Part shown: positions 1 to 64,000 of the stretch, one piece after another
Numbering within the stretch: the first letter of the stretch is position 1
How the letters are laid out: each line of letters starts with the position of its first letter
NCBI GenBank assembly: GCA_038065555.1
Contig: JBBTQS010000001.1
Coordinates: forward strand, 64,741-128,740
Source of the DNA: Patescibacteria group bacterium
GTDB taxonomy: Bacteria > Patescibacteriota > Patescibacteriia > Magasanikbacterales > JBBTQS01
Reading direction: 5' to 3'
Length of the DNA: 64,000 nucleotides
The notes under the pieces: generated by a model
The model's database searches: none
What the model was told of the DNA's origin: nothing
Seen by the model: only the letters and a program-made list of their open reading frames with translations
Program-made: the position numbers and the translations under genes

Positions 1-183
1 TCTTCGTTGAATTTCTCATTGTAGCCCTCCAGGCTTTGCGTAGGGGATTGGCTACCCCATGAAAGGATCGATTGACTCGTACCATGCGAAATGCATGGCA
101 AATCAACGCCATACCATAGCACAAAAAATCAGTTTTGTCAATATTACGACGAATAACTGTAATTTTGGTATACTGCGTGTCAT

Positions 184-702
184 ATGAATTGGCGAACGCA
201 TGTGGTTGCAGGTGCAAATACGGTGTGGCTCATTCCTGCGTCGACAGAGAGTATTCTGCACTACGGTCCGGTACTCATGGGTGTGGCGGCGTTCTTCGCG
301 CTGTTGCCAGATATCGAAGCGCAGCATGCGAAGATCCATTCGATCCGCATCGCCGGTGCGCGCGTGTTCGACAATACGATTGTGCGTGGTGTTGTGAATC
401 ATCGTGGCCCCGTGCATTCTCTCCTTGCAATTGCGATTGTGGGAGGGCTCACTGCGTGGCTCTGTCGTGCATATGCACTCCCGTACGAACTCGCCTGGGC
501 AGCAACGCTTGGCTATGCTAGCCATCCGATCATCGACGGACTGAATTTCCCCGGCGTGCAATATCTCTACCCGTACAAGCGGCGGCTGCATCTTGTCCCC
601 AAGTTCATGCGGTTTCGCGTGAATAGCTTTCCAGACGAGCTGCTTTTTGTTGCGGGAATATTCGGCATACTCGCGTACGGATACACTTTCATTATTCGGT
701 AG
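184..702 (+). CDS. DUF457/YdjM-like membrane-bound metal-dependent hydrolase
   Basis: 172 aa, hydrophobic with His-rich segments (HSLLAIAIVG, SHPIIDGLN) typical of the DUF457 family. Confidence 0.5.
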   Translation: MNWRTHVVAGANTVWLIPASTESILHYGPVLMGVAAFFALLPDIEAQHAKIHSIRIAGARVFDNTIVRGVVNHRGPVHSLLAIAIVGGLTAWLCRAYALPYELAWAATLGYASHPIIDGLNFPGVQYLYPYKRRLHLVPKFMRFRVNSFPDELLFVAGIFGILAYGYTFIIR

Positions 703-759
703 CGGGGGTTGACAAAATCACACAAATCAGGTGAGATGGGGCCCAAGGAGGGGACGCTC

Positions 760-1662
760 ATGCAACATCTGCAATTGATCTGGTTCATTTTCGGGCTCAT
801 CGTCGTGGGAGCGATATTCGGCATCTGCGGCATCGGGATTATGCTCTTCGCGTGGCTCAAGCGAGCCACTGGGTGGCTCATCGGCAAGGACTCGGATCTG
901 TGGGAGCCATTCCCACGCGGTCCGAGATTCTGGAATTGGCTCATCTACGCGACGCTGCGAGCATTTCTTCCTGTGGAAGTACGCATCTCGGGGAAGAAAT
1001 CGCTGCAACGTCTTGATCCGCGTGGACGTGCTATCGTCTTCGCGAACCATCCAACGGAGATCGAATTTCCGCTCTGCTACCGGCTCATGTTCGAGCACAT
1101 TCCGCTGGCCATGCTATCGACGCAAGCTGGATGGAATCGGTATCTCATCATGGGACCGCTCTTCGATCTGGCGGGATCTGCGATTCTCTTGCGCCGAGCG
1201 AAGGATGGGTACAATGCAGGGGAAGGACGAACTGATCTGCGCGATGGTCTGCGCAAGCTCTTTGCACCGGGCAAATCACTGACAATCCATCCGGATTCCA
1301 GTCGACCTAGCCCTTCGCGCATTCAAGCGCGTAACGAGAAGTACCACACCGACTTCCGCTACATCGTGGCGCCGCGCATCGGCGGGGTGAAAACAATTCT
1401 TGATCATCTCGACGAGGAGGGTATTCGCAACGTTCCAATCGTACTGTACACATCGGGATTCGGATTCCGTGTGGAGACCAAGTCGGTCACACAGTGGTTC
1501 CGGGTTCGGGGCAAGGTGTTCTTCGCAGACTTCGATGTCGTCTCGAGCGATTCGTTGCCACGAGATGAGCAAGCGCTCGGTGTGTGGCTCGGTGCGTGGG
1601 CATCAGGCTGCGATTCCAAGCTCCACGGCGCAGCGATTCACAACGGATTTGCGCCAGAGTAG
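760..1662 (+). CDS. lysophospholipid acyltransferase (PlsC/LPLAT-like)
   Basis: N-terminal TM helix; acyltransferase-like blocks FANHPTEIEF (NHxxxxE), ILLRRAK, LTIHPDSSRPS; start chosen at ATG 760 preceded by AAGGAGG. Confidence 0.5.
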   Translation: MQHLQLIWFIFGLIVVGAIFGICGIGIMLFAWLKRATGWLIGKDSDLWEPFPRGPRFWNWLIYATLRAFLPVEVRISGKKSLQRLDPRGRAIVFANHPTEIEFPLCYRLMFEHIPLAMLSTQAGWNRYLIMGPLFDLAGSAILLRRAKDGYNAGEGRTDLRDGLRKLFAPGKSLTIHPDSSRPSPSRIQARNEKYHTDFRYIVAPRIGGVKTILDHLDEEGIRNVPIVLYTSGFGFRVETKSVTQWFRVRGKVFFADFDVVSSDSLPRDEQALGVWLGAWASGCDSKLHGAAIHNGFAPE

Positions 1663-1748
1663 TTCACAACTTCGCGCGCGCACAACAATTACAGAACCAA
1701 CAATGCCGACCCAGGAGGATCGGCATTGTCATTTTTTGTGTCGTTTTT

Positions 1749-2684
1749 TTAGACCTTTGGTTTGCGGCGCGCTTTGGCACAGGCTACGGCGTAATCGATG
1801 ATCGCGCCTGCAATATCTTTGCCAGTGGCTTGGGTGATGCCACGCAATCCAGGGTTGGAGTTGACCTCGAGAATCTTCGGACCAGACTTGGTGCGCAGGA
1901 GATCGACGCCTGCAATGTCGAGGTCGCATGCCTTTGCGGCCTTGATTGCAAGTGCCTTCTCCTTCGCAGTGAGTGTGGCCTCACGAACCGTTCCGCCGAG
2001 TGAGAAGTTGGAACGGAATTCATCGCGAATGATGGTGTTGCGCTCCATTGCAGCCACAACCTTGTCGCCAACAACGAAGATGCGAATATCCTTGCCGCTG
2101 CTCTCCTTCACGTATTCTTGGATGATGAGCGGGGATGAGTTCTCAGACTCGACAAGCATGTCGACGATAGATCGCAAACCGCGGCGGCTTTCAACAATTG
2201 CCACGCCAATTCCCTCGTTGCCACCAAATGCCTTGATCACAACAGGATAGGATCCGACGACCTTCATCACTTCCTCAATATATTTGGAAGCGCGAATGAC
2301 CAATGTCTTTGGCATTGGGATGCCGAATCGCTTGAGCACTTGCATGGTGCGAATCTTGTTCTTCGAGCGCATCACCGAGATGTGATTGTTGAGCACTGGG
2401 ATTCCGAGGAATTCGAACTGGTGAATGGTGCTCACGTGCAAGTCGAGCTCGGTGCCACGAAATGACGGACGAACAATAATAGCATCAAATCCTCTAAGAG
2501 GTTTGTTCTTGTAGAGGAGGCGTGGAGTCTTGATGAATTCGAGCTGACAATCCATCGCAGAGATCATCTCGAATTTGTGCCCGCGGCTCAGTGCTGCTTC
2601 ACGCAACATTTCGCCGCTGATTTTTGCATCAGCGTTGGCGCCGAGCTTTTCGTAATTGGTGAAGGTCAGTACTGCAATACGCAT
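1749..2684 (-). CDS. rimK: RimK-family ATP-grasp ligase (alpha-L-glutamate ligase-like)
   Basis: ATP-grasp signature across the full length (VIKAFGGNEGIGV, IQEYVKESSGKDIRIFVVGDKVVAAMER, LEVNSNPGLRGI). Confidence 0.75.
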   Translation of the reverse strand: MRIAVLTFTNYEKLGANADAKISGEMLREAALSRGHKFEMISAMDCQLEFIKTPRLLYKNKPLRGFDAIIVRPSFRGTELDLHVSTIHQFEFLGIPVLNNHISVMRSKNKIRTMQVLKRFGIPMPKTLVIRASKYIEEVMKVVGSYPVVIKAFGGNEGIGVAIVESRRGLRSIVDMLVESENSSPLIIQEYVKESSGKDIRIFVVGDKVVAAMERNTIIRDEFRSNFSLGGTVREATLTAKEKALAIKAAKACDLDIAGVDLLRTKSGPKILEVNSNPGLRGITQATGKDIAGAIIDYAVACAKARRKPKV

Positions 2685-2714
2685 ACTGGTCAATTCAGTG
2701 AGTGAGAATGTGTG

Positions 2715-2748
2715 GCAAAAAAGAATCCACCCCGACCACGAGGCCGGG
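2715..2748 (-). terminator. rho-independent terminator downstream of rplT
   Basis: GC hairpin ccccg...cgggg followed on the minus strand by a TTCTTTTTTGCC run. Confidence 0.4.
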
Positions 2749-2759
2749 GCAGGTAGAGA

Positions 2760-3104
2760 TTACTTAACGGATTCTACGATCTTCTTGAAAACCTCAGGCT
2801 TGGTGCGAGCGATCTCAGAGAGGACCTTGCGGTCGAGCTTCACAGCCTTCTTCTTGAGCGCGTTGATGAACACGCTGTAGGTAGTGCCGAGCTCGCGAAG
2901 TGCTGCGTTGAGGCGCACTGTCCAGAGCGCGCGATTGGTGCGCTTCTTGAGCTTGCGACCAATGTACGCCTGCATGCCGGCCTTGAGGACAGCAGTCTTT
3001 GCTTGCTTGGTGAGTTTCTTACGACCCCACTTGAAGCCCTTGGTTTGCTTGAGCAGTTTGGCACGCTTTGTCTGGCGTACGGTTCCGCGTTTGACTCTTG
3101 GCAT
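2760..3104 (-). CDS. rplT: 50S ribosomal protein L20
   Basis: MPRVKRGTVRQTKRAKLLKQTKGF... canonical L20 over its whole length. Confidence 0.95.
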   Translation of the reverse strand: MPRVKRGTVRQTKRAKLLKQTKGFKWGRKKLTKQAKTAVLKAGMQAYIGRKLKKRTNRALWTVRLNAALRELGTTYSVFINALKKKAVKLDRKVLSEIARTKPEVFKKIVESVK

Positions 3105-3114
3105 AGTAGTTCTT

Positions 3115-3360
3115 CTATTTTGCGGTTACGTCCGTTGCAGGCTTGCGCTTCGGTGCCTTGCCAGCAAGGTAGGGAAGAGCGCGCAAGATGGTCTTGCGCT
3201 TCGTCTCGCTCATACCATGATCGCGACGCTTCTTACGCGTCTGATTGCCGGTATCGCGGGAGTTGAAGTGGTCCTGACCCGCACTGCGATGGATAATTTT
3301 CTTGTTCTTGGTCACGCGCAGGCGCTTTGCGAATGCTTTGACCGTCTTGAGCTTGGGCAT
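3115..3360 (-). CDS. rpmI: 50S ribosomal protein L35
   Basis: MPKLKTVKAFAKRLRVTKNKKIIHRSAGQDHF canonical L35 N-terminus; internal start of the longer ORF chosen. Confidence 0.85.
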   Translation of the reverse strand: MPKLKTVKAFAKRLRVTKNKKIIHRSAGQDHFNSRDTGNQTRKKRRDHGMSETKRKTILRALPYLAGKAPKRKPATDVTAK

Positions 3361-3433
3361 ACAATTTGCTTGAAAACTTGCGCTACTATACCCGAATGGG
3401 GCAGAACACGCAAGAGGGGAAAACCCCAGTAAA

Positions 3434-4069
3434 TTAAGGGTTCTCGTTCGCTTCTTCGTCTGTTCCTGTATCCTCGTCCTCATCGTCGTCTTTGTCCTCT
3501 ACCACTACGTTGGCCTTCACGGTGCCTGCAACGAGTGCAGTAATCTTGTTTCCTTGGCGTTTGACCTCTTGTTCTACGATGAGATCTGCAGATTCACCCA
3601 AGGTCTTGATGAAGTCGTGCATAACACCTTCGGCAAGCTCGCGGTGGGCCTGTTCACGACCGCGCAAGATCATTTCGATCTTCACTTTGTCGCCACGCTT
3701 GAGGAATCGCAAGGATTGCTGAATACGAATGGCAGTATCGTGGCCACCGATGCGCGCACTGATACGAATACCTTTGACCTCGATTGCCTTCTGCTTTTGC
3801 TTCTTGAGACGCTCTTCCTTGTCCTTCTGGTACTTGAACTGACCGTAATCAACGATTTTGCAGATTGGTGGGTTGCTTTTTGGGTTGATTTCTACCAAAT
3901 CGTGTCCTTCGCGGCGAGCGAGTGATACCGCCTCTTCGAGTGTGATGTCGCCCAAATGTTCGCCATTGAACCCAATCACGCGTACGCGAGGTACACGAAT
4001 GTGGTCATTGAATCGATACACCGGTGCGGTATCAACGGGAGCGTAGCGGCGTTTGCGGGAAATGCGCAT
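3434..4069 (-). CDS. infC: translation initiation factor IF-3
   Basis: IF3 N and C domains (VRVIGFNGEHLG..., KIEMILRGREQAH...); acidic C-terminal tail; start uncertain because IF3 often uses a non-ATG start. Confidence 0.85.
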   Translation of the reverse strand: MRISRKRRYAPVDTAPVYRFNDHIRVPRVRVIGFNGEHLGDITLEEAVSLARREGHDLVEINPKSNPPICKIVDYGQFKYQKDKEERLKKQKQKAIEVKGIRISARIGGHDTAIRIQQSLRFLKRGDKVKIEMILRGREQAHRELAEGVMHDFIKTLGESADLIVEQEVKRQGNKITALVAGTVKANVVVEDKDDDEDEDTGTDEEANENP

Positions 4070-4182
4070 TGCGATGGACTTAGAATATGTGGGCAGTATA
4101 AGGAAGAACGGCAAAACTGTCAATAAAATCAATGACCGGACGAGCAGTGCTGCTGCGTCCGGTCTTCGAAGTCACGTGCGAG

Positions 4183-5127
4183 TTACATCTCGACGAGGGC
4201 GTCGAGGAACCAGTCCACTCCTGCGAGATTGGGTGCAACGAGTCCGCATCCCGATTCTCTGACGAAATCCTTCTCCCATTCGGGGGTGAACTCAGTTGCG
4301 AGATGAATGTACGTCATCTCGAGTTCCATGGGGAGTAGTCCGTCGCAGTGGAGACTGTCACCTGCGACGTAGGCTCTGCGGTCTGTATTGTAGCGGGACT
4401 GCAGATCCATGAGAACGCGGTAGTAGAAGCCGCGCTGTGGGTACGCGTCATATCCTGCTCCAGGGAAGGGGAAGGATACACGCGTTTGCTCCCACATGGG
4501 TTCGAATGCGGCCTGTTCTTCTGCGGACCATGTGTCGCTGCGCATGGTCAGTAGGTGCTTGCCAGCATTGCCTACGACAAAGCCAGGTTCGACCTCATGG
4601 CCTAGGAGGATTTGCATCTTTCCCTCTACAGGCTTTGTGTCCGAGCCTGTCACTATGTGCAGGCCGACGTCTGGATGCGCGCGCCACTTTTGCACGAGTT
4701 CCTTGGCCCCTTCTCGGAAGATGGGCTTGGGATCGTAGCACTTCTTGTGTACGGCGTGCAGCATCTCTTCGCGTTCTCGCTCCGAACCGTAGCGCCTTTC
4801 ACATGCGTCGAGGGTGAGTCCAGCGAGCACGCGCATGTACACGTATGCATCCATGAACGTCGGCGCGACGGTGCGACCACTCAGATCGCGCATGCCGTAC
4901 GCGTTCGAGTTGGCCCTGACTTGGTCGGCTGCGTGTTTGAGCTGTTCCTGAACTACTTGCTCTGGAATGCCTGTTGCTGCTGCGAGCTCTGACGGGTAGC
5001 GCTCGATGAATTTCTCGCCTTCCTCCCAGCCCTTGGTGAGGAAGTTGTCACAGTCGAAGACTATGAGTCTTTTGTTGCTTCGTTCGTTCACGGTTGCTCC
5101 TTTGTGTGCCGTGATTGGCGCGTGCAT
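4183..5127 (-). CDS. HAD-superfamily hydrolase, paralog A
   Basis: DxD motif LIVFDCDNF, HIVTGSDTKP and VAGDSLHCD blocks; the N-terminal 79 aa of the ORF is treated as read-through. Confidence 0.5.
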   Translation of the reverse strand: MHAPITAHKGATVNERSNKRLIVFDCDNFLTKGWEEGEKFIERYPSELAAATGIPEQVVQEQLKHAADQVRANSNAYGMRDLSGRTVAPTFMDAYVYMRVLAGLTLDACERRYGSEREREEMLHAVHKKCYDPKPIFREGAKELVQKWRAHPDVGLHIVTGSDTKPVEGKMQILLGHEVEPGFVVGNAGKHLLTMRSDTWSAEEQAAFEPMWEQTRVSFPFPGAGYDAYPQRGFYYRVLMDLQSRYNTDRRAYVAGDSLHCDGLLPMELEMTYIHLATEFTPEWEKDFVRESGCGLVAPNLAGVDWFLDALVEM

Positions 5128-5152
5128 GCTAGCAAGTGCGGTGGATTTGTCA

Positions 5153-5197
5153 ATGGAAAAAGGAAAGACCAGCACGAGTGTGTTCGTGCTGGTCTTT
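5153..5197 (-). terminator. rho-independent terminator between the two HAD paralogs
   Basis: aaagaccagcacg / cgtgctggtcttt stem followed on the minus strand by CTTTCCTTTTTCC. Confidence 0.45.
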
Positions 5198-5219
5198 GCG
5201 TTGCCACGTGGGCAGCCAC

Positions 5220-6140
5220 TCACCAGGGCGTGTTCAGGATCTGAACCAGCTCGGCGATGGACGTGACCATGTGGGCGTTGGGCCGTGTGGGCAGCCACTG
5301 ATGCAGGTAGGGTGGTGTGTTCTCCGTCTCGAGGCAGATCACGCGAGCGCCCAGGTGTTGCCACATCGCGAGGTCCAGCTCCCAGATGTCGCCGGCGACG
5401 GTGATGCGCTCGATCGGCGTCTTGCGATTGTTGATGAGCTGGCTCACCAGCTTGCGGTACTTGCCTCGACGCAGGTACACCTCTCGTCTATGCATCCCCG
5501 GTACTTGGATCGAGATGGGGAAGTTGGATTCCCACGGGTACTGCGTGCCGTCGATGTCGAGTTCGAACTTGCCAGCTTGTCCCCAGACCAGGTCTGCGTT
5601 GACGAATCCGGAGACCTCTGAGATTCGCCCCGAGACATGTTCTGTCCTCGAGTTGGTCACGATGTGGATCGGACCGTCCTCGCGCAGGTCGTTGATCTCG
5701 CAGATCAGCTCCTCGGCGCCGGGGCGCAGTGGTGGTACGTACTTCAGGTAGTTGGCACCGTAGAGTTCGTTGAGCACTTCTGCGCGCCGCACGGGGTCGT
5801 GGAATCGATTCGCTCGAGTGAAGATCACTTCTGCAATTGATCTGCAGCGCAGATACGGGTCTGCCAGTCCCGGGGCAACGATGTGTCCTTCGAATCGCAT
5901 GCCGTGTTCCTCGGGATTGGCGCGGATGGCGGCTTCGATCTGACCCATGAGGCCACGCGTCCAATCACGAGGCTGGCCGATGTGTTCTGCCAGACTCGTT
6001 GCGTACGCCTCGACATACGGATGTTTGCCTTCCTCGTCGAGCGCTTCGCAGTCTGTGAAGAGTCCATCGAAGTCGAGGATCACCGCTTCGTTCTCCGGAA
6101 CCGTGAACTGGCACTCGAAGGCAGTATCAGATGTTGTCAT
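5220..6140 (-). CDS. HAD-superfamily hydrolase, paralog B
   Basis: ILDFDGLFTD, HIVTNSRTEH, VAGDIWELD; same architecture as paralog A. Confidence 0.55.
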   Translation of the reverse strand: MTTSDTAFECQFTVPENEAVILDFDGLFTDCEALDEEGKHPYVEAYATSLAEHIGQPRDWTRGLMGQIEAAIRANPEEHGMRFEGHIVAPGLADPYLRCRSIAEVIFTRANRFHDPVRRAEVLNELYGANYLKYVPPLRPGAEELICEINDLREDGPIHIVTNSRTEHVSGRISEVSGFVNADLVWGQAGKFELDIDGTQYPWESNFPISIQVPGMHRREVYLRRGKYRKLVSQLINNRKTPIERITVAGDIWELDLAMWQHLGARVICLETENTPPYLHQWLPTRPNAHMVTSIAELVQILNTPW

Positions 6141-6280
6141 GAATGAACTCCTGCCCGTTGTTGATTTGGGCGTCGAGAGTGTAGCATATGTGCTTTTTGC
6201 GTCAATACAAAAGAGAATCCCGCCACAAGATGCTCGTTGGCATTCATGGCGGGATACGGGAAGTCGACGCGCGCTGGGAC

Positions 6281-6493
6281 TCAGCGCGTGAGCTCGGATT
6301 CATGGTACAGACCCACGTCGCTGGAGTTGTGGTGTTGGACAAGCCACCAGCCATCGCTGTTGGCAGTGCAGATGATCTTGCCCAAGATTCCTGCGGTGCG
6401 AACAACATGATGACGATCGCTCACCGACGGACGGTGGAGGTTGCCGAGTGCGTGCACTCGGACAAGAACATCTTTTTCGAATGCTTGTGACAT
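6281..6493 (-). CDS. small hypothetical protein (70 aa)
   Basis: near-perfect Shine-Dalgarno (GAAGGAGGTGACACC-ATG) immediately upstream on the minus strand. Confidence 0.45.
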   Translation of the reverse strand: MSQAFEKDVLVRVHALGNLHRPSVSDRHHVVRTAGILGKIICTANSDGWWLVQHHNSSDVGLYHESELTR

Positions 6494-6611
6494 GGTGTCA
6501 CCTCCTTCATCTCGAGCCTATCAATCGGTGGCGCGTGCGTCAATATAAAAGTGAACGAGAGACTCGTGTAGGAGTCTCTCGTTGGTTGGTGCAGCGCAGG
6601 AACGCGCCGCG

Positions 6612-7046
6612 TCACAGGTTGTGGGAGACGAATTGCAGGAACAGCTCGGTGCAGGGCTCTGCATTCCAGCTGTGGATGCCGAGTTCTGCGAGCATGCAGC
6701 GAACCACGAGTATCGATCGTTTCGATAGCACATCGAATTTCACGATGCGGCCGTACGCGATGTGCGCACGTTCGTCTTGTGGCCACTGTACGGACATCTC
6801 GTGTTGGTGCGACGGGTGGAACATGAGTGCGTTACTCAGGACAGACACTTCGATGCGCGAAGGGAAGACCTCGGACTTCCGTTCAAACAGCGTCGCCTCC
6901 GTAACGAGTTCCCGACGTACGTTCCATTGCAGCTGGAGCGTACTCAGAAGCACATTCACCTGCTGCATAGTTGTTCTATTGTCGGAGCGCGTGACACGGA
7001 ATTCTTGACCGTTTACGACGGTCAAGTGGGATTCTGGAATGAGCAT
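6612..7046 (-). CDS. hypothetical protein
   Basis: 144 aa ORF co-oriented with and 25 nt downstream of the MOSC gene; AGAGGG RBS. Confidence 0.4.
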   Translation of the reverse strand: MLIPESHLTVVNGQEFRVTRSDNRTTMQQVNVLLSTLQLQWNVRRELVTEATLFERKSEVFPSRIEVSVLSNALMFHPSHQHEMSVQWPQDERAHIAYGRIVKFDVLSKRSILVVRCMLAELGIHSWNAEPCTELFLQFVSHNL

Positions 7047-7071
7047 TGCGACCCTCTTGTCTTGTGAGGCG

Positions 7072-7551
7072 CTATTGAGCAGGAGTTGCTCGCTTGCGCG
7101 GTGGTGGAGTCACGACGGAGCCGACGCGGATGATGCCACCTTTGATGACGGTGGCGACGAGGCCGCCAACATCGTGGAATGCATCGGCAAATCCTGGGAT
7201 GCCACACAGATTCGACGGACGATCACATGGATCGCAGTACTTCACACCCAGGAGTGTGACGCCGTCGACTGTGAATCGCTTGCCGATGAGGAGCATCAGC
7301 TCGAGGCCTGACACGCCGATGTTGCGGCGGGTTTGTTCGAGGGTGAACGGGGACTTGTCGACGAATAGCGTGTTGATGAGTGTGACTTGTCGATGCCCTG
7401 TGCCTTTCTTCTTGTTGAAGCTGCCTTTGCCTGTGCAGTACCGATCTGCTTCGAGGCCGCGGCTCCTGATTGCGCGGACCTGTTCGACAGATTCCATCGG
7501 TGCGCCAGGTTCCGCGCAGATGTAGATACCAGTAACAACGCCTTTCTTCAT
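7072..7551 (-). CDS. MOSC domain-containing protein (YiiM-like)
   Basis: MOSC beta-barrel features (GVSGLELMLLIGKRFTVDGVTLLGVKYCDPC); start at MKKGVVTGIYI. Confidence 0.65.
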   Translation of the reverse strand: MKKGVVTGIYICAEPGAPMESVEQVRAIRSRGLEADRYCTGKGSFNKKKGTGHRQVTLINTLFVDKSPFTLEQTRRNIGVSGLELMLLIGKRFTVDGVTLLGVKYCDPCDRPSNLCGIPGFADAFHDVGGLVATVIKGGIIRVGSVVTPPPRKRATPAQ

Positions 7552-7727
7552 GGATTTCACCTCCTGCGGGGTGGGTAACCGCAGGCAGATCCTACTAGAA
7601 TGAGGTAAAAATGAAAAGAGGAGGGTGGTGGTGTTCACGTATAGACAATGTGCGTGGGATTTGGTAGGCTCGGTGCGCTAACCAACTTGGTGAGCGAACT
7701 GTACTTCATAAGGAGGTGGAGAGCGTC

Positions 7728-8162
7728 ATGTCGATTCAAGCAGCGGTGGCTACGGAGATGCAGTCACAAGAGATCCTTCGCGCAACGTACAAGCGGATCG
7801 CTGAAGGGGATCTCGGAACGTTCATCAGCGCCATGCGCAGCGGTACACTCGATGCGCTGTTCTTGCCACTCACAGCGCTTCGTCTGAGCGATGAATGCTT
7901 GGTAGTGCTGGAGCAGGCTGGGATCGAGTACGTCGGCGAGATCGTTCGCCAGCAGCGGTCGTACTTCATGCGCATCGTCGAGATGCAGCCACACATGGAT
8001 GAGCTGCAATACGCCATGAAGAGCTGGGGACTGAGCTTCGGCTCGTTCTTCAGGGATCCTGTCAGCGGCTACTTGCAAAACGCGCTCACGCTGGCGCAAA
8101 GCAAGTCGACTGCCGAGGCCGCGACTGCGCTCATGGCAGCGTACACGCGCGGCTTGGACTGA
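7728..8162 (+). CDS. hypothetical protein with RNA polymerase alpha-CTD-like helix-hairpin-helix segment
   Basis: segment LPLTALRLSDECLVVLEQAGIEYVGEIV resembles the RpoA C-terminal domain fold. Confidence 0.4.
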   Translation: MSIQAAVATEMQSQEILRATYKRIAEGDLGTFISAMRSGTLDALFLPLTALRLSDECLVVLEQAGIEYVGEIVRQQRSYFMRIVEMQPHMDELQYAMKSWGLSFGSFFRDPVSGYLQNALTLAQSKSTAEAATALMAAYTRGLD

Positions 8163-8247
8163 AGGTCTCGCGCCAACACAAACAGAACGCCCCCGATCGG
8201 TAATCGATTCAGGGGCGTTATGCATTATGGGGCTGCCACTATATATA

Positions 8248-8322
8248 TGGTGGGTCGGGAGGGGATTGAACCCTCGACCGTTGGCTTAAAAGGCCACTGC
8301 TCTACCACTGAGCTACCGACCC
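8248..8322 (-). tRNA. tRNA-Lys (anticodon TTT), CCA encoded
   Basis: reverse complement folds as a cloverleaf GGGTCGG..CTTTTAA..GGTTCAATCC..CCGACCCACCA, close to E. coli tRNA-Lys. Confidence 0.9.
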
Positions 8323-8348
8323 GACGAGCCTATGGCTGTCGACAAATA

Positions 8349-8357
8349 TGCTATACT
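8349..8357 (+). promoter_or_regulatory. extended -10 promoter (TGCTATACT) for the P-type ATPase
   Basis: TGnTATACT about 30 nt upstream of ATG 8386. Confidence 0.3.
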
Positions 8358-8385
8358 ACCGCCAGTCAAAATACAAGTCCTGCGC

Positions 8386-11004
8386 ATGGCCATTCAACAT
8401 TTTCCTCAGGCGTATTACACCGCAGGTAAGCGGGTTCTGGAAGAACTCCGCACTTCTTTGCATTCTGGAATGACAGCGCGCGAGGCTGTGGAGCGTCAGA
8501 CGCGGTTGGGACCCAATTCTTTGCAGCAGGAACGCGCGCGCATCCGACGCATCCGCATTTTCTTCAGACAATGGAAGAGTCCGTTGTTGTATTTGCTCGC
8601 CATTGCTGGTGCTGTTGCATTTGCACTACACGAATATACAAATGCGATTGTGGTGTTGTTGACTGCGCTCATTAATGCGGCGATCGGGTATGCGCAGGAA
8701 TACAAAGTAGAGAAGTCACTCACCGAACTCTCTGAGTATGTGCCGCTCTACGCACATGTGACGCGCGCGGGCAAAACATTTGAGATTGCAGCAGTCGAAC
8801 TGGTTCCGGGGGACATCTTGCATCTTGCTGAAGGACAGCTGGTTCCTGCTGATGCGCGCATTCTCGTGTGTGATGGGCTCGTTGTTGATGAGCATGTGCT
8901 CACGGGCGAGTCTGAAGCTGTTGGCAAACACACTCGTGTGGTTGCGGCTGAGGCACAAGTAGGAGATCGCAAGAATATGGCGTGGAGCGGAACGTCAGTC
9001 GTGCAAGGGACAGCAACGGCAGTAGTTGTAGCAACAGGTGTCGCGACGCAAATGGGCAGCATTGCGCATTTGTTGGCGAAGACGGACGAACCACTCACAC
9101 CATTGCAACAACAGATCGCAGCGCTTGGTCGTTGGATTGTGATTCTTGTTGGGGTGATGACCGGTTTGATTCTCGTGGTTGGATTGTTACAAGGACGTGT
9201 GTGGAATGAGATTTTTTTGCTCGCAATTGCTGTGGGAGTTGCGGCAATTCCGGAGGGGTTGGTTGTGACACTGACGGTGTTGCTCACTATTGGTATGGAG
9301 CGCATGTTGCGTCAGAGTGCGCTGCCACGACGTCTTATTGCTGCGGAGACATTTGGATCGGTGAGTGTGGTGTGTGCGGACAAAACAGGAACCATCACCG
9401 AAGGGCGCATGCGTGTGGAAGAAGCTCGCACGCGTGCAGAGATCACTGGCAAAGAGTTGGATGAACAGTTGGCGCAGCGTGAGCTGATGCAGGTAATTAC
9501 TATTTTGTGTTCTGAGGCAGTGTGTCTGCCAGGTGCAACCGCTGCTGATCATTCATATCGCGGCGATTCTACAGAGACTGCGCTGTTGCGTCATGCAGTC
9601 GAGTCTGGAATGGATCCGGAGACGATTCTCTCTGGGTTCACACGTATCGCAACGTTGCCATTTGATACGAGCCGCAGGACAATGGCGACTATGCACACCA
9701 CGTCGGACAAGACACAGTTGTTGTGTGTGAAGGGTGCTCCTGAAGTATTGATCCCGCGATCAGATCGCGCGCTGCACGCTGCTGTTGCGCGGCTTGCGGC
9801 TGATGGCTTGCGAGTACTTGCCTGTGCATTTCTCCAGGTGCCTGCAGGAACAGAACTCACAGAATCATTGGTGCGTAGCGCGCGCGTTGTCGGGCTATTT
9901 GGTATTGCTGATCCTGTGCGCGAAGGTGTTGCTGAAGTCATTGCGCGTGCTGAGCACGCAGGTGTTCGGACTGTGATGATCACAGGGGATCATGTTGCAA
10001 CTGCACGTGCTATAGCACAAAAAATTGGATTGCCTACAGGCGATGGAATGGTGTGTACTGGCGCAGAGCTCGATGAGTTCACTGCGAAAGAACGTCACGC
10101 ACTGGTGCAGACGTGTCGCGTGTTCGCACGCGTTGAACCGCGTCACAAGATTCTCATTGTGCAAGAGCTGCAAGAAGCTGGTGAAGTTGTTGCGATGACA
10201 GGTGATGGCGTGAATGACGCGCCAGCGATCAAGGCGGCAGACATTGGTATTGCGCTGGGGTCTGGTGTTCCTGTAGCAAAGGACGTCGCTGATGTTGTAC
10301 TGCTCAATGATTCACTGCAAACCATTATCACTGGTATCGAGCAAGGTCGGTCAATATTCCAGAATATCCGCAAGGTGGTGCTGTATCTCATGAGCAACAT
10401 GTTTACTGCGGTGTTGCTCATTGCGGGGAGTTTGTTCCTTTTCCTTCCGTTGCCGCTGACCGCAGTGCAGATTATTTGGATTAATTTGATGACAGATGTG
10501 TTCCCGGCGATTGCTCTTGCATTTGATCCGAGCGATCCGTCGGTGATGGATCGTCCGCCACGCAAGCGACGCACGCCTATTCTGTCTGTGTCGATGAAGA
10601 CGATGATTTTCCTTGTGAGCATTTTTGCGGATGTGCTGTTGTTGCTGTTCTATGTGAGTATTCAGTCTACGAATTTGTCTGTGCCGTACATGCAGACCAT
10701 GATGTACGCATCGGTCTCACTGTCGAGTGCGTTCTATATTCTCGCAGTGCGACGATTGGAGCAGGCGAAGCCAATGGGATTCTGGCGCAATCGTGTGCTC
10801 ACAGTCGCGATGGTATGTGCGGTTCTTTCGACTGTCGTGTCCATTCATGTTCCATTCTTGCAGCCAATTCTCTCGACGGTTCCGCTTGAAGCGATGGAGT
10901 GGATTGTGGTGCTGATGCTCGCCCTTGTGAAGTACGTGCTCATGCGCGTGGTACAATATGGTTTTCACCTTTATGGCCGTCGACAACTACATTCAACTCA
11001 ATGA
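8386..11004 (+). CDS. P-type cation-transporting ATPase (P2-type, Ca2+/Mg2+-like)
   Basis: DKTGTITEG phosphorylation motif, MTGDGVNDAPA hinge, about 10 TM segments; start at ATG 8386 inferred from the conserved N-terminal spacing (ORF track starts at 8332). Confidence 0.9.
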   Translation: MAIQHFPQAYYTAGKRVLEELRTSLHSGMTAREAVERQTRLGPNSLQQERARIRRIRIFFRQWKSPLLYLLAIAGAVAFALHEYTNAIVVLLTALINAAIGYAQEYKVEKSLTELSEYVPLYAHVTRAGKTFEIAAVELVPGDILHLAEGQLVPADARILVCDGLVVDEHVLTGESEAVGKHTRVVAAEAQVGDRKNMAWSGTSVVQGTATAVVVATGVATQMGSIAHLLAKTDEPLTPLQQQIAALGRWIVILVGVMTGLILVVGLLQGRVWNEIFLLAIAVGVAAIPEGLVVTLTVLLTIGMERMLRQSALPRRLIAAETFGSVSVVCADKTGTITEGRMRVEEARTRAEITGKELDEQLAQRELMQVITILCSEAVCLPGATAADHSYRGDSTETALLRHAVESGMDPETILSGFTRIATLPFDTSRRTMATMHTTSDKTQLLCVKGAPEVLIPRSDRALHAAVARLAADGLRVLACAFLQVPAGTELTESLVRSARVVGLFGIADPVREGVAEVIARAEHAGVRTVMITGDHVATARAIAQKIGLPTGDGMVCTGAELDEFTAKERHALVQTCRVFARVEPRHKILIVQELQEAGEVVAMTGDGVNDAPAIKAADIGIALGSGVPVAKDVADVVLLNDSLQTIITGIEQGRSIFQNIRKVVLYLMSNMFTAVLLIAGSLFLFLPLPLTAVQIIWINLMTDVFPAIALAFDPSDPSVMDRPPRKRRTPILSVSMKTMIFLVSIFADVLLLLFYVSIQSTNLSVPYMQTMMYASVSLSSAFYILAVRRLEQAKPMGFWRNRVLTVAMVCAVLSTVVSIHVPFLQPILSTVPLEAMEWIVVLMLALVKYVLMRVVQYGFHLYGRRQLHSTQ

Positions 11005-11635
11005 TCATGAGAAAATAGTGCTCGTGGTGCGACGCTATCCGCTGACGTACGCTGGCGTACTCATCGGCATAGGGTTGCTTTTGCTCGGGCCGTTCTTCCT
11101 CCTTATTCCACTGCTCAAGCTTGGACTCTTTGGGAAGATTATTATTGGTACGTCGCTTGCGTTCGGCGTGTTCTATGCATCGAGATTGTGGTTCGTGCGC
11201 CAGCGCGATTGTCTCATTATTACGTCGCATCGTGTCATTGATATTCATCAGCAAGGATTCACGCAGCGGACAATCTCGGAGGCGGCGTATGAGCGTATTT
11301 CGGATGTGTCTCATGTGGTGCGAGGTGCGATGCGGATTCTCTTCAATTACGGAACCATTCGCGTGACGTGTGGTGATGGATCAGTTGTACTCACGATGGA
11401 TCAAGTGAAGGATCCCAAGGCAGTGCATCACACGATCAGTGAGATCATGGGTCGCTCGTTGCGCGGCATGATGCCGCGACATGGGGCCGTGGATCTCGAG
11501 CAGGAGTTGGAAAAGATGTCAGAAGTGGAGCTCCAGCGTGTTGCACAACAAATTATTGATCGATTGGGTGCGGTTGGCGCGGCGCGACGTGAGGAACCGG
11601 TGAGCAAGCCGCGCAAGCTGCGTGCACGAGAATAG
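10958..11635 (+). CDS. bacterial PH-domain (bPH_2/DUF304) membrane protein
   Basis: two N-terminal TM helices followed by a YdbT-like PH domain. Confidence 0.5.
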   Translation: MVFTFMAVDNYIQLNDHEKIVLVVRRYPLTYAGVLIGIGLLLLGPFFLLIPLLKLGLFGKIIIGTSLAFGVFYASRLWFVRQRDCLIITSHRVIDIHQQGFTQRTISEAAYERISDVSHVVRGAMRILFNYGTIRVTCGDGSVVLTMDQVKDPKAVHHTISEIMGRSLRGMMPRHGAVDLEQELEKMSEVELQRVAQQIIDRLGAVGAARREEPVSKPRKLRARE

Positions 11636-11638
11636 TCA

Positions 11639-11647
11639 TGGTATACT
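11639..11647 (+). promoter_or_regulatory. extended -10 box TGGTATACT, 6 nt before the ATG of the ftsB-like gene (leaderless)
   Basis: same 9-mer recurs at 17176 and 33358. Confidence 0.4.
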
Positions 11648-11653
11648 AGCCGC

Positions 11654-12043
11654 ATGAAACCTTCTGGACCTTCAACTCGACGACCGACGCAGTCGTTCTT
11701 TCGCTCCAAGATGCTCTTGATTCTGGCGTGCATTGTGCTCGTTTTGCTGGCTATTGCCTTTGGCCGCGCGTATATGCGAGAATATGCGAGCCGACAAGAG
11801 ATTGCACAATTGGAGGCTGAGGCAGCGCGCCTCAAGGGCGAGCAAGTGCAACTCCTCGAACTCTTGTCGTATGTGCAGACCGACGCGTATGTCGAAGAAA
11901 CAGCGCGGGAGAAGTTGCATCTCAAGAAACCAGGCGAGGAAGTTGTGGTATTCAGTGCGCCAACCAGCTCACTCAACTACCAGGTTCCAGAGCACAAACA
12001 TCCAATACAAAAGTGGGTTGAGTATTTCTTCAATCCATCGTAA
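11654..12043 (+). CDS. septum formation initiator (FtsB/DivIC-like)
   Basis: single TM helix followed by a coiled coil (EIAQLEAEAARLKGEQVQLLELL). Confidence 0.55.
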   Translation: MKPSGPSTRRPTQSFFRSKMLLILACIVLVLLAIAFGRAYMREYASRQEIAQLEAEAARLKGEQVQLLELLSYVQTDAYVEETAREKLHLKKPGEEVVVFSAPTSSLNYQVPEHKHPIQKWVEYFFNPS

Positions 12044-12052
12044 TGAAATTCT

Positions 12053-13066
12053 ATGGAAGACACACGCGATAACGAGAACACAGTAGAGAGTCAGGCAGGA
12101 GAAATGCAGGTGATGGAACACGAACCAGATGACGCAGGGCAGCCTGCACCTCGAACTCCAGTAGATACGCGCAGCATGCGTCGTGGATTGTGGAGCGCAC
12201 TTGGCGCAGTTGTTGTTGTGTTGTTGATTCTCTTCTTCTACGGCGTGTACGGACCTGGTTGGCAGTCGAGTGTGATCACCAAGCCTGCAACGATGTTGCG
12301 ATTGCCTGTGGCGTCTGTTGGTGATTCGTGGGTGACCTATGGTCGCTTGCGTGAATATATTGGTTTGATCGAAGGATTCAGAGCGATGGATATCAAGTCT
12401 GGCGCTGCGGCACCTGTGGCTGTGAATCGCGCACAGGACGTGGAGACAGCATTGCAGCGATTCCGTGAGATGGAAGTGCTCAATCAGTTGGCGCAACAGT
12501 ACAATGTGTCCGTAGAGCCAGGTTCTGCGTGGGCAGTGTATGAGTCTCGTGGCGTACCGTTGCCAACAGACGCCGATCTAGCATCGGTTGGGACCAATCG
12601 CGAACGATTCCAAGAGATTATTTTGACTCCCGTGTTGCTTGCGGAGAAGGTTGGTGCTGCGATCGCATCTGACGCAAGCTATATTTCGTCTGTTACCAAC
12701 GAAGCAACAGCAGTACATGAGCGTGTAACGACAAAGAAAGAAGATTTTGCTGTGGTTGCCAAAGAGGTGAGTGATGATACTGGCTCTGCGGTCAATGGCG
12801 GTGATCTCGACTGGTTCGGTAAGGGTGCGATGGTTCCAGAATTTGAGGCTGCAGCATTTGCACTCAAGAAGGGCGAGATCAGCAAGCCAGTACAGACGCA
12901 GTATGGTCAGCACATTATCCAAGTGACCGATATTCGCACCAATGCTGCAACAAAGGCGAAGGAAGTTCGTGCACGTCACATTCTCATCGCATTCCCATCG
13001 CTCAACGAAATCGCTTCTCAGAAGGAAGGAACAGTTGAGGTTGACTCGTACATTAATTGGCGCTAG
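12053..13066 (+). CDS. PpiC-type peptidyl-prolyl cis-trans isomerase (SurA/PrsA-like)
   Basis: N-terminal TM helix; parvulin domain ([43 protein letters not shown]). Confidence 0.7.
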
Positions 13067-13109
13067 AACAGTGTAGATATTCTGGTACGCTAGATCTGAG
13101 CGTGCCACC

Positions 13110-13183
13110 GCGGGATTAGTACAATGGTAGTATGCTTGCTTCCCAAGCAAGAGACGCGAGTCCGATTCTCGTATCCCGCTCCA
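13110..13183 (+). tRNA. tRNA-Gly (anticodon CCC), CCA encoded
   Basis: GCGGGAT..CTTGCTTCCCAAGCAAG..GAGTCCGATTCTCGT ATCCCGC T CCA. Confidence 0.85.
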
Positions 13184-13335
13184 TTTTTCTTTCTTTGTTT
13201 CAGGAGTACAACGTCGCTCGCCCTCCGGGACTCGCGCGTCTCTATCTCGATTTGCCGGATGTGTATCAACGCCTCGCGGCGTTTTTGGTTGGCCGGCAAA
13301 TCTGCGATGGCCTCCTGAAACAAAGAAAGAAAAAG
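13184..13335. repeat. about 150 bp element bounded by perfect 23 bp inverted repeats, with a nested inner 10 bp inverted repeat, immediately 3' of tRNA-Gly
   Basis: left arm ttttctttctttgtttcaggag and right arm ctcctgaaacaaagaaagaaaa are exact reverse complements; inner gatttgccgg / ccggcaaatc. Confidence 0.5.
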
Positions 13336-13410
13336 AGTATCGGTAGTTGCCCATCATGTGTATAGTGAGTAGGCTAGAGTAGTAAAGTGGTCATCGTTTT
13401 TATTACGTGT

Positions 13411-13863
13411 ATGCAAACCAAACAGTTTTTCGCGCAGAAGGCATTTATTGTTCATGATGGGTCAGTCCTACTCGTGCGCAAAAGTGCTGATGATCCGAGT
13501 CAGGCGGGGAAGTGGGAGGTGCCTGGTGGGCGTATGGAATTCGGTGAAGAGGTGGATGCGCATTTGCAACGTGAAGTGCGTGAGGAAGTGGGGCTCTCAA
13601 TTACTCCAGGCGAACCATTTGCGATCTGGCAGTGGCAGATGAAGCGCGCAGATGCCAGTGGGGAGGAAACATATATGCAAGTCGTTGCTGTTGCGCGCAT
13701 CTGTACCACGTCGGACCCGACGGCGCTTGATGACTCACAGCGCGTTGCCGAAGATTATCTTGCGGAGACTGCGTGGGTGCCATTTGCTGAACTGTTGTCG
13801 TACGATTTGATTCCCAACATGCGAGGTGTCGTAGAAAAGTTTTTGTATTTGCAACGATCTTGA
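13411..13863 (+). CDS. NUDIX hydrolase
   Basis: Nudix box GKWEVPGGRMEFGEEVDAHLQREVREEVGL. Confidence 0.8.
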   Translation: MQTKQFFAQKAFIVHDGSVLLVRKSADDPSQAGKWEVPGGRMEFGEEVDAHLQREVREEVGLSITPGEPFAIWQWQMKRADASGEETYMQVVAVARICTTSDPTALDDSQRVAEDYLAETAWVPFAELLSYDLIPNMRGVVEKFLYLQRS

Positions 13864-13908
13864 CTGTCGGTGTGCCTCTGAGTACTGTTGTAGCTGGGAG
13901 GGCTGAAC

Positions 13909-14256
13909 ATGAGAGCATTCACACGTAAAGAGCTCAAGAAACTACTCCTTGAGGCAGTCCATGCTCACTCCGAGGATCGAATGCGATTTCTCAACGTCTT
14001 GAGTTCCATTCCGGAAACGTCTCTGGAGCACGCAAGCCTCTATCTCTTGCCAGCGGTGGCTATACTGGGGCGGCTGCAGCCGGTAGCTATTCGGCGCGTA
14101 TTTTCACCAGAAGAACGGAGCGAAGGGCTCCTCGCGATGGAGATTTTCCACAGATTTAGTTTGGTTCCGCACGACGGGAGACACGCTGCAGGTGACACGA
14201 CCTTTCCTGCGTTGGTGAGTCGCTTGAAGACGGCACTCGAACAGTCAGAAAACTAA
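13909..14256 (+). CDS. hypothetical protein
   Basis: 115 aa ORF with no recognised motif. Confidence 0.3.
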   Translation: MRAFTRKELKKLLLEAVHAHSEDRMRFLNVLSSIPETSLEHASLYLLPAVAILGRLQPVAIRRVFSPEERSEGLLAMEIFHRFSLVPHDGRHAAGDTTFPALVSRLKTALEQSEN

Positions 14257-14351
14257 CGCGCATATACGCCCCTGGGTAAAACACCTGGGGCCGTGTTGTT
14301 TTTACTACTGTCCTTGCGACGCGCGCATGAATCCCGTAGGGTGAGAGTACT

Positions 14352-14975
14352 ATGTTTACTGGCATTATTCGCGGCAAAGCAACTGTAACTTCAGTGAGTA
14401 GTACGGCGTCGATTCTGCATCTCACGCTCGTGTTTCCAGACAGCGTCACTGAGGGATTGCAGCGTGGTGCAAGTGTGTCGATCGGTGGAGTCTGTCTCAC
14501 AGCAGTCGAGATTGACGGCGCGCAAGTGCAGTTCGATCTCATGAGCGAGACGTTGGAGAAGACTACGCTTGGGACAGCAGCGCCAGGTGTGCAGTACAAT
14601 TTCGAACGGGCGGCAACGTTCGGTGACGAGATTGGTGGGCATCTTCTCTCTGGTCATGTGATGGGAACCGGTGAAGTGACGGCGGTCGAAGACGCGGATG
14701 CGCGATATGTTCTGGCGATTCGCGTGGAGCCAAGTCTCTTTGGGTATATTTTTGCAAAAGGATACATTGCTATTGATGGTGCAAGTCTCACCATTGTTGA
14801 AGCTGATGTTGCAACCAGTGTATTTACGGTGCATCTCATTCCCGAAACATTGCGTATCACCACGCTCGCACGTCTTCGTGTGGGGGACCGCGTGAACATC
14901 GAAGTAGATACTATGACACAGGCAATTGTTGAGACAGTCCAGCGGATGCAACTGGCTACTCGGAGTATCGTTTGA
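14352..14975 (+). CDS. ribE: riboflavin synthase alpha subunit
   Basis: MFTGII start and duplicated lumazine-binding half-domains. Confidence 0.85.
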   Translation: MFTGIIRGKATVTSVSSTASILHLTLVFPDSVTEGLQRGASVSIGGVCLTAVEIDGAQVQFDLMSETLEKTTLGTAAPGVQYNFERAATFGDEIGGHLLSGHVMGTGEVTAVEDADARYVLAIRVEPSLFGYIFAKGYIAIDGASLTIVEADVATSVFTVHLIPETLRITTLARLRVGDRVNIEVDTMTQAIVETVQRMQLATRSIV

Positions 14976-15028
14976 TTGGCCTTTGGCATACGTTCGTGCT
15001 ACAATCGCCATAGTATTTTTCATTCTGT

Positions 15029-15487
15029 ATGCCTGAAATCGTACCGAGTTCTCCTGCTGCGGCTCCTAAAACCGTTCGACCGCGTGTGGTGACATTTATG
15101 TCTATCCTTTTGCTGATTCTTGGGCTCATGCTCATTGCATTCATCATTGGTATTTTTGTGACGGCTCCCGAGGCGCTGGAGCAAACCATCCGCAAACTTC
15201 TCCAGGAAGACAACAAGGCCATTGATCCTGCGGTGTTGTCAGCTGGTGTGCAACAGATTCGCATCTTTTCTCTATTCCTCCTTCCAAATGCGCTGTTGCA
15301 TCTTGCAGCGGGAATCGGGCTCTGGCGCATGCGCAAGTGGGGTATGTATTGCTTCTTTGTACTCTTTGCATGGTCTGCACTTTCCTTTGCTCGCGGTGGG
15401 TACTCATTGTGGGTTGCATGGGTGGTGGTATTGCTCGAAGGAGCAGGTGCTGCGTACCTCTACACCAACAAAACTTCGCTTCGTTGA
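15029..15487 (+). CDS. hypothetical membrane protein
   Basis: four predicted TM helices. Confidence 0.35.
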   Translation: MPEIVPSSPAAAPKTVRPRVVTFMSILLLILGLMLIAFIIGIFVTAPEALEQTIRKLLQEDNKAIDPAVLSAGVQQIRIFSLFLLPNALLHLAAGIGLWRMRKWGMYCFFVLFAWSALSFARGGYSLWVAWVVVLLEGAGAAYLYTNKTSLR

Positions 15488-15590
15488 CAGGGGGAGAGTG
15501 CGTGCGGTAGAATGGCGCACAGTTGTTTTTTCTTCGACACAAATTGAGCGTAGTGAATGGGGCTTCCGGTGAGTGTTTTGCTGGGAGTAC

Positions 15591-15667
15591 GCCACTTTTG
15601 CACCTCGGCTTCGCCTCGGGGCTAAAGTGGCTCCGTTCGGGAATGCTCGACCGAAGGTCGGCATTCC
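15591..15667 (+). other. tRNA-Thr 5' leader carrying a copy of the tRNA-Thr acceptor stem (GCCACTT...AAGTGGCTCC minihelix) plus a nested GC hairpin
   Basis: the minihelix uses the identical 7 bp acceptor stem plus TCC as the downstream tRNA; second hairpin ggaatgc[tcgaccgaaggtcg]gcattcc. Confidence 0.4.
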
Positions 15668-15675
15668 GCTCACTC

Positions 15676-15752
15676 CGCCACTTTAGCTCAGCTGGTAGAG
15701 CAATGCTTTCGTAAAGCAGAGGTCCCGAGTTCGATTCTCGGAAGTGGCTCCA
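15676..15752 (+). tRNA. tRNA-Thr (anticodon CGT), CCA encoded
   Basis: GCCACTT TA GCTCAGCTGGTAGAGC..TTCGTAA..GGTCCCGAGTTCGATTCTCGG AAGTGGC T CCA. Confidence 0.85.
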
Positions 15753-15765
15753 AGAAATGTGCACA

Positions 15766-15805
15766 ATACAGTAGACCCCCGAATTTCCGTTTTGGAAGTT
15801 CGGGG
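15766..15805. terminator. bidirectional hairpin between tRNA-Thr and the convergent gene
   Basis: agacccccgaa / ttcgggggtct 11 bp perfect stem with a small nested stem. Confidence 0.4.
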
Positions 15806-15825
15806 GTCTCTGGTTGTTGGGGGAG

Positions 15826-16791
15826 TCATCTCACCATGCACGCATGAAGTTCGCGAGGTGAGAGATTGACCTCCTGCTCCATCGCTAGATCTGGTGGTGC
15901 GTCTAGGTGGAATCTGGTGACGTAGCTTTGATTCGGACCAGTCACGTTGCGTTGATGGTACGGTCGCAGCTGGGGTTCGCTGCGATGGTCGGCTTCGGTG
16001 GGTAGAAGTTGAACTGTTGTTGGAACGATGACTTTGGCCCACACACGTGCCTTGTTGTCCGGCGTCTCGTCTATGAGGTGGATCGTGGGGTACGCATTGG
16101 TTTTAGGCGGGAAGGAGATTGTCTCGGTGGCTTTGATTACCATCCATCCAACCGCTTCGAGAAGATTGTTCTTCAGGAACTCCGCGTACTTTTGCCCGAA
16201 TGCCAGTGTTTTCGGATAGCTAACCAGGGTTGCCCCGAAGAGGACCCAGCGATAGAGGACTGGTGCGAGTTTTGCGCCGTTTTGTTCGTTGCGCTGTACT
16301 CGCGTCAGCAATCGCTTGCAGATCGCATCTCTGGTTGCATCGCTCATGCTGGGGTGGTGCGCGAGAACAAACCCGATGAGCACACACCCGCGCCAGTCTG
16401 GATAGTGGACTCTGGCGGCATGACACAGATTGTCGTGCCTGAGTTCGAGAGCGTGAAACAGTGCACGATTGGAATCGAAGTGGAGATTGTGTTGTCCCAC
16501 CGCTCGGATCATGAGGTGTCGTGCGGCCTTCATGCCGAGTGATCGAATCGTATTGTATGCCTCGCTGAACTCGGGCTGCGATTCGTCGAGCTCGAGGAAG
16601 AGTAGGACGAGATCGGGGTCGCAGTACGTTCCGATGTGGAACTCGATCTGCTCACGCATGTGGAGAACCGTCCCAGGTTCGAGCGTGAGCATGTAGTCGA
16701 TGAAAAGAATGAATTCAGACTGGATGCCGAAAACATTCCAGGATACCGGATTGGTGAGTTCGGGTTCCTGACTTGCGACTGCGCTGACCAT
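15826..16791 (-). CDS. hypothetical protein (321 aa), weak nucleotidyltransferase-like GTYCDPDLVLL motif
   Basis: long ORF abutting tRNA-Thr; no clear family recognised. Confidence 0.45.
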   Translation of the reverse strand: MVSAVASQEPELTNPVSWNVFGIQSEFILFIDYMLTLEPGTVLHMREQIEFHIGTYCDPDLVLLFLELDESQPEFSEAYNTIRSLGMKAARHLMIRAVGQHNLHFDSNRALFHALELRHDNLCHAARVHYPDWRGCVLIGFVLAHHPSMSDATRDAICKRLLTRVQRNEQNGAKLAPVLYRWVLFGATLVSYPKTLAFGQKYAEFLKNNLLEAVGWMVIKATETISFPPKTNAYPTIHLIDETPDNKARVWAKVIVPTTVQLLPTEADHRSEPQLRPYHQRNVTGPNQSYVTRFHLDAPPDLAMEQEVNLSPRELHACMVR

Positions 16792-17175
16792 GGGGCTACC
16801 TCCATTTGCCGTCAGTGGTTCTGGATTCCATAGCGGAGATCCATTGCTGTCTATCCTAAATCAACAACCAACAATTGACAACGGGCCTTGGTGGAGTGGG
16901 TGGTGAGGCGTGCTATAGTATGTTGTGCAAGGTATGCATTCATTCAACAATTTCTATGGACCAAACGTGGACAATACGAGCAGACAAAACATCGGATCCG
17001 ATTCAGGTTCGGTATGACGAGGCGCGCCATGGGTATGTCATTACGCAAGACCGTATCCATGTGATTTCGGGTGTGACGCATGTTGTTGATGCTGATGTTG
17101 AAGTTGCATTTGTTCCAGAGACACTTGATGCAACGAAGCAGGAGATCGATGCACGATGCTGCGCAAATCAACCTG

Positions 17176-17184
17176 TGGTATACT
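17176..17184 (+). promoter_or_regulatory. extended -10 box TGGTATACT, 6 nt before the ftsE ATG (leaderless)
   Basis: recurring 9-mer. Confidence 0.4.
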
Positions 17185-17190
17185 AGGTGC

Positions 17191-17871
17191 ATGATTCAAT
17201 TGCGCAATGTCAGTAAGACGTACCCTGGCGGCACGGTTGGTGTTCGCGATGTGCATTTGGCGGTGAAGCCGGGAGAGTTCGTGTCCATTGTAGGTATGAG
17301 TGGTACAGGCAAGAGTACGCTCATCCGTCTTATTATTGCTGAGGAGAAGCCGACGCGCGGGCAGGTGATTATTGGTGGTTGGGATATTACGAATATCAAG
17401 CAGCGCGAGATTCCGCTTCTGCGTCGTCAGATCGGCGTTATTTTCCAAGATTTCAAATTGTTGCCGAAGAAGACGGTGTACGAAAATGTGTCATTTGCAC
17501 TCGAAGTTGCAGGTGCGCCGTCGCATCGTATTCGTGAAGTGGTTCCGCAGGTGCTTGCTGTTGTGGGACTGGATAATCAAATGCACCGCTATCCGCATCA
17601 GATCTCTGGTGGTGAGGCGCAGCGTGTGGCAATTGCACGAGCGCTCGTGCATCGTCCGAAGATTCTCGTTGCAGATGAGCCTACAGGTAACCTCGATACG
17701 CTCAACACTGCTGATGTGATCGAGATTCTCAAGAAGATTAATGAATTTGGTACAACGATTCTCCTCGTGACGCATAACCGCGAGGTTGTGAACCGTCTCA
17801 AGCGTCGTGTAATCACTATTGATAACGGAACCATCGTGAGTGACCAGAAATCTGGTAAATACGTTCTCTAA
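17191..17871 (+). CDS. ftsE: cell division ATP-binding protein FtsE
   Basis: Walker [13 protein letters not shown] signature ISGGEAQR, Walker B ILVADEP; followed 3 nt later by ftsX. Confidence 0.85.
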
Positions 17872-17874
17872 CCT

Positions 17875-18786
17875 ATGACCGCGTTCCTTCGTGCGATCAA
17901 ATTCGGACTCCAAAATGTGTGGCGCAATTTCGGGCTCTCAGTAACCACGATTTCGATTCTGGTGGTGATGCTCATGAGCGTGAATTTGATTTTTGCGATT
18001 TCGGCGATGACGGGTGCTGCGATTTCGTCCGTGAAGGATCAAGTGGATGTGTCCGTGTTCTTCACCCCTGATGCACCGCAATCCCGTATTGATGAAGTGC
18101 AAAAGGTTGTTGGTGGATTCTCATCAGTGAAGGAAGCGCAGCTCAAGTCGCCAGAGCAGGTGTTGGCAGAGTTCACCACGCGTCATGCAGACAGCGAAGC
18201 GATTCAGTATTCGCTCAAGGAATTGGGGAAGAATCCGCTGGGTGCGACGCTCATCATTCGTACGTACGAGCCTGGGCAATATCGTGACATTGTGAAGGCG
18301 CTCAATATTCCGGAGTACGAAGGTGTGATCGAGTCGCGAACGTTCGATGATACGACGGACATTGTTTCGCGTATTGCCATCATTACAGACCGTGCGCAGA
18401 TGATCGCGTGGGTGGTGACCATTATATTTGCAGTGATCGCCTTCATGATTGTGGCATCGTCGATCCGCGTGGCCATCTTCACCCAGCGCGAGGAGATCAG
18501 TATTCAGAAGCTCGTGGGCGCCGGGAACTGGTTCATTCGCGCGCCGTTTTTCGTCGAAGTGCTGCTCTATTGCACCCTTGCCATGATTCTCGCCATCGTG
18601 ATACTGTATTTCGGCATCACGGTGACTGACCCGTACATCCGGACGCTCTTCGGAACGTACCAGTTCAGCCTGATGGGATACTTCATGACCCAGGGCCCGC
18701 TCCTCTTCGGCGCGCAATTCGCTTCGCTGATTGTGCTGTGCTCGCTCAGTGGGTTCATGTCGATGCGTCGGTTCTTGCGCGTGTAG
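17875..18786 (+). CDS. ftsX: cell division permease-like protein FtsX
   Basis: N-terminal TM helix, periplasmic domain, three C-terminal TM helices; downstream of ftsE. Confidence 0.8.
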   Translation: MTAFLRAIKFGLQNVWRNFGLSVTTISILVVMLMSVNLIFAISAMTGAAISSVKDQVDVSVFFTPDAPQSRIDEVQKVVGGFSSVKEAQLKSPEQVLAEFTTRHADSEAIQYSLKELGKNPLGATLIIRTYEPGQYRDIVKALNIPEYEGVIESRTFDDTTDIVSRIAIITDRAQMIAWVVTIIFAVIAFMIVASSIRVAIFTQREEISIQKLVGAGNWFIRAPFFVEVLLYCTLAMILAIVILYFGITVTDPYIRTLFGTYQFSLMGYFMTQGPLLFGAQFASLIVLCSLSGFMSMRRFLRV

Positions 18787-18836
18787 CGCGGGAAAGCGGT
18801 GGCGCCTCTGGCGCGCATCGTAGCAGCACCAGAAAT

Positions 18837-18907
18837 TCCGGGATCGTCTAATGGTAGGACATCGCCCTTTGGAGGCGAGTATCTTGGTTCGAATCCAAGT
18901 CCCGGAG
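18837..18907 (+). tRNA. tRNA-Gln (anticodon TTG), CCA not encoded
   Basis: TCCGGGA..TCGCCCTTTGGAGGCGA..GGTTCGAATCCAAG TCCCGGA G; U1:A72 as in bacterial tRNA-Gln. Confidence 0.85.
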
Positions 18908-18947
18908 CACATTCGAGATAAGCTTGAGTCTGAAACACAAAATTTCT

Positions 18948-19493
18948 ATGAAAATAGTTGTTGGATCAGCAAGCAAGCGAAAAATTAGCATTGTTGAGAA
19001 AATTGCTCAGCAAATATTCAAGGACGCTGTAATTGATGTGGTTGGGTACGCTGCAAAGTCTGGCGTGCCAGATACTCCGTATGGTAGGGAGACTTTCGAA
19101 GGTGCAAAGAATAGAGTGCTAGACGCTCAGATCAAAATGTTGGGTGCTGATTGTTATGTAGGCTTGGAAAGCGGCTTGGTAGAACGGTATACACACGTGT
19201 TTGAAGAAGCTTGGTGTGTACTCTTGTTACAAGGTAGAGAGTATTACGGGTATTCGAGTGGTTTGAAGGTTCCGGATTGTATACTTAAGAAAATGGATGA
19301 ACTAGGCAAGCCGCACTCGGAGGTAATGAGATTGATTGAAGAGCAGCACGATAAAACATCAAATGATACGTGGGGTACGTACTCAGGCGGTCTTATTGTT
19401 AGAGAAGTTAGCCTGGGGGAAGCTGTACGCAATGCGTTTATTCAGGGCGTTGAATCCGAGAATTCATTGTTTTGTGAAGTATCTAAAACTTAG
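18948..19493 (+). CDS. inosine/xanthosine triphosphatase (YjjX/Maf-Ham1-like non-canonical NTPase)
   Basis: MKIVVGSASKRKI, SGVPDTPYGRETFEGAKNRVLDA; in the low-GC islet. Confidence 0.55.
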   Translation: MKIVVGSASKRKISIVEKIAQQIFKDAVIDVVGYAAKSGVPDTPYGRETFEGAKNRVLDAQIKMLGADCYVGLESGLVERYTHVFEEAWCVLLLQGREYYGYSSGLKVPDCILKKMDELGKPHSEVMRLIEEQHDKTSNDTWGTYSGGLIVREVSLGEAVRNAFIQGVESENSLFCEVSKT

Positions 19494-19514
19494 AGATGTT
19501 GATAGGGGGTGATT

Positions 19515-19523
19515 TGGTACAAT
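19515..19523 (+). promoter_or_regulatory. extended -10 box TGGTACAAT upstream of the ASCH gene
   Basis: TGnTACAAT about 24 nt before ATG 19547. Confidence 0.3.
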
Positions 19524-19546
19524 CAAATCGTAGACCAAATCGATAT

Positions 19547-19873
19547 ATGAAAACACTAAAATTCAGTGACACTCTCGTCCCTCTCGTTCTCTCAGGAGCA
19601 AAAGACTCAACCTGGAGACTTTTTGACGATAAGGATTTGCGGAAAGGAGATGAACTCTCACTCGTCAACAAAGACACAGGGGAGCAATTCGCAAAGGCGC
19701 ATATTGTTTTTGTGCAAGAAAAGCAGCTCAACAAACTTGATGACACTGATCAAGACGGCCACGAGCTATATGAAAGTGAGGAGAAGATGCTCGAGGATTT
19801 TCGGAAGTATTATGGTGATCGCGTCACACTTGAAAGTATGGTGAAGGTCATCAAATTCAAGCTCGCTGAGTAA
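19547..19873 (+). CDS. ASCH domain protein
   Basis: MKTLKFSDTLVPLVLSGAKDSTWRL ASCH beta-barrel start. Confidence 0.5.
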   Translation: MKTLKFSDTLVPLVLSGAKDSTWRLFDDKDLRKGDELSLVNKDTGEQFAKAHIVFVQEKQLNKLDDTDQDGHELYESEEKMLEDFRKYYGDRVTLESMVKVIKFKLAE

Positions 19874-19879
19874 CAAACT

Positions 19880-20239
19880 ATGAAATCATACACAACCATT
19901 AGTGCCTATCTCAAAGGCGCGCCCAAGTATGCGCAACCCAAGCTCCAAGAAATGAGAGCACTGTGTCAGGAACATGTTCCCGATGCAGAAGAAGTCATCC
20001 GCTACGGCATGCCCACCATCCAACTTCGGGGCAAGAATTTCGTGCACTTCGCCGCAATGAAAGGCCATCTCGGATTCTATCCAACACCTTCGGGCGTCAC
20101 AGCATTCGAAGAGCAACTCAAGAAGCAGGAGATCAGCTACTCGAAGGGGTGTATCCGATTCGCATATGACAAGCCGCTTCCCGTGGCGTTTATCAAAAAG
20201 ATTATTATCTTCAGGTTAAAGGAAGAACGGAGCCGCTAG
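19880..20239 (+). CDS. DUF1801/YdhG-family protein
   Basis: YdhG-like block RYGMPTIQLRGKNFVHFAAMKGHLGFYP. Confidence 0.55.
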   Translation: MKSYTTISAYLKGAPKYAQPKLQEMRALCQEHVPDAEEVIRYGMPTIQLRGKNFVHFAAMKGHLGFYPTPSGVTAFEEQLKKQEISYSKGCIRFAYDKPLPVAFIKKIIIFRLKEERSR

Positions 20240-20323
20240 TATAGACGTTTTTACAAAGAGTTTATGAACCACACCTTCTGGCTCGCAAGGAAAGATAGCG
20301 TTGAGTATTGAAAGGTAAAACGA

Positions 20324-20362
20324 AGACCCACACCGATCGTACGAAGGGTGTGGGTCTTTGTT
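20324..20362. terminator. bidirectional rho-independent terminator
   Basis: agacccacacc / ggtgtgggtct stem flanked by a T-run. Confidence 0.6.
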
Positions 20363-20374
20363 GTGTTGATGCCG

Positions 20375-21670
20375 TTACGCGTTCTTCTTGGCTCGAGAGG
20401 TCTCCTTGTGCCCATCGACAAGTTTCTGGAACTCGTCGATGGGGAAGTGGATACCGTGGCGACCGCAGAATTCTGAGAGGAGATCTTCTGGGATCCCCAG
20501 CTCAGATTTCAAGGTGAAGGCATGGGTGGCGCTGATCTCCTGTGCCGCAGCGATCTTGTCGAGGTGTTTCTTGCTGCGTTGCAGCACACGCACGAAGCTG
20601 TCGCGTTCCGATTGGATCCAGCCGTTGACAGCTGATTCGTGACGGAGCGTGAGTTCGCGATTGTCGATTGCGACGCAGAGCGAATGCACCCAGCCTGTGA
20701 GAGCCGTGAGCTCGACTCCGTGGAGTTGTGCTCCGATCATCGTTCGTCTGAGAGCTCTGCGAAGCAGATACCCCTCCCGAACGTTGCTTGGAACCACCCC
20801 TTCCCGGATCATCAGGATTGCCGTCTTCAGATGATCGAGGATGATTCGGCTCCACCTCGTGTCACCAACGCTCTCCTGGATGAGTCGGAAGGAGGTGGAG
20901 TACTGATCGATTTCGTGGATCGACGCGCGATCCTGCAGGATCATCGAGAATCGTTCCATCCCCGCGCCCGTGTCTACGCACTTCATGGGGAGATTGGTGA
21001 TAGCACCGTTCTCGTCCTTGAAGTATTGCATGAAGACGCCAGCGTTCCAGATCTCGATGTGTCGACCGGGAACGAGCACATCATCCGTTTCTTTCTCGGC
21101 GAAGGATTCGCCTCGATCGAAGAAGACTTCGGTGCACGGACCGCACGGACCGCTCGTTCCGGCGGGTCCCCAGAAGTTGTCCTCCGGAGGGCGGCCGATG
21201 ATGTGGTCGCGAGGGAGGAAGCGTTCCCAGATGCGTGCGGACTCTTCGTCGCTGGGCACACCAGGGAGGCTGTCGTCGGCATTGAACACGGTCGCGTACA
21301 AGCGATCCGCAGGAATGCCGAACTCTCCAGTGATGAGCTCGAATGCGAGTTCGATCGCTCGCTCCTTGAAGTAGTCACCGAATGACCACGAACCCATCAT
21401 TCGGAAACTCGTACCATGGTAGGAGTCTCCGACACTCTCGAAGTCCACGAAGCGGATGCAATCCTGGACGTTGGTGAGGCGTGGGTAGGGTGGTGTGGCC
21501 TGCCCTGTGAAGTAGGGCTTCATAGGGGCCATGCCGGAGTTGATGAACATCAGGGTAGGATCGTCCTTCGGCATGATGCCAGAGGGCGATATATACCGGT
21601 GTTCGCGATTAAGGAAATGCTCCAGGAAGGTCTGGCGCACCTCCTCGGCCGTTTTGTATGGTAATTTCAA
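20375..21670 (-). CDS. alaS: alanine--tRNA ligase N-terminal fragment (aminoacylation and tRNA-recognition domains only; no editing or C-Ala domain)
   Basis: AlaRS signatures TAEEVRQTFLEHF, DPTLMFINSGM, SFRMMGSWSFGDYFK, FWGPAGTSGPCGPCTEVFFD, EIWNAGVFMQYF, VDTGAGMERF, GVVPSNVREGYLLRRALRR; start chosen at TTG 21670 with a GAGGAGG RBS (ORF track extends to 21736). Confidence 0.8.
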   Translation of the reverse strand: MKLPYKTAEEVRQTFLEHFLNREHRYISPSGIMPKDDPTLMFINSGMAPMKPYFTGQATPPYPRLTNVQDCIRFVDFESVGDSYHGTSFRMMGSWSFGDYFKERAIELAFELITGEFGIPADRLYATVFNADDSLPGVPSDEESARIWERFLPRDHIIGRPPEDNFWGPAGTSGPCGPCTEVFFDRGESFAEKETDDVLVPGRHIEIWNAGVFMQYFKDENGAITNLPMKCVDTGAGMERFSMILQDRASIHEIDQYSTSFRLIQESVGDTRWSRIILDHLKTAILMIREGVVPSNVREGYLLRRALRRTMIGAQLHGVELTALTGWVHSLCVAIDNRELTLRHESAVNGWIQSERDSFVRVLQRSKKHLDKIAAAQEISATHAFTLKSELGIPEDLLSEFCGRHGIHFPIDEFQKLVDGHKETSRAKKNA

Positions 21671-21743
21671 AGAAGCCTCCTCTTTGAGGGGTTGAAGAGC
21701 GTGAGGAACGATATAGTATTTTTTGTTTTTTGGCAAGAGGTTG

Positions 21744-21772
21744 TTGACGTTGTTACTCTTCTGCGCTAGATT
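21744..21772 (+). promoter_or_regulatory. sigma70-like promoter TTGACG-17-TAGATT for the AKR-rSAM-alaS2 operon
   Basis: -35/-10 pair with 17 nt spacer in the AT-rich divergent intergenic region; AGGAGG RBS before ATG 21816. Confidence 0.4.
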
Positions 21773-21815
21773 TTATTGGGTTCGTTCGTTAAAAATACAA
21801 GATTTAGGAGGGGGT

Positions 21816-22556
21816 ATGGAATGGTTTGAAAGGCTCTACTTTGGCACGTGGCAGCTGGGTGGGGGTCAGTTTAGAGCGTTGTCGGAGTATCAGAAGGAGA
21901 GACTCCTGAGTGCTGCAATCATTGCGGGTATCTGTCGCTTTGACACCGCTGCTGTGTATGGAGGAGGGGCCGTGGAGGAACTCCTTGGTCGCCATCTGCA
22001 ACAGCAAGCGGTGATTGTGACTAAGATTCCTGCAATTAGAAAGCCAAATCCGGAAAAGCAGGAGCCCATTAACGAGTTCTACCCGACCGATCACATGCGT
22101 CGGTGTGTCATGAATTCGTTGGATCGACTGAGGAGGGCGCAAGTAGACACCATCTTGTTGCATAATTGGTCGCCATCATGGGCGGTCGGTGCACAAGATG
22201 TGTTGGATTGCCTGAACAGCATGAAGCAGGAAGGCCTCACACGGAGAATTGGCATTTCGTTGCCCAATGACTTTGGATTCCAATCGGGCGCGCGCCTCTT
22301 TCCGTGGATGGATGTGGTAGAGATGCCATATAACCCGGAACAGGCATGGGCACGAAAGCTACTTCCTGCGATGCAAGGATGTGGTGTAGAAGTCTTGCTG
22401 AGAAGTCTGTTTGGGCAAGGGCGCTTTCTTACGACTGACACCGCTGAATCGTTGATCGCGAATGCAGGTGAACTTGGAACGTCTGTGGTCATCGGTATGA
22501 CCACAGAGGAGCAGATCAAACGAAACATCAACTGTCTCAAAAGAGGTGCGCAATGA
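21816..22556 (+). CDS. aldo/keto reductase
   Basis: AKR N-terminus (LYFGTWQLGGG...FDTAAVYGGG); stop overlaps the rSAM start (ATGA). Confidence 0.7.
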   Translation: MEWFERLYFGTWQLGGGQFRALSEYQKERLLSAAIIAGICRFDTAAVYGGGAVEELLGRHLQQQAVIVTKIPAIRKPNPEKQEPINEFYPTDHMRRCVMNSLDRLRRAQVDTILLHNWSPSWAVGAQDVLDCLNSMKQEGLTRRIGISLPNDFGFQSGARLFPWMDVVEMPYNPEQAWARKLLPAMQGCGVEVLLRSLFGQGRFLTTDTAESLIANAGELGTSVVIGMTTEEQIKRNINCLKRGAQ

Positions 22557-23764
22557 ACTATTTCGACGCTGCAAACACAGAAACATTCGTCACTGTGCCT
22601 GGAATGACGACTGGTCGAGAATTCGCACTGCGGGAATACTCGTATGGAGTGCTGGTACCTGACAAGAACCATCCGCTCTCCTGTGTGAGTGTTTCGAACA
22701 GCTCGCTCAGTATAGATCTCTGGGTCGGTTGTGCGTGGCAGTGTCGCTATTGCCATGTGCAGGGTACGAACCAAGACCTGGCTGAGCAAGGAACAATGCC
22801 TCGTAGACCCCGTCTACGCACTGCATTCACGATCGGGCAGATCGTCGATGCGTTGGTGGAGCATCCGTTCTTCGTGGCGGATGTCTCTGTCATCAGTATC
22901 GGAACCGCCAGTACTGAACCGTTCGCACCGGCGATTGTAGACAGTACATTCGACATCATGAACGAGTTCGTGCGACGTGGACTGCGCAATCCATTCTGGA
23001 TCGTGACCAAAGGCGGGATTCCGAAGGGGAGAAAGGTGGATTTCGCCCGCATCGTAAGTGCATCACGCGGACTCATGATCTCACTCTGTTGGGCTGGTAA
23101 CCCAAAGGAGATCGAGCCGATGCGCAATAACCGCTTCCTCAACGTTGAGGAAGCAAAGGAGGCTGGTGCGACAATCGCCTGGTACCTCCGGCCAATCGTG
23201 CCGGAGTGGTCTGGGAGTTCGGAACACATTGACATGATGATGCTGTGGGTCAAACAACACTACAGCGGCATCATTGATATGATCGTTCCGGGCGGACTTC
23301 GGTGGACTGAGGGTATCGAGAATGGCCTGGTGGAGATTCACAAACTCGCCATGCCAGACATTTCTCGTGGAGATAACGAGAAATCACTGCCTCAGGAGCT
23401 GGTGGATTCCATCTTCGCACTGAGTGGTCAGTACTTCCCGGGCGTCCCCGTGTACCTCAAGTCTTCCTGTGCGCTCACACATATGCTCAAGATTCCGAGC
23501 ATTACATCAGTGCACGCGTTCGCGAGAGCTGAGTGTGAAGCATCGCGATGTCCAGCCGAACAGCGCAGGATCTGCGCAAAGGGTGCTGCCTACGATATGA
23601 CGGTTGAGAAAGCTCAGGACATTCTCCGTCGTCTCGGTGTACCTGCTCGTGTGCTGGGGTGGGATGGTACGGGTGGTCTCATCACATCCCCGGCACTGAG
23701 CGAGTTCGCGTACGCTATCAGGCAGACGATCTTCAAAAGCTTGGCTGAAGGAGGTGCCGCATGA
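22553..23764 (+). CDS. radical SAM protein (SPL/COG1533-like)
   Basis: CxxxCxxC cluster GCAWQCRYCHV at residues 60-67; 4-nt ATGA overlaps at both ends. Confidence 0.7.
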   Translation: MNYFDAANTETFVTVPGMTTGREFALREYSYGVLVPDKNHPLSCVSVSNSSLSIDLWVGCAWQCRYCHVQGTNQDLAEQGTMPRRPRLRTAFTIGQIVDALVEHPFFVADVSVISIGTASTEPFAPAIVDSTFDIMNEFVRRGLRNPFWIVTKGGIPKGRKVDFARIVSASRGLMISLCWAGNPKEIEPMRNNRFLNVEEAKEAGATIAWYLRPIVPEWSGSSEHIDMMMLWVKQHYSGIIDMIVPGGLRWTEGIENGLVEIHKLAMPDISRGDNEKSLPQELVDSIFALSGQYFPGVPVYLKSSCALTHMLKIPSITSVHAFARAECEASRCPAEQRRICAKGAAYDMTVEKAQDILRRLGVPARVLGWDGTGGLITSPALSEFAYAIRQTIFKSLAEGGAA

Positions 23765-24885
23765 TCAACCGTGAGCAGATCAAGCGCTTTTTCGAACATC
23801 ACGGCTTCGTGTGGCGAGAAGGTGCTTCGATCACGAGCAGCAACTATAAATTGCTGTTCAACATTTCGGGCGGTGTGGTGTATGAGAGGATTATCTCGGG
23901 CAGAGAACGACCCGAAGTATCCAGAGTTGCATCCGTGCAAACCTGTCTAAGAACAGATGGGTGGAATCGGATCGGTCATTCTGGAAAGCATCACCTCGCC
24001 TTTGAAATGCTCGGTCATTTCTCTTTCTACGAAGGCAATGAAGCCGATGTGAAAGAGAGGATGATCGGAAGTGCGTGGCGATATCTGACAGAATGTCTAG
24101 GTATCAACCAAGACACACTGTTCGCAACAGTGCATCCGCAAGACAGTACGTCGCAACGGATTTGGAGTAATTTGGGGGTAGAGACAAGTGAAAACGCTTG
24201 TAATACCACCTATACTCCATGCAAAAACCGATGTGGTGTGCGAACAGAAATCGTCTGGCGAAATCCAACTACAGGGAACATCGTGGAGCTCTGGAACTTG
24301 GTTTTCACTGAGTTCCAGGGTCAAACGCTCTTCGAATTTCCCTTGGACAGGATAGCTGCCGACTCTGGCGCGAGTATCGATCGGCTCGTTACTGCCGTTG
24401 AAGGTAAGTCGAGCGATTACGATAACTCAAATTGGGTCGACATCATCGGCTCTATCGAGGCGCAGTCGAATGCTCCGGACCGGATATTGGTGTGTCGACT
24501 GGCAGATATGGGTAAGGCGTCGGTACTTCTCGTGGAGCAAGGCCTTCGGCCGGGGAACAAGGCTGCGGAGTATGTGCTTCGGAGGATCATCCGAGAAGCA
24601 TATCTTCTTTGCAAGCAGGTACAGATTCCCTTCGAGGTATTTGTCAAACTTGCGAGCAGTCGCTGGTGTCCAACCCCAGCAATGTCAGAGGTTTTTGTGC
24701 AGGAAGCAACTAGATTCGATTCTGCACTGCGGCGCGGCATGGCAGAATACCGAAAAACAGTTCTCCGTGCACAAGGACCTTTGTCTCACGAAACCATCAA
24801 GCAACTCTCGGCAACGTTTGGGCTTCCGGAAGCACTCATTGTAGTGGAGGAGTCCAAGCGTGCTATACGAGGTGACCATGAGTAG
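23761..24885 (+). CDS. divergent AlaRS catalytic-domain paralog (374 aa)
   Basis: collinear with AlaRS motifs but drifted: EQIKRFFEHHGF, KHHLAFEMLGHFSFYEG, PCKNRCGVRTEIVW, ELWNLVFTEFQ, EYVLRRIIREA. Confidence 0.65.
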   Translation: MINREQIKRFFEHHGFVWREGASITSSNYKLLFNISGGVVYERIISGRERPEVSRVASVQTCLRTDGWNRIGHSGKHHLAFEMLGHFSFYEGNEADVKERMIGSAWRYLTECLGINQDTLFATVHPQDSTSQRIWSNLGVETSENACNTTYTPCKNRCGVRTEIVWRNPTTGNIVELWNLVFTEFQGQTLFEFPLDRIAADSGASIDRLVTAVEGKSSDYDNSNWVDIIGSIEAQSNAPDRILVCRLADMGKASVLLVEQGLRPGNKAAEYVLRRIIREAYLLCKQVQIPFEVFVKLASSRWCPTPAMSEVFVQEATRFDSALRRGMAEYRKTVLRAQGPLSHETIKQLSATFGLPEALIVVEESKRAIRGDHE

Positions 24886-25633
24886 TATTGCTCATGAAAT
24901 AACCCGTGTTTTGCAGCCCCTCGCAGGCTTGAACGCGGTGTTGCATGTTGGCCTGGATCGGAACGTATCACATGGTAGGGTTGATCTCTTAGCAGGTTGT
25001 GTTGACGGCGATATCAAACGGTACGCAATCGATATAATTTGTCTGCTAAAGAGCTGGGACCCATCCGGAGAGTTTTCTGTCTGCGATGACAGTGTACGGT
25101 TTGATACATCGGCTGGGACAGGTGGGGTCGCGGTGTGCGATCCAATTGCCCTTGTTGAAGGTATCAGCGGCTGGATCGAAGGAAGAATGCTCAGTGGGCA
25201 AAGACGTTCGTGGGCCGTCGGGTATTGGTTACCTGAAGCATTGTGCGGGGACCTGGCTACAGCCAGTGTGCTTCATGATGCTACGGGTATAGCAGATCGG
25301 GTTTGTCAACTCGTATCACCATATCCAGAGAAGCTCTCGAATAGTATTGTTCAGTGGTGTTCTGAAGAGATCAGGTTGAAGTTAGTAACACTTCGTTCAC
25401 TGTCACAAGCAGTAGCGTTGGTGGAACACCGGCTTTGCCTGGCGGACATTGCTGCGGCACTCGTGAGGTTGGCATTCGCTCGGGGACGACGCTACCTGCG
25501 TGGATTTCGGTCTCTCGAACAACAAGTTGTGTTCCTGTCACCAGCCGATCGGGCAGTCTATGATCTGGCATCTGAGCTCTTGCTCGGATCGACGGCAGAA
25601 TCGACGATTGAACGGGTCAGGAGCGTGATTTAG
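24860..25633 (+). CDS. hypothetical protein (last gene of the operon)
   Basis: overlaps the preceding gene by 26 nt; no clear family. Confidence 0.4.
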   Translation: MLYEVTMSSIAHEITRVLQPLAGLNAVLHVGLDRNVSHGRVDLLAGCVDGDIKRYAIDIICLLKSWDPSGEFSVCDDSVRFDTSAGTGGVAVCDPIALVEGISGWIEGRMLSGQRRSWAVGYWLPEALCGDLATASVLHDATGIADRVCQLVSPYPEKLSNSIVQWCSEEIRLKLVTLRSLSQAVALVEHRLCLADIAAALVRLAFARGRRYLRGFRSLEQQVVFLSPADRAVYDLASELLLGSTAESTIERVRSVI

Positions 25634-25663
25634 AACTGGAGTATGTGAACACATGCTCCAGTT

Positions 25664-26269
25664 TTATTTTAGGAGTGTTTTTCCGTTCGCATCAATAATG
25701 ATCGCTTCTGAATTTCGTATACGATCAATAACCACATTGTGTTTTAGTTCAAATGCGCGAGCAGCGTCCTCAAGTGCGGGGGTGTAATGTGGAAGCGGTG
25801 TGTTTGGGATGATACAAAGCCCTGTAAAGTCAGTAAGGTTCATCTCGATGGGGTCTGAGAGTATTTCACCGGCAACTGCAATCGATGGTCCGAGGATGAT
25901 ACTTCCAGCACTTACACCTATATACATTCCACCACGATCTAGAAGTGATACGATCGATGTGCGGAAATTTGATGACCGTGCAAAAGCGAGTAGTCGGTAG
26001 GTATTTCCACCGCTTACATAAATAACATCGTAGTTTGTGAGGTCTGCTACTGGTTCGGATGCAAGATCGACAAAATCAACAGTACAAAATTTGAGCGATT
26101 GAAATTGTGACTTTGCTCGCTCAGAGTATTTACCATGGTCTGGCCCTTCTGCAGTTGTTATGATTGCAACAGAGGGGGTTTGATGGTTGGAAAACGTGTG
26201 TTGAACCGCAAAAAAAGTATGACCCTGCGTCAGTCCTGTCGAAGTGAGTATGATCTTTCCGTGGTTCAT
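25664..26269 (-). CDS. peptidase S51 (dipeptidase E/cyanophycinase-like)
   Basis: VIYVSGGNTYRLL and IGVSAGSII serine-nucleophile block. Confidence 0.6.
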   Translation of the reverse strand: MNHGKIILTSTGLTQGHTFFAVQHTFSNHQTPSVAIITTAEGPDHGKYSERAKSQFQSLKFCTVDFVDLASEPVADLTNYDVIYVSGGNTYRLLAFARSSNFRTSIVSLLDRGGMYIGVSAGSIILGPSIAVAGEILSDPIEMNLTDFTGLCIIPNTPLPHYTPALEDAARAFELKHNVVIDRIRNSEAIIIDANGKTLLK

Positions 26270-26360
26270 GTGGAGATGGTAGCATAGAGATCAGACTGTG
26301 TCAGTAACCAATAAATATTCTGTGTACTATTTTGGTTGCAGCTCCTAATTTTATACTGCT

Positions 26361-26852
26361 ATGAACCGCACCACCTACCTCGCCGGCGGCTGCTTCTGGG
26401 GCCTCGAAGAGCTCATGCGAACACAAAAGGGTGTTATCGATACCACCGCAGGCTACACAGGTGGTGACAATGACAATCCGACCTACGAGAACCACCCCGG
26501 CCACGCCGAAGCACTCGAGATCGTCTACGACGACACACAGACAGATTTCTGGCATTTGCTCGATTTCTTTTTTCAGATTCACAACCCAACAACGCGCAAC
26601 CGACAAGGGAATGATGTTGGTACATCGTATCGCTCTGCGATTTTCTATCAGAACGACACGGAGCGCGAACAGGCGCAGCAATTCATCGAACTTGTCGACG
26701 CATCAGGACGGTGGCCGTCACCAGTGGTGACCACACTCGAGCCATTCACGAAATTCTACAGCGCCGAATCCCACCACCAAGACTATCTCCAGAAATACCC
26801 AGATGGCTACACCTGCCATCGCATCCACTTTGGTAGTTATCTGGCGAAGTGA
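26361..26852 (+). CDS. msrA: peptide methionine sulfoxide reductase MsrA
   Basis: GGCFWG active-site motif near the N-terminus. Confidence 0.9.
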
Positions 26853-26878
26853 GGTACAATGGGACATATACCACCCTT

Positions 26879-27652
26879 ATGACCACGTACTTCCTTACGC
26901 TCGCGATCGTGCTGTTCGTGTACATGAACTTCTGGTTCGTACTCTCGCTCATCAAGAAGCGCAATGACGTAGCTGATGTTGCGTGGGGACTTGGGTTCGT
27001 GTTGCTCACGTGGGTCTCGTTCTTCATGGCGAACACGACGCAGTTGATGGCACTCCTTGTGGCAGCACTCGTCACAGTGTGGGGACTGCGTCTCGCCTGG
27101 CACATCCACGCGCGCAACAAGGGCAAAGCAGAAGATTATCGCTATCTCGAATGGCGCAAGGCGTGGGGTAAGTGGTTCTACCTGCGCTCCTACGCACAGG
27201 TGTACTTGTTGCAAGGGCTTTTCCTCTATCTCATTGTCACTCCAGTACTCGTGATCAATAGCGCGCAGCAAAATCTCGTGAGCGTGTTGAGCATCATCGG
27301 CATCGCGGTGTGGGCGATCGGATTTTTCTTTGAATCGGTCGGCGACCGACAGCTCGCGCAATTCATTCGCAATCCTGCCAACAAAGGCAAGCTCATGACC
27401 TCTGGTCTCTGGGCCTACACGCGCCACCCGAATTATTTCGGCGAGGTGACGCAGTGGTGGGGGATTTGGCTCGTGGCTCTCGCAGTCCCAACCTTTGGTC
27501 TCATCTCGATCATTGGCCCACTTACGATCACGGTGCTCATCCTCAAAGTCTCCGGTGTACCGATGCTCGAAAAGAAAATGGAACAGCACCCAGACTTCGC
27601 CGCGTACAAGCGACGCGTGAGCGTGTTCTTCCCGCTCCCACCTAAGTCCTAA
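26879..27652 (+). CDS. DUF1295/ICMT-like membrane protein (steroid 5-alpha-reductase-like methyltransferase family)
   Basis: multiple TM helices, C-terminal WAYTRHPNYFGE motif. Confidence 0.55.
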   Translation: MTTYFLTLAIVLFVYMNFWFVLSLIKKRNDVADVAWGLGFVLLTWVSFFMANTTQLMALLVAALVTVWGLRLAWHIHARNKGKAEDYRYLEWRKAWGKWFYLRSYAQVYLLQGLFLYLIVTPVLVINSAQQNLVSVLSIIGIAVWAIGFFFESVGDRQLAQFIRNPANKGKLMTSGLWAYTRHPNYFGEVTQWWGIWLVALAVPTFGLISIIGPLTITVLILKVSGVPMLEKKMEQHPDFAAYKRRVSVFFPLPPKS

Positions 27653-27661
27653 TCGTTCCAT

Positions 27662-28111
27662 ATGTCTTTAGACATTGTCGGACTTTTCCTGCTCTTCGCT
27701 GGCTATGTGATCGGACTTGGTGCGGTGACAGTGATCGACATCCACGGATTTCTCGGCAGGAAGTCTAGTTACTGGACCGAGGCTACAACGCGCACACACA
27801 AAGTAACCAAGCCCATGATCTGGGCGGGGATCGGGCTCGCAATCATCGGCGGAGCTATTTTCTTTCGTAACGAATCATTTGTTGGTGTGCCGTTTGCGCT
27901 GGTGTGTGTCGCAGCAGTGCTCATCCTCAACGGCATCTTCTTGTCACTGCGCGTGAGTCCGTATCTCTTGGCTCGTGAGCAAGCTGGCCGCGCTGGAGAA
28001 CTGTTGCCGATTTCCTGGCAGCGCAAGATCACAGTGAGTCTCATTTTCTCCGATGTCGGCTGGTGGGGATCGCTCGCGCTGCTTTCTTGCTATCTCGTAA
28101 CACGCGTATGA
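27662..28111 (+). CDS. hypothetical membrane protein
   Basis: four TM helices. Confidence 0.35.
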   Translation: MSLDIVGLFLLFAGYVIGLGAVTVIDIHGFLGRKSSYWTEATTRTHKVTKPMIWAGIGLAIIGGAIFFRNESFVGVPFALVCVAAVLILNGIFLSLRVSPYLLAREQAGRAGELLPISWQRKITVSLIFSDVGWWGSLALLSCYLVTRV

Positions 28112-28584
28112 ACAACACTACAAAATTAATCATTTCGATTGCTACATGTGAAGCGGTCGGAATTCTTGGTTCGATCTTCACTGCGTCATCAGTAGACACG
28201 TGGTACAGCACACTGGCAAGACCCGCATTTGCACCACCCAACTGGATCTTCGGACCAGTGTGGACAACACTTTTTGCGCTCATGGGCATCGCAGCATTTC
28301 TCGTGTGGCGTGAGGGAATGCATCGTCGTGCGGTTCGTGTTGCGTTAGGTGTTGGTGCAGTACATTTGCTGCTCAACTTCTTGTGGTCGCTGATATTCTT
28401 TGGTCTACGCAATCCCGGCCTCGCATTCATTGAGATTATTATCTTGTGGTTGGCAATTCTTGCAACCATGATTGCTTTTGCGCGCGTGTCTCGCGCAGCG
28501 GCGTGGCTCCTCGTGCCCTACATTGTGTGGGTGAGTTTCGCAGCATACCTCAACTATAGTATTTGGATTGCTAACATTGTATGA
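28108..28584 (+). CDS. tspO: TspO/MBR tryptophan-rich sensory protein
   Basis: WYSTLARPAFAPPNWIFGPVWTTLFALMG and a five-TM layout. Confidence 0.8.
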   Translation: MNNTTKLIISIATCEAVGILGSIFTASSVDTWYSTLARPAFAPPNWIFGPVWTTLFALMGIAAFLVWREGMHRRAVRVALGVGAVHLLLNFLWSLIFFGLRNPGLAFIEIIILWLAILATMIAFARVSRAAAWLLVPYIVWVSFAAYLNYSIWIANIV

Positions 28585-29105
28585 GTCGCCGCACAGCCGT
28601 GAAGGTAGTAGTGCGAGACACGATGCAGCGCGACTACACCTACGAACTCACCGAACCAGTTGGCAAGAATTTCGACCCAAGATTCCGTCCAGATCTCACA
28701 CCCAAGCAGATGCTCGAGCTCGGCGTCTTCGGTGGTGTGTACATGCGCGATTGCATCAAGGAATTTCCTGCAGACTGGTTCGCACAGGCGAAGTTCCAGC
28801 GCAAGGGGACGCGCATCGCTGATCCCAAACTCAATTTCTTTCGCGTGCGCGCATCGCAACCGTTGGATGTGTGGCGCAAGAAAGGATGGATTCATGAGCA
28901 AGATCCTCGCGGGTGGTTCCAGTGGTATTGCCGCTATTACATGGGACGACGCAGTGCAGATGACGAGCGCCAAATCAAACGCTGGATCGCCATGCGACGA
29001 CACATTTCACAAATTCTCAATAGCTGTAGACCAGGGGATCATGATTGCCACCGTAAGCAACGCCAAGCAGTATTGCACTGGGCGTATGACAGTAGACGCA
29101 TGTGA
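28581..29105 (+). CDS. conserved hypothetical protein (Trp/Arg-rich; KGWIHEQDPRGWFQWYCRYYMGRR...DDERQIKRW)
   Basis: 4-nt overlap with tspO; family not confidently recognised. Confidence 0.4.
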   Translation: MSRRTAVKVVVRDTMQRDYTYELTEPVGKNFDPRFRPDLTPKQMLELGVFGGVYMRDCIKEFPADWFAQAKFQRKGTRIADPKLNFFRVRASQPLDVWRKKGWIHEQDPRGWFQWYCRYYMGRRSADDERQIKRWIAMRRHISQILNSCRPGDHDCHRKQRQAVLHWAYDSRRM

Positions 29106-29112
29106 ACGCGTA

Positions 29113-29442
29113 TTACGCGCTGACAGTAGGAAGTCCAGCTGCTGCCCACGCGGCAATTCCGCCTTCAACATTGCAGAAGACCGTTGCACCTTCGTGCAGT
29201 GACGCAAGTAATGTTGCGGCATGGCGACTACGCACACCAGATCGACAGTGGATATACACTGTCTTTTTGTTTGCGAGCTCGGCGCGTCGCGTCAGGAGCT
29301 GATCCAGTGGAATATTCGTGACGCCTTCAATATGTTCCTCACGATACTCATCCGGAGTACGTACATCAATGAAGGCAACAGATGGATCATGTGGTGCCTG
29401 TTGCAGTGCTGCATGAAATTCGCTCATTGAGATGGTTTGCAT
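29113..29442 (-). CDS. rhodanese-domain sulfurtransferase
   Basis: IDVRTPDEYREEHIEGVTNIP and active-site loop IHCRSGVRS. Confidence 0.75.
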   Translation of the reverse strand: MQTISMSEFHAALQQAPHDPSVAFIDVRTPDEYREEHIEGVTNIPLDQLLTRRAELANKKTVYIHCRSGVRSRHAATLLASLHEGATVFCNVEGGIAAWAAAGLPTVSA

Positions 29443-29599
29443 GGGATTGGTGAGTAGATGTGTGTATCCGCAGTATACGGGTTGATCCAAATAGTTCAAC
29501 AACACCCGTTGACGCCTAGTCACCAGAGTGCTACAACATTCCAACGCAGCCACACACCGGCCTGCGGCAACCCAACGCTCTTCACTTGCAGGAGGCAGC

Positions 29600-30262
29600 A
29601 TGACCCAACCACTTGGTTCTGATTGTTCACGTCGTGGCAACAGACAGATCGTTCCGTTCAACTACCAAATCACCATCAGCGGTGCAAGCGGTGTCGGTAC
29701 TACAACAACGCTCAAGAAGCTGCAAGCGATCTACGGAATGGGCTGGCGCTACGTGAGCGCTGGCAGCATGATGCGCGAGTTCGCCGCCAGAGACGGGATG
29801 ACGATCGAAGCATTCGTAGAGGCATGTCGTGATGGCACGCTCGATGGAGAGCATTACGATGTAGTCCTCCACAACAGAATGCGCGAGTTCGCGCGACAGA
29901 ACAACACTGTACTCGAAGGCCGCCTCGCACATCTGTACGCGCCACTCGCGTTCCACGTACTGATCACCTGTCCGTTGGACGTACGTGCAGCGCGCCGCCA
30001 GCGAGATACCGAGCACGTGTCATTGATGGAAATGATGCGTCGGATCATGGACCGTGATGCAGCCGACGAGGTGCGCCTCAACAGCATGTACCCAGGCTGG
30101 CAATGGCCGGAAGAATCGTTCGACTTCGTCTTCGACACATCGGTGCCCATGATCCACGATTCTGTTGGAGCAGCCATCGTCGATGCGCACAGTGCGTGGA
30201 TGCACAGTAGGTCGAGCACTACCAATGATGTGATGGTCGACGCGTTGCCCCTGTGGCAATGA
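29600..30262 (+). CDS. cytidylate-kinase-like P-loop protein with lysine-less Walker A
   Basis: ITISGASGVGTTTT in place of GxxxxGK[ST]; GGAGG RBS. Confidence 0.4.
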   Translation: MTQPLGSDCSRRGNRQIVPFNYQITISGASGVGTTTTLKKLQAIYGMGWRYVSAGSMMREFAARDGMTIEAFVEACRDGTLDGEHYDVVLHNRMREFARQNNTVLEGRLAHLYAPLAFHVLITCPLDVRAARRQRDTEHVSLMEMMRRIMDRDAADEVRLNSMYPGWQWPEESFDFVFDTSVPMIHDSVGAAIVDAHSAWMHSRSSTTNDVMVDALPLWQ

Positions 30263-30395
30263 TCGACCTGACCGTCCCCGCGTACGCCGGAAGCGTACCT
30301 ACAACCAACCCCGCTACGAAATGGATCGTAGCGGGGTTGTCGTTTGCTTTTCTCCAGAGCTCCGTGCAAGATGAAGGCAAAGAATAATCAACACT

Positions 30396-30821
30396 ATGCA
30401 ATCCGTTACTATCAGTACAACCATCAACGCGCCAATCGCTGCTGTCTGGACGCGCTGGACACAGCCAGAGCATATAACTCAGTGGACATTTGCGTCTGAC
30501 GATTGGGAATCACCAACTGCCTCAAATGACCTGCGTGTGGGTGGCGCATTCACGACGCGTATGCAGGCAAAGGATGGCAGCTTCGGTTTTGATTTCGGCG
30601 GTACGTACACCGCAGTAGAGGAGCCGACGCATATCGCGTACGACATGGCCGACGGCCGTCATGTTGATGTGCGCTTCGAGTTGGTAGATGGCGGCGTGCG
30701 AGTTACCGAGACCTTCGACCTTGAAACTGAGAACTCCGCAGACATGCAGCGTGCAGGTTGGCAGGCGATTCTGGAGAATTTCAAGAAGTACGTGGAAGCT
30801 GGAAGAAAAAGTGCGGTTTAA
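30396..30821 (+). CDS. SRPBCC/AHSA1-domain protein
   Basis: INAPIAAVWTRWTQPEHITQW... Aha1/BPI-like domain. Confidence 0.65.
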   Translation: MQSVTISTTINAPIAAVWTRWTQPEHITQWTFASDDWESPTASNDLRVGGAFTTRMQAKDGSFGFDFGGTYTAVEEPTHIAYDMADGRHVDVRFELVDGGVRVTETFDLETENSADMQRAGWQAILENFKKYVEAGRKSAV

Positions 30822-30929
30822 TCGTAAAAAAATGTCACCCCCGCACGCGAATGCATGCGGGGGTGGAGGTCGGGGGTGCGCGTAACGCGCGTGGGACGGT
30901 GTTGGAGCGCTGCGTATCGCAGTGCTACA

Positions 30930-31634
30930 TCACGCGTGCCGGAAGTCGAGGCGAAGATCTGGGCGTGTCTTGATGAACGCACGGACCTTCGCGGAGATTT
31001 CGCCGTTGCTGAGCGTCGTGTCGCGCGCGCTGCGATGCGGCGACGTTGCGCCGTAGTGCTTGCGTCGCGGCGGGCGCTCGAGCTGCTCGGTGCCGGGGAT
31101 GATGATCTCCCGGTGTTTGAGCCTGCGGCGGAACTCGTCGTGGAGCGTGCTGACGGTCGTGGCGCGCCAGTAGGTGCCGTACCGGCTCTGGTAGCGGTCA
31201 CCGTCGGTGAGATGGCGCATCACGAACTGGTAGAACCGCCGGTAGTACTCCATCGCGGGGTACTGCGGATCGTACTTCGAGTGGTGCTTGCCGAGCTGGT
31301 GGTGCACCATCGAGGTCGGCGTCATCGTCAGCACGCCGCCGACGAAGCACGTCGTTTGCTTGCAGTGGATGAAGCCCTTGCGCGGCTGGTGCCGCACACG
31401 GAAGTTCGGAACGAACCCTCCAGCCACCTCGTCATATCTGAGGATGCGGCGGCACACGGCGTTGCCACCACTGCGCGGGATGAACTGGAAGTCGAGCTCG
31501 AGATGCTGGCCGACGAAGACCAGTGCCTCCTTTTGCGCTCCGACACTCACCACGGCGCCGCACGTGAGCGTACCAGATTCCAGCAGCTGGCGGCCGGCCT
31601 CGCTGCGGAGCGTTTCGCGGATTTCGCGATGCAT
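30930..31634 (-). CDS. hypothetical protein
   Basis: AAGAGG RBS before ATG 31634; basic, His/Arg-rich; family unknown. Confidence 0.4.
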   Translation of the reverse strand: MHREIRETLRSEAGRQLLESGTLTCGAVVSVGAQKEALVFVGQHLELDFQFIPRSGGNAVCRRILRYDEVAGGFVPNFRVRHQPRKGFIHCKQTTCFVGGVLTMTPTSMVHHQLGKHHSKYDPQYPAMEYYRRFYQFVMRHLTDGDRYQSRYGTYWRATTVSTLHDEFRRRLKHREIIIPGTEQLERPPRRKHYGATSPHRSARDTTLSNGEISAKVRAFIKTRPDLRLDFRHA

Positions 31635-31837
31635 CGTTACCTCTTTTTTCCCTCGCATACGCACCTGCGACATTGCAGGCTAGTAGGGAGAGACATGCAG
31701 AGTACTCCGAAGGCTATTTATTGTCAAGCTCATGTCTTGACCCGATACCTTCAGTTGACACACCACCGCACGCGCGGTAGAGTGATTCGTCTCGATCTTT
31801 ACAGCACCGCACCGACAGTGCGGGAAGGAGAGTGCGC

Positions 31838-32740
31838 ATGCGATATGGCATCATGAGTCTGTTCGTGGCAGTGGCTTCGTGCGGTTCGGACGAGAACGCG
31901 GTGGGACAGCCTTCGGACGTGGAGGAATCGTCGCGGGACAGCAACGCGTCTGTTGTGGACGTGTTCGACGATGGCGATGGGAACAACACGATCGTCGTGA
32001 CGCATGTCATTTCGCCGTGTGTGCTGCTCGACCCGGTGGATCTGTCTTTCGGAAGAGTGGCGTTTCATGACATCAAGATGTTGTGGTACACGGTGCAGAA
32101 CACCTGTGCGTACGACCTCAACATCGTCTTCGGTGATGTCGTGGACAAAGACAGCGACGAGGGTAGCGCAGACTTCCAGTTCGAGACCTCGACGAGTGAA
32201 CTCGTGCCGCCGGGAAACAGTGCGTTCATCGGCGTTCGATTTCAACCAGAACCCAACGAGCACGGCAACACCACGTCGCGATACGCGCGTGCGCAGTTCA
32301 GCATCGCTGAACAGAAGGAGCCTGAGAAGTTTCACTCGTGGGCGTATGGCAACGTGACGATTGCGCTGCAGGGTGTTGCATACAAGCCGGACCCGCCGGT
32401 CGCCGTGATCTACGCGTACCGAGATGCGGATTTCACGGATGAGATCAGCAGTGGCGACTCGGTTGTCATCAACACGACGATCTACTTCGACGGCCAACGT
32501 AGCTATTCGCCCGAAAAGCAAAATGGCACGTTCCACGGCATCAAGTGGTACAACTGGGAGCTAACAGCTCCAGCGAACCCTGCTGGGGTTGCTGCGCATC
32601 TCTTGCCCACGGACAAGGACCCGACTCCGCAACTGACACCAGATCGTTGCGGAACCTATGGTATCTCACTCGTGGTCGGGGATTGGCTCTGGTTCAATGA
32701 GCTGCCTGCAACGTTCGAGTTCCTCGTTCCGTGTGAATGA
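31838..32740 (+). CDS. putative lipoprotein
   Basis: signal peptide with lipobox MSLFVAVASC; GGAAGGAG RBS. Confidence 0.5.
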   Translation: MRYGIMSLFVAVASCGSDENAVGQPSDVEESSRDSNASVVDVFDDGDGNNTIVVTHVISPCVLLDPVDLSFGRVAFHDIKMLWYTVQNTCAYDLNIVFGDVVDKDSDEGSADFQFETSTSELVPPGNSAFIGVRFQPEPNEHGNTTSRYARAQFSIAEQKEPEKFHSWAYGNVTIALQGVAYKPDPPVAVIYAYRDADFTDEISSGDSVVINTTIYFDGQRSYSPEKQNGTFHGIKWYNWELTAPANPAGVAAHLLPTDKDPTPQLTPDRCGTYGISLVVGDWLWFNELPATFEFLVPCE

Positions 32741-32848
32741 CGGATCAACCAAACCCACCCACCCTTTGTCTAGTCTTGACAAAGGGGTGAAAATGTGGTA
32801 TTGTCCTGCGTCGACCTATAACGCCCACAAGGCATTGAGGAGGAGTCG

Positions 32849-33271
32849 ATGACATCGCGCATGATGGATCAGATAGAAGGAGTGGAAGAAGAGATTCGCG
32901 GACTCGTTCGCACTGCACGATCAGTGCGGATTGCAGAGGAGCGAATCAAGACTACGTTCTCCAACGCTCTCGTGTGGGTGCAGGCATGGGGCGAGCACAC
33001 GTTCGCTGTGCTCATCAAGACAGAGTCAGCGGTCAACAATGTGCAGGTCATCTGCCCACGCGAACGTGCCACAACGATTCGCGATTACCGTCGCGCATAC
33101 AGCATCGGACACCGACGACGTCGGTCGCGCTCGTTCTGGAAGCGCGATCACACATCGCCGCTTCCGCGCGACACGCAGTTCATCCGCGTCGTCGACTGCG
33201 AAGTCGTAGACGAGCACGATGGGCACCTGCGTTACACGGGACAGACGCGCGAGCGGTTCGATCTCGTTTGA
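32849..33271 (+). CDS. hypothetical protein
   Basis: strong GAGGAG RBS; no family recognised. Confidence 0.4.
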   Translation: MTSRMMDQIEGVEEEIRGLVRTARSVRIAEERIKTTFSNALVWVQAWGEHTFAVLIKTESAVNNVQVICPRERATTIRDYRRAYSIGHRRRRSRSFWKRDHTSPLPRDTQFIRVVDCEVVDEHDGHLRYTGQTRERFDLV

Positions 33272-33357
33272 TCGAGCGTCCATGTCCACGTTGCCGCCCA
33301 CAGAAGTCGAACACTTCGTGTGGGCGGCTTTTGTTTTGCTGCGCAGTCTTGCAACTT

Positions 33358-33366
33358 TGGTATACT
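33358..33366 (+). promoter_or_regulatory. extended -10 box TGGTATACT, 7 nt before the ATG of the DUF1905 gene (leaderless)
   Basis: recurring 9-mer. Confidence 0.4.
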
Positions 33367-33373
33367 ACGCATC

Positions 33374-33661
33374 ATGCACTACACCTTTCGTACACAACTC
33401 TGGCGCTACAAAGGCAAGGCGGCCTGGTATTTCTTGTCCATACCCGAGCATGAGGCTGCAACGATCAAACAAAATCATGCACGTATCCGACGCGGATGGG
33501 GATCGATCCCAGTTGTTGTGACCATTGGAAAGACAACGTGGAAGACGTCGATATTTCCTGATAGTAAATCTGGGACGTATTTGTTGCCGATCAAAGCAGC
33601 GATTCGCAAGAAGGAACATCTGGACGAGGATGCGCTTGTTCCGTATACTCTTTTCATATGA
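33374..33661 (+). CDS. DUF1905 domain protein
   Basis: WYFLSIPEHEA...GWGSIPVVVTIGKTTWKTSIFP...YLLPIK. Confidence 0.55.
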   Translation: MHYTFRTQLWRYKGKAAWYFLSIPEHEAATIKQNHARIRRGWGSIPVVVTIGKTTWKTSIFPDSKSGTYLLPIKAAIRKKEHLDEDALVPYTLFI

Positions 33662-34008
33662 AATACACAGGTGGATGCCATTGCAAAAAAGTGCGATTTG
33701 AGGTGGAGATCGATGATCTCAATGGAGCGATCGCGTGTAACTGTTCGATGTGCTCCAAGCGCGGGACACTCTTGAAATTTGTTCCAGAAGCGCAATTCAC
33801 GCTACTTGCAGGCGAAGACGCGCTTACGGATTATCAGTTCAACAAGCACATCATCCACCACACCTTTTGCTCGACGTGCGGCATTCTGTCCTTTGCCACA
33901 GGCGCTGGCCCAGACGGCGCACAGATGCGTGCGATCAATGTTCGCTGTCTGGATGACGTGGATGTGGACGAACTCACCACCGTGGATTTCGACGGCAAAA
34001 ATCTCTAA
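33658..34008 (+). CDS. GFA (CENP-V/glutathione-dependent formaldehyde-activating) family protein
   Basis: GGCHCKKVRFEV...CNCSMCSK...CSTCG zinc-cysteine pattern. Confidence 0.75.
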   Translation: MKYTGGCHCKKVRFEVEIDDLNGAIACNCSMCSKRGTLLKFVPEAQFTLLAGEDALTDYQFNKHIIHHTFCSTCGILSFATGAGPDGAQMRAINVRCLDDVDVDELTTVDFDGKNL

Positions 34009-34027
34009 ATAATTCTTTCTTATATAT

Positions 34028-34408
34028 ATGCGCAATCGCAAAGTGGTGCTGGTCGTTCGAGTGCTCTTCGGTCTTTTCATGCTCTTCAGTGGCGTGTCTG
34101 GATTCATGGCGTCTGTTGATGAGATGCAGGGCGTGCCTCAGGAGATGATCACAGCCACCAAGAATCTCCAGGATTCTGGACTCTTCCACATGATCAAGAT
34201 CACAGAGATTGTGGCAGGTCTCATGCTCATCGTTGGCTTCTTGCCAGCACTCGCATTGCTTTTCATTGCACCAATTGCAGTGGGTATTGTGGTGTTCAAC
34301 GCATTCATCGCACCAATGTATGTGATCAGCGGCATCATTGTCTGCGCATTCACCGCATTTCTCGGTTACGCATACTGGGACAAGTACCGCGCGATCTTCG
34401 CACGATAG
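34028..34408 (+). CDS. DoxX-family membrane protein (copy 1)
   Basis: four-TM DoxX-like layout. Confidence 0.55.
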   Translation: MRNRKVVLVVRVLFGLFMLFSGVSGFMASVDEMQGVPQEMITATKNLQDSGLFHMIKITEIVAGLMLIVGFLPALALLFIAPIAVGIVVFNAFIAPMYVISGIIVCAFTAFLGYAYWDKYRAIFAR

Positions 34409-34507
34409 GCTTGCCGAAAAATCAAAAAGCAAAGACGCCGGGCAGTAGCTCGGCGTCTTCTTGTTTGGCACGATTCGGCGGCAAGCGTCGACATGTGCCG
34501 GGTGTTG

Positions 34508-35089
34508 TCAGATCTGCAGGACGGCGACGCCGTCGTCGCCGCGCTCAGTGTTCCCTCGCTGAATCATGATGAAGAACTGCTTGAGTACCTCAGCACCGGC
34601 CTCGCCTAGCTGCGAGAAATCCGTGATCTGTGAGGTGTCGACCTCGAGACCATCAACGCCTCGTGTCAGAACCAGTGCACAGAGGATCTCACGATCAGTG
34701 GGTTCTTCCGGGAGGTAGAACCCTTCTGCTTGGTTGAGTGTCTCGATGCAGAACTCTCGCAGTGCATCAAGCGCGGAGTTGAGGTCGTTGTCCACGATGT
34801 AGTCGTCCTCGTCGAAATGGTTCGCGAAGAGCAGCATGGCTTTGACTTGCCTGGTTGTGACAGGTCCCTCAGTTGGGAGCTTCATGGGCGACCAATTTAG
34901 CTCATCGATTGTATCTTCATCGAATTCACCCGTTGGGTGGATGTGCTTGTTCAGCTGCCACGATGTCAAGGCCTTACGACTCATTTCACCCCATACCCCG
35001 TCACCGATGAGGTGCTCGTTGTCAATGTTGGGGCAGAGGATGAGGAACGCCTGGATATCGCGGATCGTATTGCGGTCGAACGTGTGCAT
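34508..35089 (-). CDS. hypothetical protein with peptidoglycan-binding-like LIGDGxWGxxSRxAL motif (paralog 1)
   Basis: paralogous to 37951-38391. Confidence 0.4.
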   Translation of the reverse strand: MHTFDRNTIRDIQAFLILCPNIDNEHLIGDGVWGEMSRKALTSWQLNKHIHPTGEFDEDTIDELNWSPMKLPTEGPVTTRQVKAMLLFANHFDEDDYIVDNDLNSALDALREFCIETLNQAEGFYLPEEPTDREILCALVLTRGVDGLEVDTSQITDFSQLGEAGAEVLKQFFIMIQRGNTERGDDGVAVLQI

Positions 35090-35262
35090 TCGCTGACTCC
35101 TGTGTGTGAACACTTGGTAATGGACAAGTGGTAGAAGACCACATCAGTTTGTAGCAGATTTTTGTCGAGCTGTCAACATCAATCACAAAAAAGAAGAAGA
35201 CGTCTGGTTGTTGCCGGACGTCTTCTTGGGTGCTGCGCGTGTCTGCGGCACAGCGGTTCTCC

Positions 35263-36213
35263 TCAGTCGATGTTGATGCTCGTGTGCTTGAGAAAGGACC
35301 TGTGGCGTTCCTCGATTTGCCGGAGAGTCACGTGCATCGTTCGCTCGATGCCGAACCCCTCGACACAAAACGATGCCATGATGCTGCCGATGTGCATGGC
35401 ACGCCGAAGCGTACCAGGGCTCATCTGCTCAGCATTTCGAGCGAGGTAGCCCAGGAATCCACCAGCGAACGAATCGCCGGCACCGGTGGGATCGATCACA
35501 TTCTCCAGCGGGTACGCAGCCGTGAAGAAGTGATCGATCTCCTTCTCCATCCTCGAAAAGAGGTGGGCGCCGTGCTCAGCATCTTTGACCACCACGAGTT
35601 TGGGGCCGTATTGGATCAGCGCAGGACCGATCTCCACGATTCGTCGTTTGCCGGTGATCGCCCTGCCCTCCTCCTTGCTCACGAAGAGCACCTGCACCTT
35701 GCTGATCACGTTGAGCACGTCATCGCGACGGGCTCCGTTGATCCAGTGGTCCATGGTGTCCATCGCCACAAGAACTGGGTCGCGCATCTGCTGCAGGACG
35801 TCGAGCTGGAGCGTCGGGTCGATGTTCCCGAGGAACACGATGCTCGAGCGCTCCCATCCATCAGGGAGAACAGGCCTGAACTTCTCGAACACATTGAGAT
35901 TGGTTTCGAGCGACTTCCTGGAGTCGAGATTCTCAGCGTAGCGGCCGCTCCAGTGGAAGGTCATGCCGCTCTTGTCTTGCTCGAGTCCAGTGACGTCGAT
36001 GTTGTGGCTGGTCAGCGTGTGGAGATCATTCGCTGTGAAGTCTTTGCCGACCACTGCGACCAGTCTCGTTCGTGCCATGGGCGATGCTGCCATCGCGAAG
36101 TGCGTGGCTGATCCTCCGAGAAGTCGCTTTCGCCGCTGGCCGTCTGGCATTTCGATGTCATCGAATGCGACAGAGCCAACGACGAGCAGCGACTGCGGTT
36201 CACCTTGCTTCAT
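35263..36213 (-). CDS. PfkB-family carbohydrate kinase
   Basis: N-terminal GG dipeptide region and C-terminal DPTGAGDSFAGGF ATP-binding motif. Confidence 0.8.
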   Translation of the reverse strand: MKQGEPQSLLVVGSVAFDDIEMPDGQRRKRLLGGSATHFAMAASPMARTRLVAVVGKDFTANDLHTLTSHNIDVTGLEQDKSGMTFHWSGRYAENLDSRKSLETNLNVFEKFRPVLPDGWERSSIVFLGNIDPTLQLDVLQQMRDPVLVAMDTMDHWINGARRDDVLNVISKVQVLFVSKEEGRAITGKRRIVEIGPALIQYGPKLVVVKDAEHGAHLFSRMEKEIDHFFTAAYPLENVIDPTGAGDSFAGGFLGYLARNAEQMSPGTLRRAMHIGSIMASFCVEGFGIERTMHVTLRQIEERHRSFLKHTSINID

Positions 36214-36493
36214 GGGGACTCTCCTGTACGTCAGTTGTGAATGCTAGGTACTGTCCTAGACGGATCCTGTTGTACCATGGGTATTCTTGTTCGTCAACGC
36301 AGTCGCGCGCTCAGTTGACGCTACAAAATCCGCACGGTACGATGGGCATATATGATCGCAAAACCATTTGCACGCACGATGGGTGCTTGGTGGCCTTCCG
36401 CTGAATAGGCGGAAGTGTGGTTGCCGATCTCACAAGAGATAGACGACAGCGCATCCGCCGATTCGGCGGATGTTTTCGTTATGGAGGATGTCC

Positions 36494-37087
36494 ATGGTAG
36501 ACACGATCTCGATTGTTCCTTCGACCACTCTCGATCTTCCGATCGCAACGCGACTCACTGCTGCGGGGTTCGCAGTGCCGGTGAGTGATGCGCTCGCACG
36601 CGATGTGCATGCGCATCTCAGAGCAGGGGAGCTCTGGACCGTGATGCAGGACACGACGTCGGTGGGTTACGCCATCGTTCGTCGCTACTTCGCAGACACG
36701 CTCTACATTGTCGGCATCATGCTCATGCCGCAGTGGCGCGGGCAGCGTGTGTGTGAGCGTGTGGTTGCTGCCACGCGCCAACCCACGGATCAGTTCCTCG
36801 CACTGCGCACCGCATCGCCCATCATGTGGGCTGCGGGCAATCGCATCTGCAATGGCGCGTGGCTGCCCAATCCTCGTTCGCTCAATGAGCAGGAGCTCGT
36901 CGAGCGGGGAATGCGACTCGCTCGAGAGATCGGCTGCTCGGGATTCCCGCATTCGCCGGGATTCTACGGCTCGCCGCTCTACGGCGTCGAACCGCGTCAT
37001 CGCGATGCAGATACTCAGGCGTGGTGGGCAACCCAGTGTGACTACCAACGTGCCGATGCTGTGGTGTGCATCGGGCGTCTTCCATAA
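36494..37087 (+). CDS. GNAT-like N-acetyltransferase (weak)
   Basis: QWRGQRVCERVV resembles GNAT motif A. Confidence 0.35.
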   Translation: MVDTISIVPSTTLDLPIATRLTAAGFAVPVSDALARDVHAHLRAGELWTVMQDTTSVGYAIVRRYFADTLYIVGIMLMPQWRGQRVCERVVAATRQPTDQFLALRTASPIMWAAGNRICNGAWLPNPRSLNEQELVERGMRLAREIGCSGFPHSPGFYGSPLYGVEPRHRDADTQAWWATQCDYQRADAVVCIGRLP

Positions 37088-37156
37088 CCGCTTCATCGGA
37101 GTGTGCGTGCACTAACATTGCACGCACACTCCGCCCTAACTCTTCATTGCATTACT

Positions 37157-37885
37157 ATGCGTATTCTCTTTGCATCAGGTCCTGCTCCAATCGGTACTAT
37201 TGTATGTAGCCAACATGGGGATGAGCGATTTGGGATCACAGTATTCGAGCGACTCCTGCGTGATACACAACGACGCCAATATCTCCATCTCATACTCGCC
37301 AACGAAGAAGCAATTGAGCGAAATACTCGCTACATCGCAACAGATCTCAATCGTTCGTATCCTGGATCGCTCACAGGATCACTCGAAGAGCAGATGGCGT
37401 ATGCGCTGTTACCTGTGGCACAAAGCACTCGCATCGTATTGGACATCCATACGACAACCGCGAATATTCAAATGGTGCCCATCGTTGCGAACCTGTCTGA
37501 TGAGGTCAAACAGATGCTTGCGCACACGAGCTCGTCGGAAGTGGCACTCATAGCCCCAGCAATGGCGTCTCACTCGCTCATTGGGAATGTGCGTGCTGGC
37601 ATCTCACTCGAGTTCAACGAGCACTATGCAACAACTGAAGCTGCGTATGATGATGTACTGCGCGTTATTGATGGAGTGATTGAGCACCGGACATTGAGTC
37701 CTAGAACACGTAACATATTCACCATTACAGGGGGGATCCCCGTTGATGTGGTGATTCCTGATCACGCACGTGATTATGAGTTCATTCCAGAGTTAGGTGT
37801 GTATCCATTTTTGCTCCACGAGCGCGCGTACGCAACGCACTATCATGCACTTGCTGCTACAAGTGTGGAGACTGTGGTCATTTGA
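37157..37885 (+). CDS. succinylglutamate desuccinylase/aspartoacylase-family zinc hydrolase
   Basis: HGDE...DLNRSYPG motif pair. Confidence 0.6.
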   Translation: MRILFASGPAPIGTIVCSQHGDERFGITVFERLLRDTQRRQYLHLILANEEAIERNTRYIATDLNRSYPGSLTGSLEEQMAYALLPVAQSTRIVLDIHTTTANIQMVPIVANLSDEVKQMLAHTSSSEVALIAPAMASHSLIGNVRAGISLEFNEHYATTEAAYDDVLRVIDGVIEHRTLSPRTRNIFTITGGIPVDVVIPDHARDYEFIPELGVYPFLLHERAYATHYHALAATSVETVVI

Positions 37886-37950
37886 TATTGATAGAATAGA
37901 AAAGACGCCAGGCAGGTAACCCAGCGTCTTCGCGACACGCGTGCCCCGGA

Positions 37951-38391
37951 TTACAGGTGCGTGATGTCGGCTCCTCCGATCTCTTGTAGCAGCGTGATGT
38001 ACGCGTTCGCGACAAGTCGGAGTGCCTCGTTGTTGCCTTCGCCGTCGAGAATGATGCTCTCCTTCTCTGCGTCGGTGAGCGTGCAGTTCAGGAAGGCAAT
38101 TGCCTTGATCTGCTGCATGGTGGGTTTCTCGGGGATGTCAAGCTCGAAAAAGTTGCCTTCGAAGTACTCGAGCGTCTCAGGATTGAGTTCGCCAGCAACT
38201 TCCAGCCCCACCATCTCTTGGTAGCGCTGGAGGGCTGCGCGGCTGTGCTGGCCCCACTCACCATCACCAATGAGCGGGATGGGCCAAAGCCCCTTCTCCT
38301 TTACGGCATGGTGTACGCCGTTGATGATGAGCAGCGCTTGAATGCGCTTGATGAACTTTGCATCGACGACAATCGTATCGCTCATGGACAT
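37951..38391 (-). CDS. hypothetical protein with peptidoglycan-binding-like motif (paralog 2)
   Basis: PLIGDGEWGQHSRAALQRYQ; paralog of 34508-35089. Confidence 0.4.
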   Translation of the reverse strand: MSMSDTIVVDAKFIKRIQALLIINGVHHAVKEKGLWPIPLIGDGEWGQHSRAALQRYQEMVGLEVAGELNPETLEYFEGNFFELDIPEKPTMQQIKAIAFLNCTLTDAEKESIILDGEGNNEALRLVANAYITLLQEIGGADITHL

Positions 38392-38512
38392 GTCTCCTTT
38401 GTGTGCATCAGATTGCGCTGATGTGTCCACGACACTTGTATCAGGTGTGGTGTGGTTCGTCAATGTGCTGTATCGCGTATTTCGCACATGCGTACCATAA
38501 CCATTTCGCATT

Positions 38513-38521
38513 TGCTATACT
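38513..38521 (+). promoter_or_regulatory. extended -10 box TGCTATACT, 8 nt before ATG 38530 (leaderless)
   Basis: recurring motif class. Confidence 0.3.
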
Positions 38522-38529
38522 CACTTCAT

Positions 38530-38799
38530 ATGTCGACAAAATTGTGGTTCAAGCGCAAGCGCTATGGTTGGGGATGGACACCTGCTACTTGGGAAGGGTG
38601 GGTGGTTATCGTTGGTTACATCGCGCTTGTGGCGTTGTTTGGTGCCACGATTGATCGTGATTCAGCGCCAATTGAAGTGTTGGCAACATTCGCACTTCCT
38701 GTGGTGTTGCTCACGCTGACACTCATTCGTATTTGTTATCGCAAAGGCGAGTCGCCGCGTTGGCAGTGGGGAAATGAAGACAATGACACGCAAAAGTAA
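38530..38799 (+). CDS. small membrane protein
   Basis: two TM helices. Confidence 0.35.
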   Translation: MSTKLWFKRKRYGWGWTPATWEGWVVIVGYIALVALFGATIDRDSAPIEVLATFALPVVLLTLTLIRICYRKGESPRWQWGNEDNDTQK

Positions 38800-39046
38800 G
38801 GTGTGGCATGTCTATATTGTGCGGTGTGCCGACGATACGCTCTATACAGGCGTAGCAGTTGATGTTGCAGCGCGTGTTGCACAGCACAGCGCAGGAACAG
38901 GTGCGAAATATACGCGTGCTCGCGCACCAGTGACGCTCGTGTGGTCCTCGCGTGCTCGCTCGCGATCAGCAGCATGCAAACGTGAATACGCCATCAAGCA
39001 GTTGTCACGTGCACGCAAGGAGCAACTTGTCATCAGTAGCAAGTAA
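38783..39046 (+). CDS. GIY-YIG nuclease-family protein (UPF0213-like)
   Basis: WHVYIVRCADDTLYTGVAVDVAARVAQH. Confidence 0.6.
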   Translation: MTRKSKVWHVYIVRCADDTLYTGVAVDVAARVAQHSAGTGAKYTRARAPVTLVWSSRARSRSAACKREYAIKQLSRARKEQLVISSK

Positions 39047-39128
39047 TTGCGCGTCCTATATACGGATCGGGAATAAGGGAGTACGGTACATACAGAGCGA
39101 ACCGTCCTAATTCACTAACGTTTTTCAT

Positions 39129-39458
39129 ATGGAAAACAGATTCAAGAAAGGATTATTGCTCGGAGCACTTCTTGCAGGCGTTGCAGTAGCTGGATTGCTC
39201 AGAACGCAGTCAGGTCAAGAGCTTGCAGAAGATCTCAAGGAAGATGCAAAGAAGATTGGCCGCAAGGTCAAGCGTCACCTCGCTGATCTCGAAGACGTCA
39301 CTCGTGACAAGTACGATGAGATCGTTGAGAACGTAGTCGAGGAGTACACGAAGACCAAAGAGTTGGCAGCAGATGCAAAGAAGCAACTCATTGGCGCGCT
39401 TCGCAAGAAGTGGGATGAAGTAGAAAAGGAATACCAAGACGCAAAAGACGACGAGTAA
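39129..39458 (+). CDS. YtxH-like (DUF948) general-stress protein
   Basis: N-terminal TM helix and charged coiled segment. Confidence 0.5.
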   Translation: MENRFKKGLLLGALLAGVAVAGLLRTQSGQELAEDLKEDAKKIGRKVKRHLADLEDVTRDKYDEIVENVVEEYTKTKELAADAKKQLIGALRKKWDEVEKEYQDAKDDE

Positions 39459-39462
39459 TACA

Positions 39463-39495
39463 AAAAGAGCGCACAGAGAGTGCGCTCTTTTTGTA
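39463..39495. terminator. bidirectional rho-independent terminator
   Basis: aaaaagagcgcac-agaga-gtgcgctcttttt. Confidence 0.7.
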
Positions 39496-39511
39496 TTGAG
39501 CAATGTGTGAT

Positions 39512-41257
39512 TTATGGCTGTTCCTTGTAGTCCACGAGTACGCGCAGCTGCATGCCACGGATGATGGTGATTACATCGTCGTTTGTTTTTTCTGCGATGA
39601 GGTGTGTTGGGATGACACGTACACGTAGATGCTCATTCTCTGCATCATATGTAGGACTGTCTGGATTTGGGAATTGTGTGAATGTGATGGAGAGCGGTGA
39701 CTTCTGGTCGCGTTGTACGGTGAGAGTATTGCCATCTGTACTGAATCGGATTGTCGCTGCAGAGAAGAACGAAGGCGACGGCCAGGAAGTTACATCGAAT
39801 ATTTCGTCATATCCTGTGACGGAGATTGCGTCGCTGTACCCCGTATAGTCTGCAACGATGGTTCCTGGTTGCTTGACGTTGCCATCATAGGATCGCCCTG
39901 TAGACGCCTGAATGGAATCGAGCACCGTCTCCTCAGAGCTTGTAGCTGGCAATCCTACCTGCGAGGCAATGTCTTGGAGTCCTCGGCGTTCGAGGAGGAG
40001 ATATGTCATGGATTCGATATGCTGCCGAGTGGCCATGTCGGTTGTGGACTGTGCTTGCACGAGCGTACCGTTTACGAGAATGCTCTTATTGGTGAGTGTA
40101 TTAATGAGGATAGCTTGCTGTGATCGGATGGTTGATGCAACAGCACCAACACCAGGGAGCGCTGCCACGAGGAACAAGAGCGAAAGTGTGATAGGAATCC
40201 AGCGCAATGTCAGCTCGCGACGATACAAGTACGCAGCGCATACACCGAGCAACCAAACACCAAAGCACACCGTGAGATATCGTGGCTCCGTCATTCCATA
40301 GATTCGAATACGATCAACGATGGCGAAGAAATAGAGAACGAGAAGTGGTAGGAACGAAATGAGAATACCTGTCTGCAATTTGCTAAATGTTGGATGCAGA
40401 TTGGCTCGACGCCATGGATCTACGAGTACAAACGTACACACACCAACAATGGTGTAGACGAGCACGGGGAGTACGACGCTCTCCTGCGGGAGTTCCCATT
40501 GAATGAGAATTTTGAAGAGGTATGCGTAGAGGATGAGGAAGTACGCGATGAGAATGGGGGTGAAAACAATCTGTACCAGACGGAGGAGAAGCGGAGAGAA
40601 TCCCGTTGCAGCATTACGCGAAATAGTTCGCACGTGCGAAATACTTGCGATGACGATGAGCGGTGCAATGCATGCGAACATGATGATGGCGATGGAAGCA
40701 TACACCTCATCTGGCATTTCGATTTGGAAAAGGTGGTGGATGGAGACTGCTGCGAGACTTGCTGCAAGATGACCGATCACCCCCACAGCTGCTGCGATAA
40801 TCGCAACACTGATCGTACGCAATCCGAACTGCCACAGTGTTGTTGATGTGCTATCGCGTCGCAATTCTGCAGAGCACAAGAGGAAGAATATACTGCTTGC
40901 AACAAGGAGTGCGAAGGTGATTCCTGTTGCAGCAGAGGACAGCCCATAGTAATTACCAAGGATGACGAAGTATGCCACAGGCACAGCACCGAGCAAGTAT
41001 CTGCCGGTGATGCGAGCTGGAGTGAACACACGATCCTGGTTGAGCAGTGCGACGCCACCGAAGATGAGGGTGCTGAGAATGCCAGCAAGGAATGAGAGTG
41101 TTTGCCACTCGCTTTCCCATGCATTGGTAACAGTCATGATAATACCCATGACTGTGGTGAAAAGCGTTGCGAGTGCAGGAACCCAATAGGTTTTGATAAT
41201 GTCTAGCCAGCTTGATCTGAGCATCTGCCACAAGGGTGTGTTGAAGAATCGAGACAT
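39512..41257 (-). CDS. large polytopic membrane protein with C-terminal extracytoplasmic domain
   Basis: about 12 TM segments followed by a roughly 200 aa soluble domain. Confidence 0.45.
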   Translation of the reverse strand: MSRFFNTPLWQMLRSSWLDIIKTYWVPALATLFTTVMGIIMTVTNAWESEWQTLSFLAGILSTLIFGGVALLNQDRVFTPARITGRYLLGAVPVAYFVILGNYYGLSSAATGITFALLVASSIFFLLCSAELRRDSTSTTLWQFGLRTISVAIIAAAVGVIGHLAASLAAVSIHHLFQIEMPDEVYASIAIIMFACIAPLIVIASISHVRTISRNAATGFSPLLLRLVQIVFTPILIAYFLILYAYLFKILIQWELPQESVVLPVLVYTIVGVCTFVLVDPWRRANLHPTFSKLQTGILISFLPLLVLYFFAIVDRIRIYGMTEPRYLTVCFGVWLLGVCAAYLYRRELTLRWIPITLSLLFLVAALPGVGAVASTIRSQQAILINTLTNKSILVNGTLVQAQSTTDMATRQHIESMTYLLLERRGLQDIASQVGLPATSSEETVLDSIQASTGRSYDGNVKQPGTIVADYTGYSDAISVTGYDEIFDVTSWPSPSFFSAATIRFSTDGNTLTVQRDQKSPLSITFTQFPNPDSPTYDAENEHLRVRVIPTHLIAEKTNDDVITIIRGMQLRVLVDYKEQP

Positions 41258-41317
41258 ATCATTTTTTGGCTATATATACCCACTGTGGCACGCCCAGCGA
41301 CAGGCGTCAATCATGCA

Positions 41318-41357
41318 AAAAAGAAGAAGGTGTCACATGTTGGATGTGCACACCTTC
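41318..41357 (-). terminator. rho-independent terminator
   Basis: gaaggtgtcacat/atgtgcacacctt imperfect stem followed on the minus strand by a TTCTTCTTTTTTGC run. Confidence 0.45.
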
Positions 41358-41390
41358 GGACTTTTGCTGCTCATTGGCAGCGTTGTGCGA

Positions 41391-42641
41391 TTACTGACTG
41401 AACCAGCGATCTGCCGCGTCTTCGATCGCGAGGACGCAATCGTTGGTGTTCTCTCCCTGCGCCCAGTGCATCTTGTTCCTGTTGCGTCCCAATGTCTCCT
41501 CGGGCCAGATTTGATGTACGACCGATTGGTCAGCCTTGCGTCGCGGAATTGCTGATGCAATGGCGTCGCGCAATTCGTTGTAGTTCTTCGCGATGCGAAT
41601 GCAGTCGTCTTCAGGGAAGAAGTTCCACAGGAGGAATGGGCTGTCGACTTCTTGTGTGAACGCAGTCATACCGCATCCTGGCGCGTAGTAGGAGAGAGCT
41701 TTTTTGCCCAGTGCTGCTGCGAGCAGGAGGACTGAAGATGTTGAACTGATCACCAGATCTGCTGCAAGCACTGCGTCCACAATCGTTGCGTTGAGCAGGT
41801 GGGGGTTCGCGGGTTTGCGAGCTGCGCCACCATAGGCAGTCTCCTTGCTCACCCTGCGCTGCTCTTCTTTCAGGATGTCTCGATGAAGTGTGGTGATGTC
41901 TTGCAGAACCGCTACGCCGTGCGTTGCGACGGATTGCAGAGATAGAACATCGGTCCAGAGTACGAGTTCTCGTTCGTTCATTCTCGGATGAGGGAGGATC
42001 GCGAGTACTCGCCGAATGGGATCGTCAGGCGTCACGACGTGGATCGAACGTAGTGCTGTGGTGACGTCCTGGAGAGGGCGAGCAGCCTCAGACTGTTGCG
42101 CGACGAAGAGGACAACGAAGTCATCGACGTTGATGCGCGTTTCGCTCGGTGATCGCAGTGCGCGCCGTCGTGCCGTACATTCTTCCATTGTCAATCGCAC
42201 GGCCGAGTCGAGTCGCGGCAGACCTACCTTGTAGCTGAGATGATTGTTCCTCACCACTCGTTCGTCGATGCACAGGAGTGCAACACACGAGTGTTCGAGA
42301 CTTTGCATCACCTTGGTGTACGACACCTTTCGCGCATCACTGAGGATGACGAAGTGTTTGATGTGTTCCTGCAACTGTGGCAACAGCTGCATGCCGCCTT
42401 TGGGGCATGGGCTGATGACTACTTCAGGAATGTTGCCCTGCTTGAATCGACTTGTGATCTCTTCCGCGGAATTCGCAATGTGCGCGTACGCGGGGACGAG
42501 ATCCTTGTTTGTGAGGCTTCCTCCAGCCTCTACAATGAAGGTGACTTCATGGAATCGTGCGAGCAGTGCTGCTCGCAGTGGCTCCAAGTCCGCCAGATCT
42601 GTGCGAGTCTTGCACAGCATCAGGAAATGTCGTGTGGTCAC
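41391..42641 (-). CDS. hypothetical protein, possibly capsule/glycosyltransferase-like
   Basis: C-terminal DLVISSTSSVLLLAAALGKKALSYY resembles glycosyltransferase C-terminal folds; weak. Confidence 0.4.
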   Translation of the reverse strand: MTTRHFLMLCKTRTDLADLEPLRAALLARFHEVTFIVEAGGSLTNKDLVPAYAHIANSAEEITSRFKQGNIPEVVISPCPKGGMQLLPQLQEHIKHFVILSDARKVSYTKVMQSLEHSCVALLCIDERVVRNNHLSYKVGLPRLDSAVRLTMEECTARRRALRSPSETRINVDDFVVLFVAQQSEAARPLQDVTTALRSIHVVTPDDPIRRVLAILPHPRMNERELVLWTDVLSLQSVATHGVAVLQDITTLHRDILKEEQRRVSKETAYGGAARKPANPHLLNATIVDAVLAADLVISSTSSVLLLAAALGKKALSYYAPGCGMTAFTQEVDSPFLLWNFFPEDDCIRIAKNYNELRDAIASAIPRRKADQSVVHQIWPEETLGRNRNKMHWAQGENTNDCVLAIEDAADRWFSQ

Positions 42642-42729
42642 GGCGTCTCTCCTCGTATGGTGTTGATAGCGCGAAATTGCGCCGGCGCAAGTCTATCAGG
42701 CGTTGACGTACTTGTCTATAAGAGGTAGC

Positions 42730-43737
42730 ATGCGCGCCATGACAACGCCTGTAGAACCGATTATTTCCAAACCATTTCGCTGGGCTGACCAAGCTCGGCC
42801 GATTTTGGCATTGTCGCCAATGGCGGACATGACAGACAGTCCTTTTTGTCTCGTTGCAAAGGAGCGTGGAGCGAAAATCATGTTCCGTGAAATGGTCTCT
42901 GCAGAGGCAGTGGTTCGCGGGAATGAGAAGACATTGGGGATGACGGCATTTGATGAGCGCGAGCGTCCGCTGATTCAGCAGATTTTTGGTGCAGAGCCGC
43001 ACACGATGGCAGAGGCTGCGCGTATCATCGAAGAGAAATATCATCCTGACGGCATTGATATCAACATGGGGTGCCCAGTGTACAAAATCGTACACAACTT
43101 CAATGGCGCATGCTTGATGAAGGATCATGTGCGTGCAGCTGCGATTATTCGTGCCATGAAAGCAGTTATCACGGTTCCACTCTCCGTGAAGATTCGTCTT
43201 GGCTGGTCGCGATCAGATGAAGCGCTTACATTTATTCAACATCTCGAAGCTGCTGGCGCTGATCTTGTTACGGTGCATGGACGCACGAAGGAACAGGGCT
43301 ATTCAGGCAAATCAGATTGGGAAATGATCGGACGAGTGGTCAAGCAAGTGCAGATTCCTGTGCTTGCAAATGGCGACGTGCATCAACCAGAACAGGTCCC
43401 GCAAATTCTTGACGTTACTGGTGCGGCTGGTGTGCTCATTGCACGCGGAGCACTCGGCAATCCGTGGTTCTTCCAACACGCAGAAGAAGTACTTGCAACA
43501 GGAAGTATCCAGACACCCGTGTCACTGCACGAACGATTGACGACAATGCTCCAGCATGCGCAGTTGCATATCGAACACTATGGCGAACGCGGGATCGTCA
43601 CGTTTCGCAAACACATCAGCTGGTATCTCAAAGGACTCGTAAATATCAAACCATTTCGCGAGCAAGCAATGAAGGTGCAGTCACTTGATGAACTTGTGGC
43701 ACTCACGGCGCACTTCTTGACGACGGTGGTGGAGTAG
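42730..43737 (+). CDS. dusB: tRNA-dihydrouridine synthase
   Basis: LSPMADMTDSPFCL, INMGCPV and the Dus TIM-barrel throughout. Confidence 0.85.
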   Translation: MRAMTTPVEPIISKPFRWADQARPILALSPMADMTDSPFCLVAKERGAKIMFREMVSAEAVVRGNEKTLGMTAFDERERPLIQQIFGAEPHTMAEAARIIEEKYHPDGIDINMGCPVYKIVHNFNGACLMKDHVRAAAIIRAMKAVITVPLSVKIRLGWSRSDEALTFIQHLEAAGADLVTVHGRTKEQGYSGKSDWEMIGRVVKQVQIPVLANGDVHQPEQVPQILDVTGAAGVLIARGALGNPWFFQHAEEVLATGSIQTPVSLHERLTTMLQHAQLHIEHYGERGIVTFRKHISWYLKGLVNIKPFREQAMKVQSLDELVALTAHFLTTVVE

Positions 43738-43788
43738 GGTTTACTGTCTGAGTCATGGCTTCCGCTTCGCGCGGAAAAGGAGTAACAC

Positions 43789-44247
43789 GTGCATACAAAG
43801 GTATACACCATGGAGCTGACCATTCGGGCTACTCCAGATCAATTCCGATTCCTGCGACGAATGGTGCGGGCACAGCGCGGACAGATCAGCGACCGATTCG
43901 AATTCACGCAGGTGCGTTATGCCTTCGGGGTAACGCTGCTTCGCGGACTCAAGTCGTACGGGATCTGTCAGTGGAACGGGTGGAAGCAAGGCAAGATCGA
44001 AATCAACGAAGCTCGACTCGATGTCTGCGAGATCCGCATCGATGGTGACCTCGCGCCCAAGCCGGGCGTGGAACCCATCGAGCTGCGGACGTATCGCGTG
44101 GAAGGGGATGACGCACATCCGCCACTGGAGGTCATCGAGCCTGAACGTGTGTACGTGTCTAGCTTCCTGGAGCGTATTACTGAACAGCTCATTCCGTCTG
44201 GCACATCGTGCATGCGTCGACAGGAATCGATGGCTTCGTACGGGTAG
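43789..44247 (+). CDS. hypothetical protein
   Basis: AAGGAG RBS before a GTG start. Confidence 0.35.
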   Translation: MHTKVYTMELTIRATPDQFRFLRRMVRAQRGQISDRFEFTQVRYAFGVTLLRGLKSYGICQWNGWKQGKIEINEARLDVCEIRIDGDLAPKPGVEPIELRTYRVEGDDAHPPLEVIEPERVYVSSFLERITEQLIPSGTSCMRRQESMASYG

Positions 44248-44273
44248 CGCGTTTGCGCGCAAAGGAGGCGAAC

Positions 44274-45314
44274 ATGTACAAGCCACCACGACAGAGGTCG
44301 TCCTTGTTGCATGTGGTCTCGGACACACCAGATGCAACAGGACTGCTCTACGACACCACGGCAGCTGATCGCGCTACTACGGTAGTGGGCGAAGAAGGTG
44401 AGACTGCGACGCCACGGTTTCTGTGGCTCGCGCCTGATCCACTTCGAACACTGCCACGTATGCGGGTGCATGTGCTGTGTCTCACGGTCCAGGAAGCGCT
44501 GAGCTTCCTGGACACATGGTTTCCTACAAGCGCACCTGTGGTGAGTGAACAAGATGAACAGCGTGTGAAACGGAGTCTTGGTGCACGATGGTACCGAGAG
44601 CTGCGGGCGTATGGGTATCTTCGTGTGAGAGTGAATCCGCACGGAATCAAAATGGTGCGACTCGATGAGACGCGGCTCGCTGTGACGTATCCTTACATCG
44701 TGGATTCTATTTCGCCACAGACACGGCTGCGCATGGTGCATCGTACTGATTCACCGTGGCGTCCAGTGCGTGGATTCTGGGCAGAACTGCTGCGGCGCGC
44801 GTATGACGACGCACACGATGGATCGTCCGGGACACGCGGGGAATGGGAGGTGGAACGATATAGACGACGTATTGCGCGTAAGCAAATCGACATGCAGCGC
44901 AGAGAGGCAAAATTACTCATCGGCCTGATTCCGTCGTACCACCTGTGCATCACACCAGCACATGCACTCGTGCTTACACAATTTCTCGCCATGAAGGTTC
45001 AGCAAGAGGATTTGAACAAGCGATCGGCTCTCCAGCTGGAGCTGGTCGTACAGAGGTTAAGCAGACCACTGGTCGCCGCACTCCTTCGCTACCATGCAAT
45101 CAGTAAGGTAGAGAAAGTAAAGGAGGAAGGCGACTGGATCGAGTTCGAGCTGGAGTTCTTCGATCGGTGTCACATAGAGATCGTTGCGCCACAAACTCCT
45201 GAGCGGCTGCGGCAGTTGCGCAACGTGGTAGAGCAGCTGCAGCTGCCGTGGCTCTATCATAATGCGCGCTTCCGACTCGCGCAGAGTCTGAGGCACTACA
45301 AGAACAACATGTAA
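44274..45314 (+). CDS. hypothetical Arg-rich protein
   Basis: AAGGAGG RBS before ATG 44274. Confidence 0.4.
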   Translation: MYKPPRQRSSLLHVVSDTPDATGLLYDTTAADRATTVVGEEGETATPRFLWLAPDPLRTLPRMRVHVLCLTVQEALSFLDTWFPTSAPVVSEQDEQRVKRSLGARWYRELRAYGYLRVRVNPHGIKMVRLDETRLAVTYPYIVDSISPQTRLRMVHRTDSPWRPVRGFWAELLRRAYDDAHDGSSGTRGEWEVERYRRRIARKQIDMQRREAKLLIGLIPSYHLCITPAHALVLTQFLAMKVQQEDLNKRSALQLELVVQRLSRPLVAALLRYHAISKVEKVKEEGDWIEFELEFFDRCHIEIVAPQTPERLRQLRNVVEQLQLPWLYHNARFRLAQSLRHYKNNM

Positions 45315-45371
45315 CAAGAAACGCCCGCCGTGAAGGAACTTCATCGGCGGGCGAATCTTTTTGTGTTTGTA

Positions 45372-46085
45372 CTACATCTCGTAGATCATGTCCTTGCGCT
45401 CCACAACAATTTTCCAGCCGCGCTTCTTTGCTTCGGCGTGCAATTCTTTGTTTGGGTTGAAGGCAATTGGTGTCTCCATCATTTCGAGGAATGCGACGTC
45501 GCCAACTGTGTCACCGATGCCGATCGATCCCTTGAGTGAAAAGTTGTTCTCGGCGCAGAACTGCGTGAGGATTTCTTTCTTCTTGAGATACGATGGGAAG
45601 ATGAGCTCGCCAGTGTATGACGATCCTTCGGTGCCGTAGATTGCGCCGTACGCGAGATCGAACTTCCATGCTTTGCAGAACTCCTGCACGATCTCGTTAG
45701 GCGATCCAGAAATGGCAAGGAGGAAGTATCCTTCCTTGCGCAATTTGTTGATGAGGTCACGTGTGTACACATACACGAGATCCTTCTTGTCGCGGATGAC
45801 GAATGAGCTCACTTCCTGGATGTCTTCCTGCATCTTGTTGCGCAGACGACGTGTGTATGCGTCGAGCAATGTCATTTCGAATTCCTTGAATGTGCCACGG
45901 CGATTGATCCAGTCTTCGTGGTACTCCTCAATTTCTTTGAGTACAATGCGTGGGAAGATCCCGTACTCCACGAGCCCGTAGAAGAGCTCGGTGTGAATCG
46001 AAGAGCGGAATACAGTTCCGTCAATATCGAAGACGGCGAGTTTTTTCTTTTTCGTCGTCTTCTTGTAGAACGATTTCATGTTCAT
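45372..46085 (-). CDS. HAD-IB family hydrolase (phosphoserine-phosphatase-like)
   Basis: LAVFDIDGTV DxDGT motif, ISGSP, GIGDTVGD. Confidence 0.6.
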   Translation of the reverse strand: MNMKSFYKKTTKKKKLAVFDIDGTVFRSSIHTELFYGLVEYGIFPRIVLKEIEEYHEDWINRRGTFKEFEMTLLDAYTRRLRNKMQEDIQEVSSFVIRDKKDLVYVYTRDLINKLRKEGYFLLAISGSPNEIVQEFCKAWKFDLAYGAIYGTEGSSYTGELIFPSYLKKKEILTQFCAENNFSLKGSIGIGDTVGDVAFLEMMETPIAFNPNKELHAEAKKRGWKIVVERKDMIYEM

Positions 46086-46196
46086 AACGCAAGAAGAGAA
46101 TAGTATGCGCGATATGGTACCACGGCTTTCCGCACGCGGCAAGGCCGTGGTAGAATCGCCGTGAACCAACTGCCGCCTGGCAGACCAACGAAATCT

Positions 46197-46745
46197 ATGC
46201 AACTCACCGTCATTCTCGGACCGATGAAAAGTGGCAAATCGTATGAGCTCATCAGCCATTTTGCGCCGTTGCGATACACCACGATTCCGCATGGTCTGTA
46301 TCAAAGCAGTCGCAATGTCCGGGACGCGCAGATTGAGAGTCGCATTGGGACTATTCTCGAGGCGCGCAAGGTGACGTCCCTTGCAGAGATTCTCCCGTTT
46401 GATCAGCAGATTGTTGGTATTGATGAGTTCCACATGTTTGCGCCTGAGGATGTGGTGCATGTGGAGTCGCTGTTGCGTCGTGGTACGCGTGTGGTGGTTT
46501 CGTCACTCGACACTGATTATCAGGGCCGACTCTTCGAATCCATCAAGAATCTCCTCGAGCTCGGCCCGCACGAAGTGAAGTTCAAACGTGCAGTCTGCGA
46601 GACATGCAAAAATCCTGAGGCAATTTATTCGCAGGTGTACCATAATGGGGAACCAGTACTCGACGGAATGCCGCCAGTGATCCCTGATGATGGGACATTT
46701 ACGTATGCGCCTGTGTGTCGTGGGTGCTTCGTGCGCCTGCGCTAG
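46197..46745 (+). CDS. tdk: thymidine kinase
   Basis: P-loop GPMKSGKS, VGIDEFHMF, C-terminal zinc ribbon CETC...CRGC. Confidence 0.85.
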   Translation: MQLTVILGPMKSGKSYELISHFAPLRYTTIPHGLYQSSRNVRDAQIESRIGTILEARKVTSLAEILPFDQQIVGIDEFHMFAPEDVVHVESLLRRGTRVVVSSLDTDYQGRLFESIKNLLELGPHEVKFKRAVCETCKNPEAIYSQVYHNGEPVLDGMPPVIPDDGTFTYAPVCRGCFVRLR

Positions 46746-46840
46746 AACTGTCCACTGATTACTTGACAGATTGTACCCCCTGCGTATACTGGGTACATCG
46801 CGCTGTTGTGTGGGGCGCCAACAAACATTCCGGAGGAAAA

Positions 46841-47143
46841 GTGAGAAAGATCGTAAGAAAAGGGATCCATGTCGTCGCACGACCTCGACGCACTCGAGGA
46901 CGCACGTCACTGGTCGGACTGGTCTGGTGGCAAATGATCGGTGCTGTGGTTCGGATCTGCGTCCGGATCGCGGACACGGTGCAGCGTGCGATCAAGGCGA
47001 GCACGCACGCTCATCTCGTGAGTGCGCTTGCTACGCTGCGTCGTCGTGGGTTCGTCACGCAGGAACAGACGGACGCGATCCTGTCCGAGCTGTCCACGAT
47101 GGGCGGCGAGCACTGGCAGGGAGTGCTTGCTGTTCCCGACTGA
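46841..47143 (+). CDS. small hypothetical protein
   Basis: GGAGGA RBS followed by a GTG start. Confidence 0.3.
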   Translation: MRKIVRKGIHVVARPRRTRGRTSLVGLVWWQMIGAVVRICVRIADTVQRAIKASTHAHLVSALATLRRRGFVTQEQTDAILSELSTMGGEHWQGVLAVPD

Positions 47144-47247
47144 TCACCTGTCAATTGGCAGTTGGTCATGAAGCGCTTGTGGGGGTCAACACCTTCGCAA
47201 GCGTTTTATATTTTGTGCTATACTTGGTTCATATTATTTCAACGGAT

Positions 47248-47715
47248 ATGGCACTCACGGTCGGATCGGCAGCACCAGATTTCTCATTGCGAGATCAGGC
47301 AGACGAAGAACACTCACTCGCGCAGTATCGCGGATCATGGGTTGTGCTCTATTTCTATCCGAAGGACGACACTCCTGGTTGTACGAAGGAGGCTTGCTCA
47401 TTTCGTGATGGATTTGCGCAGTATCGCAAGGCAGGTGTTGTCGTGCTCGGTGTGAGCAAAGATACCAGCAAGAGTCATGCGAAATTTGCAGACAAATATT
47501 CGCTTCCCTTTACCTTGCTCGCAGACCCTGATACCGTGGTTATTAAGAAATACGATTGCTGGGGCAAGAAGAAGTTCATGGGACGCGAATTCGAAGGAAC
47601 GCTCCGGTACACGTATCTCATTGATCCGGCAGGAAAGATCGCGGTGGTGTATACCGATGTAGATACTGCGACGCATGCTGCAACCGTGCTTGCGGATATT
47701 CGTGCACGGGCTTAA
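47248..47715 (+). CDS. bcp: thioredoxin-dependent peroxiredoxin Bcp
   Basis: FYPKDDTPGCTKEACSF active site. Confidence 0.85.
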   Translation: MALTVGSAAPDFSLRDQADEEHSLAQYRGSWVVLYFYPKDDTPGCTKEACSFRDGFAQYRKAGVVVLGVSKDTSKSHAKFADKYSLPFTLLADPDTVVIKKYDCWGKKKFMGREFEGTLRYTYLIDPAGKIAVVYTDVDTATHAATVLADIRARA

Positions 47716-47742
47716 CGATATTTATTCTTTTCATTTCTTTGT

Positions 47743-48135
47743 ATGATGAATGCAATGAAGAAGTGTCCAAACACTGGACTGTTTCTCATTCGCGTCGCGG
47801 TTGCGATGGTGTTCTTGTACGCTGGTATTAACAAGCTCATGGTGGGCGGTGAAGCCGGTGGTGCAATGTTCGCGTCCATGGGTATTACCATGGCTCCAAT
47901 GTTCTGGTTCTGGGTTGTAGCACTTGTTGAGACACTCGGTGGCGCAGCAATGCTCCTCGGTGTGTGGACACAGTGCGCTGGATATTTGCTCGCATTCATC
48001 ATGCTCGTTGCAATCATCCTCGTGCACTGGAGCGCAGGATACATGGGAATGCAGTACCCACTCGTGATGATGCTCGTGTCTCTTGGTATCGCAATGGTAG
48101 GGCCTGGAACTTGGGCACTGATGCGCGAGAAGTAA
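47743..48135 (+). CDS. DoxX-family membrane protein (copy 2)
   Basis: DoxX four-TM layout; immediately downstream of bcp. Confidence 0.55.
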   Translation: MMNAMKKCPNTGLFLIRVAVAMVFLYAGINKLMVGGEAGGAMFASMGITMAPMFWFWVVALVETLGGAAMLLGVWTQCAGYLLAFIMLVAIILVHWSAGYMGMQYPLVMMLVSLGIAMVGPGTWALMREK

Positions 48136-48159
48136 ACTCGTACTCACGTTGTAAGCAAC

Positions 48160-48238
48160 AAAACCCCACGATATTTCTTTTCCAAGCCCGGACCTCAGTT
48201 AACGGGGAGGACTTGGAAAAGAAATATCGTGGGGTTTT
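48160..48238. repeat. 27 bp perfect palindrome with 25 nt loop between convergent genes (terminator or REP-like)
   Basis: aaaaccccacgatatttcttttccaag ... cttggaaaagaaatatcgtggggtttt. Confidence 0.6.
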
Positions 48239-48254
48239 GGCGTTTGTAACCTGA

Positions 48255-48890
48255 CTACGAGTTGATGAGAGGGTAGAAGTCTGCGTGGGTGTCTATGTAG
48301 TAATCGGGGTTCACAGCTCGGAGTTGGGATTCCGACTGGTAGCCGGTTCCGATGGCTGCGGTTTTGTATCTTGCTTGTTTGGCGTAGTGCATGTCTTGGA
48401 TGGTGTCGCCGGTGTAGAGGGCTTGGGTGGAGGGATCGTCTACGTAGAGTTGTGCCATTTCGCGTAGGGCTGCGTCTTTTGCTCGGCAGTCGCCGATGAC
48501 GAAGTCGAAGTGCTCGCGCAGTCCGTAGCGTTCTGCTTCGGCTTCTAGATTTTTTTGCGGGTGCGCGCTGACGATGCCGACGATTTTGTTGGCGTTGCGC
48601 AGTGCGCGGATGAGCGCGGGGACTGCTTCGTACATGGTGGGCTCTGTGCCTTCGGCTAGTACTTCGTCGAAAAGTCGTTTGTAGTCAGACCAGATTTGCT
48701 CAGCGCTGAGACTTGGGTTGGCGATTTGGAAGAGCTCTACTACATTGCCAACAGATGTGCGCATCCAGTCCTCATAGGAGATCTGTTCGAGGCCGTATGC
48801 ATCGCGCATGCGCATGTTCGCTTGGTACACAGGTGGGCGGTCGTCACTGAGCGTTCCGCTCCAGTCGAATGCGAAGAGGGTGATGGGCAT
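48255..48890 (-). CDS. HAD-IA family hydrolase (phosphoglycolate-phosphatase-like)
   Basis: FAFDWSGTL and C-terminal GD motif. Confidence 0.6.
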   Translation of the reverse strand: MPITLFAFDWSGTLSDDRPPVYQANMRMRDAYGLEQISYEDWMRTSVGNVVELFQIANPSLSAEQIWSDYKRLFDEVLAEGTEPTMYEAVPALIRALRNANKIVGIVSAHPQKNLEAEAERYGLREHFDFVIGDCRAKDAALREMAQLYVDDPSTQALYTGDTIQDMHYAKQARYKTAAIGTGYQSESQLRAVNPDYYIDTHADFYPLINS

Positions 48891-48939
48891 AGCGTGACAA
48901 TTCGTGAATGCTCAGAGTATACTGGTCGTGACTTCTGCT

Positions 48940-49506
48940 ATGCAAGAAATACTCGGACAACTCCAGGGATGGATTGCAGGATTTGGACTGCTCGCGCCGC
49001 TATTGTTCATCGTGATTTTTGCGGTGGCGATGATGCTTTTCATGTTGTCCACGCCGTTTTTTGTGATGGCTGGTGTGCTTTTTGGTGCGATGCAGGGAAT
49101 TGCGTACGTGATGATAGGGGGCATGATCGCAGCGGTTGCATCCTTTCTCATCTCGCGTCGTTACGGTGCAGCAAGATTCGAACGGTTTCTGAAGAAACAC
49201 GAAACACGCCTGCTTGCACTCGAAACACGCCTTCTTGGCCGTTTTGGTTGGCTTACGATCATGATTTTGCGTGTGTTGCCACTCATTCCGTTCCCAGTGA
49301 TGAATTACGGACTTGGACTCACGCGTGTACGGTTCAACCAATATCTAGTCGGGACGTTCTTTGGTATTATTCCTGCGGTTGTAGTGTATACGGTGTTTGG
49401 TGGCGCGGTGTTCTCGTTTGGGTTGCTCGGTATGCTTGGGACCGTGGGAGCGCTTGTCGTATTTCTTTTTGGTATTTCTTATCTTGCAAAGCGGTATGAT
49501 GCATGA
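48940..49506 (+). CDS. DedA/TVP38-family membrane protein
   Basis: LPLIPFPVMNYGLGLTRVRFNQYLVGTFFGIIP. Confidence 0.6.
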   Translation: MQEILGQLQGWIAGFGLLAPLLFIVIFAVAMMLFMLSTPFFVMAGVLFGAMQGIAYVMIGGMIAAVASFLISRRYGAARFERFLKKHETRLLALETRLLGRFGWLTIMILRVLPLIPFPVMNYGLGLTRVRFNQYLVGTFFGIIPAVVVYTVFGGAVFSFGLLGMLGTVGALVVFLFGISYLAKRYDA

Positions 49507-50458
49507 AATTATTCGCGACTTTCCAGAGCAGTTCTCGTTCGAGCCAGTTGTAGTCCACGCAGATCAGTTGCACATGTTCAAGAAGTTTGTCGTGCTAGGG
49601 ATGGGTGGGTCGCAACAGCCGTCGACATTGCTGCATCGTATGGATCCAACAGTCGACATTGTGCATCATCGCGACTATGGCTTGCCACAAGGGGTTGATC
49701 TCTCGGATCGGCTCATCATTGCAAGTTCGTATTCAGGTAACACGGAGGAAACAGTCGACGGCGCACGCGAAGCGATTCGACGTGGATTGCCGCTTGCGAT
49801 TATCACAACAGGTGGTGAACTCCTGCGTATGGCGCAAGAGCAGCATATTCCGCATGTGGTGATTCCTGCTACTGGGATTCCGCCGCGCTGTGCGTTGGGG
49901 TACGCAGCTCGATCAGTTATGGCGGTGATGGGTCGTGCTGATTTGCTTGATGCTACGCGTGCACTCACAACACTTGATGCTACGCGTGCACAGACGCAAG
50001 GTACAACCATTGCGCAGTGGTGCGAGAATCGCGTACCTGTTGTCTACGCGTCTACACGCAACGAAGCCATCGCGTATATTTGGAAGATCAAGTTCAATGA
50101 GACTGGCAAGATCCCGGCATTTTGCAATGTTGTTCCTGAGCTCAATCACAATGAAATGAATGGCTATGATGTGGTTGATGCAACGCGTTCGCTCAGCGCT
50201 AACACGGTATTCATCTTTTTGCGCGATGTGACGGATGATGCACGCATCGTTCGACGTATGGATGTGCAGCGCGATTTGTTGCGCGCCCGTGGCCTCAACG
50301 TCCAGGAATTCCAAGTGACTGGCGCCACTGCATACGAACAGATTTTTTCGACGATTCTTGCCGCAGACTGGGCGTGCCTATCCATTGCACAGCGCTACGG
50401 GCTTGAGCCTGAGGCTGTGGAGATGGTGGAGGAGTTCAAGCAGGCGATTGCGAAGTAA
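49496..50458 (+). CDS. bifunctional phosphoglucose/phosphomannose isomerase (SIS-domain, archaeal-type PGI/PMI)
   Basis: SIS nucleotide-binding region VVLGMGGSQQ and a second SIS half. Confidence 0.65.
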   Translation: MMHEIIRDFPEQFSFEPVVVHADQLHMFKKFVVLGMGGSQQPSTLLHRMDPTVDIVHHRDYGLPQGVDLSDRLIIASSYSGNTEETVDGAREAIRRGLPLAIITTGGELLRMAQEQHIPHVVIPATGIPPRCALGYAARSVMAVMGRADLLDATRALTTLDATRAQTQGTTIAQWCENRVPVVYASTRNEAIAYIWKIKFNETGKIPAFCNVVPELNHNEMNGYDVVDATRSLSANTVFIFLRDVTDDARIVRRMDVQRDLLRARGLNVQEFQVTGATAYEQIFSTILAADWACLSIAQRYGLEPEAVEMVEEFKQAIAK

Positions 50459-50536
50459 TCCCGAACGGTTGACACTGAGGCGGGCTTTGTCATTTCTGGA
50501 TGTTTTGTTACACTAGTTGGGTATATCAACGCGCCT

Positions 50537-51940
50537 ATGCAACTTGTATTTATTGGATCTGGATTTGTTGGGACGACCACGGCTGCGGCCATGGCGTCAT
50601 TTGGCCACGACGTACTGCTGTACGACATTAACGAAGCGCGCGTAGCGAGCCTCTCGTCGCGTAATCGCAAGACGATTGATGCGTGCTTGTTCGAGAACGG
50701 ACTGGCTGATTTGTTGATTGAGCACTCAGATCGCATCACGTTCACCACTGACTACACACTCGTTGAGCAGACGCTCGAATCTGCCGAGGCTGTCTTCATC
50801 TGTGTGCCGACGCCGTCGCGCGAGGATGGGAGCACAGAGATGTCGTATTACCAGTCTGCCCTCAAGAAATTGGCTGGCGCACTTGCAAGTCGCAATAGTG
50901 GCAAGCAAAAGAATCGCGTGGTGATTATCAACAAGAGTACGGTTCCAGTAGATACTGCAAAGTATACTCAAGAACAACTCGACAAGGCGGGTGCGAAGAA
51001 CGTCGGCGTTGTGGCAAATCCTGAATTTCTTGTTGAAGGTCGTGCGATTGAGGGCAACTTGCAGCCAACGCGTATTGTTGTTGGTGCAACTTCACCCAAG
51101 GATTTTGCGATCATGCGTCGCATGTATGCGCATTTCGAGGGCAACAACGATATCCCGTATATTGAAGTGAATCCATTTGAGGCTGCGGCAGGCAAATTGC
51201 TTGCGAACTATTTGTTGTTCTCTCGTCTCATGCTCTGCTATGACGTGATGGGACGCGTGAGTGAGCAATTCAATGATGTGACGTTTGAGGCAGTACGCAA
51301 GATCGTGTGTTCTGATCCGCGCATTGGATTCTGGGGATTCTACGACAGTATTTATGCAGGTGGGTCGTGTCTGGAGAAGGATGCGAAGTCCCTTGCGCAT
51401 CAGCTCGAAGTAACAAAAGCAAATACAGATCTGGTTCGCGCAAGTATTGGGAGCAATCGTCGCCAGATTGAGCTCTTCCTCGCTCGTGTGAAGAAGGCGA
51501 TGCCACAAGGCGCAAAGGGCGCGAGCGTGGCAGTGCTCGGCCTTGCGTTCAAGCGCGACACGAATGATATTCGCAATTCTGCTGGCCCGATGGTAGTAGA
51601 TTGCATGCGTCGCCATGGCGCTGCAGAGGTTCGTGTATACGATCCTGGGGTGGATATGGTCTCACTTGAGGCGTATGCGAAAGAGACGAGCACCAAGCGC
51701 ACACGCGTCATCGCATGCCGCACTGCAGCAGACGCAGTTCGTGGCACGAGTACAAGTGTCATCACAACCGATTGGCCAGAGTTCCAAAAGCTGGCCTCAG
51801 TATTTGTGAAGGCTGCGCGTGCGCCGTATCTCATTGCTGATGGTCGCCGCATGATTGCAGCAGATTACCAAGCGCTCACGAAAAAAGGATTTACGGTGTT
51901 GGCTGTAGGATCCCCATTGTATCGTCCAACCAAAAAATAA
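50537..51940 (+). CDS. ugd: UDP-glucose 6-dehydrogenase
   Basis: N-terminal Rossmann IGSGFVGTTTAAAMA, catalytic-Cys region GGSCLEKD. Confidence 0.85.
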   Translation: MQLVFIGSGFVGTTTAAAMASFGHDVLLYDINEARVASLSSRNRKTIDACLFENGLADLLIEHSDRITFTTDYTLVEQTLESAEAVFICVPTPSREDGSTEMSYYQSALKKLAGALASRNSGKQKNRVVIINKSTVPVDTAKYTQEQLDKAGAKNVGVVANPEFLVEGRAIEGNLQPTRIVVGATSPKDFAIMRRMYAHFEGNNDIPYIEVNPFEAAAGKLLANYLLFSRLMLCYDVMGRVSEQFNDVTFEAVRKIVCSDPRIGFWGFYDSIYAGGSCLEKDAKSLAHQLEVTKANTDLVRASIGSNRRQIELFLARVKKAMPQGAKGASVAVLGLAFKRDTNDIRNSAGPMVVDCMRRHGAAEVRVYDPGVDMVSLEAYAKETSTKRTRVIACRTAADAVRGTSTSVITTDWPEFQKLASVFVKAARAPYLIADGRRMIAADYQALTKKGFTVLAVGSPLYRPTKK

Positions 51941-51941
51941 T

Positions 51942-52847
51942 ATGGCAGTATATCTTGTAACAGGTGGCGCAGGGTTCATTGGATCGCATCTCACAGAGGC
52001 GCTCATTGATGCGGGGCATACAGTGCGTATCATCGATAATTTTTTGACGAGTACGCGCGAGACTGTACATCCTCGTGCAGAGTTATTTGAGGTAGACGTA
52101 CGTGATCTCGCAGCGATTCGTCCGGCATTTGCTGGTGTGGATGGCGTGTTCCATATGGCTGCGCTTCCTCGTGTGCAGGAGTCGCTGGAGAATCCGATCG
52201 AGGCTCATGAGTACAATCTCAATGCGACGCTCAATGTCTTTGTGGCTGCAAAGGACGCGGGAGTCAAGCGCATCGTCTATTCTGCGAGCTGTGCAGTGTA
52301 TGGCGAAGATGCGCCGAAGCCTTCTCCGGAAGACGTGTTGCCTGCGCCAATGAGTCCATACGGAGTGCAGAAGTATGTCGGTGAGCTGTACGCACGAGTT
52401 TTTTCGCTTGCGTACCAGATTGAGACGGTGAGTCTGCGCTATTTCAATGTGTACGGGCCGCGTATGTCTGAGGTGGGCTCGTATGCGTCTGTGATGTCAG
52501 TGTTTGTGCGCCAGAAGCGTGCTGGCACGCCGCTCACCATTACAGGAGATGGCACACAGACTCGGGATTTCACATACGTGACCGATGTTGTGCGCGCCAA
52601 TATGTTGGCAATGACGAGTGACAAGGTGGGCAAAGGCGAGGTAATGAACGCCGCAGCAGGCCGCAACATTAGTATGAACGAGCTCGCCGAACTCTTCGGT
52701 GGTCCTGCTGAGCATATTCCTGCGCGCCTTGAGCCGCATGATGCATGGGCTGATAACACGCGTGCGATGGAACTCCTCGGATGGAAGGCGGAAGTCTCCG
52801 TTGAAGAGGGAATTGCCCGCGTCAAATCATTCTACGGAATTTCGTAA
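51942..52847 (+). CDS. NAD-dependent sugar-nucleotide epimerase (UDP-glucuronate/UDP-glucose 4-epimerase-like)
   Basis: VTGGAGFIGSHL and SDR YxxxK region (YGVQKYVGE). Confidence 0.75.
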   Translation: MAVYLVTGGAGFIGSHLTEALIDAGHTVRIIDNFLTSTRETVHPRAELFEVDVRDLAAIRPAFAGVDGVFHMAALPRVQESLENPIEAHEYNLNATLNVFVAAKDAGVKRIVYSASCAVYGEDAPKPSPEDVLPAPMSPYGVQKYVGELYARVFSLAYQIETVSLRYFNVYGPRMSEVGSYASVMSVFVRQKRAGTPLTITGDGTQTRDFTYVTDVVRANMLAMTSDKVGKGEVMNAAAGRNISMNELAELFGGPAEHIPARLEPHDAWADNTRAMELLGWKAEVSVEEGIARVKSFYGIS

Positions 52848-52857
52848 TTTCCCCCGT

Positions 52858-53574
52858 ATGGTACTTACTGCACGACTTGTTGCGAAGCTATCAGCACTTG
52901 GTGTCGTCATTGCGCTCATTGTTGGTGGATTCTTTGTGTATCGCAGTGATTGGAATCAAGGACGGGTATTCATGGAATTCGTTGCATCGCGTACAGCTGT
53001 AGATCGTGCTGGTATCGAACAGCTCATGACTACAGCACGTGAGTGGGAGCAAAAGGCAAATGCAGCAGTTGATTCCTCTGCACTTGTCGAAGCCGCACGG
53101 CATTGGAAGACCATGGGAGACGCGTATGCACTCGAGTATCCACGACAAAAGGCGATTGCGTTGTACGAGGAGGCTATTAATCGGTTTGGGGATAATCCAA
53201 CGATTTATGCAGCAATTGGTGACACGTACAAGGCACTCGCGAAGTACGAAGAAGCAGAGGAGAATTACCAGCGCGCAATCACGATTGAGCCGGGTCAGTA
53301 CACACACTACCAAAAGCTCGCAACGCTGTACCGATATCGAATGCAAGCAGCGCCTGACAAGGTGCTTGCGGTGTATGCTACAGCGCTTGAGCGTCTCATT
53401 ATTGGTTCACCTGAGATTTACAAGGAGCGCGCCAACTATTTTGAGGAGTTGGGGAGCTACAAAGCAGCTGCAGCAGATTGGCAAGCAGTAGTACAACTTG
53501 ATCCGACAAATACTGGTGCAAAATCTGAATACGACAGACTCACTGTGTTGGCTGCACAGCAGTCAGCCAAGTAG
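52858..53574 (+). CDS. TPR-repeat membrane-anchored protein
   Basis: N-terminal TM helix and three or four TPR units. Confidence 0.5.
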   Translation: MVLTARLVAKLSALGVVIALIVGGFFVYRSDWNQGRVFMEFVASRTAVDRAGIEQLMTTAREWEQKANAAVDSSALVEAARHWKTMGDAYALEYPRQKAIALYEEAINRFGDNPTIYAAIGDTYKALAKYEEAEENYQRAITIEPGQYTHYQKLATLYRYRMQAAPDKVLAVYATALERLIIGSPEIYKERANYFEELGSYKAAAADWQAVVQLDPTNTGAKSEYDRLTVLAAQQSAK

Positions 53575-53585
53575 CGTACGATGCG

Positions 53586-54971
53586 CTAGAGTCCTTTGCG
53601 ACGGATCATCACGTTAATGGTTTTGAGGAAAATCGCTACATCAATCATGATTGAGCGATTTTTGATGTAGTAGAGATCGTATTGGAGCTTGACCAACATT
53701 TCCTCGAATGACTTCGCGTATGGGTAGTTAATTTGTGCCCAACCAGTGAGTCCAGGACGAACAATGTGGCGCACGGTGAAGAACGGCATTGAGTCAGTAA
53801 TCTTTTCTACAAATTCTGGACGTTCTGGACGTGGTCCAATGAGCGCCATTTCTCCTTTGAGAATATTCCACGCTTGTGGGAACTCGTCGATGCGGAATTT
53901 GCGCAGATAATTACCAACGCGAGTAACGCGCGCGTCGCCTTCTTGCGCAAATGCAGCTGCGCCATCGAGCTCTGCAGAGCCATCAGCTGCGAGTGCTTTC
54001 ATGGTACGGAATTTTGCGATCGTGTAGCGTTTGCCATTCTTGCCAATTCGGATTTGACGGATGAAGAGTGGTCCAGGGCTCGAGCCACGAATGAGTAGCG
54101 CCAGAAATGGCGTCATAATCGCGGTGATCACAAGAAGGACGAGTGCGAATACCGTGTCGAAGCTGACACGAAATGCATCGTACATTCGATGACGCGTGTG
54201 GAGATTCTCGAGGAACCATGACTCCGAAAGTGATGCAATAGGTACGCGGCCAGTAATGTGCTCGTAGAGCGTTGCAATGTTGATGATATCGAGATTCCAG
54301 AAAATAAGCTCGTACAACTCTTGTGTGAGTGCGCGCTGCTCATGGATATCAATAGCGAGCACTACGGTGTCGATTTCGTGTGCGGTGACAATGGCGCGGA
54401 TGTGCTTGAGTGTGGTGTAGCGTTCGATGCCAGTAATAGGCCCACCGGCGTTCTCGGTCAGCTCAACCAGCGCAACAGGGAGATAGCCGAGTTGCGGATT
54501 GCGGTTGAAGACGCCAACGAGCTCCTCAACCTCGAGTGTTCGGCCAACGAACAATACACGACGGCGCAAGAGTCGCGGTGCAAGTACCTGGTTGTACAGC
54601 ATGCGCCAGAGTGTGAAGAGCAGGCCGTAGAATCCGACGGTGATCAAGAGGTTGGTCTTCGGTGCAATGCTGAAGAACGGCGAAATGTAGAAGACAGCAA
54701 TAGCAAGTGCCGTTGATGCAACAAGTGCCTCTAGGAAGTTGCGGAAGAAGAGTACGTTGTTCTTCGCACGTTGTACGTCGTAGAGTCCGGTAATGTAGAG
54801 AATGCCGATCCACAGAACAAAGATAATACTCAGTGGGAGGAGATGGATGTCCCACTGAACGCTCCATGCTTCTTGGCCATAGCGGACAAGGAGTGTGAGA
54901 GCGAGTGCGCTGTAGAGCATGACAATATCGCCTACGAGAAGGAGAAATTTCTTGAAAAGTGTTGCATGCAT
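53586..54971 (-). CDS. polyprenyl-phosphate hexose-1-phosphate transferase (WbaP/bacterial sugar transferase)
   Basis: C-terminal catalytic domain IGPRPE...LTGWAQINYPY...DLYYIKNRS. Confidence 0.8.
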   Translation of the reverse strand: MHATLFKKFLLLVGDIVMLYSALALTLLVRYGQEAWSVQWDIHLLPLSIIFVLWIGILYITGLYDVQRAKNNVLFFRNFLEALVASTALAIAVFYISPFFSIAPKTNLLITVGFYGLLFTLWRMLYNQVLAPRLLRRRVLFVGRTLEVEELVGVFNRNPQLGYLPVALVELTENAGGPITGIERYTTLKHIRAIVTAHEIDTVVLAIDIHEQRALTQELYELIFWNLDIINIATLYEHITGRVPIASLSESWFLENLHTRHRMYDAFRVSFDTVFALVLLVITAIMTPFLALLIRGSSPGPLFIRQIRIGKNGKRYTIAKFRTMKALAADGSAELDGAAAFAQEGDARVTRVGNYLRKFRIDEFPQAWNILKGEMALIGPRPERPEFVEKITDSMPFFTVRHIVRPGLTGWAQINYPYAKSFEEMLVKLQYDLYYIKNRSIMIDVAIFLKTINVMIRRKGL

Positions 54972-55028
54972 AGGGGTGGGACAGGGTTGTAGGTATACGG
55001 TATACTACCTACTGTATCTTTGCAGCCT

Positions 55029-57131
55029 ATGCTACCAAGCTTGCGTTACATATTCAAGGCGCTCGTGATTGCTGTACTCTTGGCCCCACAAACTGCCAGT
55101 GCAGCGTTGCCATCAGATCCGTTCTTCATGCGACTCCCGATTTGGCAGCAAATCGGTCTTGAGCGTGCGTGGGATATCACGACAGGATCACGCGAAGTGG
55201 TTGTAGCTGTCCTTGATAGTGGTATTGATCTCAACCATCCTGATCTGCGAGATAATATTTGGGTGAACACGCGTGAGGTTGCGGGGGATGGTATTGATAA
55301 TGACCAGAATGGATATGTTGATGATGTGCGGGGATGGGATTTCGTGGATAACGATTCGTCGCCTACACCGTATGTGCGAACCGGTGCTGCGTTTCGTGCA
55401 GGTGAGTTGCAGCACGGAACAATTATTGCCGGAATTATTGGCGCAGTAGGGAATAATAATCAGTTCAGTGCAGGCATTAACTGGCGAGTGCGGATTATGC
55501 CACTGCGCGTAATTGATGCAACAGCAGAAGATGGAACACAGTCGCACCAAGTGCCAACATCCAACATGAATGATGCCATAGCGTATGCGACGGCCAACGG
55601 CGCTGATGTGATCAGTGTGAGTCTCGTGATTGATGCCAATATCGAATCACTGCAAGACGCGATAGTTCGTGCCTACAACGCTGGAGTCACAACGGTAGTT
55701 TCTGCTGGCAACTACACGAATGAAGCGCGCACGAATCGTGATTTGCGAACCAAGCCGCTGTACCCCGTGTGTTTTGCAGCACCAGGGATTGGACCTGAGC
55801 TTGTGATTGGAGTGGCATCAGTGGATAGTCGCGATACGATTTCGACATTTAGTAATTATGGTGCGGGGTGTGTGGACATTGCAGCGCCTGGGGAAGAGGT
55901 GCCAAGCACGTTGTATCAGTCTGCCGAGCTCAATCAAATTCAACTGTACGGAGGTGCGTGGAATGGTACGTCATTTGCTTCACCGATGGTTGCAGGAGCT
56001 GTGGCGCTCATGAAGGCGGTATATCCCGCGCTCACACCAGTACAAGCACATTCGTATCTCACTCGTTCCGCAGATTCGATCACTGCACAAAATCCCGAGC
56101 TTGCCGCACAAGTGGGCGCAGGTCGACTCAATATTGCTGCTGCGCTCACACTGCTCACCACGGAGCATCCACCTGGCAGTGTGCAGCCCGTTGCACCAGT
56201 CGCCCCAGCACAGCCAACAGCGCCAATTGCCGTAACACCAACACCGGAAAAATATCGACTTGTTGTCGGACAAGACACGGGTATAGAGCATCTCGTTCGA
56301 GTGTTTGATTCTGTGGGTACGGTAGTGCACGAATTCCGCGCATTTGGAAACACGGGTGGATCTGGTAACTCACTCACAACAGGAGATACAGATGGAGATG
56401 GTTCTGAAGAAATTATTGTTGGCGCAGGACGTGGCGGCGCGGCGCTGGTTCGGATTTTTCGCCCAGATGGGACACTGGTGAAGGAATTTCTTGCGGGGGA
56501 GGCAACAGATCGTCGCGGTGTGCGTGTTGGCGTAATCGATTATGACAAGAATGGTCAGGTTGAGATTGTCACAGCACCACTTACTGGCGAATCACAGTTC
56601 ATTACGATTTATAGACCAGATGGTCGAGAGTTTTTGCGATTTTCTCCTGGGCAGCGACCGTATCCCTTTGGGTTGATTTTTGCTTCAGGTGTCGTCAATG
56701 GTGAGCCGCGTATTATTGTGAGTGAACAACGCAATGGTGGTCAGCATATCGAGGCATGGGCACCAGGCGGTGCGTATGTGAATGAGTGGTTTGTGCAAGA
56801 TGTCGCTTCACAACGCCCGACGCTTGCAATGGGGGATCTCACCGCAGATGGCGTCACTGATATTCTCATTGGTTCTGCTCCTGGTGTGAGTCCTGTAGTC
56901 ATCGCGCAGCCGTTTGTGTTTGCCGCAGCGCAATCCGTGTATACAGTGTTGTGGCCAGGGGCGACGACAGGGGTTTCGCTGGCCGTTGCGCCAGGTCGTA
57001 TGGCTGTTGCTACCGGTCGCAATACCGTGGGGATGGTAGAACTCTACACAGGGTCAGGGCAGATGATCCTGCAAGTCTATCCGTTTGGCTCATTCTATAG
57101 TGGTGGTGTGACGGTTGCGTTCCTGCGCTAA
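55029..57131 (+). CDS. secreted subtilisin-family (S8) protease fused to FG-GAP/VCBS-like repeats
   Basis: signal peptide; Asp/His/Ser triad blocks VAVLDSGID, HGTIIAGIIGA, GTSFASPMVAG; four repeats of the DxDGDG type. Confidence 0.8.
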   Translation: MLPSLRYIFKALVIAVLLAPQTASAALPSDPFFMRLPIWQQIGLERAWDITTGSREVVVAVLDSGIDLNHPDLRDNIWVNTREVAGDGIDNDQNGYVDDVRGWDFVDNDSSPTPYVRTGAAFRAGELQHGTIIAGIIGAVGNNNQFSAGINWRVRIMPLRVIDATAEDGTQSHQVPTSNMNDAIAYATANGADVISVSLVIDANIESLQDAIVRAYNAGVTTVVSAGNYTNEARTNRDLRTKPLYPVCFAAPGIGPELVIGVASVDSRDTISTFSNYGAGCVDIAAPGEEVPSTLYQSAELNQIQLYGGAWNGTSFASPMVAGAVALMKAVYPALTPVQAHSYLTRSADSITAQNPELAAQVGAGRLNIAAALTLLTTEHPPGSVQPVAPVAPAQPTAPIAVTPTPEKYRLVVGQDTGIEHLVRVFDSVGTVVHEFRAFGNTGGSGNSLTTGDTDGDGSEEIIVGAGRGGAALVRIFRPDGTLVKEFLAGEATDRRGVRVGVIDYDKNGQVEIVTAPLTGESQFITIYRPDGREFLRFSPGQRPYPFGLIFASGVVNGEPRIIVSEQRNGGQHIEAWAPGGAYVNEWFVQDVASQRPTLAMGDLTADGVTDILIGSAPGVSPVVIAQPFVFAAAQSVYTVLWPGATTGVSLAVAPGRMAVATGRNTVGMVELYTGSGQMILQVYPFGSFYSGGVTVAFLR

Positions 57132-57162
57132 TTTCACGTATACTAGGTGTAACTTATCTCCT

Positions 57163-58176
57163 ATGACAGACACGACAGGTTTTGAAAAAAAGAACGTTAT
57201 TGTATTTGGTGGTGCAGGATTTATCGGCTCCAATCTCTGCGAGCGACTCCTCAAGGATGCAAAAGTAATTTGTGTTGATGATCTCTCGGGCGCAACGAGC
57301 AAGAATATTGAGCATCTCATGCAGTTCGAGGATTTTGAATTCCTCAAGCATGATATTAATGAGCCACTTGATCTCACGCAATATCCAGAACTCGAGAAGT
57401 TCAAGGTCAAGTTCCAAGGCATCCAAGAAATCTATAATTTCGCATGTCCCACAAGTGCGAAGAATTTCGAGCAGTACAAGTTGCAGACATTGCGCACCAA
57501 TAGCGTCGGTGTGATCAACACACTCGAAGTAGCGCGTGCGTATAATGCAAAGTATGTGTATGCGTCATCGGCGGTAGTGTATGGACCTCGACGCGACGGA
57601 GATACAACGTGCGATGAGACTACAGAAGGCAGCATGGATCATTTGTCGGCTCGCGCGTGCTATGACGAAGGCAAGCGATTTGGCGAAACGTGCGTCACCA
57701 CGTATGCACAAGTCCACGGATTGGAAGCAAAGATTGCGCGCATCTTCCGTACCTATGGTCCGCGCGAGAAATTGTTTGATGCACAGATGGTGCCTGACTT
57801 CATTACCGCTGCGTTGGGAAATGAAGATATTGTGATTTATGGTGATGAGTCGTTCTCGTCGTCGCTGATTTATGTCTCTGATGTGGTTGATGGTGTGATG
57901 CGTCTCATGAAGGCGCCAGCGACCATTGGACCAGTGAACTTCGGTGGGGAAGAGGATCTCAAGATGGTTGATGTTGCCAACATGGTTATTGCGATGACGA
58001 ATTCTACGTCGGTGGTTCGGTATGAGCCGTCGCTCATCTTCACCAGTCCGTTGTGTCTTCCGTCGATCCAGAAGGCCAAGGAGCAGCTCGGCTGGTTGCC
58101 ACTGGTCCGATTGCAAGACGGATTGCTCAAGACCATTGACTACACCATTGCGCACAAGCAAATGATGGGACTCTAG
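57163..58176 (+). CDS. UDP-glucuronate decarboxylase (UDP-xylose synthase, UXS)
   Basis: FGGAGFIGSNL Rossmann and YDEGKR catalytic motif. Confidence 0.7.
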   Translation: MTDTTGFEKKNVIVFGGAGFIGSNLCERLLKDAKVICVDDLSGATSKNIEHLMQFEDFEFLKHDINEPLDLTQYPELEKFKVKFQGIQEIYNFACPTSAKNFEQYKLQTLRTNSVGVINTLEVARAYNAKYVYASSAVVYGPRRDGDTTCDETTEGSMDHLSARACYDEGKRFGETCVTTYAQVHGLEAKIARIFRTYGPREKLFDAQMVPDFITAALGNEDIVIYGDESFSSSLIYVSDVVDGVMRLMKAPATIGPVNFGGEEDLKMVDVANMVIAMTNSTSVVRYEPSLIFTSPLCLPSIQKAKEQLGWLPLVRLQDGLLKTIDYTIAHKQMMGL

Positions 58177-58180
58177 TACT

Positions 58181-58855
58181 ATGCACGAGGTATATGTTGT
58201 CATGCCATGTTACAACGAAGGGGCAGTCCTTGCCTCGGTGTTAGAGCACGTGACAACACACGTACCTGCAACGTCTGTGATCGTTGTTAATGACGGGAGT
58301 AGTGATACTTCGGCAGTCATTGCGCGCGAGTCAGGAGTGCATTTGGTTGAGCATCGTATTAATCGCGGACTTGGCGCGGCGCTCAAGACAGGTATTGATT
58401 TGGCGTTGGCATTGGGTGCGAAGGTTGTGGTGACATTTGACGCAGATGGACAACATCACGGCGAAGACATTGCGCGATTGGCAGATGCAGTTCGTCAGGG
58501 TGCTGATATGGTCATTGGGTCCCGTAATCTCGATCGTCAGAACATGCCTTGGTATCGTCGCGTGTACAACAATCTCGGCAATGTCGTCACTTGGGGGATG
58601 CACGGTGCATGGGTGAGCGATAGTCAGTCTGGTTTGCGCGCATTTCGTCGTGAAGCGATAGAGCAAATGCGTATTCGCGCCAACCGAATGGACGTGTCAT
58701 CTGAATTTGTGAAGGAAGCGCATCGTCTGCGCATGCAGTTAGTCGAAATCCCTGTGCGCCCGGTGTATACCGAGTATTCACTGAGCAAGGGCCAGAGCTT
58801 CGCAGGAGGTGTGAAGACACTTGTAACCATGGCTATTCGCCTGAACATGGATTGA
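58181..58855 (+). CDS. GT2 polyprenol-phosphate glycosyltransferase
   Basis: VVMPCYNE...VVNDGSSD GT-A DxD region. Confidence 0.75.
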   Translation: MHEVYVVMPCYNEGAVLASVLEHVTTHVPATSVIVVNDGSSDTSAVIARESGVHLVEHRINRGLGAALKTGIDLALALGAKVVVTFDADGQHHGEDIARLADAVRQGADMVIGSRNLDRQNMPWYRRVYNNLGNVVTWGMHGAWVSDSQSGLRAFRREAIEQMRIRANRMDVSSEFVKEAHRLRMQLVEIPVRPVYTEYSLSKGQSFAGGVKTLVTMAIRLNMD

Positions 58856-58856
58856 T

Positions 58857-59204
58857 ATGACTGTGGGATTAGTTCAAATACTTTTTACAATCATTGCGGT
58901 ACTCGCATTAGTGCGTATTGTGCGTCGGGGGACTGCGCGACATCTGTCGTTGCCGCTCACTGTCGTTGCTGCTGTGGTCTGGGTGTGCGTGTTAGTATTC
59001 ACCTGGGCGCCAACACTCTTGGATCGTGTGGCAGAAGTGGTAGGTGTGGGGCGTGGTGTTGATACTGCAGTTTATTTTTCGATACTGTTGTTGCTGTATC
59101 TTGTATTTCGCGTTTTTGTGCGCCTGGAGCACATGGAAGATCAGTTGACGCGGCTCACTCGCGAAGACGCCATTCACCAGTATCATGCCAAGAAAAAAGA
59201 ATAG
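58857..59204 (+). CDS. DUF2304 small membrane protein
   Basis: three TM helices; usual GT2 neighbour. Confidence 0.5.
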   Translation: MTVGLVQILFTIIAVLALVRIVRRGTARHLSLPLTVVAAVVWVCVLVFTWAPTLLDRVAEVVGVGRGVDTAVYFSILLLLYLVFRVFVRLEHMEDQLTRLTREDAIHQYHAKKKE

Positions 59205-60390
59205 TGTACGTCCGGACACTGTCGATGCATCGCGCTCGCTGCGAGTTGCAATTATTACCTGTGTGTATCCGCCATATCGTGGGGGAATGGGGGCTGTGGC
59301 TCATGCACACGCGCAGGAGCTAGCGCGGCGTGGGCATCAGGTTCGTGTGATAACGCCGCAGTATGATCGTGGGCAGCACAATCGTGTGGAGGATGGTGTG
59401 CGTGTTGAATACCGCGTGCCTGTTTTTTCGTACGGTAATTCGGGACGTATTCCGGTGGAAGATGTGTTCCAAGAGAGTGATGTAGTCCATCTCCATTTCC
59501 CGTTCTACTTCACTGCGGAGATGTGTGCGCAGTGGGCGAAGAAATATCCAGCAGTTCGGTTCGTGGTTACGTATCATATGGATCCGACTGCCAGCGGATT
59601 GAAAGGGTGGTATTTCCGTTGGTATCGCGCATGGATTACGCCGCGAGTATTGCGCGCCTCGTCTGCAATCTTTGTGAGTAGTCGTGCATATGCTGCATCC
59701 ACCAGTTCGGCAGCACTTTTCCAGGAGTTGGCTGATCGTGTGGTAGAGGCTCCTTTTGGTGTGGATCAAAAGCGGTTTCATCCACGCGATGGGGGAGAAG
59801 CGTCGTGGGCGTTGTTGGCATCTGTTGGATTGTCACCTGCAAAGTGTACGGTGCTCTTCGTGGGAGGTATGGACCACGCACATGCATTCAAGGGAGTGCC
59901 GGTCTTGCTGGAAGCAGTGCGATCGCTGCCAGATGGCGTGCAGCTTGTCCTGATTGGAGATGGTGCACTGCGCGCATCGTACGAACGCCTCGCTGCAAAG
60001 TGGCGTATTACTGATCGTGTTCGATTTGTGGGGAACCAGTCTGCAGATTCACTCGCGCAGTGGTATCGTGCAGTGCAAATACTTGTGCTTCCTTCGGTCT
60101 CGCGTGGCGAAGCATTTGGATTGGTGTTGTTAGAAGCAATGGCGAGTGATGTCGCGTGCATTGCAAGTGATCTCGCGGGTGTTCGCCAAGTACTTGATGA
60201 TGGACGTGCTGGCGTGATTGTTGCACCGCGTGACGCTCGAGCACTTGCAGCTGCTATTGGTCAGCTCTATCGTGATCCGAGTGCACGTGCGGCGCTTGTG
60301 GCACATGCATCGGCCCGTGTGCGACGGTTGTACACATGGGAGCGCATGGTGGATCTGTACATGATGTGGTATACTCGCAGCATCAGGTAA
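59185..60390 (+). CDS. GT4 glycosyltransferase
   Basis: C-terminal EAFGLVLLEAMAS motif. Confidence 0.75.
   Translation: MPRKKNSVRPDTVDASRSLRVAIITCVYPPYRGGMGAVAHAHAQELARRGHQVRVITPQYDRGQHNRVEDGVRVEYRVPVFSYGNSGRIPVEDVFQESDVVHLHFPFYFTAEMCAQWAKKYPAVRFVVTYHMDPTASGLKGWYFRWYRAWITPRVLRASSAIFVSSRAYAASTSSAALFQELADRVVEAPFGVDQKRFHPRDGGEASWALLASVGLSPAKCTVLFVGGMDHAHAFKGVPVLLEAVRSLPDGVQLVLIGDGALRASYERLAAKWRITDRVRFVGNQSADSLAQWYRAVQILVLPSVSRGEAFGLVLLEAMASDVACIASDLAGVRQVLDDGRAGVIVAPRDARALAAAIGQLYRDPSARAALVAHASARVRRLYTWERMVDLYMMWYTRSIR
60367..60375 (+). promoter_or_regulatory. extended -10 box TGGTATACT inside the GT4 3' end, upstream of DoxX copy 3
   Basis: recurring 9-mer about 37 nt before ATG 60412. Confidence 0.3.
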
Positions 60391-60411
60391 TATTTATTTA
60401 GTTCATTTTGT

Positions 60412-60819
60412 ATGCCAGAATTGTATGTGAGCGTTTCGCTCCTCATGGTACGTGTCATGTTGGGCATTATATTCATGGCTCATGGATACCCAAAGATTTT
60501 TGATCGCAAGTTCGCGCTCGCGACTGCGAAGTTTTTCAAAACATTGCGTGTTCCAGCTCCACGGTTCTTCACCTTCTTGGTAGGATTCATCGAGCTTTTC
60601 GGTGGTGTGATGCTCTTCATCGGACTTTTCGGTCAGGTCTGGGCATTCCTTCTCGCGATGATCATGGTGGTCGCCATTGCGCTCACTGGAAATCAGAAGG
60701 GGTTCAAGGGTGGATATGAATTCGAGTTGCTTATCTTCGTGTGTGGTCTCATGTTGTTCCTTCTCGGAGATGGCATGTACTCGCTCACGTTCCTTATCTC
60801 GCACTTCAACTTGTTCTAA
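60412..60819 (+). CDS. DoxX-family membrane protein (copy 3)
   Basis: DoxX four-TM layout. Confidence 0.55.
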   Translation: MPELYVSVSLLMVRVMLGIIFMAHGYPKIFDRKFALATAKFFKTLRVPAPRFFTFLVGFIELFGGVMLFIGLFGQVWAFLLAMIMVVAIALTGNQKGFKGGYEFELLIFVCGLMLFLLGDGMYSLTFLISHFNLF

Positions 60820-60825
60820 GTAGAG

Positions 60826-60862
60826 CACAAAAAACCGCACACTCGAGTGTGCGGTTTTTTGT
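60826..60862. terminator. bidirectional rho-independent terminator
   Basis: aaaaa-ccgcacac-tcga-gtgtgcgg-tttttt. Confidence 0.7.
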
Positions 60863-60874
60863 TATTCGACGAGA

Positions 60875-62182
60875 TTATTGTGTTGCGCGAAGAAGTTTGG
60901 TGAGCTCCTCTCGTACAACGGTGCGATCGTCCCATGGAGAAGATTTGCCGCCGATAACAATGGATTGCTCCGCGCCTTTTCCGGTGATGGCGACGAGATC
61001 GCCTGGCTGTGCGAGGGAGAGTGCTTTTGCAATACCGCTGCGGCGGTCTTCGATGACGAAGAGGTTTTGGTCTCGGACTTTGCCTGTAGCCTCAGCTGCG
61101 CGTGCGATGTCTTCACAAATAGGTGTTGGATCGTCTTCGTATGGATCGACGTTGCTTACTACAACATAATCAGCGAGACGTCCTACCTGTTCGCCCATGA
61201 TGGGTCGTTTTGTTTTGTCTCTTCCGCCGCCTTCGGCTCCGAGAAGGATAATGATGCGTTGATCTGCTGACGTGCGCATTGCGCGCAATGTCTCGAGCAG
61301 TCCGCCCATGGATTCTTTTTCGTGTGCGTAGTCTACCCACAGGGAGAATGATTGCTGCATGTCGATCTTCTCCATGCGTCCTGGGACGCCAGCAAGCGCC
61401 GCAATACCTGGCGCACATTGCTCGAGTGAGAGTCCGAGCGCGCGTCCGACAGCCACAGCGGCAACGGCATTGCTCACATTGAAAAATCCTGGGATTTGGA
61501 GAGTGAATGGTGTTGTGTTGATGCGAAATGTTCCTCCTGTTGCCGTCACCTGAATGTCAGCTGCAGCAAGATCTGCAGGGGCTCCAGTGGAATAGGTGAC
61601 ACGTCGCTGCGGGGATGCTGCAGCAAATGCTGCTACCTCTGGACTGTCATTATTGAGCACTGCACAGGGAGCAGATTTGCTCGAGCTCTTGAGCGCTTCG
61701 AACAATCGCAACTTCGCTGCACGATATTCGTCGAACGAATTGTTGTGGGACGGCAAATGCTCTGGCGTCAGATTGGTGAATGTGGCTACATCGAATTGGA
61801 TACCCGTGTGACGCCACTGCTTGAGCCCTTCAGAGGTAACTTCGATCACAGCGTGGGTGCATCCCTCTGTAACGGCGCGGCGGAGGAACTTTTGTATGAC
61901 CCATGCACCTGGCATGGAGAGGTGGTAAGGGTTGAGTGTCTCAACAGTGCCCAGACGAAAGTTGGCTGTTCCAGTGAGCGCTGTCTTCTTGCCGGAGGAT
62001 TGGAGTACAGACCAGATATAATTGCAGGTCGTGGATTTGCCCTTGGTGCCTGTGACACCGATTACGACCAATTGGCGCGAGGGATTGCCGTACCAGCTGC
62101 TTGCAATGGACGCGGAGAGTTGGTGGTAGCGTAGCAAGGCCGAAGACGGAATGATTTTGCGAATGGAAGATTTGAGTGACAT
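60875..62182 (-). CDS. Mur ligase family protein (MurE-like UDP-MurNAc-tripeptide ligase)
   Basis: VIGVTGTKGKSTT P-loop; FTNLTPEHL...FDEYRAAKLRLFE. Confidence 0.65.
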   Translation of the reverse strand: MSLKSSIRKIIPSSALLRYHQLSASIASSWYGNPSRQLVVIGVTGTKGKSTTCNYIWSVLQSSGKKTALTGTANFRLGTVETLNPYHLSMPGAWVIQKFLRRAVTEGCTHAVIEVTSEGLKQWRHTGIQFDVATFTNLTPEHLPSHNNSFDEYRAAKLRLFEALKSSSKSAPCAVLNNDSPEVAAFAAASPQRRVTYSTGAPADLAAADIQVTATGGTFRINTTPFTLQIPGFFNVSNAVAAVAVGRALGLSLEQCAPGIAALAGVPGRMEKIDMQQSFSLWVDYAHEKESMGGLLETLRAMRTSADQRIIILLGAEGGGRDKTKRPIMGEQVGRLADYVVVSNVDPYEDDPTPICEDIARAAEATGKVRDQNLFVIEDRRSGIAKALSLAQPGDLVAITGKGAEQSIVIGGKSSPWDDRTVVREELTKLLRATQ

Positions 62183-62212
62183 AGATACTCGTATGCTACG
62201 TGAGAGTCAGCG

Positions 62213-63994
62213 CTAGCGCAACTCACCAGGAGTGGTGATTGGGTAGACTGTGGCTGATGGCTCAGCGGCAATGACTTGCTTGCCAAGTGCCTCAATACTG
62301 CTCGATTCTGCAAGACGTGATCGGTAGAGGAGTCCGCCGAATCTCGTTCGAGTAACGCGATGCATTGCTGCAACGAATACTGCGTCGTTGGTTGTGGTTC
62401 GCGCAGGCACACGCCACAGTCGCAGCACCATTCGCTCGCGGGAGCGCCAGCGTTCAGGGAGTGCTTGTTCGTAACTCACTTCTTGTGGAGTATTGTTCCA
62501 GAAGAGATATCCAACAGGTGCGTGTTCGTAGCGCTCGCGGCGTACATGTGCTGCGCTCATGCGTGCAAGAGATGCAGAAGAAACGGTATCGCTGCGCATC
62601 CAGCCGAGTGTTCGAAGCGCGGTATCGATGTGCACTAATTCAGGCACAGTGAACACGAGTTGGATGGATCCACGAGCCTCTCCTAACAATGATTGGGTGA
62701 GCAGTGGATACTGTGTAGTGACAAAAGCGCGCGCGTTCTCGGCAGGAATGAAAATCTGTGATGGTCGCACATCAGCGAATGTGATCTCTGGGTGGTACCA
62801 AGATGCAAGAGTAGCAAATGACGCGATCCAGAAAATAACAATGACAGCACAGGTTGCATGCGCGTATCGAACAATTGGCTTTCCTCCCATCCGGTATGCT
62901 CCAAAAGTCTGAGCCCATGCGATCCCGAGCGTGAGCCAGAATCCGGCGATGAGATATCCAGCGAGTACATCACGTGTATAGTGAACGCCGAGGTACAATC
63001 GGCTGAATCCAACAAGGGCAACCAGGAGTGCTGCTCCTGCGATATGCTGCACCTTGCGCTGCCATGATGTGGTCTGGCTCACGAGAATGAATGCCAAGAA
63101 GCCGTAGATCGCGAGGATAATCGTGGAATGACCACTTGGAAACGAATACGTGGTCTCGAGATAGCTCGCGTGGAGTGATCGTGGACGTTCAATGAGATAT
63201 TTGAACAAGGTGCTCGTTGCAATCGCGCCAACGACGGTAATGAGAAATGGGATGATGTATCGACGGCGTTGGTAGAGAGCAAGGAGTGTGATGATTACTA
63301 GGATGGTGAGTGCAGCAAAAATATCCTTCCCAAGCATGGTGACGCCAACAAAAAATGTTGCAAGACGCGTATCTCGAAAAAGGAGCAGCAAATTCTCAAC
63401 GCGGTAATCAATAGAGCCAATGAACGACTGATGCATCACGCCGTACAAACACCAAGTGAACAATCCAGTACACGTGACGAGTATGCTCCAAAAAAGAACC
63501 TGTCGTGCCAGTGCACCATGTCGTTGTCCGTACGCATGCCAATACGGTGCGAGCGAATCGATCGCGCGAGCAAGTACGTGTGCTGCCCACAAGAACAACG
63601 CAACGAGTCCAATAAGTGAAAAGGTCAGCAATCCCGCGCGCGTAGTCCATGTGCCGAGCACACGCCAGAGATTCCCGAAGATGACGCCTGCAAAAATGAA
63701 TGACACAGCCCACGCAATGGCAGACACGACATTCCAAAACATGAACGTGCGCATCGGCATGCGCGTCATGCCAGCAAAAAACGGAACAATCGCGCGAACG
63801 ACTCCTACAAATCGCGCTGCGAGAATACTGATCGATCCGTATCGTTGCATGAAGACCTCGGCACGAGCAATGTGCTCTGGTTTGATGAGGCGTGCTAGGG
63901 CTGCAGTACTCGAGCGTTTGCCCAATGAGTAGCTGAGACTATCTCCTGCTATTGCGCCGATTACAGCCGCAAGAATGGTGAGCGTGGGGTCCAA
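62213..63994 (-). CDS. bifunctional DedA-family/PAP2-phosphatase fusion protein with extra C-terminal domain
   Basis: DedA N-terminal half (GDSLSYSLGKR...); PAP2 motifs (KxxxxxxRP-like, SFPSGHS, SRLYLGVHYTRD); about 200 aa C-terminal extension. Confidence 0.65.
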   Translation of the reverse strand: MDPTLTILAAVIGAIAGDSLSYSLGKRSSTAALARLIKPEHIARAEVFMQRYGSISILAARFVGVVRAIVPFFAGMTRMPMRTFMFWNVVSAIAWAVSFIFAGVIFGNLWRVLGTWTTRAGLLTFSLIGLVALFLWAAHVLARAIDSLAPYWHAYGQRHGALARQVLFWSILVTCTGLFTWCLYGVMHQSFIGSIDYRVENLLLLFRDTRLATFFVGVTMLGKDIFAALTILVIITLLALYQRRRYIIPFLITVVGAIATSTLFKYLIERPRSLHASYLETTYSFPSGHSTIILAIYGFLAFILVSQTTSWQRKVQHIAGAALLVALVGFSRLYLGVHYTRDVLAGYLIAGFWLTLGIAWAQTFGAYRMGGKPIVRYAHATCAVIVIFWIASFATLASWYHPEITFADVRPSQIFIPAENARAFVTTQYPLLTQSLLGEARGSIQLVFTVPELVHIDTALRTLGWMRSDTVSSASLARMSAAHVRRERYEHAPVGYLFWNNTPQEVSYEQALPERWRSRERMVLRLWRVPARTTTNDAVFVAAMHRVTRTRFGGLLYRSRLAESSSIEALGKQVIAAEPSATVYPITTPGELR

Positions 63995-64000
63995 GTATCC

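Follow-up and report, generated by a model that had tools for sequence, protein, structure and literature searches.

The segment at 13184-13335 of the window (the whole 64-kb stretch of DNA that was analysed) was interpreted as a single-copy, lineage-restricted structured RNA locus with the layout of a three-way junction, and not as a transposon relic. This reading, in which the RNA is more likely made from the minus strand and the closing stem P1 is a stem of the RNase III type, was given slightly better than even confidence. The element is a probable new small structured RNA. Judged from the comparison of related genomes, it is a nucleic-acid structure under selection. The element is new, narrowly distributed and without an Rfam counterpart. 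The preliminary description had set a structured RNA beside a miniature inverted-repeat element (MITE) or an integration scar, and its structured-RNA alternative is right in kind.

The element is bounded by a perfect 23-bp inverted repeat (13184-13206, TTTTTCTTTCTTTGTTTCAGGAG; 13312-13334, CTCCTGAAACAAAGAAAGAAAAA), with coordinates and sequences as first described, and the arms reach 30 nt at 90% complementarity. The perfect arms enclose a spacer of 105 nt with nested hairpins. Everything reported for this spacer was recovered, including an inner perfect 10-bp repeat (GATTTGCCGG, 13249-13258; CCGGCAAATC, 13293-13302) and GC-rich sub-hairpins, one of which has 6 bp and lies at 13268-13283. The sequence of the 23-bp arm occurred at two places in the 64-kb window, both of them arms of the element, with 0 expected from 100 shuffles. 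Folding energies were expressed as z-scores against dinucleotide shuffles. The element folded with -72.4 kcal/mol (z = -8.1) on the plus strand and -75.4 kcal/mol (z = -8.9) on the minus strand, energies that none of 200 shuffles matched. The repeat thus lies far outside what chance would produce. RNAalifold returned an architecture common to both strands, consisting of the closing stem P1, a side hairpin P2, a helix P3 and a long P4-P5 arm. The element is accordingly modelled as a three-way junction in which P1 (23-24 bp) carries P2 and the longer P3-P4-P5 arm. Three short, nearly invariant sequences line this junction. The parts are as follows.

13083-13107, plus strand: small hairpin that follows the stop codon of the PpiC/PrsA-like gene and precedes the tRNA 5' end, listed for context; part of the element only as conjecture.
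13110-13183, plus strand: tRNA-Gly(CCC), from ARAGORN, Rfam tRNA (64.7 bits) and the alignment.
13184-13335, listed as minus strand, the more likely functional strand: whole element, a candidate RNA of ~150 nt; strand from folding energy, the asymmetry of G·U and C·A pairs, GNRA loops and the composition of unpaired positions.
13184-13206: tRNA-side arm of P1, pyrimidine-rich, pairing perfectly with 13312-13334.
13207-13210: junction strand TACA (UGUA on the minus strand), from the alignments.
13210-13240: P2, GC-rich side hairpin in which a bulged base is conserved, from per-sequence folds.
13239-13249: core motif TCTCTATCTCG (CGAGAUAGAGA on the minus strand), from the alignments.
13244-13246: P3, short invariant helix in which ATC pairs with GAT at 13306-13308, linking the junction to P4, from RNAalifold on both strands.
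13249-13258: 5' arm of P4, GATTTGCCGG, pairing with 13293-13302.
13268-13283: P5, apical hairpin AACGCC-TCGC-GGCGTT; its minus-strand loop GCGA is a GNRA tetraloop.
13293-13302: 3' arm of P4, CCGGCAAATC, from the inverted-repeat search.
13303-13311: conserved junction strand TGCGATGGC (GCCAUCGCA on the minus strand), from the alignments.
13312-13334: NUDIX-side arm of P1, purine-rich, from the inverted-repeat search and pair counts.

The locus lies within a run of genes at 8.3-15.5 kb, all on the plus strand with short gaps, that encode a P-type ATPase, a bPH_2-like protein, DivIC, PpiC, tRNA-Gly, then (after the element) a NUDIX hydrolase, a 115-aa protein and riboflavin synthase. The PpiC/PrsA-like protein is encoded at 12053-13066, upstream of the tRNA, and an identical protein is encoded on Hainich groundwater contigs from the 0.1-µm fraction. 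Five contigs of the window's species carry an identical element. The adjacency to the tRNA noted earlier was confirmed and the 1-nt offset corrected, as the stem begins at the base right after the encoded CCA with no gap. CCA is encoded in this genome only; relatives read cta, ccg or cag at the same place. The tRNA-Gly(CCC) is 100% identical in all relatives examined. P1 starts 3-5 nt after the discriminator base in relatives, and 0-5 nt from the tRNA 3' end over all species. A hairpin is also present 2-4 nt before the tRNA 5' end in all relatives.

Downstream of the element lies the NUDIX hydrolase gene or, in the relative L006, a 64-aa ORF of no assigned function. An ORF begins 22 nt beyond the element in L006, L008 and L011, that of L006 being an unrelated island gene. 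The site just downstream is a gene-insertion hotspot with 3-kb islands in L006 and L010. The genes of these two islands yielded no informative domains, except for one sub-threshold match resembling nucleoside deoxyribosyltransferase. Cumulative GC skew climbs smoothly across the element, and the site is therefore neither a replication origin nor a terminus.

Relatives were gathered via PpiC homologues, which formed four protein clusters at 76-97% identity, with the next at 36%. The element was located after tRNA-Gly(CCC) in L006 (PpiC 97% identical), in L007-L009 (PpiC 79%; L012 and L015 repeat this sequence) and in L011 (PpiC 76%). A fifth, partial variant was reached from a NUDIX homologue in L021/L022. 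The element is thus conserved at the orthologous site by tRNA-Gly(CCC) in five lineages, which belong to a single narrow clade of groundwater Patescibacteria. L010 (PpiC 76%) keeps PpiC, the tRNA and the NUDIX gene, and has a 3-kb gene block of no assigned function directly after the tRNA and no element. L010 is as close to the window as L008 and L011, yet is without the element, which is therefore dispensable or relocated. In L006 a different 3-kb block is inserted after the element.

Beyond this clade, genomes with the same DivIC-PpiC order (PpiC 32-36% identical) had no such hairpin; one of the distant relatives without the element, L018, has a tRNA-Gly in the same position. NUDIX homologues at ~65% identity lay in an unrelated gene cluster without the element. 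A search of genome contigs with the 3' 31-mer of the tRNA gave three loci, among which the only clade member was L012, identical to L008 across the element. A pattern of three motifs matched once in metagenome contigs, on a 483-kb contig of a relative, and not at all in viral contigs. A two-motif pattern gave 29 matches in viral contigs, none of which fits the covariance model, and these were discarded as chance matches. The covariance model, run over 146 kb including the whole window, returned only copies that were already known.

The stems have been largely rewritten between species and are still paired. The tRNA-side arm of P1 reads TTTTTCTTTCTTTGTTTCAGGAG in the window, GTTTTTCCTTCTTCTTTTCAGGAG in L006 and GCCTTTCCTCTTATTTGCTAGGAG in L008, and the opposite arm is the exact complement in each. 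In the alignment, 11 of 24 P1 pairs are altered on both sides with pairing kept. The sequence of P2 is almost wholly replaced between species with the hairpin retained (5-6 of 10-11 pairs altered on both sides), and 3 of 10 pairs in P4 are altered on both sides. The P3 pairs are invariant and give no covariation evidence. RNAalifold counted 24/54 pairs altered on both sides on the plus strand and 21/53 on the minus strand among the four full-length sequences, which differ greatly. The known set comprises only these four and one partial sequence, all closely related, so that shared changes are counted more than once and the counts are not independent events. By pair counting, 93% of cells were paired and 0 of 500 shuffles reached any observed measure. 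A control in which the partners were slid gave only 2-6 doubly changed pairs.

The unpaired sequence at the junction behaves differently from the stems. The 11-nt core motif TCTCTATCTCG is identical in the window, L006, L008 and L021, with one change in L011. CGAT(G/A)(G/A)CC is kept in all five lineages, and relatives keep GTAC or GTCC beside P1 at the junction. The fourfold-degenerate sites of PpiC are 78% identical to the window in L006 and 35-45% in L008 and L011; TCTCTATCTCG, CGAT(G/A)(G/A)CC and AGGAG(T/G)AC are preserved despite this high neutral divergence. The stems thus evolve by paired changes while the junction sequence stays fixed. A single copy and no conservation in relatives had been named beforehand as findings that would count against the element. 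It is indeed single-copy in the window; conservation is present, at an orthologous site and with compensatory changes.

The element encodes no protein. Six-frame translations from four species share no open frame, so a protein-coding reading was dropped, and the earlier view that the ORFs predicted here are spurious held, no frame on either strand being open in all four species. Compensatory changes in helices combined with no conserved frame, as observed here, are the generic features of a conserved structured non-coding RNA.

Searches for a known identity were negative. The RNA-family covariance search suggested in the preliminary description reported tRNA alone at the Rfam gathering score, and at E <= 10 the sole extra match was CRISPR-DR21, by chance (18.9 bits, cut-off 48). 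Rfam families including 6S, SRP, Y RNA/YrlA, T-box, ribozymes and riboswitches gave no match. An intrinsic terminator was rejected, as no U-tract follows P1 on either strand, the U-rich arm standing before the stem and the A-rich arm after it. The P5 hairpin with its T run was rejected as a terminator as well; the T run is confined to the window and L006 and is not conserved in L008 or L011. An invertible DNA switch (inverton) was set aside on the single orientation found in five same-species contigs and all relatives, with no recombinase nearby, and an inverton would not be expected to have covarying interior helices. A retron non-coding RNA was discounted with no reverse transcriptase within 10 kb. 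Pairing between the element and the tRNA body was also considered; the 14-nt complementarity (13150-13163 with 13228-13241) is at about the estimated chance level and is not kept in L008.

If the element is taken to be an RNA, the minus strand is favoured, at roughly twice the weight of the plus strand. Minus- and plus-strand energies were respectively -75.4 and -72.4 kcal/mol in the window, and -82.4 and -82.2, -87.0 and -82.7, and -80.1 and -64.3 kcal/mol in the other three species. On one shared model-based alignment the consensus energy was -74.4 kcal/mol for the minus strand versus -68.7 kcal/mol for the plus strand, with equal SCI. Within the consensus helices, half-compensated pairs become G·U when read from the minus strand and C·A when read from the plus strand. 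L011 has two of them in P1 and one in P5, L008 has two in P4, and the window and L011 have one in P2. The G·U pairs of the plus strand fall in helices outside the consensus or at a single junction position, where L011 has G·A. Counted strictly, 1x1 mismatches amounted to two G·U on the minus strand versus none on the plus strand, too few to stand alone. GNRA loops appear on the minus strand in P5 (GCGA in the window, GUGA in L006, GUGA in L011) and in P2 (GAGA in L008); on the plus strand the P2 loop is UCCG, of the UNCG type, in the window and L011. Of the positions left unpaired by both folds, 44% are A and 27% G when read from the minus strand, against 44% U and 27% C from the plus strand. 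Structured RNAs typically have unpaired regions that are rich in purines and in A.

Other measures were neutral or opposed. The percentage of paired cells on the MAFFT alignment (92.8% vs 93.4%) did not separate the strands, and the upstream hairpin at 13083-13107, used as a strand control, gave mixed results and was not taken as evidence. A promoter search of both strands returned nothing both conserved and convincing, and no promoter or terminator for a minus-strand gene was found. Against the minus strand, the neighbouring genes all run in the plus direction. The ORF 22 nt beyond the element in L006, L008 and L011 leaves little room for a minus-strand promoter, and the start of P1 within 0-5 nt of the tRNA 3' end is more naturally explained by a cut plus-strand transcript. 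The structured-RNA alternative had been put forward as a long-stem RNA co-transcribed with the tRNA. The long-stem RNA part is borne out by the conservation and compensatory changes; co-transcription is putative, and four indirect signals point to the opposite strand.

In the proposed mechanism the functional molecule would be RNA rather than DNA, read more likely from the minus strand and converging on the tRNA 3' end. P1, a perfect duplex of >22 bp, would be a processing stem of the kind cut by RNase III, like the stems that flank rRNA; the duplex length matches the RNase III requirement, which makes P1 probably a processing stem. Cleavage of P1 would free a stable small RNA, and the conserved junction probably binds a protein partner. 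Among the observations that tell against this explanation, P1 is without any G·U pair in three species, which is unusual for ordinary compensatory RNA evolution and fits homogenisation of a DNA inverted repeat, and L010, a close relative, does not have the element. A bolder version, which we regard as speculative and improbable, is that the element represents a previously undescribed class of Patescibacteria small RNA, whose gene would abut a tRNA gene end-to-end in antisense orientation. Either tRNA-processing enzymes or RNase III, acting on the 23-24-bp stem, would make one of its ends, and its conserved three-way-junction core would bind a specific protein or tRNA-Gly in a new ribonucleoprotein of organisms whose genomes are strongly reduced.

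The main rival, which we consider rather unlikely, is a cis element on the plus strand, the folded segment forming the 3' trailer of tRNA-Gly on the transcript of a PpiC-tRNA-NUDIX operon. After an RNase Z cut, the stable 5'-terminal stem would shield the downstream mRNA from 5'-end-dependent decay, or it would act as an RNase III site at which tRNA and mRNA are parted; the small hairpin preceding the tRNA would play the same part for the 3' end of the upstream mRNA. Such a role would need no separate promoter and agrees with the uniform plus-strand orientation and short gaps of the neighbouring genes, with the conserved hairpin 2-4 nt before the tRNA 5' end, and with the ORF that starts 22 nt past the element in three lineages, the unrelated island gene of L006 among them. 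P1 lies 0-5 nt past the tRNA end in every species, which fits the protective-stem rule; a protective 5' stem tolerates few unpaired bases only. A simple hairpin would suffice for protection, however, and the branched fold and invariant junction are left unexplained. The plus strand also folds less well in four of four species, has C·A mismatches and UCRC loops, with U at 44% and C at 27% of its unpaired positions, and L010 does without the element. The perfection of the stems could instead reflect events in DNA. The segment would then be a nested quasi-palindrome, extruded from single-stranded or supercoiled DNA as a hairpin or cruciform that serves as a recombination, replication or protein-binding site, or it would be functionless, with arms kept identical by template switching. 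In the window and L006, P1, P4 and P5 consist of Watson-Crick pairs throughout and lack G·U, and the stems have changed about as fast as neutral sites (78% identity at PpiC fourfold sites, window versus L006), each change being matched on the opposite arm. The insertion hotspot just downstream, with its 3-kb islands in L006 and L010, is in keeping with such a site. Repeat homogenisation leaves unexplained why the unpaired junction motifs are invariant, why the element persists at a single orthologous site when neutral divergence is saturated, and why the strands are asymmetric (G·U versus C·A, GNRA loops, purine-rich loops). No recombinase, integrase or repeated att-like sequence lies nearby, the smooth GC skew speaks against an origin or terminus, and the constant orientation in all contigs and species gives no sign of inversion. 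An explanation at the DNA level was judged improbable.

The remaining explanations carry much less weight. A 6S-like RNA, that is a rod-shaped open-promoter mimic that sequesters RNA polymerase, is suggested by the minus-strand layout, with its length of ~150 nt, a long closing stem ending in conserved G-C pairs, conserved sequence concentrated centrally and a side hairpin on the 3' side. The Rfam 6S models nevertheless gave no match even at E <= 10, and the central region, with just ~9 nt on its 5' side and these partly paired, does not open into a large bubble. P1 runs as an A-form duplex without interruption, unlike 6S stems with their regular bulges, and the element is absent from the same site in L010 and from distant Patescibacteria with the same gene order. 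A 6S-like function is very unlikely. The probability left for a MITE, or for the scar of an element integrated at the tRNA 3' end, is slighter again, close to negligible. The size and the perfect 23-bp terminal inverted repeats on a short non-coding element are those of a MITE, a tRNA 3' end is a plausible position for integration, islands downstream vary in L006 and L010, and L010 is without the element. The multiple copies expected from the preliminary description were not found, the element occurring once in the 64-kb window and once in the 483-kb contig of a relative, and its inner hairpin once within the window. The target-site duplication looked for on the same grounds was absent from the flanks (TCCA|...|GAGT in the window, TCTA|...|TTGG in L006), and no direct repeat of the tRNA 3' end was present on the far side in the window, L006 or L010. 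No integrase domain was detected among the called genes of these three, and no transposase in the neighbourhood. Similarity to phage and plasmid records was confined to the tRNA, with nothing beyond. Orthology in five lineages and covarying internal helices are unlike decaying repeats, and the MITE and scar readings were rejected.

Patescibacteria (CPR) are not cultivable alone and have minimal genomes, and to our knowledge almost nothing is known of their non-coding RNAs. In a minimal genome, a 150-nt structure that selection maintains is unlikely to lack a use. If it proves to be an RNA, the element would constitute a new family with a testable architecture, combining a perfect stem of the processing type, a three-way junction, GNRA loops and an unusual physical link to a tRNA gene. 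Its importance is moderate given the narrow range (five lineages, with one close relative lacking it). The element also gives reason for caution, in that a conserved structured element can be bounded by perfect terminal inverted repeats of MITE size. Short-read assemblies break at exactly such a point when they meet long inverted repeats like these.

Among known systems, the intrinsic terminators of the same genome resemble the element as stable intergenic hairpins after an RNA gene. Those at 60827-60862, 39457-39497 and 15773-15809 are ordered as A-run, stem and T-run, whereas the element is reversed on both strands, with the T-rich arm first and the A-rich arm last. MITEs share the length of ~150 bp and the perfect terminal inverted repeats; in contrast to them the element is single-copy, without target-site duplication, orthologous across species and equipped with covarying internal helices. 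Comparative genomics of bacterial intergenic regions has yielded sets of candidate orphan structured RNA motifs (PMC2864571, PMC8040213). Like these motifs, the element is intergenic and non-coding, has covarying helices around conserved junction nucleotides and is of narrow phylogenetic range; it differs in having no Rfam family, an unusually long and perfect closing stem (23-24 bp) and a tRNA gene adjoining it. Processed transcripts linked to tRNAs, such as tRNA 3' external transcribed spacers and ends of the MALAT1/mascRNA type, likewise place a structured RNA a few nt from a tRNA end, and RNase P or RNase Z could define one end here too. The strand signals of the element, however, favour the strand opposite the tRNA, and co-transcription is only putative. 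The stems flanking 16S and 23S rRNA that are cut by RNase III differ in what they enclose, which in the element is only ~105 nt and not rRNA, and RNase III cleavage would be predicted here from duplex length alone. In other respects P1 is like them, a perfect duplex of >20 bp formed by sequences that flank a structured RNA, in which the stem is free to vary as long as it remains paired and the enclosed core is conserved.

The sequence adjoining the ∼150-nt inverted-repeat element (13184-13335) was compared with contigs of relatives carrying the full element (L006, L008, L011), a partial element (L021, L022) or none (L010). The 3′-terminal CCA of tRNA-Gly(CCC) (13181-13183) is encoded in this genome only, whereas the genes of L006, L008 and L011, identical apart from the CCA, continue with cta, ccg or cag. 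Pairing of the tRNA body with P2, the GC-rich side hairpin of the element, was considered and rejected: complementarity between 14 nt of the variable region and T-stem (13150-13163) and the P2 3′ strand (13228-13241) is 86%, near the chance level estimated for the region, and the pairing is not retained in L008. On the other side of the tRNA lies a smaller structure:

13083-13107, small hairpin of 9-11 bp between the stop codon of the PpiC/PrsA-like gene and the 5′ end of tRNA-Gly.

This hairpin ends 2-4 nt upstream of tRNA-Gly and is retained at this position, with varying sequence, in all relatives (L006, L008, L010, L011). Once RNase P has cut, the PpiC message may have its 3′ end at this hairpin.

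The interval between tRNA-Gly and the downstream NUDIX hydrolase gene holds two unlike 3-kb insertions, at 5061-7880 in L006 (downstream of the element) and at 5124-8050 in L010 (immediately downstream of the tRNA). The genes of both blocks are mostly unknown, one L006 protein giving a sub-threshold match to nucleoside 2-deoxyribosyltransferase, and neither an integrase nor flanking repeats were found in the two blocks. The tRNA-proximal region is a gene-gain hotspot.

Short-read contig L005 stops at 4886, a few bases before the tRNA 3′ end (last bases ...CCCGCT), and the independent contigs L021 and L022 begin at the identical base, within P2. Assemblies appear to be broken at this locus by the inverted repeats, and elements of this type may therefore be under-represented in metagenome assemblies. 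In L012 (CAZVGV010000003.1), a GTDB representative titled 'uncultured Gammaproteobacteria bacterium', the tRNA-element-NUDIX sequence is the same as in L008, a contig of Patescibacteria type, which casts doubt on either the binning of L012 or its organism label.

A further long hairpin was observed at 48135-48263, flanked by two minus-strand ORFs. Its 55-nt arms are 85% complementary and contain a perfect 27-bp stem core, AAAACCCCACGATATTTCTTTTCCAAG, read from the sequence by eye. With its stem preceded by an A-run and followed by a T-run, it looks like a bidirectional terminator of unusual length; an Rfam search (E ≤ 10) returned generic hairpin (miRNA-precursor) matches only. The window also contains a truncated-looking synthetase gene:

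20375-21736, minus strand, short alanyl-tRNA-synthetase-like gene (about 430-452 aa, catalytic domain only).

An NCBI protein 100% identical to its product is annotated 'alanine--tRNA ligase-related protein', and many of the listed homologues from Patescibacteria are equally short.

NUDIX proteins with ∼65% identity to that of the window are encoded around 1400-5400 in each of two contigs (L019, L020). There they belong to a conserved cluster, unlike that of the window and without the element, in which the NUDIX gene is preceded by those for dCMP deaminase and an unknown protein of 490-519 aa and followed by two further unknown genes. DarT, ADP-ribosylglycohydrolase and SduA_C-like genes adjoin the cluster in L019. 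This setting hints that the NUDIX subfamily may act in nucleotide-targeting defence.

Follow-up and report, generated by a model that had tools for sequence, protein, structure and literature searches.

Classical tRNA-associated islands and prophages are tyrosine-integrase elements that duplicate the 3' end of the tRNA. Other comparison cases are the core defence hot spots of P. aeruginosa (PMC10250203) and the defence-island hot spots of E. coli (PMC10121019). [quoted passage not shown] The locus described here resembles classical tRNA islands in that the insertion lies at a tRNA 3' end and adjoins atypical DNA, but it has neither an integrase nor an attL/attR duplication of the tRNA 3' end. 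With the bacterial hot spots and regions of genome plasticity it shares two constant anchors, differing accessory or defence cargo, the AT-richness of that cargo and a tRNA border. Unlike those, it is found in a Patescibacteria genome of ~0.9 Mb, its sampled states contain no integrase, transposase or att repeat, its borders fall on the final base of the tRNA and on a start codon, and the slot in this genome holds a single housekeeping-type gene. It has the phylum, the aquifer habitat and, in sister islands, type I R-M systems in common with the islands of PMC12455944; the evidence differs in being comparative, in that several occupants are seen at a single site beside a flank whose alleles diverge. 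The feature is thus an ordinary kind seen in an unusual phylum. We read the region as a nucleotide-housekeeping operon that lies on the right-hand border of a variable hot spot without an integrase, with only the NTPase gene in the slot and with alleles exchanged by homologous recombination, and we give this reading a probability of roughly 60%.

Across the 64-kb stretch of DNA that was analysed (the window), mean GC content is 52.9%. Positions 18910-20320 have 44.1% (1411-bp windows: sd 2.5%, z = -3.55), the lowest value of all windows of that length, the next lowest outside the region being 47.6%. This dip of 1.4 kb directly 3' of tRNA-Gln had been pointed out in a preliminary description of the DNA, and it is indeed the minimum of the window. 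The figures given there, one third GC against the high 50s elsewhere, fit positions 18941-19000 (31.7%; GC contents of one third or less occur in just 0.4% of 60-bp windows) and the flanks directly beside the region (56-59%), but not the window as a whole. The low GC is spread unevenly over three plus-strand genes and their spacers. These genes encode a YjjX/DUF84-type NTPase of 181 aa (18948-19493), an ASCH protein of 108 aa with a YqfB-like fold (19547-19873) and a DUF1801/YdhG-like protein of 119 aa (19880-20239), and Pfam agrees with the preliminary naming of all three. The comparison of GC3 and codon usage that had been proposed sets them apart. The NTPase gene has 43% GC, a GC3 of 0.40 that is the second lowest among 74 genes, and the fourth most deviant codon usage of the 74 (codon-bias z 6.6). 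ASCH has 43.7% GC and a low GC3 of 0.49 with codon usage that is not deviant (z 1.5), and DUF1801, at 49.7% GC and GC3 0.60, is native-like. The three short intergenic pieces have 34-38% GC. Clearly atypical composition is therefore confined to the NTPase gene, ASCH being mildly low.

The left flank of the site is formed by ftsE (17191-17871), directly upstream of ftsX (17875-18786, plus strand; Pfam FtsX and FtsX_ECD), and by tRNA-Gln(UUG) (18837-18908, plus strand; ARAGORN; Rfam tRNA, 62.8 bits), the left anchor of the variable slot. Relatives are represented by metagenome contigs throughout, and their loci carry L numbers. FtsE-FtsX-tRNA-Gln stands on the left in nine loci, with L179 showing the tRNA 3' end only, and tRNA-Gln follows FtsX in those relatives whose contig reaches past ftsX. 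FtsX is 91-99% identical in amino acids to L175, L176 and L081 (91-93% to L175, L176 and L178) and 61-67% to L082, L084 and L087; one further relative, at 70%, is represented by a contig that stops at the ftsX stop codon. L175 and L176 match the tRNA at 72 of 72 positions, and L179 opens with an exact copy of its last 35 nt. We infer a link between L081 and L179 because these contigs come from one sample and each breaks off within the tRNA. Homology to L175, L176 and L178 ends at 18909, one base past tRNA-Gln, and resumes at 19546, at the ASCH start codon (the ASCH start at 19547 matches all orthologs and NCBI's own call). What lies between (18910-19545, plus strand; a 38-bp spacer, the NTPase gene and a 53-bp spacer; 42.1% GC) has no counterpart in L175-L178. 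On the right, ASCH is kept in L175-L179, L093 and the window, and DUF1801 comes next in all but L175; the ASCH and DUF1801 orthologs of sister genomes are 76-86% identical in amino acids and belong to the conserved stretch beyond the breakpoint. In the L179/L093 species NTPase-ASCH-DUF1801 and then the MsrA-TspO block are all kept. For the distant L082, L084 and L087, the first gene right of tRNA-Gln that they share with the window is dus (42703-43737, plus strand; tblastn, 58-80% aa), 0.8-5 kb from the tRNA there and 23.8 kb here. The same flanks thus recur in several genomes. The preliminary description was right to take the tRNA-Gln 3' end as a point of insertion, in that relatives keep FtsE-FtsX-tRNA-Gln and then differ.

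How much do they differ? L175 and L176-L178 carry type I R-M islands of 7.8-8.7 kb between the same two breakpoints, and the islands of L175 and L176 are unrelated (HsdM 50% and HsdR 39% aa identity), although their FtsX proteins are 94% identical. These islands include an AriA/PARIS-like ATPase (1.5e-23) or a Shedu SduA nuclease (2.2e-12), as identified with PADLOC. L179 begins in tRNA-Gln and continues with small low-GC genes over 1.9 kb, after which come NTPase-ASCH-DUF1801-MsrA; in this locus, the tRNA and the NTPase gene are separated by variable cargo. From 2 bp ahead of the NTPase start codon onward, L093 and L179 agree at 97% identity; upstream of that point L093 has MazG-like, helicase and DUF3761 genes instead, on a contig that stops short of the tRNA. 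The relatives' cargo also includes a helicase with matches to PDC-S41, Nhi and AbiO and, in L084, a zeta toxin. Within the genus there are four distinct states directly after tRNA-Gln (the window, L176-L178, L175 and L179) and a fifth before the NTPase gene, in L093, whose left junction was not recovered; distant relatives add three more contents after the tRNA. The relatives' cargo has 39-46% GC, against ~52% for resident genes, a range that includes the NTPase segment of the window. Because different cargos lie between the same flanks in sister genomes, the tRNA-Gln 3' end is, judging from these alignments, a synteny breakpoint and an integrase-less variable hot spot. The content between the flanks differs among the relatives and is enriched in defence genes, while the occupant in the window is an NTPase without a PADLOC match. 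The defence-adjacent flavour once ascribed to the trio found no support: PADLOC families at E <= 0.001 gave no match to NTPase, ASCH or DUF1801, and a search for viral relatives of the NTPase and ASCH returned none. Such a flavour belongs to the cargo in the slots of relatives rather than to the trio.

Searches for a mobile element were consistently negative. Pfam detected no integrase or transposase among ORFs of at least 90 aa between 18.9 and 42.7 kb, and none appears in the Pfam tables for the cargos of L175-L179, L093 and L084. When as many as 3 mismatches are tolerated, the 22-nt tRNA 3' end still finds only the tRNA itself across the 64 kb, the best other matches in the window being 11 nt long, at chance level. 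Att-like tRNA repeats in the loci of eight relatives were likewise chance matches only, and no tRNA remnants were found in L092 or at the start of L093. The earlier observation that there is neither an integrase nor a duplicated tRNA 3' end therefore stands, and the degenerate att repeat proposed as a further check did not turn up, since no tRNA-derived repeat exists anywhere in the window.

The alleles around the slot are themselves informative. Nucleotide identity to L179 climbs away from the slot, from 68% in the NTPase gene through 78, 79 and 84% to 92-95% later on, a rise that is not monotonic (TspO 75%, rhodanese 77%). At third positions the NTPase gene is 44% identical to its L179 ortholog, compared with 85-92% for genes 10-14 kb off. 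Clusters at >=90% identity include other genomes for FtsE, FtsX and MsrA and this genome only for NTPase, ASCH and DUF1801. The GC3 of ASCH, 0.49 here, is 0.64-0.66 in four orthologs (three distinct sequences). Substitutions unique to the window number 8-10 per 60 bp in ASCH as far as 19786 and drop to 1-5 per 60 bp within genes beyond it; the change point near 19790 is approximate, having been read off 60-bp bins rather than obtained from a formal test. The 5' three-quarters of ASCH so delimited (19547-19790) has an excess of window-specific GC-to-AT changes (29 GC>AT to 9 AT>GC). Between ASCH and DUF1801 the three-taxon site pattern switches (Fisher p = 0.0005), and their topologies differ. 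In distance trees 200/200 bootstraps exclude the window ASCH from the clade of its relatives, and 199/200 make it the nearest outgroup of the genus clade. DUF1801 is 86% identical in amino acids to L176 and 82% to L093/L179. The search for a donor allele found none closer than 80% for ASCH or 69% for the NTPase.

We envision that alleles of cargo and flank are exchanged by homologous recombination, with the invariant tRNA serving as left anchor and ASCH/DUF1801 as right anchor, and that in this lineage the right crossover may have occurred near 19790. The NTPase gene and the 5' three-quarters of ASCH would then form a divergent, AT-shifted allele that was probably imported by this route, and the NTPase itself is best seen as part of the variable zone, in the form of an AT-rich and very divergent allele. 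This view builds on what the comparison shows directly: where homology breaks off, which cargos occur instead, that ASCH-DUF1801 is conserved, and how composition and divergence are distributed. Alternatively, tRNA-Gln-NTPase-ASCH-DUF1801 may be ancestral and purely vertical, L175-L178 having lost the NTPase gene when their R-M systems arrived, and the low GC may come from gene-specific constraints together with local AT-biased mutation. The NTPases of the window and of L093/L179 are indeed sister sequences in a distance tree, and the gene is low in GC in L093, L179 and L092 as well. Window-specific changes in DUF1801 are also GC>AT biased (16:4) and the GC3 of FtsE is lower here than in relatives, so that part of the AT shift is lineage-wide; the window ASCH still sits nearest to the genus clade, and a local AT-biased acceleration (a long branch) would also place it basally in a distance tree. 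Vertical descent is harder to reconcile with the sharp fall in window-unique substitutions near 19790 and the pattern switch between ASCH and DUF1801, with the GC3 of ASCH relative to its orthologs, or with the third-position identity of the NTPase gene relative to that of genes 10-14 kb away. Moreover, acceleration alone predicts more L093-unique than L176-unique sites in ASCH, where 25 and 28 are observed (44 and 24 in DUF1801). We consider this alternative possible but unlikely.

The preliminary description had gone further and read the trio as an old or decayed tRNA-targeted insertion, in which a 1.4-kb islet with all three genes entered at tRNA-Gln and later lost its integrase and att sites. 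The composition minimum does begin at the tRNA 3' end, exactly at a synteny breakpoint, and the distant L082, L084 and L087 do not have the trio after tRNA-Gln. The variable site and the foreign-looking NTPase are what is left of this idea, but ASCH and DUF1801 are resident: in sister genomes they are orthologs of native composition in the conserved stretch that starts at the right breakpoint, and DUF1801 is of native composition in the window too. Relatives with the same genes in place had been named as the finding that would speak against an islet. Since the trio and MsrA-TspO are conserved together in L179 and L093, with synteny running on from one into the other, this is largely what we find for ASCH-DUF1801, whereas the NTPase gene is missing after tRNA-Gln in L175-L178. 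The same split emerges from the proposed search for an empty tRNA-Gln site, as other cargo replaces the NTPase there and ASCH/DUF1801 are present as orthologs. The islet was also said to end at a strong terminator. The right breakpoint, however, is 19546, and the hairpin in question (20319-20362), between the convergent DUF1801 and AlaRS-like genes, is not a boundary of the trio's history because it lies within an adjacent block of 6.1 kb (20246-26358), absent from both L179 and L093. It folds very stably (-31.2 kcal/mol on the plus and -25.3 on the minus strand; z -6.3 and -5.4) and is likely a bidirectional terminator, although a scan for simple T-tract terminators did not call it. Given, in addition, that no integrase or att repeat is seen in the cargo of the window or of any relative, a three-gene islet is highly improbable and, as far as sequence comparison goes, largely refuted. 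Rather doubtful, too, is a more specialized scheme, in which the tRNA-Gln 3' end serves specifically for cassette exchange without a recombinase (from the last tRNA base to the next start codon), where defence and small housekeeping genes are swapped by natural transformation and flank-homology recombination and where ASCH and the NTPase are functionally tied to the tRNA or the cargo. The arrangement might also be a chimeric join, at the tRNA, of two populations that share its sequence. Contigs of three independent assemblies end inside tRNA-Gln (L081 at 18868, L091 at 18848, L179 at 18875), which means that the assembly graph branches there. Yet a 394-kb contig of another assembly spans the arrangement of the window at 99.95% identity, the exact NTPase protein occurs on five contigs, one of them of 881 kb, and the L176 arrangement is found in three separate assemblies, so that an artefact is exceedingly unlikely.

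What might the resident and exchangeable genes do? The trio looks like a set of nucleotide or nucleoside housekeeping genes rather than a mobile element. It is probably read through from tRNA-Gln as an operon, and folding of the spacer that separates the tRNA from the NTPase gene reveals no convincing hairpin. The NTPase matches Pfam PF01931 (NTPase_I-T) with 95.9 bits (cut-off 25, 2.9e-27) over positions 1-160 of 162, and its PDB relatives in phmmer are YjjX (1u5w, 1u14) and VC0702 (2e-10 to 6e-7). Its 181 aa compare with chains of 172-185 aa, and it is like E. coli YjjX, an ITPase/XTPase (1u5w), at the level of the family only, because it scores below the NCBIfam equivalog cut-offs (64.9 vs 175). 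We therefore call it a putative ITP/XTP house-cleaning phosphatase. The DUF1801 protein matches PF08818 (52.9 bits, cut-off 27.2, 5e-14), with 9t2w, 2kl4 and 2oc6 as PDB relatives.

The ASCH protein matches Pfam ASCH with 28.7 bits (cut-off 21.2, 2.3e-6), and its AF2 model (pLDDT 91.2) has YqfB structures 9kyf and 9kyh as top PDB matches (TM 0.74-0.79, E 1e-6). E. coli YqfB, with 103 aa against 108 here, is an N4-acetylcytidine (ac4C) amidohydrolase with a catalytic Lys-Thr-Glu triad (K21, T24, E74) and the oxyanion residue R26 (PMC6972931). In the structural alignment the two proteins share the fold at 16% identity. Residues were aligned to a YqfB sequence that is consistent with the published numbering: K19, T22 and R24 of the ASCH protein align by hhalign to K21, T24 and R26, while H72, E76 and Y89 pair with H70, E74 and Y89 by manual alignment only. 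Among 44 homologs, K19 and T22 are invariant and R24 is conserved in >90%. The shared Lys-Thr-Arg motif and fold make the protein a candidate YqfB-like ac4C amidohydrolase. The family appears to be widespread in the phylum, given that 703 homologs were found, the few with a source name being labelled Patescibacteria.

The wider distribution of the NTPase gene offers no simpler account of its composition or position. In a survey of 41 loci (>3 kb, >=45% identity, some near-duplicates) its GC content tracks that of the flanks, with a mean difference of -0.017, which rules out that it is universally low in GC; in higher-GC hosts of the same survey it tends to lie below the flanks. Nor does it recur robustly as the first gene after a tRNA (4/48 other lineages, P 0.03-0.19). 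As neighbours, NTPase and ASCH genes are not a widely recurring pair: they are adjacent only within the genus, in L093 and L179, and in three metagenomic loci (the near-identical L112/L113 and L116) an ASCH gene lies 0.5-2.8 kb away from the NTPase.

The compositional dip beside this tRNA is thus the flank of a live variable site and not a decayed islet, and only the comparison with sister genomes tells resident from exchangeable genes here. The locus is a well-delimited example of defence-system turnover in ultra-small CPR/Patescibacteria genomes: one tRNA-anchored site takes type I R-M systems with PARIS-like or Shedu modules, without a visible integrase, and such turnover is consistent with transformation and homologous recombination as the main route of gene exchange. 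The site could serve as a natural marker locus in strain-resolved studies of groundwater Patescibacteria, and it supplies a candidate family of YqfB-like ac4C amidohydrolases.

A better candidate for a discrete insertion than the trio is the lineage-specific 6.1-kb block next to it. According to Pfam and NCBIfam, its genes encode an AlaRS catalytic-domain paralog (minus strand), an aldo/keto reductase, a radical-SAM-like protein, a second AlaRS-like protein, a 251-aa protein and a peptidase S51 (minus strand); a contig search with the AlaRS-like protein finds distant AlaRS genes only (<=39% identity). In L179 and L093, which lack the block, msrA follows within ~20 bp of DUF1801. The block is bracketed by a 24-nt direct repeat (20262-20285 and 26359-26382; 19/24 identical), whose left member is a degenerate copy, on the plus strand, of the 5' end of msrA. 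This repeat is the unique best match in the window, and its score was reached by 0/2000 shuffles.

At least four occupancy states within one genus mark the 3' end of tRNA-Gln(UUG) (18837-18908) as a variable hot spot, and the three genes after this tRNA in the window are not an islet but a resident operon of an ordinary kind, in which one gene is exchangeable. Pfam confirms the gene content first proposed for the stretch, namely a DUF84/YjjX-type NTPase (18948-19493), a 108-aa ASCH protein (19547-19873, with a start common to all orthologs and to the NCBI call) and a DUF1801 protein (19880-20239). The host belongs to the groundwater Patescibacteria (CPR): the window shares 99.95-100% identity with two contigs from the Hainich aquifer, L090 and L091, the NTPase is a 100% match to an NCBI-annotated protein on an 881-kb contig of a 'Patescibacteria group bacterium' MAG, and the FtsX homologs bearing source names belong to Magasanikbacteria and Paceibacteria. 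The local drop in GC holds as well, since 18910-20320 has 44.1% GC against a window mean of 52.9% (z = -3.55), the minimum among all 1411-bp windows, the second lowest outside it being 47.6%. The anomaly is nevertheless uneven: it is pronounced in the NTPase gene (GC 43%; GC3 0.40, second lowest of 74 genes; codon usage fourth most deviant, z 6.6), but ASCH (GC 43.7%, GC3 0.49) has ordinary codon usage (z 1.5), and that of DUF1801 (GC 49.7%, GC3 0.60) is native. The short intergenic pieces have 34-38% GC. The most deviant codon usage of the window, relative to expectation from the amino-acid sequence, is found in a 211-aa ORF elsewhere (48255-48890, minus strand; z = 10).

The borders of the variable interval emerge from contigs of the same genus. 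L175 and three independent assemblies, L176, L177 and L178, have FtsX 91-93% identical to that of the window and an identical tRNA-Gln (72/72), and their nucleotide homology to the window ends at 18909, one base beyond the tRNA, to restart at 19546, a single base ahead of the ASCH start. This slot holds 636 bp with the NTPase gene in the window. It is filled in L176-L178 by a type I R-M operon of 8.7 kb that includes DUF2130 and an AriA/PARIS-like ATPase, and in L175 by a different type I R-M system of 7.8 kb that includes a Ymh protein and a Shedu SduA nuclease. Although FtsX is 94% identical between their carriers, these R-M systems are unrelated to each other (HsdM 50%, HsdR 39% aa). The additional, defence-type genes are embedded amid hsdM, hsdS and hsdR in both, being DUF2130 and an AriA/Gabija/Septu-like ATPase in L176 (11150-19697) and Hypoth_Ymh and a Shedu SduA_C nuclease in L175 (11130-18820). 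ASCH directly follows the cargo in all four contigs, and DUF1801 comes next in L176-L178, not in L175; in L176 (20498-20912) and likewise in L178, DUF1801 is directly followed by a toxin-antitoxin pair, a Gp49/HigB-like toxin and an HTH antitoxin. Another species is represented by L179 and L093, which are 97% identical. L179, whose first 35 nt are the 3' end of the same tRNA-Gln, next has 1.9 kb of small genes at 32-44% GC, including a methyltransferase, and then reads NTPase-ASCH-DUF1801-MsrA-TspO. L093 matches it from 2 bp ahead of the NTPase start codon onward, but carries MazG-like, Schlafen-like helicase and DUF3761 genes upstream instead, the helicase matching PADLOC PDC-S41, Nhi and AbiO; it counts as a fifth variant, with its left junction missing because the contig stops short of the tRNA. 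All cargos of relatives have 39-46% GC. Contigs of three independent assemblies end inside tRNA-Gln (L081 ends at 18868, L091 starts at 18848, L179 at 18875), as expected of an assembly graph when co-occurring populations share the tRNA but not its flanks; L081 and L179, from the same sample, may belong to one genome.

The slot is flanked on the right by conserved ASCH in each genome of the genus that was examined, with DUF1801 likewise conserved except in L175. At genus level, the NTPase gene is part of the variable zone, being present in the window and L179/L093 and absent from L175-L178, and lies on the conserved side within the L179/L093 species; with 38 bp between the tRNA and its start codon, the slot in the window is close to empty. 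The preliminary description had envisaged a decayed three-gene insertion targeted to the tRNA, to be recognized by an empty site in relatives. The NTPase gene is indeed missing there from L175-L178, but ASCH is kept in all of them and other cargo fills the site. A classical tRNA-targeted integrative island is defined by an integrase and an att duplication. The locus differs on both counts, as had been noted before: Pfam finds no integrase among called ORFs of at least 90 aa at 18.9-42.7 kb, and the tRNA-Gln 3' end has no second copy across the whole 64-kb window. Neither an integrase nor a tRNA-derived repeat was found in any relative's cargo examined. The locus rather behaves like the hot spots of Pseudomonas, E. 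coli and Acinetobacter, which are flanked by core genes, often adjacent to tRNAs, and associated with integration and defence; genomic islands of aquifer Patescibacteria, including a type I R-M island, resemble it too. Of greater interest than an islet are a sharply bordered cassette site without integrase in a CPR genome and its divergent flank alleles.

The right border initially assigned to the islet belongs to something else. The strong hairpin (20319-20362), very stable by folding on both strands, lies inside a 6.1-kb block (20246-26358) that is missing from L179 and L093, where msrA follows DUF1801 within ~20 bp. The block is bracketed by two copies of the msrA 5' end that form an imperfect 24-nt direct repeat (20262-20285 and 26359-26382, 19/24 identical); no other match in the window scores as well, and 0/2000 shuffles reach its score. 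A repeat, sought at 20240-20375 as a trace of the islet, is thus present, but marks this block and not the three genes. The block, apparently a discrete insertion that separates DUF1801 from msrA, encodes two AlaRS catalytic-domain paralogs, an aldo/keto reductase, a radical-SAM-like protein, a 251-aa protein and, at its right end, a peptidase S51 (25664-26269, minus strand) whose GC3 of 0.356 (z -2.8) is the lowest of 74 ORFs and more extreme than that of the NTPase gene. The AlaRS-like proteins (453 aa, 20375-21736, minus strand, alaS model positions 1-431 of 847; 374 aa, 23761-24885, plus strand, positions 8-400) are truncated to the aminoacylation domain and score below the equivalog cut-off. 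They flank the reductase and radical-SAM-like genes, with which they could form a tRNA- or amino-acid-dependent biosynthetic set. The gene table of L090 lacks the 453-aa ORF and has opposite-strand shadow ORFs instead.

How might the flanks of the slot have become divergent? At a clustering threshold of at least 90% identity, the FtsE, FtsX and MsrA of the window group with near-identical proteins of other genomes, whereas the NTPase, ASCH and DUF1801 clusters comprise this genome alone. Nucleotide identity to L179 tends to be higher farther from the slot, but the rise is not monotonic (NTPase 68%, ASCH 78%, DUF1801 79%, MsrA 84%, TspO 75%, rhodanese 77%, genes 10-14 kb away 92-95%), and the NTPase alleles of the window and L179, although sisters in a tree, share a third-position identity of 44%. 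The window ASCH is an outlier, 75-79% identical in amino acids to those of L176, L175 and L093, which are 83-86% identical among themselves; its GC3 is 0.49 versus 0.64-0.66 in the orthologs, and in the distance tree the relatives form a clade without the window in 200/200 bootstraps, with the window as its sister in 199/200. In a three-taxon comparison, window-unique sites lead in ASCH (43 vs 28 and 25), whereas L093-unique sites lead in DUF1801 (44 vs 24 and 21; Fisher p = 0.0005 for the difference). Window-unique changes, biased GC>AT (29:9), number 8-10 per 60 bp up to 19786 and 1-5 per 60 bp within genes beyond. The most economical explanation would be that flank alleles are swapped along with cargo through homologous recombination, anchored in the invariant tRNA on the left and in ASCH/DUF1801 on the right, with a right crossover near 19790 in this lineage. 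Local accelerated AT-biased evolution instead of import stays a serious rival, because no donor allele exceeding 80% (ASCH) or 69% (NTPase) identity turned up, and because AT drift is lineage-wide, being evident also in DUF1801 (16:4) and in FtsE GC3.

More distant relatives (L082, L084-L086 and L087; FtsX 61-67% identical) keep the left side, from a cation ATPase to FtsE-FtsX-tRNA-Gln, and the right side, Dus-HAD-TK, with merely 0.8-5 kb of unrelated genes between tRNA-Gln and dus, including in L084 a PIF1 helicase and a zeta toxin with a small ORF directly 3' of the tRNA (11201-11922). As dus lies at 42703 in the window, the 23.8 kb between the anchors (18909-42702) are lineage-specific; they are occupied by small genes for metabolism and stress (MsrA, TspO, rhodanese, CMP-kinase-like, AHSA1, GFA, PfkB, GIY-YIG, DUF4153), none of them a mobile-element gene. 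The stretches 3' of tRNA-Gly and tRNA-Thr (13110-17080) likewise differ among relatives, tRNA-Gly being followed by a NUDIX hydrolase in the window, L175 and L176, and by DHO dehydrogenase, CDP-OH transferase and Na/H exchanger genes in L087, so variability at the 3' flank may extend to several tRNAs of this lineage.

What might the operon do? The NTPase, with matches to Pfam YjjX/DUF84 and to the structures 1u5w, 1u14 and VC0702, is a family-level member of YjjX/DUF84, scoring below the NCBIfam equivalog cut-offs. The predicted ASCH structure (pLDDT 91) has its nearest counterparts in crystal structures of E. coli YqfB (TM 0.74-0.79), an N4-acetylcytidine amidohydrolase. Its K19, T22 and R24 align with the essential K21, T24 and R26 of YqfB, K19 and T22 being invariant and R24 more than 90% conserved among 44 homologs; equivalences for the His, Glu and Tyr of YqfB were drawn by manual alignment. 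Diverse ASCH proteins remove ac4C from tRNA, according to a 2026 preprint. DUF1801 resembles YdhG-type structural-genomics proteins of unassigned function. A defence link, raised earlier for pairs of ASCH and NTPase, finds no echo in the three proteins themselves, as 0/3 match PADLOC defence models and no viral relatives of them were found. Since there is neither a terminator-like hairpin nor room for a promoter between tRNA-Gln and the NTPase gene, the operon is likely co-transcribed with the tRNA. It is best read as a predicted nucleotide/nucleoside sanitation or salvage operon, which fits the dependence of CPR organisms on salvage.

The NTPase gene lies 4-106 bp 3' of a same-strand tRNA (Glu, Ser, Gly, Trp) in four other lineages as well (L108/L111, L114/L115, L120, L143), a weak enrichment (binomial P 0.03-0.19). 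Its GC is slightly above that of the flanks in low-GC hosts and often far below it in higher-GC Patescibacteria contigs (L092, 43-576, 43% vs 57%; L140; L148; L108), an offset that may stem either from genes often being transferred out of the low-GC majority or from a compressed range of composition.

Follow-up and report, generated by a model that had tools for sequence, protein, structure and literature searches.

Six genes in a groundwater Patescibacteria genome form a real, conserved module: AlaRS-1, an aldo/keto reductase (AKR), a radical SAM (rSAM) enzyme resembling spore photoproduct lyase (SPL), AlaRS-2, an ANT(4')-like protein and an S51 peptidase. This compact module may make an alanylated small molecule from an acceptor X, a reading that we hold tentatively and that falls just short of probable. 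The original prediction, made on the 64-kb stretch of DNA analysed here (the window), described an alaS-like gene divergent from a four-gene operon. A conserved, co-transcribed and uncharacterised unit around two AlaRS catalytic-domain paralogs is borne out, and by sequence and Pfam check all of the described ORFs exist, but the S51 gene, although inside the same interval, had gone undiscussed, which makes six genes rather than five.

A conserved six-gene module

AlaRS-1, 20375-21670, minus strand: 431 aa, aminoacylation and tRNA-recognition domains only
Divergent intergenic region, 21671-21815: promoter-like sites for both transcription units
Promoter-like TTGCCA-17-TATCGT, 21736-21708, minus strand: upstream hexamer within 21671-21815
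Promoter-like TTGACG-17-TAGATT, 21744-21772, plus strand
AKR, 21816-22556, plus strand: 246 aa, PF00248 (E 8e-29)
rSAM enzyme, 22553-23764, plus strand: 403 aa, CX3CX2C motif, fold closest to SPL
AlaRS-2, 23761-24885, plus strand: diverged AlaRS-like protein, 374 aa, aminoacylation and tRNA-recognition domains
ANT(4')/kanamycin-nucleotidyltransferase-like protein, 24878-25633, plus strand: 251 aa, DUF4037 (HEPN-like) C-terminal domain
Peptidase family S51 (PepE-like), 25664-26269, minus strand: 201 aa, cytoplasmic, PF03575 (E 1.6e-26)

The AKR, rSAM and AlaRS-like genes co-occur across genomes, and in many Patescibacteria the same six genes recur jointly despite rearranged gene order; Parcubacteria/Paceibacteria-type and Saccharibacteria genomes hold all six together in several orders, with overlapping start and stop codons. 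The AKR and rSAM genes are found together in nearly every locus. None of the ORFs in the window is disrupted, and they are conserved and translationally coupled, with the predicted ATGA stop/start overlaps present (22553-22556, 23761-23764) and Shine-Dalgarno-like GGAGG/GAGGTG 5' of each. Dozens of orthologues share the catalytic residues, so the genes are not pseudogene fragments. The last operon gene does overlap its predecessor, but more likely by 8 nt than by the predicted 26, judging from an ATG start at 24878 that gives 251 aa, as in homologues. The proposed accessory origin stands in part: the tRNA-Gln gene (18837-18908) and the low-GC islet (GC dip to 0.44 at 19000-20000) are real, but the module (GC 0.49-0.59) is like its surroundings and base composition gives no support for a foreign module, whereas sporadic distribution suggests an accessory function.

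AlaRS-1 most likely starts at a TTG at 21670, 5 nt 3' of AAGAGGAGG, with a GAGGAGG Shine-Dalgarno upstream; gene calls give 430-431 aa. This start yields the 145-bp shared intergenic region that was originally described. The TTGACG-17-TAGATT promoter placed there is present, but the region holds no more promoter-like matches than chance would give (6 observed versus 4.8 +/- 2.2 in shuffles). A TTGAC box and a GGCAA box are invariant in all seven aligned orthologous intergenic regions (the window and six related loci, with two locus pairs near-identical), and the invariance of the TTGAC box supports a real promoter. An Rfam search of 21671-21815 gave no family match.

The AKR tetrad residues (D..Y, K, H) are readable in FDTAAVYG, VTKIP and LLHNW, and among solved structures the enzyme most resembles generic AKRs. 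The rSAM enzyme (22553-23764) has no Pfam match; by fold it is closest to SPL, a DNA enzyme, with RlmN ranking third. The product of the last operon gene, predicted to be an unknown protein, is also without a Pfam match (ORF 24860-25633), and some homologues match PF13228. Foldseek on its predicted structure (pLDDT 86) instead indicates an ANT(4')/kanamycin-nucleotidyltransferase-like fold, with ANT(4') (6un8/1kan, E 6e-7) and LinB as best matches. Its GS...DxD motif, intact in Firmicutes orthologues, is degenerate in the window (VGL...RVD), with GS and the first Asp of DxD lost. In the S51 peptidase, the GxSAG serine and LPHY histidine align with those of the Lmo0363 peptidase. Independent fusions, ANT-like-AKR in gut Firmicutes and rSAM-ANT-like in loci L092 and L146, link the core proteins functionally.

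The two AlaRS paralogs

The AlaRS-1 ORF (20375-21736) matches PF01411 at E 2e-101 over profile positions 1-433 of 552, and A. aeolicus AlaRS (1riq) at E 5e-71. It has neither an editing nor a C-Ala domain and scores 347 bits against TIGR00344, below the cut-off of 457, yet it is very near canonical AlaRS over the tRNA-recognition domain. Its family keeps R69, W170, E209, N212, V214, D235 and G237 throughout and N303 in seven of eight members, with D400 replaced by S/T/E.

AlaRS-2 (PF01411, E 1e-42) belongs to a discrete, long-branch and remodelled family. At 50% identity this family comprises about 30 clusters of proteins 350-390 aa long, which lack an editing domain and score 522-256 bits, as against 236 bits at most for canonical AlaRS. 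The residues for ATP and alanine binding in class II adenylation are retained: R69, E209, N212, G237 and the motif-3 Arg are invariant among the 23 sequences compared, with V214 and D235 present in 22 and N303 in 19. Replaced are W170, a residue of the AlaRS amino-acid pocket (F/T/H), and D400 (Asp400), one of the two G3:U70 readers in AlaRS (S/A/Q). The helical tRNA-recognition domain is kept, with conserved PGNK...YVLR..IRE and TxGxP motifs in both paralogs, and the AlaRS-1 and AlaRS-2 NJ trees mirror each other in topology.

Of the known systems, ascamycin biosynthesis comes closest, and its gene cluster too combines an AlaRS pair with a hydrolase: the additional AlaRS AcmD, more inhibitor-resistant than the housekeeping enzyme; AcmF, a truncated AlaRS-like Ala-tRNA-dependent transferase; and the de-alanylating hydrolase AcmE (PMC12945691). 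AcmF carries N219Q and D232E, whereas AlaRS-2 differs at these specialised sites and keeps N212 and D235, so the analogy is one of architecture and not of a shared active site.

A constant core with swappable synthetases

The AlaRS genes are not what stays the same across lineages. Among 60 loci recovered with an rSAM profile (L-numbers label the loci compared), the constant core is rSAM, AKR and peptidase, with or without the ANT-like protein, and the synthetase partner is swappable: AlaRS-2 (23 loci), class I LysRS (17), an AspRS core (3) or an amino-acid:carrier-protein ligase (1). The rSAM enzyme is orthologous across modules (39-77% identity over the loci compared). LysRS partners reach 407 bits with TIGR00467 and keep the anticodon-binding domain; their gene overlaps that of the AKR in L113-116 and L119, where the two are presumably co-transcribed, and L141 and L142 have two LysRS copies each. 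The AspRS partner is a bare catalytic core of 304 aa lacking the anticodon domain. In the cultured Bacillales loci L090 and L091 the core is joined by a carrier protein and a SerRS-like amino-acid:carrier-protein ligase (NF005479, E 4e-20). Also present there are ATP-grasp enzymes resembling L-amino-acid ligases, an S51 peptidase, a condensation-like protein and an MFS transporter, and the whole has the make-up of a typical small biosynthetic gene cluster.

Gut modules have AlaRS-2 alone. Locus L134 has a full-length canonical-like AlaRS of 895 aa immediately upstream of AKR-rSAM-AlaRS2, on the same strand and 23 nt away; this AlaRS is hence probably in the operon, and fits a role in Ala-tRNA supply at the AlaRS-1 position. 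Besides the Ala-type loci of Patescibacteria, modules of the Lys, Asp and carrier-protein types also have the S51 peptidase. Its place is taken by an S66 peptidase resembling MccF in gut (Firmicutes) Ala-type modules and by M55 DppA in L008. The gut S66 peptidase is much nearer MccF (E 1e-36 to 1e-27), which cleaves aminoacyl-nucleotide amides, than LD-carboxypeptidases (1e-17 to 1e-10). No peptidase was seen nearby in L151, L147, L148, L092 and L146; given these modules and the differing synthetase partners elsewhere, the role of the peptidase is not fixed.

A candidate aminoacylation pathway and its alternatives

A non-translational role in aminoacylation, as originally predicted, appears to be the most coherent reading; each chemical step, the identity of X and the module's biological function are inferred. 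The rSAM enzyme and the NADPH-dependent AKR would build or remodel X, with the radical step creating a carbonyl that the AKR then reduces, and the ANT(4')-like protein may assist by binding a nucleotide or the substrate. X could be a nucleoside or resemble an adenylate, as suggested by the fold families (SPL-like, ANT-like, MccF-like) and by occasional MazG or Metallophos neighbours. AlaRS-1 would supply Ala-tRNA(Ala), and might additionally, like AcmD, be an inhibitor-insensitive copy. AlaRS-2 would join alanine to an amine of X, either from Ala-tRNA, like AcmF, or, because its adenylation residues are intact, via its own Ala-AMP. The S51 peptidase would hydrolyse the aminoacyl-X amide for self-protection or maturation, like AcmE and MccF. 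The combination of the core with other synthetase paralogs suggests a product family that shares X and differs in the amino acid. Counting against this reading are the degenerate GS...DxD motif in the window, a possible housekeeping role of AlaRS-1 and the absence of an exporter from Patescibacteria and gut modules, which is unusual for a secreted antibiotic.

Alternatively, AlaRS-2 and perhaps AlaRS-1 could, like AsnA or amino-acid:carrier-protein ligases, transfer alanine from Ala-AMP to an amine or hydroxyl group on what the core makes, with tRNA playing no part, and two ligases would add two residues. This is unlikely but carries some weight, as both paralogs have intact adenylation residues and have lost D400, the AspRS core and the carrier-protein ligase are architecturally unable to bind tRNA, and gut modules manage with AlaRS-2 alone. 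However, both paralogs retain the whole helical domain, whereas known tRNA-independent paralogs have usually shed theirs, and the near-canonical AlaRS-1, the anticodon-binding domain of Lys-type partners and the full-length AlaRS of L134 also argue for tRNA. Extra synthetase copies in clusters are classic self-resistance genes, and AcmD itself is the more resistant enzyme; S66 and AlaRS-2 pairs without the core (L010, L025) look like an immunity cassette. It is nevertheless improbable that the core makes a synthetase inhibitor and the paralogs are only insensitive replacement targets, like MupM: the core stays orthologous while its partner can be an Ala, Lys or Asp enzyme, from either class, so amino-acid specificity must come from the partner, AlaRS-2 is too remodelled for a typical resistant copy, and the AspRS core lacks a domain needed in translation.

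Just as improbable is a nucleic-acid hypermodification, with the amino acid put on a nucleobase of tRNA, other RNA or DNA and then remodelled. GluQRS glutamylates queuosine, and in phage thymidine hypermodification an SPL-like rSAM enzyme isomerises a glycine-thymidine adduct. The fold ranking, the tRNA-binding domain of AlaRS-2, NTase/HEPN-like folds, which are common in RNA biology, and the precedent of M6 gp53, which is SPL-like and has amino-acid:nucleobase conjugates as its substrates (PMC8989533), would all fit. The Bacillales variant points instead to a small molecule, the kind of substrate that small aminopeptidase-type hydrolases suit; no conserved tRNA or RNA gene lies inside the modules, their proteins are not basic (median pI about 6.3-7.0) and the module was not found on viral contigs. 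An anti-phage or conflict system, making a toxic nucleotide or aminoacyl-adenylate analogue in the cell upon infection, like prokaryotic viperins, would explain the missing exporter, the sporadic distribution, the defence-type neighbours (NB-ARC/TPR and EAD7 in L008; type I restriction-modification and prophage in L090) and the weak similarity of the Metallophos partner to an anti-phage phosphoesterase (E 2e-12). We consider it very unlikely, given that these neighbours are not conserved, the module has no recognisable sensor or regulator and PADLOC models match none of the six proteins. It is still harder to see AlaRS-1 as the naturally truncated AlaRS of a reduced genome, AlaRS-2 as a decaying duplicate and their adjacency as meaningless, even though a mini-AlaRS without editing or C-Ala domains can work (PMC10036535), no second alaS is seen within the 64-kb window and a few assemblies (L011, L099, L103) have AlaRS-1 split in two. 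AlaRS-2 keeps its catalytic residues across about 30 clusters and was never found degraded, D400 is missing from both paralogs, and AlaRS-1 adjoins the module in most Patescibacteria loci through at least four different gene orders, often with overlapping codons. The module also comes with an AlaRS-1-like gene in L024, from a MAG labelled as Muribaculaceae, and genomes of that group should have a normal alaS. Least credible is genetic-code expansion of the pyrrolysine type, in which the core makes a non-canonical amino acid that AlaRS-2 loads onto a dedicated tRNA. With an aaRS paralog, an rSAM enzyme and an oxidoreductase the gene set resembles PylS/PylB/PylC/PylD, and the pocket residue W170 is lost in AlaRS-2, but none of the modules contains or adjoins a dedicated or suppressor tRNA, the core is unchanged while the synthetase type changes, and a peptidase accompanies the modules, apart from the loci listed above.

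The arrangement had been thought undescribed. Its AlaRS pair with a hydrolase is already known from ascamycin (PMC12945691), whereas AlaRS-derived paralogs coupled to an rSAM enzyme and an AKR were not found in the literature searched.

Gene content and conservation of the module

Hainich groundwater 0.1-µm metagenomes yielded the Patescibacteria genome to which the window belongs. All ORFs of the original prediction were found in its sequence, and both AlaRS-like assignments hold up in HMM searches. A further gene, for an S51 peptidase, lies within the span first proposed but had been passed over there.

Genes of the module in the window
20375–21736, minus strand: AlaRS-1, AlaRS-like protein with aminoacylation and tRNA-recognition domains only (PF01411, E 2e-101, profile positions 1–433 of 552)
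21816–22556, plus strand: aldo/keto reductase, AKR (PF00248, E 8e-29)
22553–23764, plus strand: rSAM, a radical SAM enzyme like spore photoproduct lyase (SPL), 403 aa, CX3CX2C, no Pfam match
23761–24885, plus strand: AlaRS-2, far more diverged AlaRS-like protein (PF01411, E 1e-42)
24860/24878–25633, plus strand: ANT-like protein, no family match
25664–26269, minus strand: S51 peptidase (PF03575, E 1.6e-26)

AlaRS-1 most likely starts with TTG at 21670, downstream of AAGAGGAGG, which gives a protein of 431 aa that matches the gene callers and the orthologues. Both of the proposed ATGA stop/start overlaps are present, each with a Shine-Dalgarno sequence ahead of it, but the 26-nt overlap claimed for the last plus-strand gene probably shrinks to 8 nt, with the likeliest start at ATG 24878 and a product of 251 aa, as in the homologues. 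The proposed promoter, TTGACG-17-TAGATT, exists as a motif at 21744–21772, although this region contains no more such matches than chance would give. Its TTGAC box is invariant in seven aligned orthologous intergenic regions (the window and six loci, including two near-identical pairs). Searches of the window and eight related loci found no riboswitch, T-box or other regulatory RNA.

Intact ORFs and conserved catalytic residues rule out a reading of these genes as pseudogenes or frameshifted remnants. Three related loci have AlaRS-1 as two ORFs of about 340 + 90 aa or 368 + 101 aa (L011:6586–7877, L099:5791–7082 and L103:5365–6767), through either a frameshift or an assembly error. On a 394-kb contig of the same organism (L001:6615–7976), the stored gene calls give two plus-strand ORFs instead of AlaRS-1. 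These calls are a gene-calling artefact: the minus-strand AlaRS-1 ORF is intact there and identical to that of the window.

The co-occurrence of AKR, radical SAM and AlaRS-like genes was borne out, in that all six genes recur jointly in Parcubacteria/Paceibacteria-type genomes (Nomura-, Uhr-, Buchanan- and Yonathbacteria) and in Saccharibacteria, rearranged orders included. AlaRS-1 is found upstream of AKR in divergent orientation, in one operon with AKR downstream of the S51 gene, immediately after the ANT-like gene, or upstream on the same strand; it is missing near the module in L019, L128 and the gut genomes. Because it is co-conserved through these rearrangements and its neighbour-joining (NJ) topology mirrors that of AlaRS-2, AlaRS-1 is part of the module in Patescibacteria genomes and not a mere neighbour. 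Conservation through rearrangements also rules out chance adjacency of the module genes. All-against-all clustering of flanking ORFs found no further conserved neighbour such as an exporter or a regulator, the sole recurring extras being alternative synthetase partners; an exporter is missing from the Patescibacteria and gut modules.

In the window, a tRNA-Gln gene (anticodon TTG, 18837–18908) lies 1.5 kb past the AlaRS-1 end with three small genes between, and in UBA6201 (L012:6193–6264) a tRNA-Gln with anticodon CTG lies about 330 bp past it; the placement may reflect conserved synteny or mark an insertion site. The stretch between tRNA-Gln and module (18924–20239) has low GC (0.44) and carries NTPase_I-T, ASCH and DUF1801 genes according to stored Pfam calls for the 394-kb contig. 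Elsewhere the window holds ordinary genes for a P-type ATPase (8332–11004), UDP-glucose dehydrogenase, sugar transferases and a Mur ligase, an S8 subtilase with FG-GAP repeats (55020–57131) and two long minus-strand ORFs without a Pfam match (41391–42641, 416 aa; 4183–5364, 393 aa).

Properties of the encoded proteins

Residues of the two synthetase paralogs were compared with an E. coli AlaRS sequence anchored on literature motifs. AlaRS-1 and AlaRS-2 of the window both retain R69, N212, D235 and G237, the class II aminoacylation core. Across the AlaRS-1 family (n = 8), R69, W170, E209, N212, V214, D235 and G237 are kept and N303 is present in seven sequences, with D400 replaced by S, T or E. 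R69, E209, N212, G237 and the motif-3 Arg occur in all 23 AlaRS-2 sequences compared, V214 and D235 in 22 and N303 in 19; the conserved motifs of the helical domain are kept, W170 is replaced by F, T or H, and D400 by S, A or Q. Canonical AlaRS sequences have Asp at position 400 in 24 of 25 cases. Neither paralog therefore has the Asn303 and Asp400 pair that reads G3:U70, although the Asn is mostly kept.

Both proteins are short of a complete AlaRS. They score 347 (AlaRS-1) and 151 bits (AlaRS-2) against TIGR00344, with a cut-off of 457, and their PF01411 matches stop short of the full 552 profile positions, at 433 and 401, respectively. Neither has a PF07973 match, the window has no editing-domain ORF, and the C-Ala domain is also absent. 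No second or full-length alaS was seen within the 64-kb window or the fetched loci. AlaRS-2, at 374 aa, has about 97 near relatives (90% clustering), each of 350–390 aa, followed by a gap before canonical AlaRS. In an exhaustive profile search the family comprised ~30 clusters at 50% identity, scoring 522–256 bits, and canonical full-length AlaRS began at 236 bits with the interval empty. AlaRS-2 is a discrete family on a long branch in the NJ tree.

The predicted structure of the ANT-like protein (pLDDT 86) has a nucleotidyltransferase (NTase) fold followed by a C-terminal HEPN-like helical domain, as in ANT(4')/KNTase and LinB. Foldseek matched it to 6un8, 1kan and 3jyy (E 6e-7 to 6e-5, TM about 0.55) and also to LinB. 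Its C-terminal half corresponds to DUF4037, the HEPN-like domain of aminoglycoside nucleotidyltransferases, and some homologues match PF13228. Unlike ANT(4')/LinB, to which it is about 13% identical, it stands outside any resistance context and its catalytic GS...DxD motif is degenerate in the window (VGL...RVD); the motif is intact only in the orthologues from Firmicutes, L090 and L092.

The peptidase belongs to family S51 (PF03575, 93.7 bits against a cut-off of 23.9) and keeps the aligned nucleophile Ser of GVSAG and the His of LPHY, but it stays below the PepE equivalog model (59 bits against 156). The rSAM protein has a CX3CX2C cluster, five extra invariant Cys residues and an SPL-type fold, SPL being its nearest structural relative. 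In sequence-family searches it matched no Pfam model and its best NCBIfam score was 21 bits (NF038135, cut-off 430), and a sequence search against the PDB gave nothing significant. It differs from SPL in that no SPL model matched, the protein is non-basic, the host is no spore former and the gene was not found on viral contigs.

A constant core with exchangeable synthetase partners

A profile search with rSAM, the most conserved gene, showed that what stays constant in the module is not the AlaRS genes but rSAM and AKR, usually with the S51 peptidase and the ANT-like protein. The synthetase partner differs between types; the two Ala-types together account for 23 of the 60 metagenome loci.

Module types, gene content and occurrence
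Ala-type, Patescibacteria: AlaRS-1, AKR, rSAM, AlaRS-2, ANT-like protein and S51 peptidase; the window
Ala-type, gut Firmicutes: ANT-like–AKR fusion, rSAM, S66 peptidase and AlaRS-2; L009, L018, L020, L022–L024, L028, L139, L145
Lys-type: core and class I LysRS (TIGR00467, up to 407 bits); 17 loci (L095, L104, L112–L116, L119, L120, L136, L137, L144, L147, L148; L141–L143)
Asp-type: core and a 304-aa AspRS catalytic core; L111:3921–4835, L117:3366–4280, L118:5865–6779
Carrier-protein-type: ANT-like/AKR/rSAM core, carrier protein and SerRS-like amino-acid:carrier-protein ligase (NF005479, E 4e-20); L090, L091
No nearby synthetase gene: core alone; L092, L126, L146

Two independent fusions, ANT-like–AKR in gut Firmicutes and rSAM–ANT-like in L092 and L146, tie the ANT-like protein to the core. 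In L113–L116 and L119 the ORFs of class I LysRS and AKR share a strand and overlap. Two human-gut contigs (L141, L142) have two LysRS1 paralogs each, and one copy in L142 is fused to a Metallophos (calcineurin-like) phosphoesterase, which is weakly similar to the anti-phage phosphoesterase NF053862 (E 2e-12, far under the cut-off). The AspRS core, found in modules that are otherwise identical, lies in an operon with AKR and has neither an anticodon-binding nor an insertion domain, an architecture like that of AsnA or GenX. In L134, AKR-rSAM-AlaRS2 is directly preceded by the gene for a full-length canonical-like AlaRS (895 aa), probably in the same operon given the shared strand and a gap of 23 nt.

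The carrier-protein-type is carried by cultured Bacillales, Thermoactinomyces sp. DSM 45892 (L090) and Priestia megaterium (L091), and also includes L-amino-acid-ligase-like ATP-grasp enzymes, a condensation-like protein, an S51 peptidase and an MFS transporter. The Priestia locus additionally has MazG; the Thermoactinomyces locus adjoins a prophage tail/lysis region, a group II intron and a type I restriction-modification system.

The S66 peptidase beside AlaRS-2 in gut Firmicutes is nearest to MccF, the microcin C self-immunity protein, and MccF-like proteins, and is much closer to these than to LD-carboxypeptidases. This greater closeness to MccF than to LdcA weakens a peptidoglycan-recycling role. 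The pair of MccF-like S66 and AlaRS-2 occurs without the rSAM/AKR core in L010 and L025, and with a radical SAM remnant in L021; such pairs could be immunity-type cassettes. A 1.34-Mb contig labelled Gammaproteobacteria has an S66 gene upstream of AKR in a six-gene module of the Patescibacteria type (L017:6844–7854), which thus has both S66 and S51. In a larger genome (GCA_054922475.1), an ANT(2'')-like 'Aminoglyc_resit' gene overlaps the AKR start (L008:5433–5921), the peptidase is an M55 DppA-like D-aminopeptidase, and NB-ARC/TPR and EAD7 conflict-type genes lie upstream. A RelA/SpoT-HD-TGS protein is encoded upstream of the gut-type module at three loci (L009:2953–4395, L018 and L024).

Known parallels and the possible product

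In ascamycin biosynthesis in Streptomyces sp. 80H647 (Zheng et al., ACS Catal 2024), AcmD, an additional AlaRS, makes Ala-tRNA(Ala) and resists the ascamycin-pathway product better than the housekeeping AlaRS, whereas AcmF is a truncated AlaRS-like protein of its own clade, with aminoacylation and tRNA-recognition domains only, that moves Ala from Ala-tRNA onto adenosine sulfamate held in the adenylate site; the hydrolase AcmE takes off the alanine (PMC12945691). A set made up of an extra AlaRS, a truncated AlaRS-like enzyme and a hydrolase hence has a known precedent, and the original prediction of an undescribed arrangement stands only for the coupling to a radical SAM enzyme and a reductase: in the literature searched, we did not find the AlaRS combination with an SPL-like rSAM, AKR and ANT-like protein, the swapping of synthetase partners round a core, or an occurrence in Patescibacteria or gut Firmicutes.

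Both clusters hold two AlaRS-derived genes, one grouping with canonical AlaRS (AcmD, AlaRS-1) and one truncated and in a separate clade (AcmF, as published, and AlaRS-2); the G3:U70-reading Asp is missing in both. AlaRS-1 and a peptidase are conserved beside AlaRS-2, and the S51, S66 or M55 peptidase would correspond to the de-alanylating AcmE, so that AlaRS-1, AlaRS-2 and the peptidase would map onto the AcmD/AcmF/AcmE logic, with the roles of AlaRS-1 and the peptidase putative. The hydrolase fold differs, AcmE being a secreted alpha/beta-hydrolase and that of the window an S51 peptidase. The module is without ascamycin's sulfamate, halogenase and nucleoside-tailoring genes, no sulfamate-pathway gene being seen near it, and has the SPL-like rSAM, AKR and ANT-like genes instead. 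Its hosts are Patescibacteria and Firmicutes, not Streptomyces.

The two truncated enzymes also differ in their active sites. AcmF has lost alanine-activation residues (N219Q, D232E) and most ATP-site residues, whereas AlaRS-2 keeps N212, D235 and the ATP-site residues, and its 23 sequences do not show a loss of the AcmF type. Judged by these retained residues, AlaRS-2 may form Ala-AMP itself and act as a direct ligase, a reading favoured by the tRNA-independent AspRS-core and carrier-protein variants. Other truncated synthetase paralogs offer partial parallels: EpmA/GenX works with the radical SAM enzyme EpmB in beta-lysylation of EF-P, and GluQRS aminoacylates something besides the tRNA 3' end. 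SerRS-like amino-acid:[carrier-protein] ligases and enzymes as in the bacilysin BacD and dapdiamide DdaF clusters replace the AlaRS-like genes in the Bacillales module, and Ala-X 'Trojan-horse' dipeptides freed by a peptidase follow the same logic as the module. The window has no carrier protein or ATP-grasp enzyme, and aminoacylation there would rest on the AlaRS paralogs.

The constancy of the core beside a variable amino-acid-activating partner argues for a common acceptor X that comes from the core and an amino acid that comes from the synthetase paralog. S51 PepE-like, S66 MccF-like and M55 DppA-like hydrolases all cleave beside an N-terminal free amino acid, and a product of the form aminoacyl-NH-X fits this. 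MccF itself cuts the amide linking an amino acid to an adenylate mimic; the window has S51 instead of an MccF-like S66, and no MccA/MccB-type genes. The SPL-like, ANT-like and MccF-like families and occasional MazG or Metallophos neighbours hint that X may be nucleoside- or adenylate-like.

The same SPL-like enzyme keeps alive a reading in which the module modifies nucleic acid, given that gp53 of phage M6, an SPL-like radical SAM isomerase of glycine-thymidine adducts, can remodel a nucleobase-attached amino acid (PMC8989533). However, one variant uses a carrier protein, ATP-grasp enzymes and an MFS transporter, no RNA gene is conserved in the modules, the module proteins are non-basic and the module is absent from viral contigs. 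The absence of rSAM and AlaRS-2 from viral contigs likewise speaks against a phage origin, a viral fold search being uninformative. A Pyl-like system is ruled out, as no dedicated (suppressor) tRNA lies inside any module, and the tRNAs near modules are ordinary (Gln, Lys, Arg, Asn, Glu) and not conserved. None of the six proteins matched a known defence system in PADLOC at E 0.1 or better.

Going beyond a common acceptor, we tentatively consider, as a possible but rather unlikely reading, an unrecognised family of clusters in which a constant core and swappable aaRS paralogs would make a series of stable aminoacyl-adenylate mimics acting as natural aaRS inhibitors, alongside self-immunity genes. 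The core would be the SPL-like rSAM, AKR and a small peptidase, with or without the ANT-like protein, and the partners would be drawn from the two synthetase classes (AlaRS, class I LysRS, AspRS core and SerRS-like amino-acid:carrier-protein ligase). Every such partner would condense an amino acid of its own with an adenosine-like acceptor shared by all the clusters, and the second synthetase copy together with an MccF-like or S51 peptidase would give self-immunity.

Few aaRS paralogs have been recruited to non-translational aminoacylation, and each of them (EpmA, GluQRS, the amino-acid:carrier-protein ligases, AcmF and SbzA) has taught new chemistry. A discrete AlaRS-derived family with an intact adenylation site, in a module whose synthetase partner changes between lineages, provides a natural experiment on the repurposing of synthetase scaffolds. 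The hosts include uncultured gut Firmicutes and Patescibacteria, which have tiny genomes and a scarcely known secondary metabolism, and the cultured carriers of the related carrier-protein-type cluster make the core chemistry directly testable. If the aaRS-inhibitor reading is true, the module would rank with the earliest antimetabolite pathways to be defined in Candidate Phyla Radiation bacteria and would offer a natural 'plug-and-play' way of making aaRS inhibitors, and an aminoacyl-adenylate mimic as its product would represent a new natural class of such inhibitors with built-in resistance genes.
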